From a virus, in IMG/VR virus record IMGVR_UViG_3300045988_135203, positions 1 to 49,698 of that record: a stretch of 49,698 bases of DNA, one strand, 5' to 3'. The number at the start of each line of letters is the position of its first letter. Position 1 is the stretch's first letter. The notes under the pieces were generated by a model. That model did not search any database. It saw only the letters and a program-made list of their open reading frames with translations, and was not told the origin of the DNA. Shown piece after piece: positions 1-49,698 of this stretch. Position numbers and translations under genes: made by a program.

Positions 1-33
1 TATTTTTCCTCTCTTTCTTAACTTTGTAAAATT

Positions 34-62
34 ATTATAACATTTTAAAAATAAAAAATCAA
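34..62 (-). promoter_or_regulatory. Class A promoter (TTGATT-N17-TATAAT) reading out of the window start
   Basis: Minus strand reads CTTTATTGATTTTTTATTTTTAAAATGTTATAATAATT. Confidence 0.55.
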
Positions 63-185
63 TAAAGTAATTATAACTCGGCGGAAAATATGTCCGTATC
101 CCATATATCAAGTTTATGTTCCATTTTACCTATAACCTATAACCTAAATTTACCTTTCACGCTATAACTACTTTATTGAATTGCG

Positions 186-258
186 TGCGCCAGGCGGGAC
201 TCGAACCCGCGGTATCTTGATTAAAAGTCAAGTGCATTAGCCGCTGTGCTACTGGCGC
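186..258 (-). tRNA. tRNA-Lys (anticodon UUU)
   Basis: Minus-strand cloverleaf: acceptor GCGCCAG/CUGGCGC, T-arm GCGGGTTCGAGTCCCGC, anticodon loop CUUUUAA. Confidence 0.8.
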
Positions 259-329
259 AAATTGCGGATGACGAAACCGCAAGAACCATATGTTGTCATC
301 ATTTGGTATAGCTTATGTTTTAAGCTAAG

Positions 330-402
330 GGTGACTGGAGGGAATTGAACCCCCATATTCTCATCCACAGTGAGAAGTCTTAGCCATTAGACCACAGCCA
401 CC
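330..402 (-). tRNA. tRNA-His (anticodon GUG) with genomically encoded G-1
   Basis: Acceptor GUGGCUG/CAGUCAC, extra 5' G opposite discriminator C (bacterial-type His), D-stem GUCU/AGAC, anticodon loop CUGUGGA, T-loop GGGGGTTCAATTCCCTC. Confidence 0.8.
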
Positions 403-609
403 GTAATAGATTTTGAGGAGTTGCACCTCACTTACTCTCGTAAGAAATAAGAACAATCTAATTTATTGTTTAAAATCTATAGCAGTTCAGTTTCTGCTCT
501 ATATATTCCGTATTGCTTTCCTTCCTTTTATTAATAGTAGTCTAACGAAAAACAGCGTGAATATACTTTTATCATACTCTAACCGGTATTGAATATGAAT
601 ACTGTTAAA

Positions 610-681
610 CGAGCCAACGGGGAATCGAACCCCGACCTCTGGAGAGACAGTCCAGCACACTAGCCATTATGCTACAAGCCC
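610..681 (-). tRNA. tRNA-Asp (anticodon GUC)
   Basis: Anticodon arm CTGGA-CTGTCTC-TCCAG, T-arm CGGGGTTCGATTCCCCG. The acceptor stem has one U-U mismatch and several G-U pairs. Confidence 0.7.
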
Positions 682-792
682 TTAACAAGACAGGTTTAAT
701 TTCGCACTTAAAATCCTCAATTTTACGCTGTATTAGAATTTAAAATTTTGCAGTTCCTGTCTTTAATTTATATATTTATTATATAATATTTT

Positions 793-1098
793 TTAAATAT
801 TATCAATTAAATCTTTTCGTCCTTCCGCAATGTATTCTTGCTCTTGATTTTCAAGTTCATTGATTTTAAGCAAATCAGAATGTTTCCAATTTCTTTTTGC
901 ATAATATCTACTTTTGCGGTTTTTACTTTTTATAGAACACATAGGACATGAGCAATGAATTTTTCCTTTAGAATAACATCCATCATGGTTATAATAATCC
1001 CAACCATATTCCTTTTGACATATTCTTTTCTTTCTGCGGATATGCTTTGCTCGCTGTTTACGATAATAAGCTCTATCTCTATTAGGCAAATACATCAC
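793..1098 (-). CDS. Small basic Cys/His-rich protein (putative zinc-binding)
   Basis: 101-aa ORF with CxC...CxxC cluster and a Lys/Arg-rich composition. Confidence 0.5.
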   Translation of the reverse strand: MMYLPNRDRAYYRKQRAKHIRRKKRICQKEYGWDYYNHDGCYSKGKIHCSCPMCSIKSKNRKSRYYAKRNWKHSDLLKINELENQEQEYIAEGRKDLIDNI

Positions 1099-1203
1099 TC
1101 CTATTCTGTTTATAATTGAGGGGCCTGCTTACCCCCTCATGCAGCAGTTAGTCCCTGCTTGCCGAAGCCAGTTATTTAAGGGAACTGTTAGATTGCACCC
1201 TGA

Positions 1204-1285
1204 TGGGGGAGGTAGGACTCGAACCTACGATGTTTCTTTGTCACGGTTTTACAGACCGCTACCCTCGCCACTAGGTTACTCCCCC
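1204..1285 (-). tRNA. tRNA-Tyr (anticodon GUA), type II with long variable arm
   Basis: Acceptor GGGGGAG/CUCCCCC, anticodon arm GCGGT-CTGTAAA-ACCGT, long variable arm, T-arm GTAGGTTCGAGTCCTAC. Confidence 0.75.
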
Positions 1286-1594
1286 ATAAACATATTAAGT
1301 TGGACAGCTATCCTTTAGAAGACGATGCTTCTGGAGCCTTAATAACACCCCAAGTAGTTTACCATCTCTACAAACTACCAAAGATTAGAACAATTTTCTC
1401 GTTTTGTTCATTAACGTCAGATTTTTCAGCTACGAGGTATCTGAAACATACCTTTCATTAAATTCATCCCAAGTGAAGATTTATGCCTTCAACTTAAAGA
1501 TATAGACTGTGTACTTTAGTCTGCCATTCACTTCACTCTCTGAATGGTCAACCCGTAATCGAGGCTTCGGGCGCTACCCGTGCATGTCGATTAA

Positions 1595-1665
1595 CACGCC
1601 CTCAAGGAATCGAACCCTGATTAACCGGGTTGGAGCCGGCTGTAATACCATTATACCAAAGGCGC
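1595..1665 (-). tRNA. tRNA-Trp (anticodon CCA)
   Basis: Anticodon arm GCCGG-CTCCAAC-CCGGT, T-arm CAGGGTTCGATTCCTTG, D-loop TATAATGGTAT. Confidence 0.7.
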
Positions 1666-1900
1666 AAACATGATAGACACCACACTCTCTATCACTCTCA
1701 TACTTAGCAATGAGTTTTCTGCAACGTGGAAGCTATACTCACTTTTTGTCAAGCTAAAGAAGTACAAGTAAAAAGCTACATTTACCTACATTCAGGTGTA
1801 GTTCCCTCTTCAACTACAAAGCCAAGTCATATAAAATGTATAGACTAAACATTCTATATCTAATAAATTTAAAGACGTCCTCAATATATTAGATATATAA

Positions 1901-1971
1901 TTGCGGAGACGGGATTTGAACCCGTGTCTCTAGGTTATGAGCCTAGCAAGGAGCCACTCCTCTACTCCGCA
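1901..1971 (-). tRNA. tRNA-Met (anticodon CAU; elongator Met or Ile2-lysidine type cannot be distinguished)
   Basis: Acceptor UGCGGAG/CUCCGCA, anticodon arm CTAGG-CTCATAA-CCTAG, T-arm CACGGGTTCAAATCCCGTC. Confidence 0.7.
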
Positions 1972-2065
1972 CTATTTTCAAGACACCTTTTGTCAACCGA
2001 AATTTTATTTTGAAGGTCTATTATATTGCTGAAAAGTGTCTTTTTTATTTATTTTGTATATATAT

Positions 2066-2094
2066 ATTATATATTATTTTTTATAAAAAATCAA
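2066..2094 (-). promoter_or_regulatory. Class A promoter upstream of the tRNA cluster
   Basis: Conserved module AAATTGATTTTTTATAAAAAATAATATATAATATATAC. Confidence 0.55.
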
Positions 2095-2242
2095 TTTAAA
2101 ATTTTTAACCAAGACATTTGTAAAGGTTTTGTTTTTACGGTTACTAAACTCTTTACTCTAAACCTACCGTCAATCATCAACCCAAATGATAATCTTTTTC
2201 TTGTTAGAAAATATTTGCTGTTTAAATGTCTTTTATATACTT

Positions 2243-2271
2243 ATTATATATTATTTTTTATAAAAAATCAA
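2243..2271 (-). promoter_or_regulatory. Class A promoter (tandem with 2066-2094)
   Basis: TTGATT-N17-TATAAT with conserved AT-rich spacer. Confidence 0.55.
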
Positions 2272-2273
2272 TG

Positions 2274-2621
2274 TTAAGAAAATGACCAGCCATTTTTCTT
2301 AATAATTCTCATCATATTATCCCTACCAACAGGATTCATAGAATGAATATGAAATGTAGCATCAATTTGCCATCCATCTACATGCTGCTTTTCTTCAAGC
2401 CATTCAAGAAACTTAATATAATCTCCCCCAAACATCCGCATTTCACCCGCATCATGGTCAAGACTTACATCTCCAAGATATAAACATCTTTTTCCAGAGT
2501 AAGAAAGCTCTGTCTCCGCTGTACAAGCAATAATCGCCGCATATACACTTCTAAGCCATGTATAATCAGAAGGTGCGGGTCTCACATCATCAATCCACAG
2601 ATTTGTCTTCATACTCTCCAT
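2274..2621 (-). CDS. Hypothetical protein
   Basis: 115-aa ORF. A class A promoter lies downstream of its stop and the gene is tightly packed with 2590-2865. Confidence 0.55.
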   Translation of the reverse strand: MESMKTNLWIDDVRPAPSDYTWLRSVYAAIIACTAETELSYSGKRCLYLGDVSLDHDAGEMRMFGGDYIKFLEWLEEKQHVDGWQIDATFHIHSMNPVGRDNMMRIIKKNGWSFS

Positions 2622-2865
2622 CCTCTTTCATAACTTCAATTATACCCTGATGTATAAGATAACGTTCCCATTTTTCTGGATGCTCATTACTTCCTACTAA
2701 AGTAGTAAGCATTTCTGGGGTGTATAATCCTAAATCTCCAGGAGGATTAATACTAAATATATTTGCCGCTTTCTTTACTGCAGCTCTGAGCATTCTTACT
2801 TTTTTCTCTAAGTGAAGAATTTGTGTATACAAAACTTCTTCTCTCGTCTTGGTTAAATCACTCAT
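2590..2865 (-). CDS. Hypothetical protein
   Basis: 91-aa ORF directly preceded by a class A promoter at 2898-2926. Confidence 0.6.
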   Translation of the reverse strand: MSDLTKTREEVLYTQILHLEKKVRMLRAAVKKAANIFSINPPGDLGLYTPEMLTTLVGSNEHPEKWERYLIHQGIIEVMKEDGEYEDKSVD

Positions 2866-2897
2866 TTTTATTTACCCTCTCTTAACTTTCTATAAAT

Positions 2898-2926
2898 ATT
2901 ATATTATAATTTTTATAAAAAATCAA
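2898..2926 (-). promoter_or_regulatory. Class A promoter for 2590-2865
   Basis: TTGATT-N17-TATAAT. Confidence 0.55.
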
Positions 2927-2939
2927 TTAAGAATAAAAG

Positions 2940-3488
2940 CTACTTTTCTTTCCATTGATGGCGTCTTTGGGATTTCCAGTTTCGCTCTCTAACACGATAC
3001 CAATCATCCCACCAACCATCAGGATAATCATTTCTACTACCACGGTTAAATTCCTTAAATTCAGGATTATCATACATTGCCGCAACCTGTCTAATTTTTC
3101 GTGGGCGTGTATGTGGACCACCTTTGTGTTTATGAATTCCTTCTACTGGTTCTCTGCGGAACTCACCACGATAAGTTTTGTTTTTCTTATACCTTTTCCA
3201 CCTCTGCTCAGAAGTTTCTAGTGGAAGATTTTTATACTTCTCTACCCAAAACAAATGTGCAGATTTGTAATAAATGTGCGGGTCAATCTGACGACCATAA
3301 CCATCATAATACTGGTCATTCATGCGGTCATTAACCAGAAAACCCCAAACATCTTTACGAAAACCTCTTGCTAAGTATCCAATAAATTCTCTTTCATTTT
3401 TAGCAATGCGCTGAATAGTTAAGTGCATATAGAATTTATTAAAACTATAACAATAAATTTCTTCTTTAGGCATTTCAATATTGTACAT
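2940..3488 (-). CDS. Hypothetical basic Trp/Tyr-rich protein
   Basis: 182-aa ORF with strong coding composition. Nested antisense ORFs were discarded. Confidence 0.6.
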   Translation of the reverse strand: MYNIEMPKEEIYCYSFNKFYMHLTIQRIAKNEREFIGYLARGFRKDVWGFLVNDRMNDQYYDGYGRQIDPHIYYKSAHLFWVEKYKNLPLETSEQRWKRYKKNKTYRGEFRREPVEGIHKHKGGPHTRPRKIRQVAAMYDNPEFKEFNRGSRNDYPDGWWDDWYRVRERNWKSQRRHQWKEK

Positions 3489-3541
3489 AGTAATCTCCTT
3501 TTTAAATTAAATTATTGGATAACTACCATATATCAAACTCC

Positions 3542-3745
3542 TTATGGACGAAGTATGCCTTCATCTGTCACTTCATATACATCCAAAATCTTCGTATAAT
3601 AACCTTGGAAATTTGGATATTTTTCTTTTACAAACTGAACTGCTTTATCCGCATCTGTAGTAAGTACAAAATTACACATAGCATACGTTTTCAGCATTTC
3701 ATCATCAAGGTCAAAAATAACTTTAAAAACTTTCATATTTATCAA
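3542..3745 (-). CDS. Hypothetical small protein
   Basis: 67-aa ORF with GAGG-type RBS context. Confidence 0.45.
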   Translation of the reverse strand: MINMKVFKVIFDLDDEMLKTYAMCNFVLTTDADKAVQFVKEKYPNFQGYYTKILDVYEVTDEGILRP

Positions 3746-3752
3746 CCTCCAA

Positions 3753-3874
3753 TGCCCAGAGAAGGACTTGAACCTTCACTCTAATAATAGAAACAGATTT
3801 ACGTCGCTAAATTGCAGTATAAGTATTTTACAAAACTTTTTAGCTTCTGCCGCGTCTACTTCCGCCATCTGGGC
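3753..3874 (-). tRNA. tRNA-like gene with ~45-nt insertion in the anticodon region (intron-containing, type II or pseudo-tRNA)
   Basis: Perfect acceptor GCCCAGA/TCTGGGC and T-arm GAAGGTTCAAGTCCTTC with a 3-bp D-stem. The anticodon stem GCAGA/TCTGT is separated by an AT-rich insert, and a canonical cloverleaf is only possible if this is spliced or ignored. Confidence 0.35.
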
Positions 3875-4134
3875 TTAATGATTATTCGATTGCCAATCAG
3901 GTTATCACCCTAGAAGTTTATGGACCTCCTCTTGGTGTATAAAGTCATACTCGCGGGCATTTTTAATTTCCTCTTATCTTTTTGTCCTTTATACGCTTCC
4001 AAAACCAAGCCAGGATTTACTTGCTTTACAGAAAACATTACTTTTCCAACCCTTGCAACAAAGTCACTAACGCTCTTTTAAACACTCGAATAAGCTTCAC
4101 CTATTATATTTATAGCTAGCATATCACTATAAAA

Positions 4135-4211
4135 TCCGGATTCTGGGATTCGAACCCAGGACAAACACCGCTTATAAGGCGGCCGCTCTAACCTGACTGA
4201 GCTAAACCCGG
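4135..4211 (-). tRNA. tRNA-Ile-like (anticodon UAU), 7-nt variable loop
   Basis: Typical TAGCTCAGTCAGGTTAGAGC D-arm, anticodon arm GCCGC-CTTATAA-GCGGT, T-arm CTGGGTTCGAATCCCAG. The acceptor starts with C. Confidence 0.6.
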
Positions 4212-4261
4212 TAATTCCCCAACCGACACTAACCAATGGTCTTATGTGGGGTAGTTGTATA

Positions 4262-4338
4262 TTTTTGCGGATTTCGCCGCAAAGGGGGTGAATCGCAGGG
4301 CGCCGCGGTACGAATCTCCGCACGTATTGACTTGGTTA
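4262..4338 (-). ncRNA. Truncated tRNA-Tyr-like element (pseudo-tRNA or small structured RNA)
   Basis: Shares its 5' end GGGGGAGTAACC(A/T)AG with the tRNA-Tyr at 1204-1285 and closes with CACCCCC. It is only ~62 nt of GC-rich sequence and lacks a canonical T-arm. Confidence 0.3.
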
Positions 4339-4406
4339 CTCCCCCGTCCTGCCTCTGGAGTCGGATTTATTTTAAAACGTTCTCATTCTCATAACGTTTG
4401 GTGTTG

Positions 4407-4811
4407 TTAATTCTCTTTAGCTGACTCAGAATCTTCATTTGAATCAGTAATTTCCTTAACACTTTCCACAATATAATTAATAATATCTTCACTTGTTTTA
4501 CCAACAGCAGAAATATTATCTGGCGTCACAACCTGAGCTGCCATCATCTTGTAACAAGTAGTTTCTGAAGGAACCGCACAATATAAAACTCCTGCGGCGA
4601 AGATAGTAATAATACTTCTTTTAAGATAACCATACCATCTTGCCCTTTCTTCTTCACTCTCAAAATCACCTTCAGTTTCTACAATAACGAGTATAAGAGC
4701 GAGAACACCAGCTAAAATTACTCCACCAATAATTAAAACCATCGCAAGACCTCCTACTTTGTCAGCTAAACTGACAAAGTAGAACCAAATTGGACTAATA
4801 ATAGGCTTCAT
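4407..4811 (-). CDS. Membrane protein (2 predicted TM helices)
   Basis: 134-aa ORF with two hydrophobic stretches. Its start ATG abuts the TAA of the shifted ORF upstream (TAAATG). Confidence 0.6.
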   Translation of the reverse strand: MKPIISPIWFYFVSLADKVGGLAMVLIIGGVILAGVLALILVIVETEGDFESEEERARWYGYLKRSIITIFAAGVLYCAVPSETTCYKMMAAQVVTPDNISAVGKTSEDIINYIVESVKEITDSNEDSESAKEN

Positions 4812-4814
4812 TTA

Positions 4815-5186
4815 AAGAATCTCCTCAATGTCAAAATAATCTTTGTTCAGGTCAACAAGTCCATGAAGAGTTGTAGGTCTACTTATTCCTGGAATCTCAA
4901 TTATATCTACATCAGCGCAGTAATAATTATGACCCCAATCCTCAAGTCCATTAACTCTTAAGCGTGCTCCTTTCTTAATTGTATAAGTCTCTCCTTTGCT
5001 AAACTCCTCGAACTCAAAATCCTTAACAGCATATAAAGTTACAAGATTATAGTCAGCAAGAGTTTTAATATACTTTCCAAATTCTACTCCTGGGTAGAGG
5101 CTTCTGGAGTCATATTTGCAACCACTGGATTCGGAACTGTAGCTGCCTGATTCATCATCCCCATCATCATCATCATTGGAAAAAAA
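4815..5186 (-). CDS. ATG-less ORF continuing 5084-5920 in the -1 frame (candidate frameshift extension)
   Basis: About 124 sense codons with protein-like composition and no ATG/GTG/TTG start exactly fill the gap between 5084 and 4811. The frame opens directly after an in-frame UGA at a U_UUU_UUU heptamer. Confidence 0.35.
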
Positions 5187-5920
5187 TCATTGCCTTCGCT
5201 GCCTCCCATAAGAGCCATCATCATAAGCGGATTACTCATATCCAGACCAAAAGCATTTGTACCTGTACTATTCATTCCGCCCATAAGCATCATCATTGGA
5301 AGCATATCTTTCATATTACCAGAATTCTCTCCCAGGAACATCAGCGGAAGCAGGTTTCCAAAAGGCTGGTCAGCAGAAGCATTTGCACCGGAAAAATCAA
5401 TCAGTGTAACAATTTTGGTCACAAAATCAAAGCCAAACATAGATTTTGTTGGAAGAATCTCTTTTTTCTCACCTGCGGCAACATCTACTACATGAATGCC
5501 ATTATCTACAGATGTTACAAATACTGCATTGCCATTTGTATGACGAATAACATCACCAACATGAACATCTTTAATTGCACATGGCATTGCATAAATCATG
5601 CCTCTTGCATCAAAGTCAATGAGGTCAACATTAACAATCTCATTCTTCTTCTTATCATAGGAAACGATATCTCCAGCCGCATTTTTAAGTGCAATACCCA
5701 GATGACTCAGATGATATTTGTTAACCGGTCCAAACTCAAGATTTCCAAACATTTTCTTCATTTCCATAGATTTTTTCTCCTTTTTCTCTTTTCTTTCTAT
5801 TCTCTTTTTAATTTTATTAAGTTCTAACTCATTTTTCTTTTCTCTATATAGCTCTTCGCTGATAGACCCATTACAGGTACAGCCATATAGATTATTTACA
5901 TAATGAGGCGGTAAACTCAT
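5084..5920 (-). CDS. Protein with Lys-rich coiled-coil N-terminus and Met/Gly-rich C-terminus (zero-frame product)
   Basis: 278-aa ORF. The C-terminus carries MMMLMGG/MMMALMGG/MMMMMGMM repeats. Confidence 0.6.
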   Translation of the reverse strand: MSLPPHYVNNLYGCTCNGSISEELYREKKNELELNKIKKRIERKEKKEKKSMEMKKMFGNLEFGPVNKYHLSHLGIALKNAAGDIVSYDKKKNEIVNVDLIDFDARGMIYAMPCAIKDVHVGDVIRHTNGNAVFVTSVDNGIHVVDVAAGEKKEILPTKSMFGFDFVTKIVTLIDFSGANASADQPFGNLLPLMFLGENSGNMKDMLPMMMLMGGMNSTGTNAFGLDMSNPLMMMALMGGSEGNDFFPMMMMMGMMNQAATVPNPVVANMTPEASTQE

Positions 5921-5931
5921 AATCCATCACC

Positions 5932-6288
5932 TTATAATCCTAATTCTTCAAGGATTGGTAAGATTTTATCTTCAAACTGCGGATACAGTTTATATAAAGT
6001 CTGTCTAGCGTTCAATGGTTTGTCTGGTTTTGTGTATCTTGCACATTCCCAATCAATTACCATCTGTACAAAATCGCTATGTGTTTTTGCTTTTACAGTA
6101 TGATGTTTAGCATGATTTCTGTGAAAGTTATGTACTTTCTTATAGTCAAAGAAAGGATACAAAAATACTTTATCCAGGTCATGAAAAAGACTTCTTACTG
6201 TATTGTAGCCAAGGAGTTCTTTTTCGATTTTTCTAAAAGCTTTTCTGTGAGCTAATGTGTATTTGATTCTTTCTTTGTTTTTAATCAT
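5932..6288 (-). CDS. Hypothetical protein
   Basis: 118-aa ORF preceded by a class A-like promoter at 6346-6374 and an AGGAGAGG RBS. Confidence 0.6.
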   Translation of the reverse strand: MIKNKERIKYTLAHRKAFRKIEKELLGYNTVRSLFHDLDKVFLYPFFDYKKVHNFHRNHAKHHTVKAKTHSDFVQMVIDWECARYTKPDKPLNARQTLYKLYPQFEDKILPILEELGL

Positions 6289-6345
6289 ACTCTCTTACCT
6301 CTCCTTTTCTATTTATTTTTTATTTCTTATCTTTATTACTTATTT

Positions 6346-6374
6346 ATTATATAATATTTTTTAAAAATTATCAA
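6346..6374 (-). promoter_or_regulatory. Class A-like promoter for 5932-6288
   Basis: TTGATA-N17-TATAAT. Confidence 0.5.
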
Positions 6375-6399
6375 ATATTATACATTTTTCTGGAAAACC

Positions 6400-6525
6400 T
6401 CACTTTTCAATCACCTCATAATCAATCTCCCCAAATCTTTCCCGCAGAAAGTTTAACTCATACATATCATTAGCTACACACAGATGTTTTACTTTAAAAT
6501 CGTCTACATAATGAACTAAGAACAT
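6400..6525 (-). CDS. Small hypothetical protein (41 aa), absent from the ORF track
   Basis: ATG with GGAGG RBS 7 nt upstream. A class A promoter at 6587-6615 lies directly upstream. Confidence 0.45.
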   Translation of the reverse strand: MFLVHYVDDFKVKHLCVANDMYELNFLRERFGEIDYEVIEK

Positions 6526-6586
6526 AAGCAATACCTCCATTGATTTGAATGATTTTTAAAAGTTTTTCCATTTCATTTACAAATAT

Positions 6587-6615
6587 ATTATAAAATATTT
6601 ATAAATAAAAATCAA
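6587..6615 (-). promoter_or_regulatory. Class A promoter for 6400-6525
   Basis: TTGATT-N17-TATAAT. Confidence 0.5.
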
Positions 6616-6659
6616 TTAAGATTTTCAAGACAGCAAATTTATTTTTTAACTGCGTACTA

Positions 6660-6730
6660 TCCTTTATACTAACCTCGGATATAACCGAGGTATTGGACTC
6701 GAACCAATATTTCAGGCTTGGAGGGCAAAT
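6660..6730 (-). other. tRNA T-arm-like motif followed by a hairpin (no full cloverleaf)
   Basis: TATTGGTTCGAGTCCAATA then CCTCGGTTATATCCGAGG. Possibly a tRNA remnant or a processing or termination signal. Confidence 0.25.
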
Positions 6731-6778
6731 AAAATTTTTTCTTTTTGCTGTTTCTGTCTTTCTTTATCTTATGTATAT

Positions 6779-6807
6779 ATTATATATTATTTTTAATAAA
6801 AAATCAA
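6779..6807 (-). promoter_or_regulatory. Class A promoter (transcribes through the T-arm-like element at 6660-6730)
   Basis: AAATTGATTTTTTATTAAAAATAATATATAATATATACATAAGATAAAG, a near-consensus copy. Confidence 0.55.
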
Positions 6808-6827
6808 TTTGATTTTATGAAGCTAGT

Positions 6828-7121
6828 TTACAGATTTAACCGCGCCATAAGGTCTTCCAGATTCTTCTTCTCCTGGTCTGTAAACTCTACTGACTGCGCT
6901 GACGTTGTAGTAGGAAACGCAGAATCAGAATCCGCAGACACTGCACCTGTCTCAATCTGAATTTTTGGGCAAGTTAAAGTAATGGCAATCTGTACACGAT
7001 CTCCGCCATCGTTAGCCCATACATAAATTTTTTTCTCATGCTCACCAATAAAATTATTTCCAAAAGACTCTCTAAGCTTTTCTGTTACTTCCTGTTTTGC
7101 TACTGTTCCTCTTGCTGCCAT
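6828..7121 (-). CDS. Hypothetical protein
   Basis: 97-aa ORF whose stop overlaps the start of 7121-8410. Confidence 0.55.
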   Translation of the reverse strand: MAARGTVAKQEVTEKLRESFGNNFIGEHEKKIYVWANDGGDRVQIAITLTCPKIQIETGAVSADSDSAFPTTTSAQSVEFTDQEKKNLEDLMARLNL

Positions 7122-8410
7122 TATTTATTCTCCTCTTCTATTTTTAAAATTTTATAATCTTTAAATTTTCTTCTTATTGCGGGTAAAAAATCTTCATAGC
7201 ATTCCCCACAAACGAATGAGCCATTATAATCAAGTTGATTTCCACAGATTACACAAGATACTCTTCCACCAATGCGGAATTTAGGTACGATTCTACCAGA
7301 TTCATCAAAAACACTATTTACTGCAGTTCGATAATGAGAATTCCCCCAATACCAATGTGAAATTTCTTTTACTTTATAAGCATATTGTGGAATATAGCAA
7401 CTAGACCTTAATAAATCATTAAAGTCAAGACTACCTGGAGCATCAATAATAATGTCATTTAAAGGCACAGCTTTACTATTGATTACCATATATTTATCAT
7501 ACAATTCTTCGTCGAAAGAAGCTAAAAAATTCTCCCCATCCATTTTTAAACCAATCCTTCCAGAAATGTATTGATTGGTGAAATCAGTATATTTGCAATT
7601 TAAAGAAGGTTCAATTAACTCTTTTTTAGCTAAATTAAGTCCAACATTAGAAGTAAAAGGATATTGTCTGCCTGCAAACATAATATCCCAAGTATCAGAT
7701 AAATGAATCCAAACTCGCCACTTCTTAGAATTCCATGGAACTTCAGTAGGAAAATCTGGTAAAATATAATCTTTTTTATCCGCCCGCAGATAGCACATAA
7801 TAGTATGCTTATCTACCATATAAGATAGATTACCCGCACGAAAATCACCATCTAAAGCATGACAAGAATGCCAGCTATGACAATTCTCACTGGCTGATAA
7901 ATAGTCTAATGGATGTACTGAAAGACATAATGTTCCTGTAATTTTATCTTCCTGAATGAGCATACTTGCGGCGTTCTGTAGATTTTCAAGCTTTTTAGAA
8001 TCTTTCTCAAAAAATTTAAAGGCTTTAATAATTTTCATGCCTTTTGGAATTTTTTCTCCATCATATTCAAAGTCTTCAACGACTTTGTTTTCATAAAAAC
8101 CATCTTTCTGTATATCAATGAATCTGGCAAGGTCTGAATTGTCATGGTTACAATCAACAGAAGTTAAAAAATCTTTTACTCTTCGTATTTTTTCTTCATC
8201 TGAAAGTTCAAAAGTAACTTTTTTAGGTAATTCAATGATAAATTTACCCCCAAAAGCTTCAATAAAATCTCTTTTTGCATTGAGCCATTCTTCAAAAAGG
8301 CTGTCAGTATTTACAAACCTCTCTCCTGGAACTTTAGGAATTTCCTGCGAATAATGAATTACAAGCTCAAATTGCTCCTGGATTTTCTTAATTTCATCAT
8401 TGAATACCAT
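7121..8410 (-). CDS. Large paralog 1 of a duplicated family (HPLDY...WNSKKWR core, C-terminal CxxC zinc ribbon)
   Basis: 429-aa ORF sharing S[VI]HPLDY-x7-N-x3-W-SC-x4-DG-x-[FY]R-G and WNSKKWR with 10956-12710. The C-terminus reads CVICGN...CGEC. Confidence 0.7.
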   Translation of the reverse strand: MVFNDEIKKIQEQFELVIHYSQEIPKVPGERFVNTDSLFEEWLNAKRDFIEAFGGKFIIELPKKVTFELSDEEKIRRVKDFLTSVDCNHDNSDLARFIDIQKDGFYENKVVEDFEYDGEKIPKGMKIIKAFKFFEKDSKKLENLQNAASMLIQEDKITGTLCLSVHPLDYLSASENCHSWHSCHALDGDFRAGNLSYMVDKHTIMCYLRADKKDYILPDFPTEVPWNSKKWRVWIHLSDTWDIMFAGRQYPFTSNVGLNLAKKELIEPSLNCKYTDFTNQYISGRIGLKMDGENFLASFDEELYDKYMVINSKAVPLNDIIIDAPGSLDFNDLLRSSCYIPQYAYKVKEISHWYWGNSHYRTAVNSVFDESGRIVPKFRIGGRVSCVICGNQLDYNGSFVCGECYEDFLPAIRRKFKDYKILKIEEENK

Positions 8411-9455
8411 TTTCTTTTAACTCCTCTTTTTCCTTTTTCTTTTTAGACCTCATTTTTGCATTATGAACTCTACACGCTGGACAAATTGTTGTTGGATTAT
8501 CTGCATCAATTTCAAACGCATTATTACATTGCGCGCACCAATCTACTTCAGTTGTACAACAATCTGGACAATAATATTTAGTTTTATTACCATCTTTGCT
8601 TAAAGCTGGAATAACTTCATAATCATGGAAATATTTATTACATTTATCGCATTTTAAAGTTGCATAATTATACTCAGCATCATCATCATCATACCAAGAT
8701 TTTTTTCTTCCTCTTTGAAAATAATAATTCCAAGAATTATTGGCATAACTATATTCAATATACTCAAAAAATGGTATATCTTTTACTTTTAGCATATTTT
8801 CAACTTTTTGTATAGTATTTAACATTGCCCCGACACGAAGAGTTTCACTAATGGTATGTTCATCTTCATAGCCAATAGATAAATTAACTCCTGCAATTCC
8901 CCAGGTTGGACAAATTACACTAATATCAGAAAAAGAACCAAAAGTTTCGACAAAGCCAAATTTTTCTATGTATTCTACAAAATCTCTATTATCACAATCA
9001 TAAAATACACAATCATTTGTACCTCTGCGGTCAAGCTGAATAATATATTTTAATTCTGATTCTGGAGATTTAATATCTTCAACTAATTGACTTGCTCCAA
9101 CAGCGCCAATTTCTTCATCTGTTGTAAAAATAATTGAAGGTCTATATCCATGTTTTAAAATTGTCAAAATAGCAAAAATACCTGCGCGGTCATCTGCCCC
9201 TAAACCATCTGGACTCCAGCAAACCCCTTTTCGTTCATCATAATATATATCTTCTGGGGGACTAGAAAACACTGTATCCATATGTGCAACTAAGGCTATT
9301 GGAATTTCACCTACCGCATAAAGATATTCTGATGCAACAATTACTTTTTTATATCTTTTCTTTAAATAACTATATAAAGCTCTACGCATTGAATTTTGTG
9401 TTAAAGAAGCTAAAGATTCAAAAAGTTTAAATTCATTTCGATTAAGTCTTTCCAT
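8397..9455 (-). CDS. M20/M28/M42-like Zn metallopeptidase domain fused to a C-terminal multi-CxxC zinc ribbon
   Basis: Motifs ALVAHMDTV (H-x-D), GADDRAG and TTDEEIGAVGA (Glu-Glu) in order, as in MH-clan aminopeptidases. The C-terminus reads CDKC...CPDCC...CAQC...CPAC. Confidence 0.65.
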   Translation of the reverse strand: MERLNRNEFKLFESLASLTQNSMRRALYSYLKKRYKKVIVASEYLYAVGEIPIALVAHMDTVFSSPPEDIYYDERKGVCWSPDGLGADDRAGIFAILTILKHGYRPSIIFTTDEEIGAVGASQLVEDIKSPESELKYIIQLDRRGTNDCVFYDCDNRDFVEYIEKFGFVETFGSFSDISVICPTWGIAGVNLSIGYEDEHTISETLRVGAMLNTIQKVENMLKVKDIPFFEYIEYSYANNSWNYYFQRGRKKSWYDDDDAEYNYATLKCDKCNKYFHDYEVIPALSKDGNKTKYYCPDCCTTEVDWCAQCNNAFEIDADNPTTICPACRVHNAKMRSKKKKEKEELKENGIQ

Positions 9456-9483
9456 TCACATTCCCCCTTTATTTTATATATAT

Positions 9484-9512
9484 ATTATATATTATTTATA
9501 ATAAAAAATCAA
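9484..9512 (-). promoter_or_regulatory. Class A promoter for 8397-9455
   Basis: TTGATT-N17-TATAAT. Confidence 0.55.
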
Positions 9513-10294
9513 TTATGGTCTATTTGCTCTTGAGCTTCCAAAAGAAAATCCTCATTAGCAAACATCATTGCTCTATAACATGCACGACAAGCTCCTCCAC
9601 TCATACAACGTTGTCCGCAACTAACTCTTTTTTTAATTACATCTTTTACAATTAAACGATTTAGTGCGGGATAGTCTAAATCTGTAACCAAAAGGTCTAA
9701 CCGCACATTCCATTCTTTTCTATTTTTATATATATCAAAAATAGCCTCTTCTTGATTGAGACCATCTGCATTAAATTCGTATGTAGTTATATATTTATCA
9801 TATATATCTAAGTCTTCTGGACGAATCCAAGAGCCACAAATGCCATTTTCTCTTTTTAAATCATCTTTTGCGGCGAGGTTAGGTGTTATGCGCAATGGAC
9901 ATTCGGTCAGCTCTGTTAATTGCGGTAATTGAAAAAATAGAGGCGCATCAATATTTAAGTAACATACTCCCATATGTACAAGCGCTTTTGCCTGATGAAA
10001 TGCAGTAACTGGTAAACCGCTATAAGAAGGAATACCATTATTTATACTATTTAATATTTCCCAGCTTTCAAAGGCTTCTGTAATTAATTTGTTTCTAGAT
10101 AAAGTATTATAATTTTTTAATTCTTCCCAATCTATAATTCTACTTCCTCTTGGCTGTAAAGAAAGAATTATAGTTTTATCAGGATATTGTTCAAATATTT
10201 CTGGTAATATTTTTCTATCTTTAAATGAGACTTTAATTTCATCTGCTTGGTCAAGAATGTTTTTTCTATGACCATATCTTAAACAAAACTTCAT
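9509..10294 (-). CDS. Hypothetical protein with C-terminal Cys cluster (CGQRCMSGGACRACY)
   Basis: 261-aa ORF preceded by a class A promoter at 9484-9512. Confidence 0.6.
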   Translation of the reverse strand: MKFCLRYGHRKNILDQADEIKVSFKDRKILPEIFEQYPDKTIILSLQPRGSRIIDWEELKNYNTLSRNKLITEAFESWEILNSINNGIPSYSGLPVTAFHQAKALVHMGVCYLNIDAPLFFQLPQLTELTECPLRITPNLAAKDDLKRENGICGSWIRPEDLDIYDKYITTYEFNADGLNQEEAIFDIYKNRKEWNVRLDLLVTDLDYPALNRLIVKDVIKKRVSCGQRCMSGGACRACYRAMMFANEDFLLEAQEQIDHN

Positions 10295-10367
10295 AAAAAT
10301 TCTCCTTTTTTATAATAATTATATCAAAATCAAGTTTTTTCGTCAAAAATTAGTATAAGGTCTTTTT

Positions 10368-10410
10368 GTTCCCGGGTTGCGATGCGCGCAGGCGTTGGCG
10401 CCCGGTTTTG
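10368..10410. terminator. GC-rich hairpin downstream of 10468-10902
   Basis: CCCGGGTTGCGATGCGCGCAGGCGTTGGCGCCCGG then TTTTGCTTTT on the plus strand. It is atypically GC-rich for this genome. Confidence 0.35.
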
Positions 10411-10467
10411 CTTTTCCTCTTTTGACTAAATAAAAAGAAAAGGGATAGATTTCTCTATCCCTTGGTC

Positions 10468-10902
10468 TTACTCTTCTACAGAATCAGTAGGCTCAACAGC
10501 CTGAGCTGCCTTATATCCTTTAACTACTCTGGATTTCTTACCTTCAGCCGCAGGTAACTCAATATCAGCTTTCTCTGCCTTACCAGCCTCAACCAGTTTA
10601 TTCAGACGGTATACACATTTACTTACAGTCACATCTTCCATATCAACTTTAGCTGCAATCTCAGCAATCGGCTCATAATCCTCTGTCAATACTGCTTCAA
10701 TAGCTTTTGTAAGCTCATCTCCTGCAGAACGTTTCTTAGCCGCCAGCTCTTTTGCCTTAATCTCTTTGTTATCAAGAATTGCAATCTGTCTTACACAAAA
10801 AGCTTCAAGAGTAGACTCATCCAGGTCCATTTTACCTGTTCTCGCAAGTGTAAGCAGCTCATTATAAATTTCCTTTTTTGTCCATTTTCTTTCTTCTTCC
10901 AT
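10468..10902 (-). CDS. Putative DNA-binding protein (helix-turn-helix-like segment), acidic C-terminus
   Basis: 144-aa ORF with the segment VSKCVYRLNKLVEAG, followed by a GC-rich hairpin at 10368-10410. Confidence 0.5.
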   Translation of the reverse strand: MEEERKWTKKEIYNELLTLARTGKMDLDESTLEAFCVRQIAILDNKEIKAKELAAKKRSAGDELTKAIEAVLTEDYEPIAEIAAKVDMEDVTVSKCVYRLNKLVEAGKAEKADIELPAAEGKKSRVVKGYKAAQAVEPTDSVEE

Positions 10903-10955
10903 TATTCTTTTCTCCTTTTTGTTTTTATTATATCATTATTTATTTATTTTGTCAA

Positions 10956-12710
10956 TTAAACATTTAATTCAAAAATTTTGCAAATCCTACCATCAGAATA
11001 CAAATCCATAATTACTTTTGAATCTGATTCATCAATTTTTTCTTTCTCTGCTGTCCAAAAAGTATTAGAATTTCTAATAATTGCAGCGATAGCTTTATCC
11101 GTAAGCTGATCTGTTGTAATATAGTCTAAATCATGCCAGAAAAATGATTCATACTTCTGATGTTTAATCTTACCATTAAAGAAACTACACTCTCCATCAC
11201 ATAAATCATCATAGTCATCATTATAAATTAATAAAGGACGTTTATAGAACTTATCTTCAGTTCCAGGTACTTTTACAAATACTTTAGATAAATTAGAAAT
11301 AAGGTGTAAATTTCCAGTTAAAATATCTTCATCTGTACCATATTCATAGCATGATTCACAAAGAATTTCACCATCTACTTCATAGAAATCTTCATCATAA
11401 ATTCTATCATCACATCTGTCACATCTGCGATATCCAGAACATTCAAGACAAATTGTATCTCCTTCAGAATCCCAAGTAAATTTTTCGCCAGCTGTTCCAC
11501 AAATCATACATTCTGATTTACCAGAATAACAAAATTTAATTTCTGTTTTAGGTCTACTTTCAATATATCTAGGAAAATAACCTAAATGTCCTGAGCAAAA
11601 ATCATTATACATCAAAGTTGTATATGGTTTAACAGAAATCTGATGTTCAACTACATACTCGCTACCTGCTGGATTATCATATGTATCAAAAGCATGGTAT
11701 TTTTCAGACCAATAATCCTCGTGTTCTGTACCCTCAACTTCTCTAATCATCTGATTAACCCAATACTCAGACCGCACTTTGTTATCAAGCTCTTTTAACC
11801 AATTTAAAACTTCTCCTGTAATATATTTATTGCGATATGGATAACTTTTAATTTCACAAATAATGTCATTATTTACAATAAAAAGTTCTCTCCACTTTTT
11901 ACTATTCCAATATTCAATTTTTCCATCAGAAAGCGGAATTGCCATTGGGTTATTTGCTGATTCAAGATAAGCAACCAATACCATTGGAGAGTTCATCATT
12001 TCAACAGTACCCTGGCGATAACATCCATCTTCTTTCCAACTCATACAAGAAGACCAATCACACTCATTATCACTCATGGTCATATAATCAAGAGGATGAA
12101 TGGAAAGAGTAAGTCTACCTTTCAGCTTCTTCTGGTTTAAAGCCTGAGAATGTTTAATTCTGAAATCCTCAAAATAAGGTAAATCATAAGCTGCCGCAAT
12201 TTTACCAATCATTTTGGTAATTTTACATCCAGTAGAAACTCTAATCGGCTTTTCTGGATTCTTAGGATTTGGAACGGCGAAAGAAGCATCACTCCACACA
12301 TTACTAACAAGATTACCAGTATCAAGCATGTAAGCTAACTGGTTACGTACTTTACTTAATCCAGATTCATATTTATAAGCAGAATCAGAATAAACAAAAC
12401 AATCAAACCAAGCATCATAAAAAGCATAAGAATGTCTACCTACTTCTTCAGAGGCACGAGAATCAAAGCAATTTTTGGATACTTTCGCATAGAGTTCATC
12501 AAAGTCGGCTTCAAACTCAATGTCTTTGGAAATCTGAAACTGATGACCAAGCATGGTATACAGATAGCTTTTATTTGCATTCCACTCTCTAAGAATATAA
12601 GAAAGGTCTGCCTTCAAAGGCATATACTGTCCATTGTTTGCAGCATTATCTTCGATATAACTCTTAATCATTGCTTTCTCTTTGTCAGATAATTTATCAA
12701 ATAACATCAT
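10956..12710 (-). CDS. Large paralog 2 of the duplicated family (HPLDY...WNSKKWR core, multiple C-terminal zinc ribbons)
   Basis: 584-aa ORF carrying the same core motifs as 7121-8410 plus CMICG...CLEC...CDRC...CESC. Confidence 0.7.
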   Translation of the reverse strand: MMLFDKLSDKEKAMIKSYIEDNAANNGQYMPLKADLSYILREWNANKSYLYTMLGHQFQISKDIEFEADFDELYAKVSKNCFDSRASEEVGRHSYAFYDAWFDCFVYSDSAYKYESGLSKVRNQLAYMLDTGNLVSNVWSDASFAVPNPKNPEKPIRVSTGCKITKMIGKIAAAYDLPYFEDFRIKHSQALNQKKLKGRLTLSIHPLDYMTMSDNECDWSSCMSWKEDGCYRQGTVEMMNSPMVLVAYLESANNPMAIPLSDGKIEYWNSKKWRELFIVNNDIICEIKSYPYRNKYITGEVLNWLKELDNKVRSEYWVNQMIREVEGTEHEDYWSEKYHAFDTYDNPAGSEYVVEHQISVKPYTTLMYNDFCSGHLGYFPRYIESRPKTEIKFCYSGKSECMICGTAGEKFTWDSEGDTICLECSGYRRCDRCDDRIYDEDFYEVDGEILCESCYEYGTDEDILTGNLHLISNLSKVFVKVPGTEDKFYKRPLLIYNDDYDDLCDGECSFFNGKIKHQKYESFFWHDLDYITTDQLTDKAIAAIIRNSNTFWTAEKEKIDESDSKVIMDLYSDGRICKIFELNV

Positions 12711-12754
12711 ATAATCAATTCCTCTCTTTTTCTTTTCTTTTTTATTATGTATAT

Positions 12755-12783
12755 ATTATATAATTTTTTTAATAAAAAATCAA
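12755..12783 (-). promoter_or_regulatory. Class A promoter for 10956-12710
   Basis: TTGATT-N17-TATAAT. Confidence 0.55.
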
Positions 12784-12789
12784 TGAAGA

Positions 12790-12978
12790 TTAATAGTCGC
12801 GTTTAATTCTGCCGTATCCGTAATATTCAAACATATCTTCCAAATTATCATCCATCGAATGATAATCTTCTTCTGGCTCTACAAAACCTCTTGGACAATC
12901 ATGAACATATTTAAACTCTGTATCACCCATCTGCGCTTTCTCCTGCTCCCTCTGTGCAAAAGTTTTAAGTTCTTCCAT
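12790..12978 (-). CDS. Small acidic hypothetical protein
   Basis: 62-aa ORF. Confidence 0.45.
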   Translation of the reverse strand: MEELKTFAQREQEKAQMGDTEFKYVHDCPRGFVEPEEDYHSMDDNLEDMFEYYGYGRIKRDY

Positions 12979-12991
12979 TATTTATCACCTC

Positions 12992-13192
12992 CTATTTTGA
13001 CATTAATTTAAAAAACTTAGCTTTATCCGCATAGTTGTAAATTAAGTTAAGCATAATAACAAATAACATAAACCAACTTGGTTTATCTCCTGCGGCAGCT
13101 AATCCAATAGAAGCCACCAATAAAATTGACCATATCCAGGCAAAAGTTTTATTATATTTATATTCTTTTGCCCATCTTTCTTTATCAGTCAT
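12992..13192 (-). CDS. Small membrane protein
   Basis: 66 aa with one long hydrophobic segment and a class A promoter at 13224-13252. Confidence 0.5.
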   Translation of the reverse strand: MTDKERWAKEYKYNKTFAWIWSILLVASIGLAAAGDKPSWFMLFVIMLNLIYNYADKAKFFKLMSK

Positions 13193-13223
13193 TTATTTTT
13201 CCTTTCCTTTATTTTGTAAATAT

Positions 13224-13252
13224 ATTATATAATTTTTTTAAATAAAAATCAA
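13224..13252 (-). promoter_or_regulatory. Class A promoter for 12992-13192
   Basis: TTGATT-N17-TATAAT. Confidence 0.55.
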
Positions 13253-13440
13253 TGGCTATCATTGTACCAGCTTTCTACAGTTTTTTTAATGTATTTAAGG
13301 TCATTCTCGCTAAGATCTTCTGGAACATCAATTTGAAAACTGTCAAGATTACCTAATGTTGCCTGCTTTTTAATTTCATTTATAATTTTATCAAGATAAC
13401 ATTGGTGTGCATAACTCATAAATTCTATGCTAGGAATCAT
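13249..13440 (-). CDS. Small hypothetical protein
   Basis: 63-aa ORF tightly packed with 13444-14244. Confidence 0.45.
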   Translation of the reverse strand: MIPSIEFMSYAHQCYLDKIINEIKKQATLGNLDSFQIDVPEDLSENDLKYIKKTVESWYNDSH

Positions 13441-13443
13441 AAT

Positions 13444-14244
13444 TTATTTCTCCTTTATAATATTGCATCTGGTTAAAATAGTCTGATTTACACCCTTATA
13501 AGTTTTATGTGCTTTTACAGTTCCTCTAAGATTATACTCTTCATTCTCTTCAAGGACAGTTTTCTGAGAACTAGTAATCCAAATATATACATTTCCGCAA
13601 ATATCTTCAAGAACATAAAGTGTTTGCATTCCAAAAGCTCCTTCAAGTTCTTTAATTTTTGTAACTTTTGCGGTAATTTCTATTCTTTCTCCTAAAATAC
13701 CCATGTACTGAGAGACAGATTCACCATAAATAAGTGAATCAACAACCTCTGAAATCTGAGTATCTGATAATAGTTTTCCAGTTTCTTCATTACCAATCTT
13801 AGACCATTCAAGTTTAAGAGGTATTAATTCTTCTGGAAAGTCTGATGGAAGTTCAATTTCAGAGCTTAAACCCCAACCCCAAAATTTAGTGTATTTACAA
13901 CCAATAGACTTTAAATAATCTTTATAATTATAAGTATTACCGGAAAAAATGGTAATATAGCCTTTTGTAAATCCAAAAAGTTCTTTCTGAGATTTCCAAT
14001 AGGGGTCATTGTCATGGTATGTTTCAGTGGCGGGACTCCAATAATATGAGTCTTTTGTTATAGTTTTTTGGGAAACCGCACTGCCTGGATACATCTTATT
14101 ATATTCTTTCTCAGTATACCATCTTACTTTACGCTCAGTACCAGTTTTTGGATTTCGTACTTTAATGTACATCTTTCCATTTTCTTTAAAAGGCTCAGTC
14201 AACATTTCCATATTCTGAAATGACTTTGCTACCATACTTATCAT
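13444..14244 (-). CDS. Hypothetical protein
   Basis: 266-aa ORF with a terminator-plus-promoter unit upstream at 14256-14320. Confidence 0.6.
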   Translation of the reverse strand: MISMVAKSFQNMEMLTEPFKENGKMYIKVRNPKTGTERKVRWYTEKEYNKMYPGSAVSQKTITKDSYYWSPATETYHDNDPYWKSQKELFGFTKGYITIFSGNTYNYKDYLKSIGCKYTKFWGWGLSSEIELPSDFPEELIPLKLEWSKIGNEETGKLLSDTQISEVVDSLIYGESVSQYMGILGERIEITAKVTKIKELEGAFGMQTLYVLEDICGNVYIWITSSQKTVLEENEEYNLRGTVKAHKTYKGVNQTILTRCNIIKEK

Positions 14245-14261
14245 CTTCCTTTCTTAACTTT

Positions 14262-14292
14262 CTATAATTATTATATTATATTTTTTATAAAA
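14262..14292 (-). promoter_or_regulatory. Degenerate class A promoter for 13444-14244 (no clear -35)
   Basis: TTTTTTATAAAAAATATAATATAATAATTATAG follows the terminator hairpin. Confidence 0.35.
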
Positions 14293-14320
14293 AATAAAGG
14301 GTGGACTTTTGTCCACCCTT
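14285..14320 (-). terminator. Intrinsic terminator after 14319-14600
   Basis: AAGGGTGGACAAAAGTCCACCCTT hairpin followed by a U-run on the minus RNA. Confidence 0.6.
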
Positions 14321-14600
14321 AATCATTTTTATCTTTACTTAAATCTATAGATTTAAAAAAGCCTCCAATCCAACCTAGCGCACCTGCAATAATTGGTAAG
14401 TTTTCCGGTACGAAAGTTTTAGTGTTAAAAAGAGTATTTAAACTATTACATAGAATATTTCCAAAAGTAATTTTACAGAGCCAGCCTCCAAAATAACTAA
14501 TGAAAAAAGAAATCATTGGAGCAAAAATAATTAAAGCAATAACTCCAACAAAAGCCGCAATTATTCCTAATCCTTCAAAAAAATCACTATCATTCTTCAT
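14319..14600 (-). CDS. Small membrane protein (2 TM helices)
   Basis: 93 aa with hydrophobic segments, followed by an intrinsic terminator. Confidence 0.55.
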   Translation of the reverse strand: MKNDSDFFEGLGIIAAFVGVIALIIFAPMISFFISYFGGWLCKITFGNILCNSLNTLFNTKTFVPENLPIIAGALGWIGGFFKSIDLSKDKND

Positions 14601-14601
14601 A

Positions 14602-14874
14602 TTATTTACTCTCCTTAAATATTACTTTTCCTTCAATAATACCAAAATTAGAATCTTCCTGAAACGTAAATGTTTCTGGTTTTTCATCTTCTCGCATAGG
14701 TCTTGTGAGATACCAAACATCACTATCTTTCCAAGTAGCTTCAATTACTTTCTGCCCTTTTGGAACATCAATAGATATAGTTCCACCCATTTTTTTAGCT
14801 ACTGATTTGCACCCTGTTAAGCTGAACCCCATTACTACTAAAAGCATAATCCCCGCAATTATTTTTTTCTTCAC
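14602..14874 (-). CDS. Lipoprotein (signal peptide plus lipobox LTGC)
   Basis: N-terminus MKKKIIAGIMLLVVMGFSLTGCKS, with a class A promoter at 14909-14937. Confidence 0.6.
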   Translation of the reverse strand: MKKKIIAGIMLLVVMGFSLTGCKSVAKKMGGTISIDVPKGQKVIEATWKDSDVWYLTRPMREDEKPETFTFQEDSNFGIIEGKVIFKESK

Positions 14875-14908
14875 TTTTCTTTTTTTCCTTTCTTTTTATT
14901 ATGTAAAT

Positions 14909-14937
14909 ATTATAGAATATTTTTTTTAAAAAATCAA
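14909..14937 (-). promoter_or_regulatory. Class A promoter for 14602-14874
   Basis: TTGATT-N17-TATAAT. Confidence 0.5.
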
Positions 14938-15017
14938 AAATTTTCTAAAAACAAGGACAAAAAAGTTTAAACTGGATTTTTAAAAAATTTTTTCATACAA
15001 TGTATTTAGAAATTAAA

Positions 15018-15221
15018 TCAACCCACAATCATTCCCTTAATGCTTAAATTTAAAGCAGCAATAATTACTATAATCACCACAATAAATAAAATTGTTATAC
15101 AAATTTTTTCATCTTTATTTCTACTTTTAAATATTACTTTAATGTAAATAGGAATAGTTATATGAAGCATAAAAATAGAAAATAAAAAATAAAAAATAGA
15201 AAAAATATAAATCATGTGCAT
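15018..15221 (-). CDS. Small membrane protein
   Basis: 67 aa, strongly hydrophobic. Confidence 0.45.
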   Translation of the reverse strand: MHMIYIFSIFYFLFSIFMLHITIPIYIKVIFKSRNKDEKICITILFIVVIIVIIAALNLSIKGMIVG

Positions 15222-15421
15222 AAAAAGTAATAAAATAAATAACTGCCGCCAACTAGAAATGCTATAATAACAGCGATTGTCATAGCAATTCCAAGACTAA
15301 TAAATCCCATGGCTACAACACTTCCAAATGAAATATGCTTTCGTTCAGTCCACGCGAAATAAATTCCAAAAGCAAACCAGATAATAAGCCAAATACCAAT
15401 AAATATAATAAAGTAAATCAT
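15212..15421 (-). CDS. Small membrane protein (2 TM helices)
   Basis: 69 aa, hydrophobic. Confidence 0.5.
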   Translation of the reverse strand: MIYFIIFIGIWLIIWFAFGIYFAWTERKHISFGSVVAMGFISLGIAMTIAVIIAFLVGGSYLFYYFLCT

Positions 15422-15439
15422 ATTATTCTCCTTTCTTGT

Positions 15440-15799
15440 TTAAAGATATGACGTATTAGAATATTTGTTGATTGCAGTTTTAGTTTCCTCAAATAAAGTT
15501 GAAGTTACACTTTCATTTGGTGGAAAGTTATAAAAAGTTTTACCAGCGGTTTTACGTGCCATATAGCCGTCAAGCGCAGACATAGCTTTTTCTTCTGTAC
15601 TGTATCGAGCCATTTCAAAATGATGGCTATTTTTACCATATTTTTCTTTAAAAACATCTTCAGTAGTTGGATATAGCCAAATCAAGTAATAATAACTAAT
15701 TCCTGTTTTAGCATTTACAATTTGTTCTTTACTAATACGAACAACTTCATCGGTTGTATTAATAATTGTTTTTCTACTCTGGCTTCTAAAAGTCATCAT
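15440..15799 (-). CDS. Hypothetical protein (start trimmed to the internal Met with GGAG RBS)
   Basis: The ORF-track entry 15440-15844 overlaps the upstream gene. ATGATG at 15799 has a GGAG RBS. Confidence 0.5.
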   Translation of the reverse strand: MMTFRSQSRKTIINTTDEVVRISKEQIVNAKTGISYYYLIWLYPTTEDVFKEKYGKNSHHFEMARYSTEEKAMSALDGYMARKTAGKTFYNFPPNESVTSTLFEETKTAINKYSNTSYL

Positions 15800-16271
15800 T
15801 TTTTCTTGGCTCCTTTTTGATTGGCAAGTCTTTGAGGTCTTCAATAAACCAATATTTATCTGGTCTTATAAAATCAAATTTAACTTTAAAAGACCGTAAA
15901 GTTGTACCAGCATATCCCCATCTTTCTTTATCTCCTTCTTTTCGCCAAACAGGAGCAGATACGGAGATAAAAAGTCCATCTACGGGATCTCTGCCCATAT
16001 ATTTATAGGATGAACGTAACATATCGAGAAAGCAATACTCCTGGTAAGTAAGAAAAGGCTGTGGTTTTTCATATTCTTCAATAAGCCATTTTTGAAACTT
16101 TTCCGTACATCTTCTATAAGAAACCGGGTCTGTAGGATTAAGTTTACAATTTTCACAGTCAAGACTACTACACACTCTTGGTTCATTGGTAGCTTTATCG
16201 ACGCCGTAGTTAAGATATTCTACGGCATCGTCTGCAAGTTTCTTAGCAAAATAGACTCTATTTGTAGGCAT
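15786..16271 (-). CDS. Hypothetical Cys-containing protein
   Basis: 161-aa ORF. Confidence 0.55.
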   Translation of the reverse strand: MPTNRVYFAKKLADDAVEYLNYGVDKATNEPRVCSSLDCENCKLNPTDPVSYRRCTEKFQKWLIEEYEKPQPFLTYQEYCFLDMLRSSYKYMGRDPVDGLFISVSAPVWRKEGDKERWGYAGTTLRSFKVKFDFIRPDKYWFIEDLKDLPIKKEPRKNDDF

Positions 16272-16272
16272 A

Positions 16273-16563
16273 TTATTTTACTTCCTCTACGTAATAAGTA
16301 ATCCAGCTTTCTACTTCTTCCTGATAAATTTCTTCTACGTCTTCTTCAGTATATCCTTCTTCAAGACCATAATCTTCCGGGTTTTCCCAAATATCACCAT
16401 AAGATACAATACCATGATAACCTTCATAAGACTGATAATCCTCAAGTGCGCATTCATATGCGTAATTTTCTGCGGCAGCTCGATTTTCAAACTCCTCTGC
16501 TTCAGCTACAAGTCGTGCACCGCCAAAACCGCCACCTAAGCCTGCATAAATATTATATTTCAT
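16273..16563 (-). CDS. Acidic Tyr/Glu-rich hypothetical protein (start trimmed to MKYNIYAG)
   Basis: GGAGG RBS 8 nt before the ATG at 16563. The longer track ORF overlaps its neighbour. Confidence 0.5.
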   Translation of the reverse strand: MKYNIYAGLGGGFGGARLVAEAEEFENRAAAENYAYECALEDYQSYEGYHGIVSYGDIWENPEDYGLEEGYTEEDVEEIYQEEVESWITYYVEEVK

Positions 16564-16897
16564 AATTAATTTCCTCCGTTGAGTTTGATTTATCTTTATC
16601 AAATTTAGCCTTATGCATATTCCAAATTGTTTCAGGCTGAATATTACCATGTTTTACCATATCAAATAAAAAACTTGTCATATTTGCGGCAGTGGTCGCA
16701 TCTGACTTTGCTTTAACTTTATTTTCTGGAATAAATTGAGTTGCATAATAGCATGTGTTTGCAATATCTCTAACTTCATCATAACTTAATTGTACAGTTA
16801 AATAAGAACTATTTTTATCTTCGCAATTTAATTTTTTAATAATCATATTATTATTATCACTACTCCTTTTCACAATTAATAGTTGTGTGAGCTGCAA
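16553..16897 (-). CDS. Hypothetical protein
   Basis: 114-aa ORF. Confidence 0.5.
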   Translation of the reverse strand: MQLTQLLIVKRSSDNNNMIIKKLNCEDKNSSYLTVQLSYDEVRDIANTCYYATQFIPENKVKAKSDATTAANMTSFLFDMVKHGNIQPETIWNMHKAKFDKDKSNSTEEINYEI

Positions 16898-17315
16898 TTA
16901 ATTCATCAATAACATAACATTCATTTTCTTTAATATTATTGAAATTAACATTTAAAGCAGAAATTCCAAAAATGATGTTATCATCAGTTCCAAGAGGTAA
17001 CTTAGCAAGATATAAGTAACTATCTTTGCGATAAATGTATTTGTATCCCTGAGTATAATTTTTTAAAAAATCGTGTTCAAGTTTAGTGATAAGTGGAACA
17101 TATGGGGCTGAAGCCCATTCCAAAGCACGATATTTACAATTAAAAAGCATTTGATGCGGATTTGTACGAACGCAATCAAATAAACAATTATCGCATTCGA
17201 TTGCTTCGCAAGGTGTTAATGTCCTATCTTTTTTATCAATGGCAAAACCGCTGCTACTAAAGTTAGTTATTTTAAGAATTTCATCTTTGTAATGCTCAAA
17301 ATTAGTTTTCATCAT
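16860..17315 (-). CDS. Cys-rich hypothetical protein
   Basis: 151 aa with CEAIECDNCLFDC...C motifs. Confidence 0.55.
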   Translation of the reverse strand: MMKTNFEHYKDEILKITNFSSSGFAIDKKDRTLTPCEAIECDNCLFDCVRTNPHQMLFNCKYRALEWASAPYVPLITKLEHDFLKNYTQGYKYIYRKDSYLYLAKLPLGTDDNIIFGISALNVNFNNIKENECYVIDELIAAHTTINCEKE

Positions 17316-17884
17316 GCATCAAAGTCTTTTCCGAAATGTTTTGCCAAAAGGAAAAGGCTAAATCTTGGGATACAAGCATAGTTTTTAAAAGTAGGACGGT
17401 CGATTTCACGTAATACAAAATCAAGGTCAAACCAGCTAACTGCCGCAATTTCCTCTTCCTGAATTTTAAAGTTGTTTATTTTTGTATCTTCTGGAACTTC
17501 ATAAAGATAAACATATGCAAGTTCTTTATCAATAAATTTTTTACCATGAAATACTTCAGTATAATCAATATTCATTGTTGAAAGAAATTTAAGCTTATCT
17601 TTATCAGTTTTGATACCGAGCTCTTCTGAAAGTTCTCTTAATGCTCCCTGCTCTGTTGTTTCACCTGCTGGAACATGACCTGCGCATGAAGTATCCCATT
17701 GTCCCGGGTAAGAATCTTTATTGAATGCGCGCAGCTGTAAGAGAATTTGCGGTTTTCCATTTTTGTATCTTATAACCCATACATGGGAAGTATGATGGCG
17801 GTATCCTTTAGCATGACATACATCTCTTGGTGCGGTTTTACCTGTTAAACGTCCAAATTCATCAATAATATCGAAATATTCCAT
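17312..17884 (-). CDS. NUDIX hydrolase
   Basis: Canonical Nudix box GHVPAGETTEQGALRELSEELGI (G-x5-E-x7-REUxEExGU). The start is trimmed to MEYFDII, which has a GGAGGA RBS. Confidence 0.85.
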   Translation of the reverse strand: MEYFDIIDEFGRLTGKTAPRDVCHAKGYRHHTSHVWVIRYKNGKPQILLQLRAFNKDSYPGQWDTSCAGHVPAGETTEQGALRELSEELGIKTDKDKLKFLSTMNIDYTEVFHGKKFIDKELAYVYLYEVPEDTKINNFKIQEEEIAAVSWFDLDFVLREIDRPTFKNYACIPRFSLFLLAKHFGKDFDA

Positions 17885-17888
17885 ATAA

Positions 17889-18128
17889 TTAATCCTCCGG
17901 CATAAAATAAGTTTTTGTATCTCGTTTGTAAGCATCCATAACCGCACAAAAGACTTGTTTCGCTCTTTCAAGAGTTTTATAACTTCCTAATTTGCGGCTA
18001 TTATACATCATATATTCTCCAACGGGGAAAGCTAAAATCTTACTTTCCCCATCGCCCCCGTTAATTACACTTATTGTAATCTGTTCTATTGGAACTGATG
18101 TTGTTTTTTTCTGATTTATTATAAGCAT
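17889..18128 (-). CDS. Hypothetical protein
   Basis: 79-aa ORF whose 3' end contains the RBS of the NUDIX gene. Confidence 0.5.
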   Translation of the reverse strand: MLIINQKKTTSVPIEQITISVINGGDGESKILAFPVGEYMMYNSRKLGSYKTLERAKQVFCAVMDAYKRDTKTYFMPED

Positions 18129-18133
18129 TTACT

Positions 18134-18598
18134 TCACTCCTGTTCTTTATAATTCATACAAGTTTGAGATATTTCTCTTAAACAGCCATTTGTTTCACTC
18201 CAACAGCAGCATCCTTTTTTACAAGTTTTTTCGATAAGCTCGGGATTTTTTACTACCGTCACGGAAATCATCGGACCTTGTTGAATTTGTTTTGATACCT
18301 GTTTCGGAAGTGTATCGTCCATAAGAAAAGCACAAGAAGTTTCTCCGTCACCAAATATTTTACACATATAACAAGTTCCATATAATGAGAAACAATGAGG
18401 GCAAACGCAAGCATTCTTATATGGGTCATAAATTACATTTTCTTTTGGAATAATTCTTCCGCATTTCCAGCAGACTTCAAGATTAGTAGTGAAATTTGAG
18501 CAAGATTCTTGTGCGGGATTGTGGATTGGTAATTTTGTTCTAATACATATACTATTATTTGCCAGCGCGCATTTACTACAGGTTTTATCTTCTCTCAA
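18134..18598 (-). CDS. Cys-rich zinc-finger-like protein
   Basis: 154 aa with more than 20 Cys, including CSKC, CWKCG, CVCPHC and CYMC. Confidence 0.55.
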   Translation of the reverse strand: MREDKTCSKCALANNSICIRTKLPIHNPAQESCSNFTTNLEVCWKCGRIIPKENVIYDPYKNACVCPHCFSLYGTCYMCKIFGDGETSCAFLMDDTLPKQVSKQIQQGPMISVTVVKNPELIEKTCKKGCCCWSETNGCLREISQTCMNYKEQE

Positions 18599-18809
18599 TT
18601 TTATTCATCTCCTCTTCTGTAATAACAACAACAGAACTTTCTTCAAAAAGATAAATACGGTCAATAGAAATAAGAGTTTCTTTGTATTCATCTTCAATAA
18701 TTTCTGCGGCATCTGTAAAGGAATCTGCAAAGCTAATACCGCATTCCTGTTTTTCTTTTTCAGAGATTTCATCATAATATGTAACTTTGTAGGTAAATGG
18801 ATATTTCAT
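18585..18809 (-). CDS. Small acidic hypothetical protein
   Basis: 74 aa with a class A promoter at 18847-18875. Confidence 0.5.
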   Translation of the reverse strand: MKYPFTYKVTYYDEISEKEKQECGISFADSFTDAAEIIEDEYKETLISIDRIYLFEESSVVVITEEEMNKIERR

Positions 18810-18846
18810 CTATTTTTTATTCTCCTTTCCTTTACTTTCTAAATAT

Positions 18847-18875
18847 ATTATATTATAATTTTATTAAGAAATCAA
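18847..18875 (-). promoter_or_regulatory. Class A promoter for 18585-18809
   Basis: TTGATT-N17-TATAAT. Confidence 0.5.
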
Positions 18876-18927
18876 TAAAGAACTTAATATTTAGTTGTAA
18901 TTTTTATAGAAAGGATTTTAAAGAAAA

Positions 18928-19134
18928 ATGGGAATGCTCCTAATAGATGAAAATAATATTACTGATAATGCTTTAATGTATATTGGATTTGATTTAGGTA
19001 TTGGAACGGATGATTGTATGTGCTTTAAAGTAGACCCAGATACTGGCGCGCAATGGCAAGCATTAGACCAAGTTAAATATGCAGAAAAGGTTAGAGAAAC
19101 AATTCGTGTAGATTATGAAGAGGAAGAGGATTAA
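18928..19134 (+). CDS. Small acidic hypothetical protein (plus-strand island)
   Basis: 68-aa ORF whose TAA overlaps the start of the next gene (TAATATG). Confidence 0.5.
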   Translation: MGMLLIDENNITDNALMYIGFDLGIGTDDCMCFKVDPDTGAQWQALDQVKYAEKVRETIRVDYEEEED

Positions 19135-19135
19135 T

Positions 19136-19582
19136 ATGACTGGAAGAATAGGTTCATGGAAAGGCATGGATGTTATTAAAGTTGGAAAGTATGAGTATGA
19201 TACCAGTAGTGAAATAAACCCTAAGAAATATATTTATGCGGTTTATAATTTAATTGGTGATGGAAATACTTATTTAATTAAGGATGATACTGTATTCGCG
19301 CAGTTACTTAATGAAGATGGCGATATTGATATGGTTGAAGAGAAGAAATATTATAGACCTGGAGAATTTAGTGTTCTAAAAAAGTATAAGAGAAAATTTA
19401 AAGATGCAGAGGGTGAATTTACTTTTAGTAAAGAAACTGTTTGTTTTAATGAGGATATACTTCCAAAAGGGAAAAGTAAAAATGCGGGAAAGCGCGCTGC
19501 CATTAAAACGGTAGATGATTGGATAGGATTTGGTATGAATGCTACTGTAGAAGAAATACTTAAAGGAAAGGGAAAAAGCTAA
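19136..19582 (+). CDS. Hypothetical protein (plus-strand island)
   Basis: Start MTGRIGSWKG with a GAGGAAGAGGA RBS, followed by the bidirectional terminator at 19593-19630. Confidence 0.55.
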   Translation: MTGRIGSWKGMDVIKVGKYEYDTSSEINPKKYIYAVYNLIGDGNTYLIKDDTVFAQLLNEDGDIDMVEEKKYYRPGEFSVLKKYKRKFKDAEGEFTFSKETVCFNEDILPKGKSKNAGKRAAIKTVDDWIGFGMNATVEEILKGKGKS

Positions 19583-19592
19583 CGCTTTTTCC

Positions 19593-19630
19593 TAAAAAAA
19601 TAAAAGGCTTAAAAGCCTTTTATTTTTTTA
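19593..19630. terminator. Bidirectional intrinsic terminator between convergent genes
   Basis: AAAAAAATAAAAGGCTTAAAAGCCTTTTATTTTTTTATT, a hairpin flanked by an A-run and a T-run. Confidence 0.7.
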
Positions 19631-20194
19631 TTAAAGTCCAATTTCCCGCAAAAACTTAGAAATATTGTCCTCTTTTTTAACGTTATCATATTTTTTAAGA
19701 TTCTCATACTCACAAGTAGGTTTAATTTTAAGTAAACCAGCTTTTGCTAATTCATCTAACAGTTCATCAAGGTTTTCTGCTTCTGGAATTAAGAATGGTT
19801 TGGTTAATGCTGGCTCAGTTTTTGCATTATCAATACATTTTATTGCCTCAAAAATTCCAGCCGGCAAAGTATCAATGATTTCTTTTGTAAAAGCTTTAAG
19901 GTCATTAGCTGCTTCATTTGCCATTTCATCAGTAAAAATAAAATCATTTGGAATAAGGTCTGGGTAAGAAACTGTAATAAAGTCAAATACAGCTTTTACC
20001 ACTTTAATCGCAGATTTGTTAATATTTTCTTCTCGTACTTTAGCCGCATCTTCTTTAGCTTTCTTCTCCATTGCTGCCTCAATAGAAGCATTAAGCTGTT
20101 TCTCGAACATGTTTGCCGCATCTGCTGTTGTCATTTCACCATTAAGAATTGCTGCTGTAATGTCACTGATTGTTAATACGTTTTTGTTTTCCAT
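19631..20194 (-). CDS. Acidic hypothetical protein
   Basis: 187 aa, convergent with 19136-19582, with a class A promoter at 20238-20266. Confidence 0.6.
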   Translation of the reverse strand: MENKNVLTISDITAAILNGEMTTADAANMFEKQLNASIEAAMEKKAKEDAAKVREENINKSAIKVVKAVFDFITVSYPDLIPNDFIFTDEMANEAANDLKAFTKEIIDTLPAGIFEAIKCIDNAKTEPALTKPFLIPEAENLDELLDELAKAGLLKIKPTCEYENLKKYDNVKKEDNISKFLREIGL

Positions 20195-20237
20195 AAATTT
20201 TTACCTCTTTTTTCTATTTATTATTTATTTTATATAT

Positions 20238-20266
20238 ATTATATATTTTTTTTATTTAAAAATCAA
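20238..20266 (-). promoter_or_regulatory. Class A promoter for 19631-20194
   Basis: TTGATT-N17-TATAAT. Confidence 0.5.
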
Positions 20267-20279
20267 GGAAGATTTTAAG

Positions 20280-20678
20280 CTAGCCTTTATGCGGCGTATA
20301 GGCATCAATCGCGCATAGGTCAAATGGATGAAATTGTTCATAAATGCGTATTTCCGCAAATGATGGTTCATCTTTAAAGGTTAATGCCGCTTTGATTATT
20401 TGTACTTTGCCATTGCAAAAATATGCTTTCCACACATCTCCCTGTTCTTCTCCTACTCCATAAAGTAAGAAATATGTATTTGGAAATGCAAGAGAAAGTA
20501 TTCTCATGTCATCTTTATAATCGTACCATTTGCGCGGTTCTTCAAATTCTTCTTCAAAAGATTCAGCATTTGGAGAAAATTCTTGGGGGTTAATTTCTGC
20601 AAGAACTTTGAGATAATCATGTTGAGAATAATTACGGTCTGTTAATGCTGTAAGTTTAAAGCGAGTTTCATATCCCAT
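20280..20678 (-). CDS. Hypothetical protein
   Basis: 132 aa with a class A promoter at 20765-20793. Confidence 0.6.
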   Translation of the reverse strand: MGYETRFKLTALTDRNYSQHDYLKVLAEINPQEFSPNAESFEEEFEEPRKWYDYKDDMRILSLAFPNTYFLLYGVGEEQGDVWKAYFCNGKVQIIKAALTFKDEPSFAEIRIYEQFHPFDLCAIDAYTPHKG

Positions 20679-20764
20679 TTAATATACCGAAGGTATAGGC
20701 GATAGCCATTTCCTTTTCCTTTTCTTTATTATGATGAAAACTTCGTTTTCATCTTTATGTATAT

Positions 20765-20793
20765 ATAATATAATATTTTTTATAAAAAATCAA
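20765..20793 (-). promoter_or_regulatory. Class A promoter for 20280-20678
   Basis: TTGATT-N17-TATTAT. Confidence 0.5.
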
Positions 20794-20825
20794 TGGGGTA
20801 AGATGAATGGCAATAAAGAGAATGG

Positions 20826-20997
20826 TAAATGGCGATTTGGCCTTGAAATTTTTAAATAGAATCATAATAAATGGTGAATTGCCCTTGAAATTTTTAAGTT
20901 AAATTGTCCTAAATTACGATTTGGCTTTTAATTTTTTAAATAGAATCATAGTAAATGGCAAAATGCCCTTGAAATTTTTAAGTTAAATTGTCCTAAA
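20826..20997. repeat. Tandem direct repeats (about 2 x 86 bp, each of two ~43-bp sub-repeats)
   Basis: AAATGG(C/T)GA(A/T)TTG(G/C)CCTTGAAATTTTTAA(A/G)T(A/T)(G/A)AAT... recurs four times, alternating with TAGAATCATA(A/G)TAAATGG and GTTAAATTGTCCTAAAT. Confidence 0.65.
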
Positions 20998-21039
20998 TCT
21001 TAAATAAATCATTTAAGATAGTGATTTGCCCTGCGCGGC

Positions 21040-21165
21040 CCTCGGCCAAGCACTCCCAAATTAAGTTCTTCCTCTCCATAAACCGAAATAAAAATATTAA
21101 TATGGGCGAAGCCAAGCACTCACATTTCTAATTCTTCCTTTCTGAAAACCGAAATAAAAATATTC
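21040..21165. repeat. Two ~57-bp direct repeats
   Basis: G(C/A)(C/A)AAGCCAAGCACTC(C/A)CA... T(T/A)CTTCCT(C/T)TC(C/T)... AACCGAAATAAAAATATT occurs twice. Confidence 0.6.
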
Positions 21166-21481
21166 TATTACTAGGGGACCCATTTCAAATATTCAAATGA
21201 AAAATTCAAAACCTCAAGGAACAAAGCAAAAATTGAACTGAAACAAAAATCTCTCAACTGCTGCTTAAGAACAAGCTTTAATAGGAAGTGATTAAATTTC
21301 ATCTACCCTATATATTTGTAATAAAATTAATCATTTTTCCTTAGACTCGTGGTGTCATAAAAACAAGAATCAGCAAAGTGGTTAAGAAAATTTCGTCTCA
21401 TATATAATGGGTGAGTGCAAAAAGTTAACCACTTTGTTAAAATCTCTTATAGAAGTCTAAAGGCTGGCCTTTAGGTAAACC

Positions 21482-21535
21482 ATGGACACTTTTTGTGTAT
21501 ACTATATATACATAGTATACACAAAAAGTGTCCAT
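21482..21535. repeat. Perfect 24-bp inverted repeat with 6-nt spacer
   Basis: ATGGACACTTTTTGTGTATACTAT atatac ATAGTATACACAAAAAGTGTCCAT, about 55 bp upstream of the plus-strand promoter of 21668-22354. Confidence 0.8.
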
Positions 21536-21588
21536 CCTTTGCAGAGGGTCCAGAGGATTATTGCTTACTTCAACTTTGGACAAAAGGA

Positions 21589-21617
21589 TTGAACTAGTTT
21601 AAAATAAATTATATAAT
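21589..21617 (+). promoter_or_regulatory. Plus-strand sigma70-type promoter for 21668-22354
   Basis: TTGAAC-N17-TATAAT just downstream of the 24-bp palindrome. Confidence 0.5.
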
Positions 21618-21667
21618 ATATAGAGGATAAAACCTCAATAAAATTTTTTAGAAAGGAAAAATACAAA

Positions 21668-22354
21668 ATGAATCAAGTGAATTTAAGTAGAACTGCATTA
21701 AATAAAAAATGCGGTTTAACGTCAAAACAATGGACTCGTTATCACGATAGTATTATTACTTATTTAAGTGAATACTTTAAAGTATTTGAAGAACACAAAA
21801 CAGAAGGAAATCTTTATTATTATGTAATTGGCTATGATAACGAATGGCCAGAAATCCCAAAATTTAGTATTAGAAATTTTAACAAACAACAGCGTGAACA
21901 AGATTATGAAGAATTTGTTAAAGGTAATTTACCAAATGAATTTGCACCAGAAAGTAAAGCTAGAATGTCAAGAGTTGCCATTAGAGAATTTGGTAATAGA
22001 AAATATAGACATTGTAGTAGTCAAGCAGTTGCAGAGCGTTATGTTGGTCCAGCTATGGAAAAGTTTGGAGAAAAAAGCGGTGTTAAAGTTTGGGTAAATC
22101 ATAAAACTTATACTAAATTAGATAAAGAACAACATGAGTTTTTAAAAGAATGTTTTGAAAGATTTGATTTACCAGAAGCTAAAAGAGCTAAGATATTAGA
22201 CCAAATTTGTTCAGCTATTCAATGTGGTGAAACAAATGTTCAAAGTCTTATTCCACTTAATACTTATCAACAAGTATTAGATGCTTTTAAACAGCGCTAT
22301 GATTTTATTCCAATAGTAGTAGATGAATGGAGAGCTAAAGAAGCAGCATGGTAA
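21668..22354 (+). CDS. Putative DNA-binding regulator or replication-initiator-like protein (N-terminal HTH-like segment); lone plus-strand gene
   Basis: 228 aa with the N-terminal segment LSRTALNKKCGLTSKQWTRY, its own plus-strand promoter TTGAAC-N17-TATAAT at 21589-21617, and flanking related repeats. Confidence 0.6.
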   Translation: MNQVNLSRTALNKKCGLTSKQWTRYHDSIITYLSEYFKVFEEHKTEGNLYYYVIGYDNEWPEIPKFSIRNFNKQQREQDYEEFVKGNLPNEFAPESKARMSRVAIREFGNRKYRHCSSQAVAERYVGPAMEKFGEKSGVKVWVNHKTYTKLDKEQHEFLKECFERFDLPEAKRAKILDQICSAIQCGETNVQSLIPLNTYQQVLDAFKQRYDFIPIVVDEWRAKEAAW

Positions 22355-22461
22355 TGTAGGGGAGAGATTTATTCTCTCCCTTTTATTTTTGCGGCGACGC
22401 AGGTTCATCACTCTTATAGCTGGAATTAAAGTAGAATAGGGGCAGTAAAATCTTATATAAA

Positions 22462-22506
22462 TTATATATAGTATTCACAGGAAGTGTACCTATTCGTCAG
22501 AGGGTC
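22462..22506. repeat. Direct-repeat copy of the right arm of the 21482-21535 palindrome plus CAGAGGGTC
   Basis: AGTATTCACAGGAAGTGTACCTATTCGTCAGAGGGTCTCGATT resembles 21514-21556 AGTATACACAAAAAGTGTCCATCCTTTGCAGAGGGTCCAGAGGATT. Confidence 0.6.
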
Positions 22507-22599
22507 TCGATTAAATCTACGGAGCGGCAGCAGGTGCGCGAATAAAATTATCTTTTTTTAATATTATAACATAATATAAATAATTAATCAATAATTCTC

Positions 22600-22888
22600 A
22601 TTACCCTCGCCCGCATTAAAGAACGAGTCTCCGTTTTGGCTTAAAGAAACCGCAGGTTTCTTTAGCCTAATGAGGAGACAAATTTGGGGCGCGCCCTTTT
22701 TAAAGGGCGCAAGGGCTTCTTCCCGCAATTCACTTTACTCATGGATAAGAGCCATATGCTAGGTAATGCGGCCGGGTGCGCGGTTTCGGGAAAATTAGGC
22801 GCCATATGAAAACCGCTAGAAGTAGAAAAAAATCGCCATATGGGGTTCGCGAGCGGGAATTCGGGCCTTGCCTGTCGTCGGCGGCCCG
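22600..22888 (-). ncRNA. Candidate ~290-nt GC-rich structured noncoding RNA
   Basis: A GC-rich island in an AT-rich genome driven by a consensus promoter. Nested helices include GUCUCC...GGAGAC enclosing GGCUAAAGAAACC-UGC-GGUUUCUUUAAGCC, GGGCGCGCCC/AAGGGCGC, and CAUAUG repeated three times. Only Arg-rich ORFs without an RBS are present. Confidence 0.4.
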
Positions 22889-22890
22889 CC

Positions 22891-22920
22891 ATTATATCAC
22901 ACTTATCATTCTTTTGTCAA
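22891..22920 (-). promoter_or_regulatory. Minus-strand promoter of cassette 1 driving the GC-rich ncRNA candidate
   Basis: TTGACA-N17-TGATATAAT. Confidence 0.55.
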
Positions 22921-23048
22921 GCCCTTTTCTGCATTTAATTTCGATTCAGCAATTTGCACAAATCTAACCTTCAAAATTCGTCAAATTGCACAAACCGCAA
23001 AAATGCACAAAAAAGAGAGCAAATCCGCTCTCAATTTTGTTTATTATT

Positions 23049-23348
23049 TTAAAAAATGTAAGTTGCGTATAAAATACAATCAGCTACTGGTTCTGTCTGA
23101 TTATTTACCGTAGTGGCAAATGCAACAGCCACCGCGTAAATATCACATCCAGGAGAATCGAACACATGGTCACATTCAACCTCAAAATCAAATTTTTCAT
23201 TATCTTCTGGAATATATTCTTTTCCAACTTCTGAGATAACATCTTCAAATGACTCATCGTTTTCATTTATCTCTTTCCAACAGTCATCTCCCTCACTCCA
23301 AAATCCTCTTTTAATTAACATCTTTTCCAGATAATCTGCAAAACTCAT
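23049..23348 (-). CDS. Acidic hypothetical protein
   Basis: 99 aa with promoter TTGACT-N17-TATACT at 23380-23408. Confidence 0.55.
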   Translation of the reverse strand: MSFADYLEKMLIKRGFWSEGDDCWKEINENDESFEDVISEVGKEYIPEDNEKFDFEVECDHVFDSPGCDIYAVAVAFATTVNNQTEPVADCILYATYIF

Positions 23349-23379
23349 TTTTTATACCTCTCTTTCATTTGTTGAATTA

Positions 23380-23408
23380 AGTATACCATGTTTTAATTAA
23401 AAAGTCAA
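23380..23408 (-). promoter_or_regulatory. Class B promoter for 23049-23348
   Basis: TTGACT-N17-TATACT overlapping the terminator hairpin at 23413-23439. Confidence 0.5.
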
Positions 23409-23409
23409 G

Positions 23410-23440
23410 CGTTTTGGGGAAAATTTTCCCCAAAACTTAC
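23410..23440 (-). terminator. Terminator hairpin after 23440-23838 overlapping the next promoter
   Basis: GTTTTGGGGAAAATTTTCCCCAAAAC, a 10-bp stem, then a U-rich stretch on the minus strand. Confidence 0.5.
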
Positions 23441-23838
23441 TATTTTTTGGCTTTTCGCTTCTGGACAAGCGTTAATTCATAGTCATTTGAACCAATTTGA
23501 AAGAAAATCTGCCTTTCTGTATTGGTAATTTGTACATTTTCCGCACAAATTTCAGAATTTTCATTCAAAAACCGCTCAATTTCAGTAATAATCTTCTGTT
23601 TTACAGGGTTTTCTTTCTTCTTTTTGGCGGTATCGAACTTGTAAACAGTTCGTTTTTTTGTACCCGTACCCGCATATTTTTTAGCAACTTTTTTCTGCTC
23701 GGCGGATAACTCAAACAACTTTTCGCCCTTGTCAACCGCTTTATCATCCATGACCAACTGAATTGCTTCTGCTTCTGGAATGTCAAGGACTTTCATGTGA
23801 TGTTTTACAAGTTCCATGTCTTTTTGTGTAAGTTTCAT
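23440..23838 (-). CDS. Lys-rich protein, paralog family 2 (with 28807-29181)
   Basis: Shares MELxDI..EEA.Q...DD...DKGEKLF.L..EQ.K..KK ... KKTVYKFDT.K.KK.EN..KQ.IIT ... ENV..TN.ER with 28807-29181. Confidence 0.65.
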   Translation of the reverse strand: MKLTQKDMELVKHHMKVLDIPEAEAIQLVMDDKAVDKGEKLFELSAEQKKVAKKYAGTGTKKRTVYKFDTAKKKKENPVKQKIITEIERFLNENSEICAENVQITNTERQIFFQIGSNDYELTLVQKRKAKK

Positions 23839-23868
23839 AAATTATCAACTCCTTTATTTGATATATTT

Positions 23869-23897
23869 ATTATACTACCTTTTGGCTATTTTGTCAA
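23869..23897 (-). promoter_or_regulatory. Class B promoter for 23440-23838
   Basis: TTGACA-N17-TATAAT. Confidence 0.6.
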
Positions 23898-23927
23898 GGG
23901 TTCGGGGGAAAATCCCCCGAACTTTCT
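23898..23927 (-). terminator. Terminator hairpin after 23928-24302 overlapping the next promoter
   Basis: GTTCGGGGGATTTTCCCCCGAAC, a 10-bp stem. Confidence 0.45.
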
Positions 23928-24302
23928 TCATTCCTCAACAAGTGTAAAATAAGCTCTACGTTTTTCAACAACTCTATCAACTTTACCCTCTTTATAAAGG
24001 GCGGTAACAAGAGAAGTAACACGCTGATTAGTAAGTTCCGCAAGGTCTGGAACGGTTTTCATCATTTCAGATACAGTCTGTTTGTCAACTGTTTTGAGAT
24101 GAGCAAGGATTTTGACCTTGAGTTCCTCATTTTCTACCTGAGTGGCGGTAGGTTTTTTATTTGCGGAAGATTTTTTGTTTACCTGTGCAAGCATTTTCTG
24201 AAGCTTTTCAACAACCTCATCATACTGGTTATCTTCTTTCAGAACCTCGATTGCAGTTTCCAGTGCCATAGCGTTTGTCATTTTTTTGTTTGTCATAATC
24301 AT
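23928..24302 (-). CDS. Winged-helix-like protein, paralog family 1 (with 25693-26061 and 29228-29608)
   Basis: Shares N-terminal MTNAMALE.A.EVLKE and C-terminal ELTNQRVTSLVTALYKEGKVDRVVEKRRAYF (ArsR/MarR-like wing). Confidence 0.65.
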   Translation of the reverse strand: MIMTNKKMTNAMALETAIEVLKEDNQYDEVVEKLQKMLAQVNKKSSANKKPTATQVENEELKVKILAHLKTVDKQTVSEMMKTVPDLAELTNQRVTSLVTALYKEGKVDRVVEKRRAYFTLVEE

Positions 24303-24328
24303 TACCTCTTTCTTTATTTTATGTATTT

Positions 24329-24357
24329 ATTATATCACTTCTATATTCAGTTGTCAA
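24329..24357 (-). promoter_or_regulatory. Class B promoter for 23928-24302
   Basis: TTGACA-N17-TATAAT. Confidence 0.6.
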
Positions 24358-24461
24358 GACTTTTTTAAAACTTTTTTATTTTGGTGGGCTTCTCATTTTT
24401 ATTATCTCCCTTCCTTTATCTTTATACTTATTATAACACCCTTGTGGCTTTTTGTCAAGTG

Positions 24462-25070
24462 TTAATTTACATATTCTGCAAAAAATTTGTCTGCTTCTGT
24501 CATGTCAAAATGTTCGCTAATAAAGCGGTCATTCTTAAAAAAGCTGTTCGGGTATTTTTTGATATACTTTGCTCGAAACATAGACTCTACACCCTCAGCC
24601 GGCAGATTACCGCAGTCATAAACCCTATTAATAACGCAATAGGTTGCTCCCATGCCTTTATAAGTTTTTGAATTTAGTTCTTCTCTGATTCTCTGGAATA
24701 CGCTTCTTGTGGTTGTGCCGACTTTACTGCATACAAGTTCCATCTGTTCATTGAAAAATGCAATTAAATAACATTTTTCTAAACCTTTAGAATCATCCCA
24801 TGTCTTACAATCTTCTGAAATTGCAATACCCTCTTTTTTAATTTTTGCGGTAACGACTTTCCGCACATCTGTAATTTTATTAATTACTTTTTCTACTGGA
24901 TTGAGAACGTATGTTTTTACCCATTCTTTACTACTGGAATAAATCTTTTCACATACTTCAAACCAACGTTTTTTCCAACAAGGTGAAGTTGCTTTCCATC
25001 TTTCGTATGCACCCTCAAAATCATTGTTTTCCAGATACCAGTCCATTTTTTTATTTGCCATTTTTATCAA
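24462..25070 (-). CDS. Hypothetical protein
   Basis: 202 aa with a class B promoter at 25095-25123. Confidence 0.6.
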   Translation of the reverse strand: MIKMANKKMDWYLENNDFEGAYERWKATSPCWKKRWFEVCEKIYSSSKEWVKTYVLNPVEKVINKITDVRKVVTAKIKKEGIAISEDCKTWDDSKGLEKCYLIAFFNEQMELVCSKVGTTTRSVFQRIREELNSKTYKGMGATYCVINRVYDCGNLPAEGVESMFRAKYIKKYPNSFFKNDRFISEHFDMTEADKFFAEYVN

Positions 25071-25094
25071 TCCTCTCTGTTTTTCTATGTCTTT

Positions 25095-25123
25095 ATTATA
25101 GCACCTATTGGTTAGCTTGTCAA
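25095..25123 (-). promoter_or_regulatory. Class B promoter for 24462-25070
   Basis: TTGACA-N17-TGCTATAAT (extended -10). Confidence 0.6.
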
Positions 25124-25284
25124 GCGTTTTCTATAACTTTTTCAATCATTTTAAAGCGGTTAAAAATTACCTTACCACCACGAAATGTCAGACAAATCAT
25201 AGCAGTACCCTCAATTTGTGTAACATCATACACAAGTTTCTGACTTTTCAGTAATCCTACTAAAATTTCATAATCTGTTCTCAT
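25120..25284 (-). CDS. Small hypothetical protein (start trimmed; the 5' part of the track ORF is cassette 2 read antisense)
   Basis: ATG at 25284 with a GAGAGG RBS. The upstream 78 codons of the track ORF overlap a conserved noncoding cassette. Confidence 0.45.
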   Translation of the reverse strand: MRTDYEILVGLLKSQKLVYDVTQIEGTAMICLTFRGGKVIFNRFKMIEKVIENA

Positions 25285-25442
25285 TTCGTTTACCTCTCTT
25301 TCATTTGATACATTAAGTATACCATGAGCGGAGTAGAAATGCAAGTAGTAATATTGCACAAAGATGCGGCGAATTTTTTGTGCAATGTGCTGACTGGAGA
25401 ATTTTGGGAAATTTTGCGGTAAAAATTTGTGCAATTTTACTA

Positions 25443-25471
25443 TTGACAAATTTTGTGTCGTGTGGTATAAT
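25443..25471 (+). promoter_or_regulatory. Plus-strand (antisense-oriented) promoter of cassette 2
   Basis: TTGACA-N17-TGGTATAAT. Confidence 0.6.
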
Positions 25472-25477
25472 GATGAA

Positions 25478-25592
25478 TTCGGCCTAGCACAGTCGTGCGC
25501 CGGCCGCTCAAAAGTCAAGATGTAATTTTACACAAAAATAATTTTCGTCAAATTGCACAAAAAAGAAAGAGTCTGAATATTCAGACTCTTTC
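25478..25592 (+). ncRNA. Candidate ~115-nt antisense/small RNA of cassette 2
   Basis: Bounded by a consensus promoter and an intrinsic terminator, with a conserved 5' GC hairpin. Confidence 0.4.
25565..25592 (+). terminator. Intrinsic terminator of the cassette 2 RNA
   Basis: AAAGAGTCTGAATATTCAGACTCTTT. Confidence 0.5.
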
Positions 25593-25639
25593 ACAAGAAA
25601 GGAGGAAAACAAAATGATTAGTCAAAACCTTTCGGTTTA

Positions 25640-25690
25640 GAAGAGGGGTGAGAGGGAATCGAACCCTCTCGAACAACCGTTCCCCCTGTG
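25640..25690 (-). ncRNA. tRNA T-arm/acceptor-like minihelix immediately after stop of 25693-26061
   Basis: GAGAGGGTTCGATTCCCTCTC (7-bp stem with a canonical GGTTCGATTCC T-loop) flanked by GGGGG...CCCC. There are no D or anticodon arms. Confidence 0.3.
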
Positions 25691-25692
25691 GC

Positions 25693-26061
25693 TTACTCTA
25701 CAAAGAAGTAAGCCTTTCTTTTCTCAACCTCTCTCTGGATTTTTAAATCTTTAACAAGAGCGGTCAGCAGAGAAGTGATTCTCTGGTTTGTGAGTTCCGC
25801 AAGCTCTGGAACCTCTTTAGCAAGCTCTGTTGCTGTGAATCTCTTTTCGGATTCTGTAAGGAAGTTTACAATGATTTCTTTCAGCTTTTCATTTTCTTCC
25901 TGAGTAGCTGTTTTCTTTGTAGAAGATTTCTTCTTTTCAAAACCCTCTTTGATTTTTTCAAGCTTCTCAACCAGTTCAACAGAACCGTTGTTTTCTTTTA
26001 CAACCTTGATTGCCATTTCCATTGCTACTACGTTTGTAAGTTTGTTTGTCATACTTATCAC
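25693..26061 (-). CDS. Winged-helix-like protein, paralog family 1
   Basis: 122 aa carrying ELTNQRITSLLTALVKDLKIQREVEKRKAYF, with a class B promoter at 26091-26119. Confidence 0.65.
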   Translation of the reverse strand: MISMTNKLTNVVAMEMAIKVVKENNGSVELVEKLEKIKEGFEKKKSSTKKTATQEENEKLKEIIVNFLTESEKRFTATELAKEVPELAELTNQRITSLLTALVKDLKIQREVEKRKAYFFVE

Positions 26062-26090
26062 CTTTTCCTTTTCTTTTATTTTATGTATTT

Positions 26091-26119
26091 ATTATACCAT
26101 TTCTTTATTTAGTTGTCAA
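26091..26119 (-). promoter_or_regulatory. Class B promoter for 25693-26061
   Basis: TTGACA-N17-TATAAT. Confidence 0.6.
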
Positions 26120-26145
26120 GTCTTTTTTTATTTTTTCTTAAGGGC

Positions 26146-26313
26146 TTACTCGATGTAAGCCCCAGCGACATTCTTAATAGTGCCGTCCTGTCCAAAGAAG
26201 ATTACGTTATCCGCAACCACTCTTACACCTTTGCATCTCATCTCATGGCGAAAACCATAATCCTCTTTAAATCTTTTAATAAACTCTCTTTTTGTCATTT
26301 TTGTGTTTGTCAT
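26146..26313 (-). CDS. Small hypothetical protein (55 aa), absent from the ORF track
   Basis: ATG with a GAGAGG RBS and a class B promoter at 26345-26373. Confidence 0.45.
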   Translation of the reverse strand: MTNTKMTKREFIKRFKEDYGFRHEMRCKGVRVVADNVIFFGQDGTIKNVAGAYIE

Positions 26314-26344
26314 AACTTATTACCTCTCTTTTTCTTTTTTCTTT

Positions 26345-26373
26345 ATTATAGCACCAACTGCTAGGTTTGTCAA
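26345..26373 (-). promoter_or_regulatory. Class B promoter for 26146-26313
   Basis: TTGACA-N17-TGCTATAAT. Confidence 0.55.
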
Positions 26374-26451
26374 GTATTTTTTTAAATTTTTTTGAAGGCT
26401 TTACGCTTAACACTTGACTAAAAGCATTTACCTTTACTTCTTTATGTCTTT

Positions 26452-26480
26452 ATTATAACACCAGAAGTTTAATTTGTCAA
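26452..26480 (-). promoter_or_regulatory. Class B promoter (tandem, ~110 bp upstream of 26345-26373)
   Basis: TTGACA-N17-TATAAT. Confidence 0.5.
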
Positions 26481-26495
26481 GAGGTTTTTCAAATT

Positions 26496-26750
26496 TTATT
26501 TTGAAAGATTAACCTCAGCATCAACAGGTTCTACTCTCTGTACTCTATTAAAAGCTCGAATCTGCCCAGTAGCAAGATTAACTGCCATTACATTGTCTTT
26601 GTAGCTGTCAAGGAAAATACCACTATTTCTATCAACAACCATGTACAATCCCACTTCATCAACACCACTTCTTTTACTAAAGAATGTGCTTCCCACTGTC
26701 AACTTGTAAACATAAATTCCTGTCGCTTTCCTATCATAATTAACTTTCAT
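26496..26750 (-). CDS. Hypothetical protein
   Basis: 84 aa with a promoter at 26784-26812. Confidence 0.55.
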   Translation of the reverse strand: MKVNYDRKATGIYVYKLTVGSTFFSKRSGVDEVGLYMVVDRNSGIFLDSYKDNVMAVNLATGQIRAFNRVQRVEPVDAEVNLSK

Positions 26751-26783
26751 TTTTTATCATTTCCTTTCCTTTATTATGTATAT

Positions 26784-26812
26784 ATAATATCATATTTTTT
26801 ATTGTTTGTCAA
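26784..26812 (-). promoter_or_regulatory. Class B-like promoter for 26496-26750
   Basis: TTGACA-N17-TATTAT. Confidence 0.5.
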
Positions 26813-26828
26813 TAGTTTTTTAAAATTT

Positions 26829-27311
26829 TTACAGATTTTTGGTTTCGCTCACAAAATACTTTGCATGATAAACATTTAATAAATCTTTAACTGCCTTGCT
26901 TTGATTTTGATTTGCACAATAGCAATTAATTAAAACATATTTGTCAATATCAATATAATTGCAAGGTACGTGACAATCTTTAAGTTTTTTAACAAGCTCT
27001 TCCCAGCCAACAGCTTTTAAAACAGTTGCTTCTACTTTCCACAGTTTGTCTTTTCTTGCTTTCTCTTCACCCCATTTTACAAGCCAAACACCAATTAAAT
27101 TAGCAAGAAAAGTTACAACAACTTTTTGCCATAATGGAAAATCTGCGACTGTATAAATAAGAACCACATTATAATAACCATAATATCCCGCAGAAATAAG
27201 GCTTGCGACTGTTTTTCCTGATTTAATTGTTACAATAGATTTAATAGTTGAAAAGATAACGTTTACAACTGTCAATAATGAAAATAAAATTAATACATTC
27301 ATTGATTTCAC
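26829..27311 (-). CDS. Membrane protein (multiple N-terminal TM helices) with Cys-rich C-terminal domain
   Basis: 160 aa with a class B promoter at 27331-27359. Confidence 0.6.
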   Translation of the reverse strand: MKSMNVLILFSLLTVVNVIFSTIKSIVTIKSGKTVASLISAGYYGYYNVVLIYTVADFPLWQKVVVTFLANLIGVWLVKWGEEKARKDKLWKVEATVLKAVGWEELVKKLKDCHVPCNYIDIDKYVLINCYCANQNQSKAVKDLLNVYHAKYFVSETKNL

Positions 27312-27330
27312 TCACTTTCTTTTTTCTTTT

Positions 27331-27359
27331 ATTATACACCTACTTATGGATTTTGTCAA
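27331..27359 (-). promoter_or_regulatory. Class B promoter for 26829-27311
   Basis: TTGACA-N17-TATAAT. Confidence 0.6.
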
Positions 27360-27367
27360 GGACTATT

Positions 27368-27658
27368 TTATAAAATAGTCCTTGTTGTAATTTTTAATAA
27401 TTCACCTGTATCTTTATCATAATAAATAGTTGCTTCTGTACCAATAGGACAAACATAATTATCAATAGAATAAATTATATCACCCTGTTTATTTTCAAAT
27501 TCCATAGTAGTAGAATCACTGTCCTCGTGGTAAATTTTCTTTGTTGCAGTAACTTCTGTATATCTTACATTGCTAGTGTAATTTTCTGTGCTGATAATTA
27601 CTATTATGATAATAACCGCCAAACCAATTCCGGCTAATACATCACGCCATACTTTCAT
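27368..27658 (-). CDS. Membrane-anchored small protein
   Basis: 96 aa with an N-terminal TM/signal segment. Confidence 0.55.
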   Translation of the reverse strand: MKVWRDVLAGIGLAVIIIIVIISTENYTSNVRYTEVTATKKIYHEDSDSTTMEFENKQGDIIYSIDNYVCPIGTEATIYYDKDTGELLKITTRTIL

Positions 27659-27660
27659 AA

Positions 27661-27789
27661 CTATATTTCCTCACTTTCTTTAAAAATTTCTTCAATCAGC
27701 TTTTTAGTTTCTTCTACACCAACGTATAAAGCTGACTTTTCGATTGCATCAAATAAAAGTGTTTTTGCTTCCATTTCTTTTTCTGTCAT
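27661..27789 (-). CDS. Small hypothetical protein (42 aa), absent from the ORF track
   Basis: ATG after a GAGAGG RBS, with a class B promoter at 27821-27849. Confidence 0.4.
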   Translation of the reverse strand: MTEKEMEAKTLLFDAIEKSALYVGVEETKKLIEEIFKESEEI

Positions 27790-27820
27790 GCTTTTTATCT
27801 CCTCTCTTAACTATGCACTT

Positions 27821-27849
27821 ATTATATCATAGGGGCTGAGGTTTGTCAA
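27821..27849 (-). promoter_or_regulatory. Class B promoter with the -35 inside a GGGG...CCCC hairpin
   Basis: GGGGGTTGACAAACCTCAGCCCC hairpin immediately after the stop of 27866-28204, then TATAAT. Confidence 0.55.
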
Positions 27850-27865
27850 CCCCCATTTTTAATTT

Positions 27866-28204
27866 TTAATGATTAAACCGCAAATAAATTTTAGTCCAGC
27901 TGAAGCCGAAACGCTCTTCTAACTGTTTTTCTTCTTCTGAATTCGTTTCCATGATTGAAATTTTCATAATTGTATCCCAGTCAATAGTTGTAAACCATGT
28001 TCCTTCTTTCATGCCTTTACTAAAGCGGAAATTGTCAAGAATGTAATCCATTACTTTCTGTTTTTTAATTGTTTTCATACATTCTTCCAGAGAAATAACC
28101 TGACTGCTAAAAACTGGTTTAGTTTCAAAACCTGTTACTTTCCATCCGCTAATTTTACTTTCAATATTTAACATAATTATCAACCTCTCTTTCATTTGAT
28201 ACAT
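27866..28204 (-). CDS. Hypothetical protein
   Basis: 112 aa with a class B promoter at 28207-28235. Confidence 0.55.
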   Translation of the reverse strand: MYQMKERLIIMLNIESKISGWKVTGFETKPVFSSQVISLEECMKTIKKQKVMDYILDNFRFSKGMKEGTWFTTIDWDTIMKISIMETNSEEEKQLEERFGFSWTKIYLRFNH

Positions 28205-28206
28205 TT

Positions 28207-28235
28207 ATTATATCACAGGGGATTGAACTTGTCAA
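28207..28235 (-). promoter_or_regulatory. Class B promoter for 27866-28204, hairpin-embedded -35
   Basis: TTGACA-N17-TGTGATATAAT. Confidence 0.55.
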
Positions 28236-28244
28236 CCCCTAATT

Positions 28245-28478
28245 TTATAAAATTCCTTCAATCTCACAACATTTGCGACAAGCATTAATGCAATCATTCC
28301 ATAAGCCATCAGTGCTTGCGTACTCTGTTAAAATTTCATCATCCCATCCATCCTCAAGACCGCAAGCAAGCCAAACATCAATTACTACATCTTCACTGAT
28401 ATTTTCTCTGATAAATGTATCCATCTGCCTGAGTAAGTTCTTTCTAATTCTAACCATTTCATTTCTTGATACTTTCAT
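28245..28478 (-). CDS. Small Cys-containing hypothetical protein
   Basis: 77 aa with a promoter at 28511-28539. Confidence 0.5.
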   Translation of the reverse strand: MKVSRNEMVRIRKNLLRQMDTFIRENISEDVVIDVWLACGLEDGWDDEILTEYASTDGLWNDCINACRKCCEIEGIL

Positions 28479-28510
28479 TTGCTTGTTCCCCTTTCCTTAT
28501 CTTTAAATAT

Positions 28511-28539
28511 AGTATACTATAGGTGTGCGGTTTTGTCAA
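28511..28539 (-). promoter_or_regulatory. Class B promoter for 28245-28478
   Basis: TTGACA-N17-TATACT. Confidence 0.5.
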
Positions 28540-28637
28540 TATACAAAATAACCAAAAGTATAAAGCAATTTTTGTGCGGTTTGCCGATTGGTAGAATTTT
28601 GGGATTTTCTAGGCGTTATTTTTGTGCAAAATGTCTA

Positions 28638-28667
28638 TTGACAAATAGTTGCTTCGTGTGTTATAAT
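28638..28667 (+). promoter_or_regulatory. Plus-strand promoter of cassette 3
   Basis: TTGACA-N18-TATAAT. Confidence 0.55.
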
Positions 28668-28673
28668 TGAAGT

Positions 28674-28795
28674 TCGGGCCTAAGCGCACGCTGCCGGCCC
28701 GCCGATTTGTCAAGATGTAATTTTGCACAAAGATTCAGCTAAAACTTTGTGAAAACCGCACAAAAAACGCCGAATTAAAAATTCAGCGTTTTGCA
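28674..28795 (+). ncRNA. Candidate ~120-nt small RNA of cassette 3
   Basis: Promoter-to-terminator unit with a conserved GC hairpin. Confidence 0.4.
28762..28795 (+). terminator. Intrinsic terminator of the cassette 3 RNA
   Basis: AAAAAACGCCGAATTAAAAATTCAGCGTTTT. Confidence 0.5.
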
Positions 28796-28806
28796 CAAAA
28801 ATTAAA

Positions 28807-29181
28807 TTATTTTCTTGGCATACTTAGTACAATTTTATACTTGGTGCCATTCAGTTCAAAAAAGAACTCACGTTCATTGTTAGTCACATCTAAATTTTCT
28901 GCTCCCAGTTTTTCGACCGATTCTGTCAAAGCTGTGATGATAGCTTGCTTTCCTTTATTTTCTGGTTTTTTTCTTTTGGAAGTATCAAACTTGTAAACAG
29001 TTGTTTTTTTCTTGCGGTCTGCCTGTCGTGCTTTTTTAGATGCTTTTTCCTGTTCTGGTGTCAATGTAAAAAGTTTTTCCCCCTTGTCTATTCTTCTGTC
29101 ATCTTCTAACATTTGCGTTGCTTCTTCTCTGCTAATGTCTAGCAGTTCCATGTTACGCTCTATAATTTCGTTGTCTGTCAT
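28807..29181 (-). CDS. Lys-rich protein, paralog family 2
   Basis: 124 aa, paralog of 23440-23838, directly downstream of the wHTH paralog 29228-29608. Confidence 0.65.
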   Translation of the reverse strand: MTDNEIIERNMELLDISREEATQMLEDDRRIDKGEKLFTLTPEQEKASKKARQADRKKKTTVYKFDTSKRKKPENKGKQAIITALTESVEKLGAENLDVTNNEREFFFELNGTKYKIVLSMPRK

Positions 29182-29227
29182 TTTTAAGCCCTTTCTTTAA
29201 GTGATAGGGGGCTTTCGCCCCCTTTAA

Positions 29228-29608
29228 TTATTTTGCAAAAAAGTATGCTTTGCGTTTTTCAACCATTCTGTCAACTTTGCCTTCACTGCAAAGGGAAGTT
29301 ACAAGAGAAGTTACACGCTGATTTGAAAGTTCTTTCAATTCTTCAACTTCTTTCATCAGCTCAGAAACAGTAAGTCCATTGCCCGTATCCACAAGGTATT
29401 CAACAATTTTTTCTTTTAAGTGTTCGTTTTCAAGCTGAGTTGCTGTTGGCTTACGATTTGCGGAAGATTTTTTGTTTACCTGTACAAGCATTTTGTCAAG
29501 TTTCTCGATAACCTCTGTATACTTCTCTACATCAGTTTCTTTCAGAACCTCAAGTGCGATTTCCAGTGCCATAGCGTTTGTCATTTTTTTGTTTGTCATA
29601 CTTATCAA
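29228..29608 (-). CDS. Winged-helix-like protein, paralog family 1
   Basis: 126 aa carrying MTNAMALEIALEVLKE ... ELSNQRVTSLVTSLCSEGKVDRMVEKRKAYF. Confidence 0.65.
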   Translation of the reverse strand: MISMTNKKMTNAMALEIALEVLKETDVEKYTEVIEKLDKMLVQVNKKSSANRKPTATQLENEHLKEKIVEYLVDTGNGLTVSELMKEVEELKELSNQRVTSLVTSLCSEGKVDRMVEKRKAYFFAK

Positions 29609-29662
29609 TTCCTTTCTTAATAAGAGATTTATTATTTGTTTTCTATGTCTTTATTATACCAC

Positions 29663-29690
29663 CTGTAGTCTTGTTTGTCAAGACCTTTTT
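29663..29690 (-). promoter_or_regulatory. Class B promoter for 29228-29608
   Basis: TTGACA-N16-TATAAT. Confidence 0.55.
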
Positions 29691-29799
29691 TATTTTTCTT
29701 TTGGGGGACTTCTCATTGTTTTTCACTTCCTTTCTTTATCTTGTAATAATAATACCATATTTTTTACATTTTGTCAATAGTTTTTTTAAATTTTTTTCT

Positions 29800-30522
29800 T
29801 TATTTTTCCCAGAGTCCAGTTCTCATTTTTTTGTGCTGTCTATAACAATAATGACAGATTTCTTTTTCAATCAGAACGTCCTCAAGTCCAGTGTGTTTTT
29901 CTACAAAAGTATTATCTTTTGTAATAAATCTGTAAAGAATTTCGGCTGTCACTCTTAACTGTCCTCTAGTTGTGAGATAGTTATTTTCTTCACAAAATCT
30001 TCTGTATGATGGCATTTTACACACTACATCACGAGCCATTTTCATAGTATCACAGATTTCCAAACCATAAGGAAAGAAATATCTATACTTTGATTTAGTC
30101 AGCCAACGCTGAGTAGTGTTTAATGTGCCATAGTCAAAACGCATATTGTGAGCGAAAACTTTTGTTACGTTGTAACGTTCACAGCACTCTACAAGTTGTT
30201 TTCTGATATTGTAGAAAGATGTTAAAATTCTTTTACCGCTTTTAATATCTTCCCAATACATCGGAATTTTATTTGCATAGTACGCAGATTTCATAAGCTG
30301 TTTTTCATCAAGAAAAATGTCAGCATTTACGAATGACCATGTTTCAAAAACTTCACCAGTACGCTTGTTAATGACAGCAAAACCGCAATCATAAACCCAC
30401 ATATTTGTTGGAAGTACCTGTTCTAATGTTTTGTCTACTGGACAAGTTTCTGTATCAATTACAATGGAGTAATCCATTCTTCTGTCAATCTTATTAGTGT
30501 TTGGTCTGTTGATAAATTCCAT
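29800..30522 (-). CDS. DEDDh-type 3'-5' exonuclease (DnaQ/RNase T-like)
   Basis: Exo I SIVIDTETCP (DxE), Exo II FAHNMRFDYGTL and Exo III HTGLEDVLIEKEI (H-x4-D) in canonical order. Confidence 0.75.
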   Translation of the reverse strand: MEFINRPNTNKIDRRMDYSIVIDTETCPVDKTLEQVLPTNMWVYDCGFAVINKRTGEVFETWSFVNADIFLDEKQLMKSAYYANKIPMYWEDIKSGKRILTSFYNIRKQLVECCERYNVTKVFAHNMRFDYGTLNTTQRWLTKSKYRYFFPYGLEICDTMKMARDVVCKMPSYRRFCEENNYLTTRGQLRVTAEILYRFITKDNTFVEKHTGLEDVLIEKEICHYCYRQHKKMRTGLWEK

Positions 30523-30555
30523 TTTTGTTTACCTCTCTCTCATCTCTATGTCTTT

Positions 30556-30584
30556 ATTATATCACCAGTGAAGAGGTTTGTCAA
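30556..30584 (-). promoter_or_regulatory. Class B promoter for 29800-30522
   Basis: TTGACA-N17-TGATATAAT. Confidence 0.6.
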
Positions 30585-30756
30585 GAACTTTTTTAACTTT
30601 TTTGTAAGTTTTTTTATTTGCTTTCTTGTCTCTCTCTTCCTTACAAGTATTATAATACCACAAGCCACTAAAGATTGCAAGGATTATTTTTAAAAAAAAT
30701 TGCACAAAATAGATGGTTAATTTTTGTATAAAATGACCAATAGAAAAAGTGTACAA
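30562..30756 (-). CDS. Doubtful small ORF overlapping operator repeats and a promoter
   Basis: 64 aa, hydrophobic N-terminus. It reads through TTGTGCAA repeats and the class B promoter of the next gene. Confidence 0.2.
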   Translation of the reverse strand: MYTFSIGHFIQKLTIYFVQFFLKIILAIFSGLWYYNTCKEERDKKANKKTYKKVKKVLDKPLHW

Positions 30757-30866
30757 AGATTAAGGTGCGGTTTGTCATTTTTTTGGTAATCCTGCACAAA
30801 GATATTTTTCATCACATCGCACAATTTCGGGAATTTTTTTGTTATTATTTTTGTCTATTTTGCCTA

Positions 30867-30895
30867 TTGACAAAAGTTGCTCCCTGTGGTATAAT
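30867..30895 (+). promoter_or_regulatory. Plus-strand promoter of cassette 4
   Basis: TTGACA-N17-TGGTATAAT. Confidence 0.6.
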
Positions 30896-30943
30896 GGAAT
30901 TTCGGGCCTTGGCGTAAGTGAAGCGCTCGCCTGCGGCCCGCCA

Positions 30944-30972
30944 ATTTTATCACCTTTTGGAAAGTTTGTCAA
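30944..30972 (-). promoter_or_regulatory. Minus-strand promoter of cassette 4, face-to-face with 30867-30895
   Basis: TTGACA-N17-TAAAAT about 50 bp from the plus promoter, so the transcripts overlap across the GC hairpin. Confidence 0.5.
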
Positions 30973-30987
30973 GTAATAAAATTGCAC

Positions 30988-31018
30988 AAAAAAGAGGGCT
31001 TAAAGCCCTCTTTATTTT
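30988..31018. terminator. Bidirectional intrinsic terminator in cassette 4
   Basis: AAAAAAGAGGGCTTAAAGCCCTCTTTATTTT. Confidence 0.65.
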
Positions 31019-31206
31019 ACATCTACCATTTTAATTTTGTGAGGCTTGTTTTTTGCCTCCGCATAACTTGTGGTTTCTTTTACAACTTTTTTACTTTCCA
31101 TAATCTGATAAACAACTTTTCTCATTTTTAATACCTCTCTTTTCTTCTTTTCTATGATTTAATTATACTATAGGGCTTGGCTTTTGTCAAGCCCCTTTTT
31201 CATTTT

Positions 31207-31464
31207 TTAATTTTTTTCAATGGTTCTAAAGTCCATGTTTAATGCAAGCAAGACCTCTTCTGGAGTAAGGCTGTGACCCTCACAAATAACGTTTAAATTT
31301 GTTCTGTCAATCAGTCGAATCCAATCTTCTGACCTTTCAACGATGATACAAGGTTCATCAGATAAACAAGGACAATAACATTTACAATCAGCTCTTCCTT
31401 CACCATGCTGTCCTGCATAGCATCCCTCGAGTTCCGCACATTTATAACATTTACTTTCTACCAT
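31207..31464 (-). CDS. Small Cys-rich protein
   Basis: 85 aa with CYKC...CKCYCPC. Confidence 0.5.
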   Translation of the reverse strand: MVESKCYKCAELEGCYAGQHGEGRADCKCYCPCLSDEPCIIVERSEDWIRLIDRTNLNVICEGHSLTPEEVLLALNMDFRTIEKN

Positions 31465-31496
31465 CTTTTATTTCCTCTCTTTCTTTTGATACATTT

Positions 31497-31525
31497 ATTA
31501 TAACACCTTTTGGTTTACTTGTCAA
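31497..31525 (-). promoter_or_regulatory. Class B promoter for 31207-31464
   Basis: TTGACA-N17-TATAAT. Confidence 0.6.
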
Positions 31526-31541
31526 TACTTTTGTTTAAAAA

Positions 31542-31736
31542 TTAAAAATTATTTGAATCCTTTTTAATTTTTGTATCTGCTGTACTATTATTCAAATAGT
31601 TAAACATTGATAAAATTTCCTTTAACTCCTCAATAGAAACAAGGTTATTATTATTAATAATAACAACCCCGTTGGAATCTCCAACACGCAACTCTGCATT
31701 TGCATTTTCCAATTTCATTGTAACTGTTTTCATCAT
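31542..31736 (-). CDS. Small hypothetical protein
   Basis: 64 aa with a class B promoter at 31771-31799. Confidence 0.45.
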   Translation of the reverse strand: MMKTVTMKLENANAELRVGDSNGVVIINNNNLVSIEELKEILSMFNYLNNSTADTKIKKDSNNF

Positions 31737-31770
31737 GCTTTATTCCTCTCTTTCTTTATCTTATACACTT

Positions 31771-31799
31771 ATTATAACAGAAGCTCAAATCTTTGTCAA
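31771..31799 (-). promoter_or_regulatory. Class B promoter for 31542-31736
   Basis: TTGACA-N17-TATAAT. Confidence 0.6.
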
Positions 31800-31816
31800 T
31801 ACCTTTTTTGGAACTC

Positions 31817-32296
31817 TCAGAAAAATTTTCTGAGAGTTCCAATAATGTCGTTTACATCAAAACTGTTTTCGCCCCACTCTTCTCTGTTGCGTTCTTCATC
31901 ATCAAAGAGCCATCCGTCACAATCAACAACTGTACTTTTTGGTGTGCCATAATTTACAATTTTGACTTCATCCCACTCGACACTCGGCAGATGTTTTTCG
32001 AGCCATGCAAGTTTTACACTTGTTACCGCTGTGTTATAAGCTGTCGAACCGCTTTTGCTTAACCAACTCACAATACCGATTCTATAACCGTTTCCCTGTA
32101 ATTTATGTAACATTCTTGCAAATACTGAGAAGTTGAAAAGCGGTCTTGCGATTGCATAAGGCGTGGTATCCTCATTTTCCAGATAGTCTAACCAGTTTTC
32201 TACACCATAGAAGTTAGCTAAAGTACCATCCATATCAAAGTAAATAGTTCCTTTTGTCTCCATCATTTCTTTAATTGTGTTCATCATAATCATCAA
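31817..32296 (-). CDS. HAD-superfamily 5'(3')-deoxyribonucleotidase-like hydrolase, paralog 1
   Basis: HAD motif I FDMDGTLA (DxDGT) and motif IV LFDDE. About 45 percent identical to 36422-36889. Confidence 0.7.
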   Translation of the reverse strand: MMIMMNTIKEMMETKGTIYFDMDGTLANFYGVENWLDYLENEDTTPYAIARPLFNFSVFARMLHKLQGNGYRIGIVSWLSKSGSTAYNTAVTSVKLAWLEKHLPSVEWDEVKIVNYGTPKSTVVDCDGWLFDDEERNREEWGENSFDVNDIIGTLRKFF

Positions 32297-32324
32297 TTCC
32301 TTTCTTTTCCTTTTCTTTAATTAT

Positions 32325-32353
32325 ATTATATACTATCTTTTATAATTTGTCAA
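32325..32353 (-). promoter_or_regulatory. Class B promoter for 31817-32296
   Basis: TTGACA-N17-TATAAT. Confidence 0.55.
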
Positions 32354-32374
32354 CAATTTTTTTTAAATTTTTTC

Positions 32375-32806
32375 TCAGATTTTTGTAATCCCTCTATCTC
32401 TTAAATATTCACAAAAACTGTCGGCATCCAGTAAATCCGCAAGTTCTTTAATTGTAAGATTTTCTTTCTTGTATACACAACGAAATTCAATAGGTTTAAA
32501 GTTTTTTTCTGTAATTCTGTCTCCGCCTGTATAAAAATCATCAACGTTACTAAGTACAACCATTGGTTTTCTAAACAGTGTTTTTTCAAGTCTACCGTTC
32601 ATAAAAAAACCATCTTTTACTAAACTAACAAGCTGAGGAAAATCTCTGATTAAACCTGTCCAGTTTTCAGCATCTTTTGGCTCAATGTATCTTGCGTGTC
32701 GCCAGACGCTAGTATCAACAAATTCTTTCTGTCCCTCAAGTCTGTATTCAAATCTGTAATTATAAACCTCTTTCATTTTTATTTTCCTCTCTTTCATTTG
32801 ATACAT
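32375..32806 (-). CDS. Hypothetical protein
   Basis: 143 aa with a class B promoter at 32809-32837. Confidence 0.55.
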   Translation of the reverse strand: MYQMKERKIKMKEVYNYRFEYRLEGQKEFVDTSVWRHARYIEPKDAENWTGLIRDFPQLVSLVKDGFFMNGRLEKTLFRKPMVVLSNVDDFYTGGDRITEKNFKPIEFRCVYKKENLTIKELADLLDADSFCEYLRDRGITKI

Positions 32807-32808
32807 TT

Positions 32809-32837
32809 ATTATAATCCTCTTTGCTTTATTTGTCAA
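32809..32837 (-). promoter_or_regulatory. Class B promoter for 32375-32806
   Basis: TTGACA-N17-TATAAT. Confidence 0.6.
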
Positions 32838-33087
32838 GTAATATTTTATAAATTTTTTCAACTAATTCTTTCTGCATTTCATACATTTTATCTTCGTTAT
32901 CTTCTTCTAAATAAAGACGAATAATTTCGTATGTGTCATCCATGTATCTGATTTCTACCCAACCTTCATAATAAACAGTAATAACACCTTTAGAAGTCTT
33001 TCTGTTTTTTCTAGTATCTTTAATCTCAACTTTCTTAATGTTCTGTAATCCATAAATTGTATTTTCAACTTTAATATATTTTTCCAT
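32827..33087 (-). CDS. Hypothetical protein
   Basis: 86 aa. Confidence 0.5.
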   Translation of the reverse strand: MEKYIKVENTIYGLQNIKKVEIKDTRKNRKTSKGVITVYYEGWVEIRYMDDTYEIIRLYLEEDNEDKMYEMQKELVEKIYKILLDK

Positions 33088-33116
33088 CTCTTTTTCCTCT
33101 CTCTCTTAACTTGATT

Positions 33117-33145
33117 ATAGTATATCACATGAGATTGAATTTGTC
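33117..33145 (-). promoter_or_regulatory. Class B promoter for 32827-33087
   Basis: TTGACA-N17-TGATATACT. Confidence 0.5.
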
Positions 33146-33154
33146 AACACATTT

Positions 33155-33379
33155 TTAAATTTCTTTTTTTGCTTCTTCTGTTGTTAATCCATAACCTTTC
33201 CAAGGGTCGTACTTTCCAAACAGAATTGTTTCATCAACAGTATCACACATTTTATTATTGACATTGTAATCATAATAAAACCATTTTTTACAATCCCATT
33301 TTAACGGACAGTGGTAGCAAGTTGTTGTAGTTGCAACAGTGTCTATATTAATTGCCATTAACGCTTTTATCTTAATCAT
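33155..33379 (-). CDS. Small Cys-containing hypothetical protein (start trimmed to MIKIKAL)
   Basis: The N-terminal 65 codons of the track ORF are cassette 5 read antisense, with the same MQFYYLT artefact as 30775-30987. Confidence 0.45.
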   Translation of the reverse strand: MIKIKALMAINIDTVATTTTCYHCPLKWDCKKWFYYDYNVNNKMCDTVDETILFGKYDPWKGYGLTTEEAKKEI

Positions 33380-33529
33380 TTTATTTACCCCTCTTCCTTT
33401 ATCTTGATTATAGTATAGCATGGTTACGGGAAAATGTCTATAGGCAAATTGCACAAAGATTTCGCTGTAAAATAGTTGAATTTCTCTGTTTTGCACAAAA
33501 ACCGGCCGCAGCGCTTGTCGCCGGCCGGC

Positions 33530-33558
33530 CATTTTATCACACTTCTTCATTTCTGTCA
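33530..33558 (-). promoter_or_regulatory. Minus-strand promoter of cassette 5
   Basis: TTGACA-N17-TGATAAAAT. Its leader contains the GC hairpin and TTGTGCAA repeats and runs into 33155-33379. Confidence 0.5.
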
Positions 33559-33573
33559 AGTAGTAAAATTGCA

Positions 33574-33608
33574 CAAAAAAAGAGCTGAAATTTCAGCTCT
33601 TTTTTTTT
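33574..33608. terminator. Bidirectional intrinsic terminator in cassette 5
   Basis: AAAAAAAGAGCTGAAATTTCAGCTCTTTTTTTTT. Confidence 0.65.
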
Positions 33609-33792
33609 ACTGTTCCTTTGTTACACTTTTAACAAGTGCCCGCAATTCCGCAACCCCAAAGCAGTCCATGTATTCGCCCATTGCCTTTTTTAATTCTGAG
33701 GTTCTTTTGGCTCTGAGCTGTCCTATCATCCATTCATATTCTTCTTTGTTTAATGTGTAAGGACAACAACCATTTTCTTTTAATTCATACAT
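33607..33792 (-). CDS. Small Cys-containing hypothetical protein
   Basis: 61 aa with a class B promoter at 33827-33855. Confidence 0.5.
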   Translation of the reverse strand: MYELKENGCCPYTLNKEEYEWMIGQLRAKRTSELKKAMGEYMDCFGVAELRALVKSVTKEQ

Positions 33793-33826
33793 TTTTTATT
33801 CCTCTCTTTCTTTATCTTATGTACTT

Positions 33827-33855
33827 ATTATACCAGAGGTTTGGGCTTTTGTCAA
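33827..33855 (-). promoter_or_regulatory. Class B promoter for 33607-33792
   Basis: TTGACA-N17-TATAAT. Confidence 0.6.
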
Positions 33856-34103
33856 GCCCTTTCCTCACTTTTATTCATGTTTGTTACAAACTCTGTACTA
33901 AATTTATCATAGACTTCTGGACTTACTTTGTCTGCGATAAATTCCATTACTGTACAAATACCATACATGAAACTATTGTTTCCATGCTTTGCATCATAGC
34001 AACCTTTGAATAACTTCGGTCCTTTTGATACCATGTCATCATAAACCAGATGATAAGCGGCTTTTAAAGTTTTTTCATATTCCTGTTCTGTCATAATTAT
34101 CAA
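33852..34103 (-). CDS. Hypothetical protein
   Basis: 83 aa with a promoter at 34133-34161. Confidence 0.5.
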   Translation of the reverse strand: MIIMTEQEYEKTLKAAYHLVYDDMVSKGPKLFKGCYDAKHGNNSFMYGICTVMEFIADKVSPEVYDKFSTEFVTNMNKSEERA

Positions 34104-34132
34104 TTCCTTTCTTTATCTCTTTTGTTGATTAT

Positions 34133-34161
34133 AGTATACCATAGGTTTAGAAGTTTGTCAA
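34133..34161 (-). promoter_or_regulatory. Class B promoter for 33852-34103
   Basis: TTGACA-N17-TATACT. Confidence 0.5.
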
Positions 34162-34192
34162 GACTTTTTATTTTTTTCTTTGATTTATTTTC

Positions 34193-34315
34193 TATGATAT
34201 AATTAAGTTGTCAAGAGGTTTTTTAAGGTATTTTTTGTGACGAGTGCCGATTTTACTTCACACAATTATGCGTCGTGGAGAGGTTGGTTGCTGTATCTCC
34301 TCTTGACACCTTAAT
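34193..34315. repeat. ~28-bp inverted repeat separated by ~60 bp, downstream of a class B promoter
   Basis: CCTCTTGACA(A/C)CTTAATTATATCATAG is present in both orientations at 34193-34224 and 34285-34312. Confidence 0.55.
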
Positions 34316-34342
34316 TATATCATAGGGGGTTGAGTTTGTCAA
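34314..34342 (-). promoter_or_regulatory. Class B promoter firing into the inverted-repeat region 34193-34315
   Basis: TTGACA-N17-TATAAT with hairpin-embedded -35. No ORF lies between it and the next promoter. Confidence 0.5.
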
Positions 34343-34358
34343 CCCCATTTTTTATTTT

Positions 34359-34706
34359 TTATCTTTCTTTCAGACTATGCATTACGATTGTATGACCGCA
34401 TTTATCACAAGTGTAATAGTATTCATCATCACCACTTCTATGATGTACTGTACTTGTAAACTTGTAAGGCTCATTACATTCTGTACAATATCCGTTGTTC
34501 CATGCTTCATCATCACCTTTACTCTGTAATGTAAATAATCCACCTATACCACATCCAATAGCAACCGCAAGTATAATTCCAATTATCCATTTTACTATTG
34601 GTTTATTGTTTTCAGCAATAGTATTTACAATACACATTGCCATGAAACCACCAACTATTAAACTCATAAATATTGATACTGAAATAAATTCTGCCATGTA
34701 ACTCAT
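34359..34706 (-). CDS. Membrane protein with C-terminal zinc ribbon
   Basis: 115 aa with two TM helices followed by CTEC...CDKCGH. Confidence 0.55.
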   Translation of the reverse strand: MSYMAEFISVSIFMSLIVGGFMAMCIVNTIAENNKPIVKWIIGIILAVAIGCGIGGLFTLQSKGDDEAWNNGYCTECNEPYKFTSTVHHRSGDDEYYYTCDKCGHTIVMHSLKER

Positions 34707-34737
34707 TTTATTTACCTCTCTTTCTTTAACTGTCTTT

Positions 34738-34766
34738 ATTATAGCACAAGGGGTTTAGTTTGTCAA
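34738..34766 (-). promoter_or_regulatory. Class B promoter for 34359-34706
   Basis: TTGACA-N17-TGCTATAAT. Confidence 0.6.
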
Positions 34767-34770
34767 CCCT

Positions 34771-35067
34771 TTATTTAAAAAATTCTTTCGCTGTTTCTCT
34801 ATATCTTTTTGGAACACCTGTGATAAATTTTTCTTTATCTTCTTCTGATAATGTTCTTCTTAATTGTTTTGGTGTTACTGAAAAAGGATTTAGATGATAT
34901 TTAATCATTAGTGGAAATACTTTAATAAATGTAAGTGTTTTAATCATGGTTATAATCTTGCCAAGGATTTCAATAGGCATCCAGAACCATTCCCACTCAT
35001 TGTAATAACTTAAATAACTCAGTGTGTACATTGCGATAATAATTGTTACTACTAATAATGTTTTCAT
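34771..35067 (-). CDS. Small membrane protein
   Basis: 98 aa with an N-terminal TM. Confidence 0.5.
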   Translation of the reverse strand: MKTLLVVTIIIAMYTLSYLSYYNEWEWFWMPIEILGKIITMIKTLTFIKVFPLMIKYHLNPFSVTPKQLRRTLSEEDKEKFITGVPKRYRETAKEFFK

Positions 35068-35098
35068 TTTATTTACCTCTCTCTCTTAACTTGATTAT

Positions 35099-35127
35099 AG
35101 TATATCACAAGGGGTTGAATTTGTCAA
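35099..35127 (-). promoter_or_regulatory. Class B promoter for 34771-35067, -35 in a perfect 8-bp hairpin
   Basis: GGGGTTGACAAATTCAACCCC then TGTGATATACT. Confidence 0.55.
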
Positions 35128-35147
35128 CCCCTTTTTGAATTTTTTTT
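35111..35147. terminator. Hairpin plus T-run containing the -35 of a class B promoter
   Basis: GGGGTTGAATTTGTCAACCCC followed by TTTTTGAATTTTTTTT on the plus strand, with an A-rich stretch before it. Confidence 0.5.
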
Positions 35148-35292
35148 AAATTAATTGTAACAGATAACTTCCATCATTCTGTGCAAGTATTCTGACAATT
35201 TCCTCTCGATTCTGCGAGAGAATTTCCCCTGTTGAGCAATCCACAAGTGCGGTTTCATAACCTTTTTCAATGTAAAGTCCTAAAATCATCAT
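35146..35292 (-). CDS. Small hypothetical protein (48 aa), absent from the ORF track
   Basis: ORF filling the gap between neighbours, with a GAGG RBS. Confidence 0.35.
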   Translation of the reverse strand: MMILGLYIEKGYETALVDCSTGEILSQNREEIVRILAQNDGSYLLQLI

Positions 35293-35308
35293 AAAAAACA
35301 CCTCTTTC

Positions 35309-35464
35309 TTAAATAAGTTTTAATAAGTTACCGTTTTTATCAAAACAAAAGCCTACAGTTTCATCTGATACAAGTTCAAAATAGTCTGAGTCATCTACTG
35401 GAATCCATATTCCAGCCTTTCTAAAGATTTCTAATAATTTTTCTTTATCAGTTTTTTTGACCAT
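35309..35464 (-). CDS. Small hypothetical protein (51 aa), absent from the ORF track
   Basis: ATG after GAGAGG, with a class B promoter at 35491-35519. Confidence 0.4.
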   Translation of the reverse strand: MVKKTDKEKLLEIFRKAGIWIPVDDSDYFELVSDETVGFCFDKNGNLLKLI

Positions 35465-35490
35465 CTCTTTTACCTCTCTTTCTAATACCT

Positions 35491-35519
35491 ATTATACCAG
35501 TCCTTGACTCATTTGTCAA
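35491..35519 (-). promoter_or_regulatory. Class B promoter for 35309-35464
   Basis: TTGACA-N17-TATAAT. Confidence 0.55.
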
Positions 35520-35793
35520 GGACTATTTTTTTAATTTCATCATCATAGATGTTATTATCAGTGTGCATTGTATCCATGATAAGCTTTACATTATCACCAG
35601 TTTCAAGGTTTGTACCATCCTCAAAATAATAATCCCAGTCATTTCCAGTAGAATCTGTGAAAGTTACAAGGTTGTCATTCTGTACTTTTACAACCTCTGC
35701 GGTTCTGGTGTATGTACTTTCATAAGTTCCTACACCACCAATTACTGCGATACCTAACATAACTGCTAATACTGTTTTAATCATCCTCATCAT
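35509..35793 (-). CDS. Secreted or membrane-anchored small protein (signal peptide)
   Basis: Hydrophobic N-terminus MIKTVLAVMLGIAVIGGVGT. Confidence 0.55.
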   Translation of the reverse strand: MMRMIKTVLAVMLGIAVIGGVGTYESTYTRTAEVVKVQNDNLVTFTDSTGNDWDYYFEDGTNLETGDNVKLIMDTMHTDNNIYDDEIKKIVLDK

Positions 35794-35808
35794 TTCCTCT
35801 CTTTCATT

Positions 35809-35837
35809 TGATACATTAAGTATAACATCAAGCTATT
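35809..35837 (-). promoter_or_regulatory. Class B promoter for 35509-35793
   Basis: TTGACA-N17-TATACT. Confidence 0.5.
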
Positions 35838-35905
35838 TATTTGTCAATATACAAAATAACCAATTTCGGGATGCAAATTATTTAATATTTTGTACAATTT
35901 TCCTA

Positions 35906-35935
35906 TTGACAAACTGCGGCGACCTGTGGTATAAT
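35906..35935 (+). promoter_or_regulatory. Plus-strand promoter of cassette 6, followed after about 10 nt by a terminator
   Basis: TTGACA-N18-TGGTATAAT. Confidence 0.55.
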
Positions 35936-35949
35936 TAGTCAGGGCAGCA

Positions 35950-35978
35950 GGCGACCATAGCGGTCGCCCCTTTCTTTT
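35950..35978 (+). terminator. Terminator of the cassette 6 mini-transcript
   Basis: GGCGACCATAGCGGTCGCC then CCTTTCTTTT. Confidence 0.5.
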
Positions 35979-36123
35979 AGTATTCTACGATTGTATACAT
36001 CAACCGCATTAACTGTTCATTAGTAAACTCTCCTGACTCACAATCCTCACAGAACATAACTGTTAATGGACTCTCAAAGCCTAACTGTTTAATTACGTTA
36101 TCCATCATTTCTTTTACTGTCAT
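35977..36123 (-). CDS. Small hypothetical protein (48 aa), absent from the ORF track
   Basis: ATG after a GGAGG RBS, with a class B promoter at 36156-36184. Confidence 0.4.
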   Translation of the reverse strand: MTVKEMMDNVIKQLGFESPLTVMFCEDCESGEFTNEQLMRLMYTIVEY

Positions 36124-36155
36124 CTTTAATGACCTCCTTCTCTTAACTTGATTAT

Positions 36156-36184
36156 AGTATACTACAATCAGATTGATTTGTCAA
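36156..36184 (-). promoter_or_regulatory. Class B promoter for 35977-36123
   Basis: TTGACA-N17-TATACT. Confidence 0.5.
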
Positions 36185-36190
36185 TAGGAA

Positions 36191-36215
36191 AATAAGAATA
36201 TTTTAAAAATATTCT
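36191..36215. repeat. 23-bp perfect palindrome
   Basis: AAGAATATTTTAAAAATATTCTT in the ~250-bp noncoding stretch that also holds CTTTACTACT twice and the hairpin GAGAGAGAACGTTTGTTCTCTCTC. Confidence 0.5.
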
Positions 36216-36421
36216 TTGCTTTCTCACATTAATCCTTTACTACTAGATTGCTGTACTGTTGCGTTACTTTAATGCTTTACTACTTTAGTGTAATGAAGTC
36301 TCGCTACTCATTGCCTTTGTTATTCTATTAACACTCCTGTTAATTTTTTAACAATCTGCGTCCCACGAACCGCAGAACATAGATAGAGAGAGAACGTTTG
36401 TTCTCTCTCCTCTTTATCCTT

Positions 36422-36889
36422 TTACACATGATACTGCATCAACTCTTTAAGCACATCCATCATAACTATAGCGTCAACACTTGCACCTTGCCACTCTTCT
36501 CTATTCCTTGCCTCATCATCGAATAGTATTCCACCGCAAGGCACTGCCGCACGTTTGTTCTGTCCATACTCTGTTACAATAATCTCATTCCAATTAACAC
36601 TAGGAAGATGCTTCTTTAGCCATGTTCTCTTGGCTTCTTCTATTGCTTGCACATAATCAAGTGTTGCGTTCTTACTTGCCCATGAGATAACACCTAACTT
36701 ATAACCTCTCCTCTGTAGTGCATTGACGCGCCTTGCAAATAGACTCATGGTAACAAGCGGTCTTGCTATCTCATAAGGCACTGTGCTACCATGTACCAGA
36801 TAGTCAAGCCATCCTTCTACACTGTAAAGGTCTGCAATAGTTCCATCTAAGTCGAACCATAACCATTTATTATCTAACATACTAATCAC
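36422..36889 (-). CDS. HAD-superfamily 5'(3')-deoxyribonucleotidase-like hydrolase, paralog 2
   Basis: FDLDGTIA and LFDDEARNREEW, collinear with 31817-32296. Confidence 0.7.
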   Translation of the reverse strand: MISMLDNKWLWFDLDGTIADLYSVEGWLDYLVHGSTVPYEIARPLVTMSLFARRVNALQRRGYKLGVISWASKNATLDYVQAIEEAKRTWLKKHLPSVNWNEIIVTEYGQNKRAAVPCGGILFDDEARNREEWQGASVDAIVMMDVLKELMQYHV

Positions 36890-36921
36890 TCTTTCTTTCT
36901 TTTATCTTTATCTTTATATTT

Positions 36922-36950
36922 ATTATAACACCTTTGTGCTTGCTTGTCAA
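36922..36950 (-). promoter_or_regulatory. Class B promoter for 36422-36889
   Basis: TTGACA-N17-TGTTATAAT. Confidence 0.6.
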
Positions 36951-37022
36951 GACCTTTCTTTGTGTCTTTCTCTCTGCCTTGTCTTGCCTCTTGGCTCAAG
37001 GGTTAGCCTAGGCTAACCCGCT

Positions 37023-37142
37023 CTATACCAGATAAGTATCAATAATAGAGCCACCTACTCTCTTGGCAGTTAGTTCAGCCAAACTCTTGCTACTTGTTAA
37101 CAAAACGAATTTTCCCTCTTTATCAATAACCTCATACTTCAT
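37023..37142 (-). CDS. Small hypothetical protein (39 aa), absent from the ORF track
   Basis: ATG after GAGAGG, with a class B promoter at 37178-37206. Confidence 0.35.
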   Translation of the reverse strand: MKYEVIDKEGKFVLLTSSKSLAELTAKRVGGSIIDTYLV

Positions 37143-37177
37143 GTCTTTGTTCCTCTCTTTCTCTCTTTCTTTATACA

Positions 37178-37206
37178 TAGTATAGCACATAGGTAGTCAC
37201 TTGTCA
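37178..37206 (-). promoter_or_regulatory. Class B promoter for 37023-37142
   Basis: TTGACA-N17-TATACT. Confidence 0.5.
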
Positions 37207-37306
37207 AGAGGTTTTAATAAATTTTCTTTGTTAATTTCTTAACAAACGAACTACTAGGAATCGCAGTTTTCGTCATTAACTTACACTCCATGAGAACATC
37301 AAGTCT

Positions 37307-37335
37307 ATTATACCACAGATGCGCGGCGATGTCAA
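37307..37335 (-). promoter_or_regulatory. Class B promoter with a ~130-nt leader
   Basis: TTGACA-N17-TGGTATAAT. Confidence 0.55.
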
Positions 37336-37510
37336 TAGGTAATATTGCACAAAGATTAATTATTATTTTTGTGCAACATGCTGTTGTGCAATGTGACGAA
37401 TTTTGGGAAATGAACTAAAATATTTTTGTGCAAGTTTTTGCTTGACAAATTGTTGTGTCTCGTGTTATAATTGAAATTAGGGCCTGCGCCTGCGTCTACG
37501 GCCCGAGGAT
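37320..37510. promoter_or_regulatory. Regulatory cassette 7
   Basis: TTGCACAAA, TTTGTGCAA twice, TTGTGCAA and GAATTTTGGGAAATG, then promoter at 37443-37471 and hairpin AGGGCCTGCGCCTGCGTCTACGGCCCG. Confidence 0.45.
37443..37471 (+). promoter_or_regulatory. Plus-strand promoter of cassette 7 pointing towards the homing-endonuclease region
   Basis: TTGACA-N17-TATAAT followed by the AGGGCC...GGCCCG hairpin. Confidence 0.55.
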
Positions 37511-37674
37511 TTAACGAGAGCGTCATTACTTTTTATGTATTTTTCTCAGATAAACCTGAAATGAAAGTGAACTTATGTTTCGTTTACCCCGGGGCATATT
37601 TCAGGAAGAAAAATTTTTGATTTTTGAAAATCGTTTTGCTCTGGACAAAATTCTTCTAAAAGGGATTTTAAAAT

Positions 37675-38400
37675 TCAGATTACGGATTTTAATTTATTAA
37701 GAATATATTCATCATTTATTTTATCATAATCATAATAAGGTATTCTTATTAATAAAATATTATTTTCTTTACAATATATATCTTTTCTTTCATCTCTTAT
37801 TTGTTGAATTTTAAATTTATTTTCACCACCAAAATATTCAACTGGTCTATAATGTTGCTCACCATCATACTCAATTAATGCTATAATATTATTTTCTTTC
37901 ATAATTATAAAGTCAAATATCATAACATTATTATTTTTATCTTTTATTCTATATTGTTCTTTAAAAGATAAATTCTTGTCCGTTAAAATATTTTTAATTT
38001 TTAATTCTCCACTACTTCTTTTAGCACATCCACAAGAAATAGTTCGAGCATGACTTTGTCCCTTAAGGTGTTCAAGTCTTACTTCAAAAGGTTTTGAACC
38101 GCAATCACATTGTACTTTTACATAAGTTTTATTATTTTTACATGGAGCATTTCCAATTATTGTTAATAAACCATATTTATCTCCAATTTCATATTTACGT
38201 CTATCTTTATCTTTACAATTATTACAACTTTTAGGATTTTTGTCTAAATCGCCTTTTCTTACACTAGAAATTTTTCCACAATTAAGACATTCACAAATCC
38301 AAAAAGTTTCATGTGATTTTGATTTAGGATTTTTATCTCTTTCAATTACTTTCCAACAGCCATGTATTTGTCCTGAATAATCTTTTAATTTTCTTCCCAT
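37675..38400 (-). CDS. Free-standing PD-(D/E)XK (Vsr/DUF559-like) homing-endonuclease-like protein with N-terminal zinc fingers
   Basis: The C-terminal FDFIIMKENNIIALIEYDGEQHY...IRIPY matches RxDF...IEvDGxxH nuclease cores and is homologous to 45384-45740. The N-terminus is multi-Cys. It sits in an extremely AT-rich, gene-poor segment. Confidence 0.6.
   Translation of the reverse strand: MGRKLKDYSGQIHGCWKVIERDKNPKSKSHETFWICECLNCGKISSVRKGDLDKNPKSCNNCKDKDRRKYEIGDKYGLLTIIGNAPCKNNKTYVKVQCDCGSKPFEVRLEHLKGQSHARTISCGCAKRSSGELKIKNILTDKNLSFKEQYRIKDKNNNVMIFDFIIMKENNIIALIEYDGEQHYRPVEYFGGENKFKIQQIRDERKDIYCKENNILLIRIPYYDYDKINDEYILNKLKSVI
37675..38400 (-). mobile_element. Putative free-standing homing endonuclease locus
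   Basis: The surrounding region 37540-38550 is gene-poor, differs in composition from neighbouring early genes and lacks the class B promoter pattern. Confidence 0.4.
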
Positions 38401-38551
38401 ACTAAAATTCCTTTATAGGAAAAGGAGAAACGCATTTGCATCTCTCCTTTTCTTTCTACTTTTTGTATATAATTAAAATATTTTCTTCGTTCCCGTTATC
38501 AGTAATTTCTTAATAAAATTAATACAGCAAGCGGAATAATGATTCCAATAA

Positions 38552-38773
38552 TCATTCTTTATTCTCCTTTATTTCAAACCCCAATAATGATTTAAACATT
38601 TTTCTTTGTAACCAATTAAATTTTTTATTACAAGGCAAAATAAAAAACTCTTTTCCATCATCATCTACCAATACAATTTTATATGGGGCAGGTTTAGGTT
38701 GCAATAAATTACAGTTGTACGGCGAACTCAGTATCTCCTGCGGATTTACCTTTACTTCTTTTTGCATCTTCAA
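38552..38773 (-). CDS. Small hypothetical protein
   Basis: 73-aa ORF. Confidence 0.45.
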   Translation of the reverse strand: MKMQKEVKVNPQEILSSPYNCNLLQPKPAPYKIVLVDDDGKEFFILPCNKKFNWLQRKMFKSLLGFEIKENKE

Positions 38774-38853
38774 TCTCTTTCTTCATCTGATAATCAAGTT
38801 TTGCCATGCGACTTCTCATAATCTGAAACTCTGTTCTTTTTGCTTTTTTACTT

Positions 38854-39105
38854 TTATTTTTCCCCATTCTTTCTATTCTCCTTAATCTTTTTTAATTCAA
38901 TTTCAACTGATTCTAAAAGTCTAATTGCGGATTCATCATCCAAAAAATCACTAACATTTATTGTATTTGGAATTGCAATAACATGTTTATCAGAAAACAC
39001 TTCTGAAACATGTTTAAATACTCCATAGACTTCATCAATACTATTTTCGCCAAGAGTATAAGTAATAATTACATAATCTCTTTTTTCCTCTGTTTTAATT
39101 TTCAT
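38854..39105 (-). CDS. Hypothetical protein
   Basis: 83-aa ORF whose stop overlaps the start of the next gene. Confidence 0.5.
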   Translation of the reverse strand: MKIKTEEKRDYVIITYTLGENSIDEVYGVFKHVSEVFSDKHVIAIPNTINVSDFLDDESAIRLLESVEIELKKIKENRKNGEK

Positions 39106-39401
39106 CTTATAATTACCGTTCCATGCTTTCCTTCTTTTCTCAACCTCTCCAAAACTGGATGGCAGGAATTTTTTTCATTCATAAATACAATAGCAAAATC
39201 AAGTTCTTTAATATAATCATTAAATGCGCCAAAAAAATATTTTTTGCCGGAACCATTATTTTCTGCCCATTTATCTCCCAAAGAATTGGGAGAACACACT
39301 ATATTAAATAAATATGTCCCCTTTATTTCAATAAGCTCATTTAATCTTTTGTCCAAAAGGTCATAATCATCAAGTGTGCCTCCAATTATTCCTACATTCA
39401 T
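39102..39401 (-). CDS. SLOG/DUF2493-like Rossmann-fold protein (YpsA/DprA-like)
   Basis: VGIIGGT ... LGDKWAENNG ... ELDFAIVFMNE ... GTVII pattern typical of DUF2493 SLOG domains. Confidence 0.5.
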   Translation of the reverse strand: MNVGIIGGTLDDYDLLDKRLNELIEIKGTYLFNIVCSPNSLGDKWAENNGSGKKYFFGAFNDYIKELDFAIVFMNEKNSCHPVLERLRKEGKHGTVIIR

Positions 39402-40267
39402 GCGATTGGCTCAATAAAAATTAACTTATCAATATAATCTCTATCCGCACCTTTGAAAATAGGAATTTTATAATCTATTTTCCATTTGCGGCGAACAATT
39501 ATTCTTTCACCAATTTGTTCTCCAAAATAAACATTTGGCTCTTTAATTGTTTCTTTAATTGTTTCTTTTTCTTCTATTTTGATACATGCGGTACCGCGTT
39601 TACATGGAATTGTAAAGTCATTCCAATTAATTCCACATTGAGTCATTAGCATATCTTGAATATCATTACAAGTTTTATCTTTAAGTTTGGCATGTGAAAA
39701 ACAAGCTTGTCCCACCATTTGAATACTATTCCGCGTTGCATCCAATTGCCGCCAATAAATAAGATTAGTTACTTCTTCTTTTGGAATATTAAAACATCTT
39801 GCGTCAAACATTGCTCCTTTTTCTGCGGCATTTACATATCTTTCAATAAGCCTTTTATTTCCCTCTATAAGAGGGTCATGAGTCGAATTATATTTAATTA
39901 TATTCTCAGAAAAATATTTATTAAAAGCCATTGTTGCCATAGAAGCTGATACGGAAGCCATTTTCTGAACCTCATAATTAAACCAAGCCTCTGAGGTTAA
40001 CTTTTGGTAATCAGTTAAAATTAAAGTAATTTCATCTGATTGAGTATATCCAAAAATACAACCCTGAATATTTTCACAAAGATACTTCATTGTCCTTTGC
40101 ATCGTATCCATTAATACAGGATCAAATGGTTTCTGAAAGCCTCGTGTAAAAGTATGAAAAGCTTTTCCATCAAGCCTAATAGCTACTGGCATGCGGCGAA
40201 GTAATTGTGTTTTTGCGGGATTTTCATAAAAATCTTTCATTCTTGCGGCAAGTTCACTATTATCCAT
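39398..40267 (-). CDS. Thg1-like protein (tRNA-His guanylyltransferase family 3'-5' nucleotidyltransferase)
   Basis: VAIRLDGKAFHTFT, YTQSDEITLIL and IYWRQLDATRNSI match the Thg1/TLP core motifs (RLDG-x-FH-x-F, YGQSDE, WRQ-D). Confidence 0.75.
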   Translation of the reverse strand: MDNSELAARMKDFYENPAKTQLLRRMPVAIRLDGKAFHTFTRGFQKPFDPVLMDTMQRTMKYLCENIQGCIFGYTQSDEITLILTDYQKLTSEAWFNYEVQKMASVSASMATMAFNKYFSENIIKYNSTHDPLIEGNKRLIERYVNAAEKGAMFDARCFNIPKEEVTNLIYWRQLDATRNSIQMVGQACFSHAKLKDKTCNDIQDMLMTQCGINWNDFTIPCKRGTACIKIEEKETIKETIKEPNVYFGEQIGERIIVRRKWKIDYKIPIFKGADRDYIDKLIFIEPIA

Positions 40268-40301
40268 TTTTCTTCCTTTTCTTTATTTATTTTATATATA
40301 T

Positions 40302-40330
40302 ATTATAATTTAATTTTTAAATTTTGTCCA
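40302..40330 (-). promoter_or_regulatory. Promoter for the Thg1-like gene
   Basis: TGGACA-N17-TATAAT in a class A-like AT-rich context. Confidence 0.45.
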
Positions 40331-40632
40331 TTCTGATCTTTTACTGTGACCTCTGTATGGTCTTCACTAATATTTGTTTCTTTTAAAAACCAATGCCATA
40401 CATAAGGTTCTTCAACTGTGGTTCCAATATATTGAGTATTTTGTAACACTTTTTCGGGAATCGGTTGTCCTGTTCCAATAGGATTTACAAAAAAACTTCT
40501 AATAGGAGCTGCAGTATCAGTTAAAGCCCAAAGATAAGTGCGGCCATTTATTTCTTTTACATTAAGAAATTTAACAAGTGGTAAATTAAGCACTCCAATA
40601 TCATTTAAACAATATTTAAGAATTCTTTTCAT
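40303..40632 (-). CDS. Hypothetical protein
   Basis: 109-aa ORF. Confidence 0.5.
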   Translation of the reverse strand: MKRILKYCLNDIGVLNLPLVKFLNVKEINGRTYLWALTDTAAPIRSFFVNPIGTGQPIPEKVLQNTQYIGTTVEEPYVWHWFLKETNISEDHTEVTVKDQNGQNLKIKL

Positions 40633-40882
40633 TAAGTTTATCCTCTAATTTTTCTGGAATCTCTGCGCCAATCTCTTCAAGAATTGATTTTGCGGCTAAG
40701 AATTTTGGATCTACTCCATCGGCAATAGATAAAGCAATATACATTTTACCATCTAAATCAAATGTAAAAAATTCAAGTTCTTCATTATCTCGCATAAACA
40801 TTCTATCTCTTAATCCTTTTGGAAGAGTAATTCTTCCTAATGAGTCTAATCTTCTTCTTGCGTTTTCTGGTCTTAATATCAT
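40616..40882 (-). CDS. AbrB/MazE/SpoVT-type swapped-hairpin DNA-binding regulator
   Basis: N-terminal LGRITLPKGLRDRM matches the AbrB-family looped-hinge motif, with an acidic tail. Confidence 0.6.
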   Translation of the reverse strand: MILRPENARRRLDSLGRITLPKGLRDRMFMRDNEELEFFTFDLDGKMYIALSIADGVDPKFLAAKSILEEIGAEIPEKLEDKLNEKNS

Positions 40883-40894
40883 TATTTTATCTCC

Positions 40895-41128
40895 TTAATT
40901 AAATTTAATATTATCATCATCGCTACCATCCCAATTACTACCCATTAAAATATCTAATATCCATGTAGCAATATTAGAGATGAAAAATGCGGGTGCCGTT
41001 ATTAAAAATATTATGAGTACAATTAACATTTCTACCCAGCCTATTTGATACAGCGAATCCGCAGATTGTATAGCCAAAGATAAAAACATAAGCAACCATA
41101 AAATATAAATAACTATTACTAAAGTCAT
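40895..41128 (-). CDS. Small membrane protein (2 TM helices)
   Basis: 77 aa, hydrophobic, with a promoter at 41167-41195. Confidence 0.5.
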   Translation of the reverse strand: MTLVIVIYILWLLMFLSLAIQSADSLYQIGWVEMLIVLIIFLITAPAFFISNIATWILDILMGSNWDGSDDDNIKFN

Positions 41129-41166
41129 ATTTGTATCCTCTTTATTTTTACCTTTAATTTACTAAT

Positions 41167-41195
41167 ATAATATCAAAAAATTTTAATGTTGTCAA
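41167..41195 (-). promoter_or_regulatory. Leftward promoter of the divergent pair at the early/late junction
   Basis: TTGACA-N17-TATTAT. Confidence 0.5.
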
Positions 41196-41200
41196 AGAAT

Positions 41201-41229
41201 TTGACTTTGTCCAAGATTTGCGATATAAT
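41201..41229 (+). promoter_or_regulatory. Rightward promoter for the structural/packaging module
   Basis: TTGACT-N17-TATAAT, then a GGAGG RBS and the ATG at 41253. Confidence 0.55.
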
Positions 41230-41252
41230 GTTTTTAATACTGGAGGTAAACT

Positions 41253-42311
41253 ATGATTAAATTAGACTATACTATACAAACTCCAGAAGAAAGAAACGAA
41301 TTAGTGAAAAAAATTTTGGAAGAAACTCCTGATCCTAGTGAGAGATATTTAGAAATTTTGGCTGACTACCTCGTTCTTTGTATGGAGAAACAAGAGAAGA
41401 AGCAGAAACAAATTTTAACAGAAAATCGAATGACAACTGTTAATAAGAGAGAAACTTCTTATGAAGGTCTTGTTTCCCAATTAGAAAATGGCGAAGATGG
41501 TATCTATAACCTAATAAATGAAAGTAAAACAACAATATTTCAACCAAAAGTGACAATAACAAAGAAAGATTTAGAAGAAATACCTTATTTGAGACAATTA
41601 CGTGATGCTATCAATAGTTGGGAAATAAAACTTAAAAAAGCGCAGGGGCGCGATGCGTATATAATTAAAAAAGCATTGATCGAAATGCGTAAAGACCAAT
41701 ATGTAATAAAAAATGCTTACCGCAAACCTATTATCTTTAATAAAATTAGTCGTTCTAATTTTGCATCTAGATTGGTTGAAGATTTTACATTAGATGAAAA
41801 TAATTATATTGTTCCTAGTGGGGTTTCTTTATGTGACCCCGCGGTTTGTTCATTAATTCTTTGTAATTATTCACAGCTTAAAGAAGAAAGTTGGGGAAAA
41901 TTTGAAGGTGATTTATGGTACCTTATGGAATCATTTGATAAAGTATCTACAGCCGCTTTAGAAGAGTATCCACTATATGAAGAAATAGTAAAATGTAAAA
42001 TAGATGGATTGCAGAATATAGAAATACAAAAAATACTAAAACAAAAATACGATACTACTCATAGCTTAGAATATATTTCTAGCTTATGGAGAAAAAAGAT
42101 TCCAAATCTTATTGCCTCGAAAGCAGAAGATGTAGAATTAAGTTGGTATTTTTTAAATACCGAAAAAGGCAAATATAAAAGATGTAGTCGATGCGGGAAA
42201 ATTAAACTTGCTCATAATAAATATTTTAGTAAAAATAAAACTAGCAAAGATGGCTGGTATTCTATTTGTAAAGAATGTAGAAATAAAAAAAATAAGGACA
42301 AAAAGAAATAA
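41253..42311 (+). CDS. Hypothetical protein with C-terminal zinc ribbon (first gene of the plus-strand late module)
   Basis: 352 aa with CSRCGK...CKEC, a GGAGG RBS, and a plus promoter TTGACT-N17-TATAAT at 41201-41229. Confidence 0.6.
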   Translation: MIKLDYTIQTPEERNELVKKILEETPDPSERYLEILADYLVLCMEKQEKKQKQILTENRMTTVNKRETSYEGLVSQLENGEDGIYNLINESKTTIFQPKVTITKKDLEEIPYLRQLRDAINSWEIKLKKAQGRDAYIIKKALIEMRKDQYVIKNAYRKPIIFNKISRSNFASRLVEDFTLDENNYIVPSGVSLCDPAVCSLILCNYSQLKEESWGKFEGDLWYLMESFDKVSTAALEEYPLYEEIVKCKIDGLQNIEIQKILKQKYDTTHSLEYISSLWRKKIPNLIASKAEDVELSWYFLNTEKGKYKRCSRCGKIKLAHNKYFSKNKTSKDGWYSICKECRNKKNKDKKK

Positions 42312-42356
42312 TAAAATTCAGACTTTCTTTATCCTTTTATAAAGGAGGTATAATTT

Positions 42357-43565
42357 ATGGCAACAAATACTGATACATTTTTCTGTGATAAATGCCAACG
42401 TACCATGAGAGGAACTGAGTTTTATGGTTCTAATAATTTAGAAAAATATCCAGAAGGTAAGTTGCATCAATGTAAGAAATGTCTTACAATGCATGTAGAT
42501 AATTGGGATTCTAGTACTTATATGTGGATATTAGAAGAGTGCGATGTGCCTTATATTCCAGAGGAATGGAACAAATTATTACAAAAATATGCAAGTGAAG
42601 GTAAAACAATTACTGGAACGACAATTATTGGTCGCTATCTTGCAAAGATGAAATTAAAACAATTTAGAGACTATCGTTTTAAAGATACAGAATTTCTTCA
42701 GCAAATGGCTGACCATAAGATGGAAGAAACTATGAAGCGGCAAGGATATGAGGCTGCGGAAATTGCTAAAGTTATTGAGCAAAGTCATATTTCAGCACCA
42801 GAAAGGCCAACTCCTCCGCCACTCACTATTCCAGATAGCAATAATGCAGGTAACATGCCTTTAGGCGCAGAAGATTATTTTGCAGAACAAAATTCTGATT
42901 ATGATATTGATATTGCGGCAGACCTTACAGATGATGATAAACGTTATTTATTACTTAAATGGGGTAAATCTTATACGCCAGAAGAATGGGTTAAACTTGA
43001 GCAACTTTATAATGAAATGATGCAATCTTATGATATTCAGTCTGCGGGTCATATTGATAACTTAAAACTTTTGTGTAAAACTTCATTAAAGTCTAATCAG
43101 CTTTTGGATATAGGTGATGTAGATGGCGCGCAAAAAATGCTTCGTATGTATGATTCATTAATGAAATCAGGTAAATTTACTGCGGCACAAAATAAAGCCG
43201 AAACTGGTGAATATGTAGATTCTATTTCAGAACTTGTAGCTATTTGTGAAAAAGAAGGATTTATACCTAGATATTATATTGACCAACCAGGAGATAGAGT
43301 AGATGAAACTATTGCAGATTTAAAAGGTTATACTCGCTCACTTGTTGTTGATGAAATGAATCTTGGTAATTTAATTGAAAGTGCTGTTAAGACTATGGCT
43401 CGTGAGGAAGCTAAAGAAGAAGATGAAGACATTGAAGATGAAATTATGAGCCTTGAAGATGTAGACCAATTAAAAGATGAAGATTTTGAAGAATTTAATG
43501 AGTTTGAAGAAGATGAAGAAAAAGCCTCAGAAGAAGCGATGAAAGAATACCTTGAGGAGGGCTAA
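42357..43565 (+). CDS. Zinc-ribbon protein with acidic C-terminus; possible small terminase subunit
   Basis: 402 aa with N-terminal CDKC...CKKC. Its stop overlaps the TerL start. Confidence 0.4.
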   Translation: MATNTDTFFCDKCQRTMRGTEFYGSNNLEKYPEGKLHQCKKCLTMHVDNWDSSTYMWILEECDVPYIPEEWNKLLQKYASEGKTITGTTIIGRYLAKMKLKQFRDYRFKDTEFLQQMADHKMEETMKRQGYEAAEIAKVIEQSHISAPERPTPPPLTIPDSNNAGNMPLGAEDYFAEQNSDYDIDIAADLTDDDKRYLLLKWGKSYTPEEWVKLEQLYNEMMQSYDIQSAGHIDNLKLLCKTSLKSNQLLDIGDVDGAQKMLRMYDSLMKSGKFTAAQNKAETGEYVDSISELVAICEKEGFIPRYYIDQPGDRVDETIADLKGYTRSLVVDEMNLGNLIESAVKTMAREEAKEEDEDIEDEIMSLEDVDQLKDEDFEEFNEFEEDEEKASEEAMKEYLEEG

Positions 43566-43567
43566 TT

Positions 43568-45298
43568 ATGGCATTACAAGATTTATTAGCTCTCTCTCAA
43601 TCCAGAGATAAAATTGGTTTATCTGAGGAACGTGTCAATGCTATTATTCCAGTAGCAAGGCAATATATAAGTTTCTGGAGAGAATATCCAGATATTTTTA
43701 TTGATTTTTTATTGAAAGATCGCAATCCACAAAATTTTAAATTCTTCTTTTATCAAAGAGTATTCTTGCGGATTTGTATGCGACATCAATATGTGTATGC
43801 AGTTTTCCCACGTGCATATTCAAAATCTTTTCTATCTATGATGGTATTAATGTGTCGTTGTGTATTATATCCTGGATGTAAATTATTCGTTACTTCTGGT
43901 GGTAAAGAGCAGGCTGCAGCAATTGTAAAAGAAAAAGTTCAAGAAATTTGTACATTGATACCCGCATTTAAAAATGAAATTGATTGGAATCGTGGTGTAA
44001 CTCTTGAAGGTAAAGATTATTGTAAATATGTGTTTAAAAATGGTTCATATTTTGATAATATTGCAGCTAGAGAAAGTTCGCGTGGTAAACGTCGTCATGG
44101 TGGACTTATAGAAGAGTGTGTAGGTGTTGATGGACAAATTCTTTCAGAAGTTATCATTCCAACGATGAATATTTCTCGAATGTGTATGGATGGTTCTACC
44201 CATCCTGAAGAGCAACTTAATAAAAGTCAAGTTTATATTACAACCGCAGGATATAAGAATACATATCCTTATGACAAACTAATTCAGTTACTGGTATGGC
44301 AAATAGTTAAACCAGAAAAATCAATGATAATGGGTGGTACATATCGTATTCCTGTATTAGTTAAATTGCTTGATAAGAATTTTATTAAAGACCTAAAAAT
44401 GGATGGTACTTTTAATGAAAGTTCTTTTGCTCGTGAATATGAATCTGTTTGGTCTGGTACCATTGAAGATGCTTTCTTTAGTTCTGAAGCATTCGACCGT
44501 AATAGAATTCTTAAACAACCAGAAAAAGAAGCCTCTGGCCGTTCAAGCAAAAATGCTTATTATATATTATCTATGGATGTTGGTCGTAAAGGTTGTGATT
44601 CTGTAGTATGCGTAATTAAAGTAACTCCACGTTCTCAAGACGTGTCTATGAAACAATTAGTTAATATTTATACATTTCATGATGACCATTTTGAAGACCA
44701 AGCTATTAAAGTAAAACGTTTATTTTATAGATATAAAGCCCGCAGATTAGTTATTGATGCTAATGGTATTGGTATTGGACTTATGGATTATTTGGTTAAA
44801 TCTCAAATCGATCCAGATACTAATGAATTTTTTGCGGATTTTGGGGTTTATAATGATGAAGAAAAATTTTATAAGAAGTTTCAAACTGTTGACTGTGAGC
44901 AAGATGCGATATATATGATAAAAGCTAATGCACCTATAAATACAGAAGCGCATGCTAATATGCAATCACAGCTTTCTTCTGGTAAAATTAAATTTCTTGA
45001 AGATGAACGTATAGCAAAAACTAAATTGCTTGGTACTAAAATGGGTCAGACAATGACTCCAGAAAAACGTGCAGAATACTTAAGACCTTTTACATTAACT
45101 TCTATTCTTAAAGAAGAACTTATGAACCTTCGTGAAGAAAATGAAGGAGTTAATATTATCCTTAAACAAGCCAACAGGTCAATTAAAAAAGATAAATTTT
45201 CCGCACTTGAATATGGCTTATATTATATAAAAACAGAAGAAGATTCAAAAAAGAAGAAAAAACGTTTTGTTGCAAGTGAATGGAAATTCTTTAATTAA
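43568..45298 (+). CDS. terL: Terminase large subunit
   Basis: 576 aa. The N-terminal region is ATPase-like (VFPRAYSKSF Walker A-like, GGLIEE) and the C-terminal region is an RNase-H-like nuclease (LSMDVGRKGCDSVVCV, VIDANGIGIGL). It sits immediately upstream of a portal-sized gene. Confidence 0.75.
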   Translation: MALQDLLALSQSRDKIGLSEERVNAIIPVARQYISFWREYPDIFIDFLLKDRNPQNFKFFFYQRVFLRICMRHQYVYAVFPRAYSKSFLSMMVLMCRCVLYPGCKLFVTSGGKEQAAAIVKEKVQEICTLIPAFKNEIDWNRGVTLEGKDYCKYVFKNGSYFDNIAARESSRGKRRHGGLIEECVGVDGQILSEVIIPTMNISRMCMDGSTHPEEQLNKSQVYITTAGYKNTYPYDKLIQLLVWQIVKPEKSMIMGGTYRIPVLVKLLDKNFIKDLKMDGTFNESSFAREYESVWSGTIEDAFFSSEAFDRNRILKQPEKEASGRSSKNAYYILSMDVGRKGCDSVVCVIKVTPRSQDVSMKQLVNIYTFHDDHFEDQAIKVKRLFYRYKARRLVIDANGIGIGLMDYLVKSQIDPDTNEFFADFGVYNDEEKFYKKFQTVDCEQDAIYMIKANAPINTEAHANMQSQLSSGKIKFLEDERIAKTKLLGTKMGQTMTPEKRAEYLRPFTLTSILKEELMNLREENEGVNIILKQANRSIKKDKFSALEYGLYYIKTEEDSKKKKKRFVASEWKFFN

Positions 45299-45326
45299 GA
45301 CAAAAATGTTGGGTAAAATATGTTTA

Positions 45327-45369
45327 TTGCTACTATTAATTTTTCAATAATAGTAGCAATAAAAAGCGA
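45327..45369. repeat. 15-bp inverted repeat between TerL and the homing-endonuclease-like ORF
   Basis: TTATTGCTACTATTA atttttcaa TAATAGTAGCAATAA. Confidence 0.55.
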
Positions 45370-45383
45370 AAGGAGGATAATAG

Positions 45384-45740
45384 ATGCGCGCTTCTAGAGG
45401 AGAAATAAAGATAGAAGAAATATTACAAAATGCAGAATTAAATTTTAAAGAAGAATATATATTCCCAGACCTTAAAAGCTCTAGTGGTAGACCATTACGT
45501 TTTGATTTTGTTGTATTTGATGATGATGGTAAAATTGATTTTCTTATTGAATATCAAGGTAAACAACATTATGAAGCAAGTTCAAAATTTGGTGGAAAAA
45601 GAGGATTATATCAGCAGCAATTTAATGATAATAAAAAACGTAGATTTTGCGCTTTACATGGACTTACTTTAATAGAAATTCCTTATACAGAAGAACATCT
45701 TATATCCTACGATTATATAATGGAAAAAGCTGGATATTAA
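45384..45740 (+). CDS. PD-(D/E)XK (Vsr/DUF559-like) homing-endonuclease-like protein between TerL and portal
   Basis: LRFDFVVFDDDGKIDFLIEYQGKQHY...IEIPY, homologous to the nuclease domain of 37675-38400, with a GGAGG RBS. Confidence 0.6.
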   Translation: MRASRGEIKIEEILQNAELNFKEEYIFPDLKSSSGRPLRFDFVVFDDDGKIDFLIEYQGKQHYEASSKFGGKRGLYQQQFNDNKKRRFCALHGLTLIEIPYTEEHLISYDYIMEKAGY

Positions 45741-45748
45741 GGAGGTAA

Positions 45749-47386
45749 TTGGTCTTGATAGATAGACAAAGACAAGAACAGATTCGCTCCAAAGGCTTTA
45801 GTATAGTAGATACAAGACGTGGAAATGAAGCACCAATAGAGTATGGAAGAATTAAAGTTGGAACTAAGACATTAGATGATGCTACTTTAAATTTAGGTTC
45901 TCTTAAAAAAATTAATCCTACATATGCGGATAAGCGCTGGATTTTAAGAGCTTTAGCAGAAAATAATGTTCCAGTTCTTCGTGAAATTTCTAATTACTTT
46001 TATAGAACTAGTGGCATATATTCTCGAGTATGCAATTATATTGCTACTCTATATAGATATGATTGGTATATTGTACCAGAAGTTTTAGATGATAAGATTA
46101 AAGAAGAAAAAATTTTAAAAGAATTTAATTATCTTTTAGATTATCTTGATAATACTCATATTAAAAAAATGTGCGCGGATATAGCTTTAGCAGTCGTCAA
46201 AGATGGTGCATACTATGGCTATTTGGTAGATGGAACAGATGGTTTGATGCTTCAACAGTTACCTATTAACTATTGTCGTTCTAGATATAATGTTGGCATG
46301 AATCCTGCTGTTGAATTTAATATGAAATTTTTTGATGACCATTTTAGAGATATTAATTATCGTATGAGAGTTCTTAAAATGTTTCCAAAAGAATTTCAAA
46401 AAGGTTATTTACTTTATAAACAAGGTAAATTACCAGTAGATAATATGATGGATCCTTTTGGAACCTGGTACTTACTTGACCCAGAATCAACTGTTAAATT
46501 TAATTTTAATAATAATGATATTCCAATGTTTGTAAATGCTATTCCAAATTTACTTGATTTGGATGCAGCACAGGATTTGGACCGCCGCAAGCAAATGCAA
46601 CAATTATTAAAAATTGTTATTCAAAAACTTCCACTAGATAAAAATGGGGATTTAATTTTTGATGTTGATGAAGCTAGGGATATACATAATAATGCGGTTG
46701 AAATGCTTTGTCGCGCTATTGGTGTAGATGTATTAACTACATTTGCAGATGTTAGTGTAGAAGATATGTCAGATAGTAATACTACCACTACTAAAGATGA
46801 TTTGGAAAAAGTAGAAAGAACATTATTTAATTCTCTTGGTATTTCTCAGAATATTTTTAATACTGATGGTAATTTATCTCTAGAGAAATCTATTTTAAAT
46901 GATGAGGCAACTACTAGAAATATTCTTTTACAATTTCATATATTCTTTGATAGGATTACTCGTGCTAAATGTAGTAATAAAAGAAAATTTGTGTTTAAAT
47001 TTTTTATGCTAGAAACTACTCAATATAATTATCAAACTTTATCTAAAATGTATAAAGAACAGGTACAAATTGGTTATTCTAAAATGTTGCCACAGATTGC
47101 ACTTGGACATTCTCAAAGTTCTATTATCCATACAGCTCATTTTGAAAATGAAGTATTGCATTTGAGTTCTATTATGATTCCACCATTAATGAGTTCTACA
47201 TTAAATGGAGAAGATATTTTGGGCACAAATAAACAAGATAATACAAATAAAAATCAAAATAATACGACAAATAATTCTGGAAAAAATATTAATCAAAAAC
47301 AGTCTAGTGGTGAAGCCGGTAGACCAGAAAAAGATGATAGTCAAAAAAGTGAAAAAACAATTCAGAATCGTGAATCAATGAGCTAG
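45749..47386 (+). CDS. Putative portal protein
   Basis: 545 aa, the gene size and position after TerL typical of portals. The start is uncertain (TTG at 45749 or 45755 after GGAGG). The assignment rests on position only. Confidence 0.45.
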   Translation: MVLIDRQRQEQIRSKGFSIVDTRRGNEAPIEYGRIKVGTKTLDDATLNLGSLKKINPTYADKRWILRALAENNVPVLREISNYFYRTSGIYSRVCNYIATLYRYDWYIVPEVLDDKIKEEKILKEFNYLLDYLDNTHIKKMCADIALAVVKDGAYYGYLVDGTDGLMLQQLPINYCRSRYNVGMNPAVEFNMKFFDDHFRDINYRMRVLKMFPKEFQKGYLLYKQGKLPVDNMMDPFGTWYLLDPESTVKFNFNNNDIPMFVNAIPNLLDLDAAQDLDRRKQMQQLLKIVIQKLPLDKNGDLIFDVDEARDIHNNAVEMLCRAIGVDVLTTFADVSVEDMSDSNTTTTKDDLEKVERTLFNSLGISQNIFNTDGNLSLEKSILNDEATTRNILLQFHIFFDRITRAKCSNKRKFVFKFFMLETTQYNYQTLSKMYKEQVQIGYSKMLPQIALGHSQSSIIHTAHFENEVLHLSSIMIPPLMSSTLNGEDILGTNKQDNTNKNQNNTTNNSGKNINQKQSSGEAGRPEKDDSQKSEKTIQNRESMS

Positions 47387-47396
47387 GGGGATAATA

Positions 47397-48947
47397 ATGC
47401 ATACAAGTGTTCAATTAGAAACACCATGCGAAATTATTAATGTTGTTCCACTTAATCCTCTAATCTCTAAATGCCAGATTAAAGTTTGCTATGTTGGAGA
47501 TGACCCAAACCGCAATAAATCTGTTATTACAAAAGAAGTAGCTAAACAGATGGCTAATTCTTTACCAGGAAGTCCAATTGTAGGTTTTTACAATGAGGCT
47601 TCTGGAGATTTTGAGGAACACAATAGAAGCATTGATATTTCTAATGGGAAAATTGTTGTACGTGATACAACTAGACCTTATGGATTCGTCGACTTGAATG
47701 CTAGAGTTTGGTTTCAAAAATATCTTGATGATGGTAAATATGAAAGAGAATATTTAGTAACTGAAGGATATTTATGGACTGGACAATACCCTGAATGTCA
47801 ACGAATTATTGATAATGGCAATAATCAGTCTATGGAATTAGACAATAATAGTTTAGATGGAACTTGGACAAATTTTAATAATGGAAAACCTAAACTTTTT
47901 ATTATTAATGAGGCAATAGTATCTAAACTATGCATTTTAGGTGAAAATTGTGAACCATGCTTTGAAGGTTCTAATATAACACCTACTCATTTTTCTTTTG
48001 ATAATGGATTTAAACATAAAATTTATTCCATGATGCAAGAATTAAAAGAATTAAAAACTATTATAAATAATAATAAAGGAGGAACACAAGTGTTTACTAA
48101 ATATTCAGTAACAGTTGGCGATAATCTGTGGAATCAACTTTATAGTAATATTGATAATGAGAATTATTCTTTATCCAATGTATTACTTGAAGGTAACCAG
48201 TTATTTGCTGTTCTTCAAAGTCGTTCTGATGATTCTAAATATTCTCGTATGAACTTTAGTTTAAATGAGGGTAAAGTAGAAAATATGTCTGAAGTCGAAG
48301 AGATGGCAGGATTTGTTCCATTAGCTGAAACTCAATTTGCACAAGCTGATGTTGAAGCATTTGAAGCTTCTTTTAAGAAGAAAAAAGAAGAAGACGAGGA
48401 CAAAAATAAACAAACAAAAGACCCTAATTCTGATAAAAATACAGAAGGAAATACTTCAAAATCTGGTAATAATAAAGATGGTGAAGGTGATGGGGATAAT
48501 AAATCAAATCCAGATGATGATGAAGATGAGAAAAAGAAAAAGAAAGGTAAATATAATCTTGAAGAAATTCCAGAATATGTTGAACTTTCTAATAAATATT
48601 CCGCACTTCAAACTGATTATGATTCTCTAAAAACTGAAGTTGAAAGTTTAAGAGCATTTAAACTTTCAAATGAAAGAACTCAGAAGCAAGAGATGATTGA
48701 TAAATTTTATATGTTATCAGATGAGGATAAAAAAGATGTTACAGATAACATTGACAAATATTCTCTTGATGATATTGAAGCTAAACTTTCTGTAATTTGT
48801 GTTCGTAATAAAGTTAACTTTAACTTAGATGATGAACATGAAGATACTCCACCAACTACATTTAATTTTAATGGTGAAGAATTTGATGATGTGTCAACTC
48901 CAGCTTGGGTAAAAGCAGCAATGGAAGTTGAGAAAGAAATGAAATAA
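47397..48947 (+). CDS. Head-morphogenesis protein (possible scaffold or protease-scaffold fusion)
   Basis: 516 aa with a globular N-terminal half and a highly charged, coiled-coil-like C-terminal half (KKKEEDEDKNKQ..., ESLRAFKLSNERTQKQEMIDKF). Confidence 0.35.
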   Translation: MHTSVQLETPCEIINVVPLNPLISKCQIKVCYVGDDPNRNKSVITKEVAKQMANSLPGSPIVGFYNEASGDFEEHNRSIDISNGKIVVRDTTRPYGFVDLNARVWFQKYLDDGKYEREYLVTEGYLWTGQYPECQRIIDNGNNQSMELDNNSLDGTWTNFNNGKPKLFIINEAIVSKLCILGENCEPCFEGSNITPTHFSFDNGFKHKIYSMMQELKELKTIINNNKGGTQVFTKYSVTVGDNLWNQLYSNIDNENYSLSNVLLEGNQLFAVLQSRSDDSKYSRMNFSLNEGKVENMSEVEEMAGFVPLAETQFAQADVEAFEASFKKKKEEDEDKNKQTKDPNSDKNTEGNTSKSGNNKDGEGDGDNKSNPDDDEDEKKKKKGKYNLEEIPEYVELSNKYSALQTDYDSLKTEVESLRAFKLSNERTQKQEMIDKFYMLSDEDKKDVTDNIDKYSLDDIEAKLSVICVRNKVNFNLDDEHEDTPPTTFNFNGEEFDDVSTPAWVKAAMEVEKEMK

Positions 48948-48967
48948 ATTTTTAAGGAGGATATATA

Positions 48968-49698
48968 ATGCTTAGTGATTTCTTAAAGAAAAATATTAAG
49001 AGCCAGGCATCATATGTTGAGTATGGTTATGGACAAGTAGAACCAAATCACCTGTCTGCTCAAAGAACCGCACAGATTTATGCTCAACTACCTGCTGATA
49101 GTAAAATTGATGTTCTTGAGCAAGGTCAGTTTGTTAAATATGATTATGCTTCAGGATTAGTTAATTTCACTGGAAAAGGTGAATGGATGCTTGTATACAA
49201 TGAAACAAAATTATATAGAGAATATCAAATTGATTGCGAATTTGCAATGAGAAAAGACGACTATCAGGCACGTATTTATAGCCCATTTGGATATGGAGTA
49301 GATAAAGCTGGTAATCCAACAGTCAATGGAGATGAAGCTTTTGATAGACAATCTCGTTATTACAATGGTGTAGATTCTGATGGAAATACTTCTACAACTA
49401 TTAATGAAAAGAAATTTAATTATGATGATGTTACAGCAGGTCCAGATATGTATGAACTTCATTACAATGAAGATCCATTCCACATTGTAGGACCTTATAA
49501 AGAAAAGAAAATGCCAGAAGGCACTACAATGGTACCACGTGTGTTTAAAACTAACGTAGGTGACATTTATACTACTAACACTGTTAATGAAACTACACTT
49601 GCGGTTGGAGATGTTCTGACACCTCAGGCTAAGGATGGTATCCTTGCAAAAACTGGTGCTGAAGATGCAGATATGCAATGGCAAGTAGTTAAAGTTTA
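48968..49698 (+). CDS. Structural protein, 5' partial (possibly major capsid or head protein), continues beyond the window
   Basis: AAGGAGG RBS 6 nt before the ATG at 48968, open to the end of the window, with balanced composition. Confidence 0.45.
   Translation, partial: MLSDFLKKNIKSQASYVEYGYGQVEPNHLSAQRTAQIYAQLPADSKIDVLEQGQFVKYDYASGLVNFTGKGEWMLVYNETKLYREYQIDCEFAMRKDDYQARIYSPFGYGVDKAGNPTVNGDEAFDRQSRYYNGVDSDGNTSTTINEKKFNYDDVTAGPDMYELHYNEDPFHIVGPYKEKKMPEGTTMVPRVFKTNVGDIYTTNTVNETTLAVGDVLTPQAKDGILAKTGAEDADMQWQVVKV

Follow-up and report, generated by a model that had tools for sequence, protein, structure and literature searches.

Two paralogous Vsr-type nucleases in one gut phage: a putatively mobile homing-endonuclease cassette and a probably domesticated gene of the packaging operon

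Results and discussion

Two genes with a common Vsr-like nuclease core

The window, the stretch of 49,698 nucleotides that was analysed, comes from a gut phage of ~180 kb and carries two Vsr-type nuclease genes, whose open reading frames are those of the original prediction. The gene nucS (45384..45740, + strand) encodes 118 aa, a Vsr-like nuclease core without DNA-binding domain, and is fixed between the genes for the terminase large subunit (TerL) and the portal protein. The gene nucL (37675..38400, - strand) is a free-standing homing-endonuclease-like gene of 241 aa, in which residues 1-125 (38026-38400, - strand) hold two Cys4 zinc-ribbon modules and residues 126-241 (37678-38025, - strand) a Vsr-like core. 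Residues 2-115 of nucS were aligned by BLASTP with residues 127-236 of nucL at 37% identity (E=4e-21), in agreement with the predicted homology of nucS to the nucL C-terminal domain. No third copy of the nuclease was found in the window.

The AF2 model of nucS (pLDDT 94.9) places the nuclease core over all 118 aa, and both proteins have a PD-(D/E)XK nuclease core, specifically a Vsr-like one. Five residues, E7, D41, E56, H62 and D82 in nucS, are invariant across 46 sequences of the nucS and nucL family, and their order is that of the EDxHD motif; fold and motif order thus bear out the PD-(D/E)XK core that had been proposed for both proteins. When compared by residue order, E7/D41/H62/D82 agree with E170, D196, H213 and D222 of I-Bth0305I, and E56 is an extra acidic residue ahead of the His in the composite E, D, H, D motif. 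In Pfam, DUF2726 (cut-off 24.7 bits) matched nucS above the threshold (27.0 bits) and nucL below it (23.4 bits), and DUF2726 was grouped with VSR, DUF559 and 3r3p by Steczkiewicz et al. A profile search against PDB sequences gave no Vsr or 3r3p match. Consequently, it is fold and motif order that tie the two proteins to the family.

The N-terminal zinc fingers predicted for nucL correspond to two Cys-rich modules, CxCxxC...CxxC and CxC...CxC, which are conserved family-wide and for which no match was obtained among Pfam models. I-Bth0305I and the other EDxHD (Vsr-like) homing endonucleases (PMC3239194, PMC2677866) also count free-standing enzymes among them, Hef and the 'fractured gene' endonucleases being examples. 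The nucL N-terminus differs from those in having two Cys4 zinc-ribbon modules instead of NUMOD/helix-turn-helix repeats, while nucS differs in having no DNA-binding region and in not being mobile.

The two genes are paralogous Vsr-type (EDxHD-like) PD-(D/E)XK nucleases, of a family that includes real homing endonucleases and that is labelled homing endonuclease in PHROG (phrog_9084). Automated annotation gives this name to any gene of the family, for example in the Enterococcus VRE9 phages, so that in the present genome one label covers two distinct things, a mobile nucL and a stable nucS. It is considered likely that these represent opposite ends of the homing-endonuclease life cycle, nucL being a currently or recently mobile homing endonuclease gene and nucS a long-fixed gene of vertical descent.

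The nucL slot and its alleles

The insertion/deletion unit that carries nucL measures 722 bp (37691..38412, - strand), and in its place empty alleles have 17 bp (TAATTAAGTTGACTTGA), reading …CCTATAA TAATTAAGTTGACTTGA AAAATTCGTAACTCGAATTTC…. From these sequences, the direction of the event, insertion or deletion, is not polarisable with certainty. The left border of the slot is a terminator-like hairpin of the upstream gene (38421..38452, - strand; AAAGGAGA...TCTCCTTT followed by T's), which is kept in occupied, empty and third alleles. On the other side, the flank directly downstream of the insertion (37643..37690, - strand), that is, its first 48 nt, shows 9-10 substitutions that are exclusive to alleles bearing nucL and opens a divergence tract running to about 36000; this flank is a candidate target or immunity site of nucL.

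Further along lies a conserved, promoter-rich stretch (37179..37471, unstranded) with sigma-70 consensus matches at 37335-37307 (-), 37207-37179 (-) and 37442-37471 (+) and with repeated TTGCACAA/TTGTGCAA boxes. It belongs to a non-coding spacer of 485 bp adjoining nucL, which has three perfect sigma-70 matches and one of 11/12, and it is resident DNA outside the nucL cassette. The AT-richness that the original prediction gave to a gene-poor segment could be retained for the nucL reading frame itself, with 24% GC overall and 19% in its C-terminal half (window 32.4%, neighbours 30-41%), but not for the spacer, whose GC content is 34%.

An identical nucL protein is encoded on 19 contigs, in the same slot every time, and the slot was empty in 13 sampled loci of near-identical genomes. 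Occupied, empty and alternative alleles thus occur among genomes whose flanks are 97-100% identical. Genomes with an empty slot match the window at 99.6-100% upstream and at 84-93% in the first 250 bp downstream, with recovery over about 1.5 kb, whereas occupied genomes match it at 99-100% in this region. Such a divergence tract is consistent with co-conversion of the flank. Among 17 occupied alleles, 12 are nucleotide-identical, two have premature stops, one has a 12-nt in-frame deletion in the nuclease domain and one carries D178N, so that 4/17 copies are damaged or altered.

These patterns suggest that nucL is a recently moving homing-endonuclease cassette of bipartite build, with two zinc-ribbon modules and a nuclease core. 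Its product would cleave empty alleles close to this slot, which the terminator hairpin and the following promoter region enclose, and repair of the break from a nucL-carrying genome would copy the 722-bp cassette together with some flank; after transfer, copies would decay. We infer both the cleavage activity and the target site from the sequence.

Presence and absence of nucL could also arise without homing, by ordinary recombination, illegitimate or mosaic, at a moron-like slot between terminator and promoter. An unrelated 95-aa ORF fills the same slot in two loci (L157 and L160), the slot is bounded by a terminator hairpin on one side and promoter DNA on the other, and more distant relatives have a wholly different neighbourhood at this locus. 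Mosaic recombination could therefore contribute at nucL. As the whole explanation it is improbable, given that the cargo combines DNA-binding and nuclease parts in one complete protein, whose homing family numbers 737 diverse homologues, that the polarised divergence tract starts exactly at the insertion and that the cassette is nucleotide-identical in otherwise differing backgrounds with some copies decaying. Read as a homing cassette, nucL would be a genuinely mobile element with a defined empty site and possibly a novel homing enzyme that joins zinc ribbons to a Vsr-type nuclease.

nucS in the TerL-portal operon

The location of nucS is as predicted. Upstream lies TerL (YonF-like; 43568..45298, + strand), identified by PHROG terminase matches and by the terminase large subunit annotation of its closest relatives, and downstream the YonE-like portal gene (45755..47386, + strand; 543 aa, start per gene callers; phrog_2739, E=3.5e-80). 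nucS has its own ribosome-binding site, AAGGAGG (45371..45377, + strand), and the ribosome-binding site of the portal gene overlaps the nucS stop codon (TAAGGAGGT). The order yonG-TerL-nucS-portal-yonD is held across very divergent phages. The GC content of nucS (28%) is close to that of the portal gene (29%), and in relatives recoding TAG as Gln, in-frame TAG at Gln positions is as dense in nucS as it is in TerL and in the portal gene. The TerL reading frame is uninterrupted in the window; in relatives, TerL is sporadically interrupted by introns and endonuclease genes.

An inverted repeat does precede nucS (45323..45363, + strand), at coordinates slightly different from the 15-bp repeat at 45327-45369 first described, with perfect 16-nt arms (45323-45338 and 45348-45363) and a 9-nt loop. 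It is restricted to the window and two other loci (L005 and L037) and is missing where the gap between TerL and nucS is 13-26 nt including the ribosome-binding site, as in most lineages. On this sequence comparison, the repeat is lineage-specific and not a component of a mobile unit.

Distribution and selection of nucS

The TerL-portal junction was occupied by nucS in 47/47 IMG/VR viral loci and in all 75 of the 75 scorable metagenome loci, and the EDEHD residues were intact in 72/72 metagenome copies. Furthermore, 24 contigs encode an identical TerL, and nucS was present in 10/10 of the distinct contexts shown. All cultured relatives in the clade likewise have nucS, and further carriers on record comprise MT836163, seven Enterococcus phages and Phass-1. 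All carriers fall into one TerL clade (bootstrap 100) whose sister is the nucS-less pair E3 and KKP_3916. The search for empty junctions that had been proposed along with the prediction gave none among >120 in-clade loci; junctions without nucS were limited to phages outside the clade, either sister or outgroup (E3, KKP_3916, Sundance and FADO). No decayed nucS copy was seen among the relatives and metagenome copies examined.

The dN/dS of nucS was 0.046-0.058 in two unsaturated bins and 0.085 in saturated bins, compared with 0.020-0.036 for TerL, 0.050-0.069 for the portal gene and 0.11-0.12 for the YonG-like gene in the same two unsaturated bins. Amino-acid identity of nucS (0.81) equals that of TerL, the portal protein being at 0.65. 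Synonymous sites of nucS are saturated even at 95% protein identity and no pair with low dS, the sign of recent lateral copying, was seen; this saturation therefore indicates long vertical descent with divergence alongside the neighbours.

The view that both genes are recent mobile insertions, nucS having entered a classic TerL-portal insertion site, draws on the homing-endonuclease label of phrog_9084, the Vsr/I-Bth0305I fold, the empty junctions in E3, KKP_3916, Sundance and FADO, and the attraction of such genes to this junction, as with a GIY-YIG ORF that in one lineage (L017) separates nucS from the portal gene. It is very improbable in view of the absence of empty in-clade junctions, the restriction of carriers to a single clade, the saturated dS with dN/dS of about 0.05-0.06 in unsaturated comparisons, the neighbour-like composition and the lack of decayed copies. 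Recent insertion of nucS was rejected by distribution and dS; the mobility originally predicted for both genes thus stands for nucL, with its empty alleles, divergence tract and damaged copies, and falls for nucS.

Origin and possible role of nucS

The packaging operon has probably acquired nucS as a domesticated nuclease. Intron-encoded 'VSR homing endonucleases', ORF171 of Enterococcus phage 113 and ORF13 of Staphylococcus phage Stau2, split TerL in Herelleviridae and share with nucS both the nuclease core (37-40% identity) and the link to terminase genes. They differ from nucS in that the core is the C-terminus of proteins of about 312 aa with long N-terminal regions inside group I introns, whereas nucS, of 118 aa, lies between genes, is preceded by a ribosome-binding site of its own and occurs throughout the clade as a fixed gene. 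Because related cores lie in group I introns splitting terminase genes, nucS probably derives from a terminase-targeting homing endonuclease. The gene would have arrived at the TerL-portal junction a single time, in the common ancestor of an extensive clade of SPbeta-like phages that comprises gut phages, Enterococcus phages and Phass-1, a DNA-binding domain having been lost or never present. From then on, vertical inheritance would have kept it as a closely spaced member of the late operon on which purifying selection is strong.

As to its present role, HK97 gp74 is an HNH endonuclease that partners the terminase, with a demonstrated packaging role. In skunaviruses, HrdP is likewise a packaging-linked accessory HNH nuclease beside terminase or portal genes whose role in packaging was demonstrated (PMC12967558). 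nucS resembles both in being a small nuclease of a homing-type family at a fixed position beside terminase and portal genes group-wide, and differs in its Vsr-like PD-(D/E)XK fold, compared with HNH beta-beta-alpha-metal, and in that its packaging role is hypothesised. Since its fold is not HNH, nucS is an analogue and not a member of this type. By analogy with these terminase-partner HNH proteins, the favoured, if tentative, reading is that nucS acts as an accessory DNA nuclease or nickase with the packaging machinery, as suggested by position, co-expression signals and conservation. That the core, once captured at the TerL-portal junction, became a required packaging cutter or nickase, a Vsr-fold counterpart of the HNH partners, is conceivable but doubtful. 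TerL appears to retain its own nuclease residues, with D337, D397 and D542 invariant in nucS-bearing and nucS-less phages, and therefore nucS is not obviously needed for cutting. E3, KKP_3916, Sundance and FADO package without nucS.

Alternatively, nucS could be a homing endonuclease that has become fixed while remaining selfish or competitive. It would be kept intact by cleaving the TerL-portal region in co-infecting phages without nucS or with another allele, and would thereby exclude their markers and favour inheritance of the packaging genes linked to it. Family and fold are common to proven homing endonucleases, related cores target terminase genes from introns, and the correlation of nucS distances with neighbour distances is only loose (Spearman 0.58-0.73). 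Some small homing endonucleases of the PD-(D/E)XK type, such as I-Ssp6803I, lack a distinct DNA-binding domain and, therefore, the core-only size of nucS is compatible with sequence-specific homing. Nevertheless, this selfish role is unlikely, as the clade loci sampled showed no naive targets and no low-dS pair was found, nucS has no DNA-binding domain, it has stayed under purifying selection as strong as that on TerL beyond the saturation of synonymous sites, which a selfish gene at fixation would not usually show, and nucL in the same genome decays quickly.

A function unrelated to packaging, such as degradation of host or competitor DNA, anti-defence, Vsr-like mismatch nicking or an RAP-domain-like action on RNA, is rather unlikely too. 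The fixed position and tight coupling of nucS in the yonG-TerL-nucS-portal-yonD operon across very divergent phages argue against it, and PADLOC and NCBIfam searches gave no matches. With the Vsr very-short-patch repair endonuclease of E. coli (1cw0) the identity is only 16%, the context here is a late phage operon, and no cytosine methyltransferase, the partner of Vsr, was found in the neighbourhood adjoining nucS.

If nucS does work with the packaging motor, the theme of accessory nucleases at the terminase would extend from HNH to a second fold and nucS would be a clear case of selfish-gene domestication. It is in any event a stable core-only nuclease, under as much constraint as TerL, in a group of phages that is very abundant in the human gut, and the cultured Enterococcus relatives put its role within direct experimental reach.

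Gene organization

The original prediction, in which nucS and nucL were both read as recent mobile homing-endonuclease insertions, was correct in its observations and half right in its interpretation, since nucL is mobile and nucS is not a recent insertion. Both open reading frames were confirmed, together with their homology: residues 2-115 of nucS (45384-45740, plus strand, 118 aa) align with residues 127-236 of nucL (37675-38400, minus strand, 241 aa) at 37% identity (E=4e-21), and no third copy of the nuclease core was found when the whole window was searched. The nucS gene lies, as described, between the gene of the terminase large subunit TerL (yonF-like, 43568-45298), which immediately precedes it, and the portal gene (yonE-like), whose start is placed at 45755 by gene callers. 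The gene order is yonG-like, TerL, nucS, portal and yonD-like, and this block is the packaging module of SPbeta type. The inverted repeat before nucS is real, with perfect arms of 16 nt each (45323-45338 and 45348-45363). The predicted AT-richness around nucL holds for the gene itself (24% GC vs 32% for the window) but not for the adjoining 485-bp spacer, which has 34% GC and many consensus sigma-70 promoter matches.

Fold and family assignment

The proposed PD-(D/E)XK nuclease fold was right and can be given more exactly as Vsr-like, on the basis of the fold and of the order of the catalytic residues. The Pfam family DUF2726 matches both proteins, nucS with a score that passes the gathering cut-off and nucL with one that narrowly misses it, and the PHROGs families to which they belong carry the labels homing endonuclease, HNH endonuclease or intron-encoded nuclease. 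A nucS structure model built from 46 family sequences reached a pLDDT of 94.9 and a pTM of 0.87, and the Foldseek matches, although weaker, were without exception PD-(D/E)XK nucleases. Residues E7, D41, E56, H62 and D82 are invariant in both the nucS and nucL subfamilies and follow one another as in the EDxHD motif described for I-Bth0305I and Vsr (PMC3239194; PMC2677866). Searches of PDB sequences gave chance-level matches alone, both with single sequences and with the family profile (circovirus Rep, a zinc finger), and therefore miss the solved structures, so that the family link rests on the fold; the NCBIfam and PADLOC libraries gave zero matches. The core takes up the full 118 residues of nucS, which is thereby left without a DNA-binding domain. 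In nucL, two conserved Cys4 modules precede the core; its family is a big and varied one, with 737 homologues about 240 aa long at 50-98% identity. nucL appears to be a previously undescribed member of the Vsr-like/EDxHD homing endonucleases with an unusual, putative DNA-binding region of zinc-ribbon type.

nucL as a mobile cassette

Recent insertion of nucL was supported by 13 empty loci, a co-conversion-like tract and decayed copies. The identical nucL protein is present on 19 metagenome contigs, in the same slot every time. When alleles were compared at loci found through the flanking small proteins, in genomes otherwise 97-100% identical, the slot was seen in three states: occupied, empty (13 loci), and, in the two near relatives L157 (1838-2166) and L160 (1090-1418), filled by a 95-aa ORF unrelated to nucL, which suggests that this site, with the terminator hairpin on one side and the promoter region on the other, is a general cassette-exchange point. 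Alignment of occupied with empty alleles delimits an insertion unit of 722 bp (37691-38412) which starts directly after a terminator-like hairpin and in whose place the empty alleles carry 17 bp (TAATTAAGTTGACTTGA), the L149-type empty allele reading CCTATAA-TAATTAAGTTGACTTGA-AAAATTCGTAACTCGAATTTC across the slot.

Upstream of the cassette, the empty genomes match the window at 99.6-100% identity; in the 250 bp directly downstream the figure is 84-93%, with a recovery over about 1.5 kb, and in this same stretch the occupied genomes are 99-100% identical to the window. Over the 48 nt that directly follow the insertion (37643-37690), 9-10 substitutions are common to all occupied alleles, as co-conversion from a diverged donor, and possibly target-site immunity, would be expected to produce. 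Twelve of the 17 occupied alleles are nucleotide-identical; premature stops occur in two (Q11 in L144, W34 in L052), one (L147) lacks 12 nt of the nuclease domain, and another (L151) has D178N in the EYDGxQH motif. Taken together, these observations fit a free-standing homing endonuclease in a cycle of invasion and decay; as mobile endonuclease genes go, nucL is ordinary but well documented. The IMG/VR relative with the W34 stop, L052, also has about 370 bp more than the window between the upstream small gene and the nucL pseudogene (7698-8219).

IMG/VR loci anchored on Thg1 were uninformative as a source of empty sites, the neighbourhood being wholly replaced where Thg1 identity is 74% or less. 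A search of INPHARED DNA for close phage relatives gave no match to the nucL region and short TerL matches of 72%. A structured RNA or intron around nucL was ruled out, with nothing credible in Rfam. In the conserved, non-coding spacer downstream of nucL (37179-37675), both strands bear promoters that match the sigma-70 consensus perfectly; the spacer also has repeated TTGCACAA/TTGTGCAA boxes resembling operators and an invariant GC-rich block at about 37480-37545, but Rfam gave no match to it and its RNA fold is not significant (z=-0.34). The window further encodes a Thg1-like tRNA-His guanylyltransferase (39398-40267, minus strand; Pfam E=1.5e-30) and seven tRNA genes (185-4211), including tRNA-His(GTG) at 329-401.

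Fixation and constraint of nucS

For nucS, on the other hand, the expectation of a recent insertion was not borne out. It is present at 47/47 in-clade TerL-portal junctions in IMG/VR and at 75/75 scorable in-clade junctions in the metagenomes (two sets which overlap in part; five further loci are cut by contig ends), and in all ten distinct contexts shown for an identical TerL present on 24 contigs. Comparison of the junctions of related phages, proposed as a way of finding empty sites, gave none within the clade; the four phages with an empty junction are Geobacillus E3, Alicyclobacillus KKP_3916, Brevibacillus Sundance and Bacillus FADO, with TerL-portal gaps of 30, 24, 16 and 12 bp respectively. 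In a neighbour-joining tree of TerL, the carriers form a single clade (bootstrap 100) with E3 and KKP_3916 as sister, implying that nucS was gained once, with no loss observed. In protein searches the gene directly follows TerL in a human faecal contig (nucS 72%, TerL 61% identity), in seven Enterococcus phages (53% and 49.5%) and in Phass-1 (40% and 44%), its identities thus tracking those of TerL.

At TerL dS of 0.02-0.3 (127 pairs), dN/dS was 0.058 for nucS, 0.020 for TerL, 0.050 for portal and 0.113 for the YonG-like gene; at 0.3-0.8 (10 pairs) the values were 0.046, 0.036, 0.069 and 0.121, and in saturated dS bins nucS gave 0.085. At greater divergence, amino-acid identity of nucS equals that of TerL (0.81), the portal protein being lower (0.65). 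Some lineage pairs have nucS 90-95% identical against about 80% for TerL. Synonymous sites in these pairs have reached saturation, as they have in the neighbouring genes, so the high identity comes from constraint, and recent lateral transfer was ruled out. All five residues of the catalytic motif are preserved in every full-length metagenome copy (72/72). By these comparisons nucS is a fixed, strongly constrained nuclease core.

The gene is also tightly set in its operon. In most lineages the gap from TerL is 13-26 nt including the ribosome-binding site, the hairpin formed by the inverted repeat being restricted to the group of the window itself; the stop codon of nucS lies within the overlap with the ribosome-binding site of the portal gene, and GC content is close in the two (28% and 29%). 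In-frame stops of nucS in many relatives (L020-L024, L026-L036, L047-L051, L004 and many of L184-L255) are all TAG, 40/40 in a first set and 104/104 in a second, with 38/40 of the first set at Gln positions, among them the invariant Q61, and at a density similar to that of the two flanking genes, TerL and portal. The pattern points to code 15, with TAG recoded as Gln, which is also how Phass-1 is annotated. In-frame TAG codons are absent from the window phage and its closest groups, and recoded and standard-code phages are consequently interleaved in one clade. In-frame TAG at Gln positions was also seen in the YonG-like gene, TerL (8-13 in this gene alone) and portal gene of relatives.

Origin and possible role of nucS

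Among phage proteins outside the syntenic set, the core is most closely matched by the C-termini of proteins of about 312 aa, whose genes lie in group I introns interrupting the terminase gene in Enterococcus phage 113 and Staphylococcus phage Stau2. It is therefore plausible that nucS derived from a terminase-targeting homing endonuclease. It shares fold and motif with the EDxHD family but does not behave as a homing endonuclease gene in the tests applied. That it persists as a competitive or selfish nuclease is one of two less favoured readings.

An indispensable cutting role is disfavoured, because TerL residues D337, D397 and D542 are invariant in phages with and without nucS, signals of an RNase H-like domain in TerL are weak but present (T7-type TerL alignment, Terminase_6C matches; a TerL structure model of pLDDT 36 was discarded), and sister phages package without nucS. 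The other less favoured reading is a DNA or RNA function unrelated to packaging. The reading tentatively preferred is that nucS may act as an accessory nuclease or nickase alongside the packaging machinery. The analogy is with the terminase-partner HNH proteins, which nucS resembles in behaviour though not in fold; the latest of them, HrdP of Skunavirus, lacks specificity in vitro and is indispensable if virions are to mature (PMC12967558). Searches of open-access papers gave no account of a Vsr-fold nuclease that is conserved within a packaging operon, and the function of nucS is amenable to testing in cultured relatives.

Other mobile elements in the packaging module

The TerL-portal junction, predicted to be a homing-endonuclease insertion site, does serve as a landing site, though nucS is not among the movers: one member (L017, on a contig shared with L181) of a 13-member group has a 223-aa GIY-YIG gene (6165-6836) between nucS and the portal gene, and this one is a truly sporadic endonuclease gene. 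TerL is uninterrupted in the window and split in L037, L038, L043-L045 and L047 by insertions of 260-1038 bp. In relatives whose TerL is 99% identical to the window's, these follow residue 198 and measure 260 bp in L037 (4594-4855) and about 1038 bp in L038 (2962-4001), the latter encoding a 246-aa HNH-type protein; in L047 a group I intron follows residue 224 (4672-5202; Rfam 92.7 bits), and in EF1 TerL is split by an intron with an HNH gene. Upstream of TerL, the YonG-like gene is interrupted in L024 (2694-3624) and L049 (2398-3552) by insertions of about 0.9-1.15 kb, possibly introns or inteins. A gene at 41253-42311 (plus strand), which heads the packaging operon in divergent placement, encodes a 352-aa protein matching a PHROG sigma-factor family (E=2.8e-49); near its C-terminus this protein has a CxxC...CxxC zinc-ribbon similar to the ones in endonuclease VII and HNH proteins.
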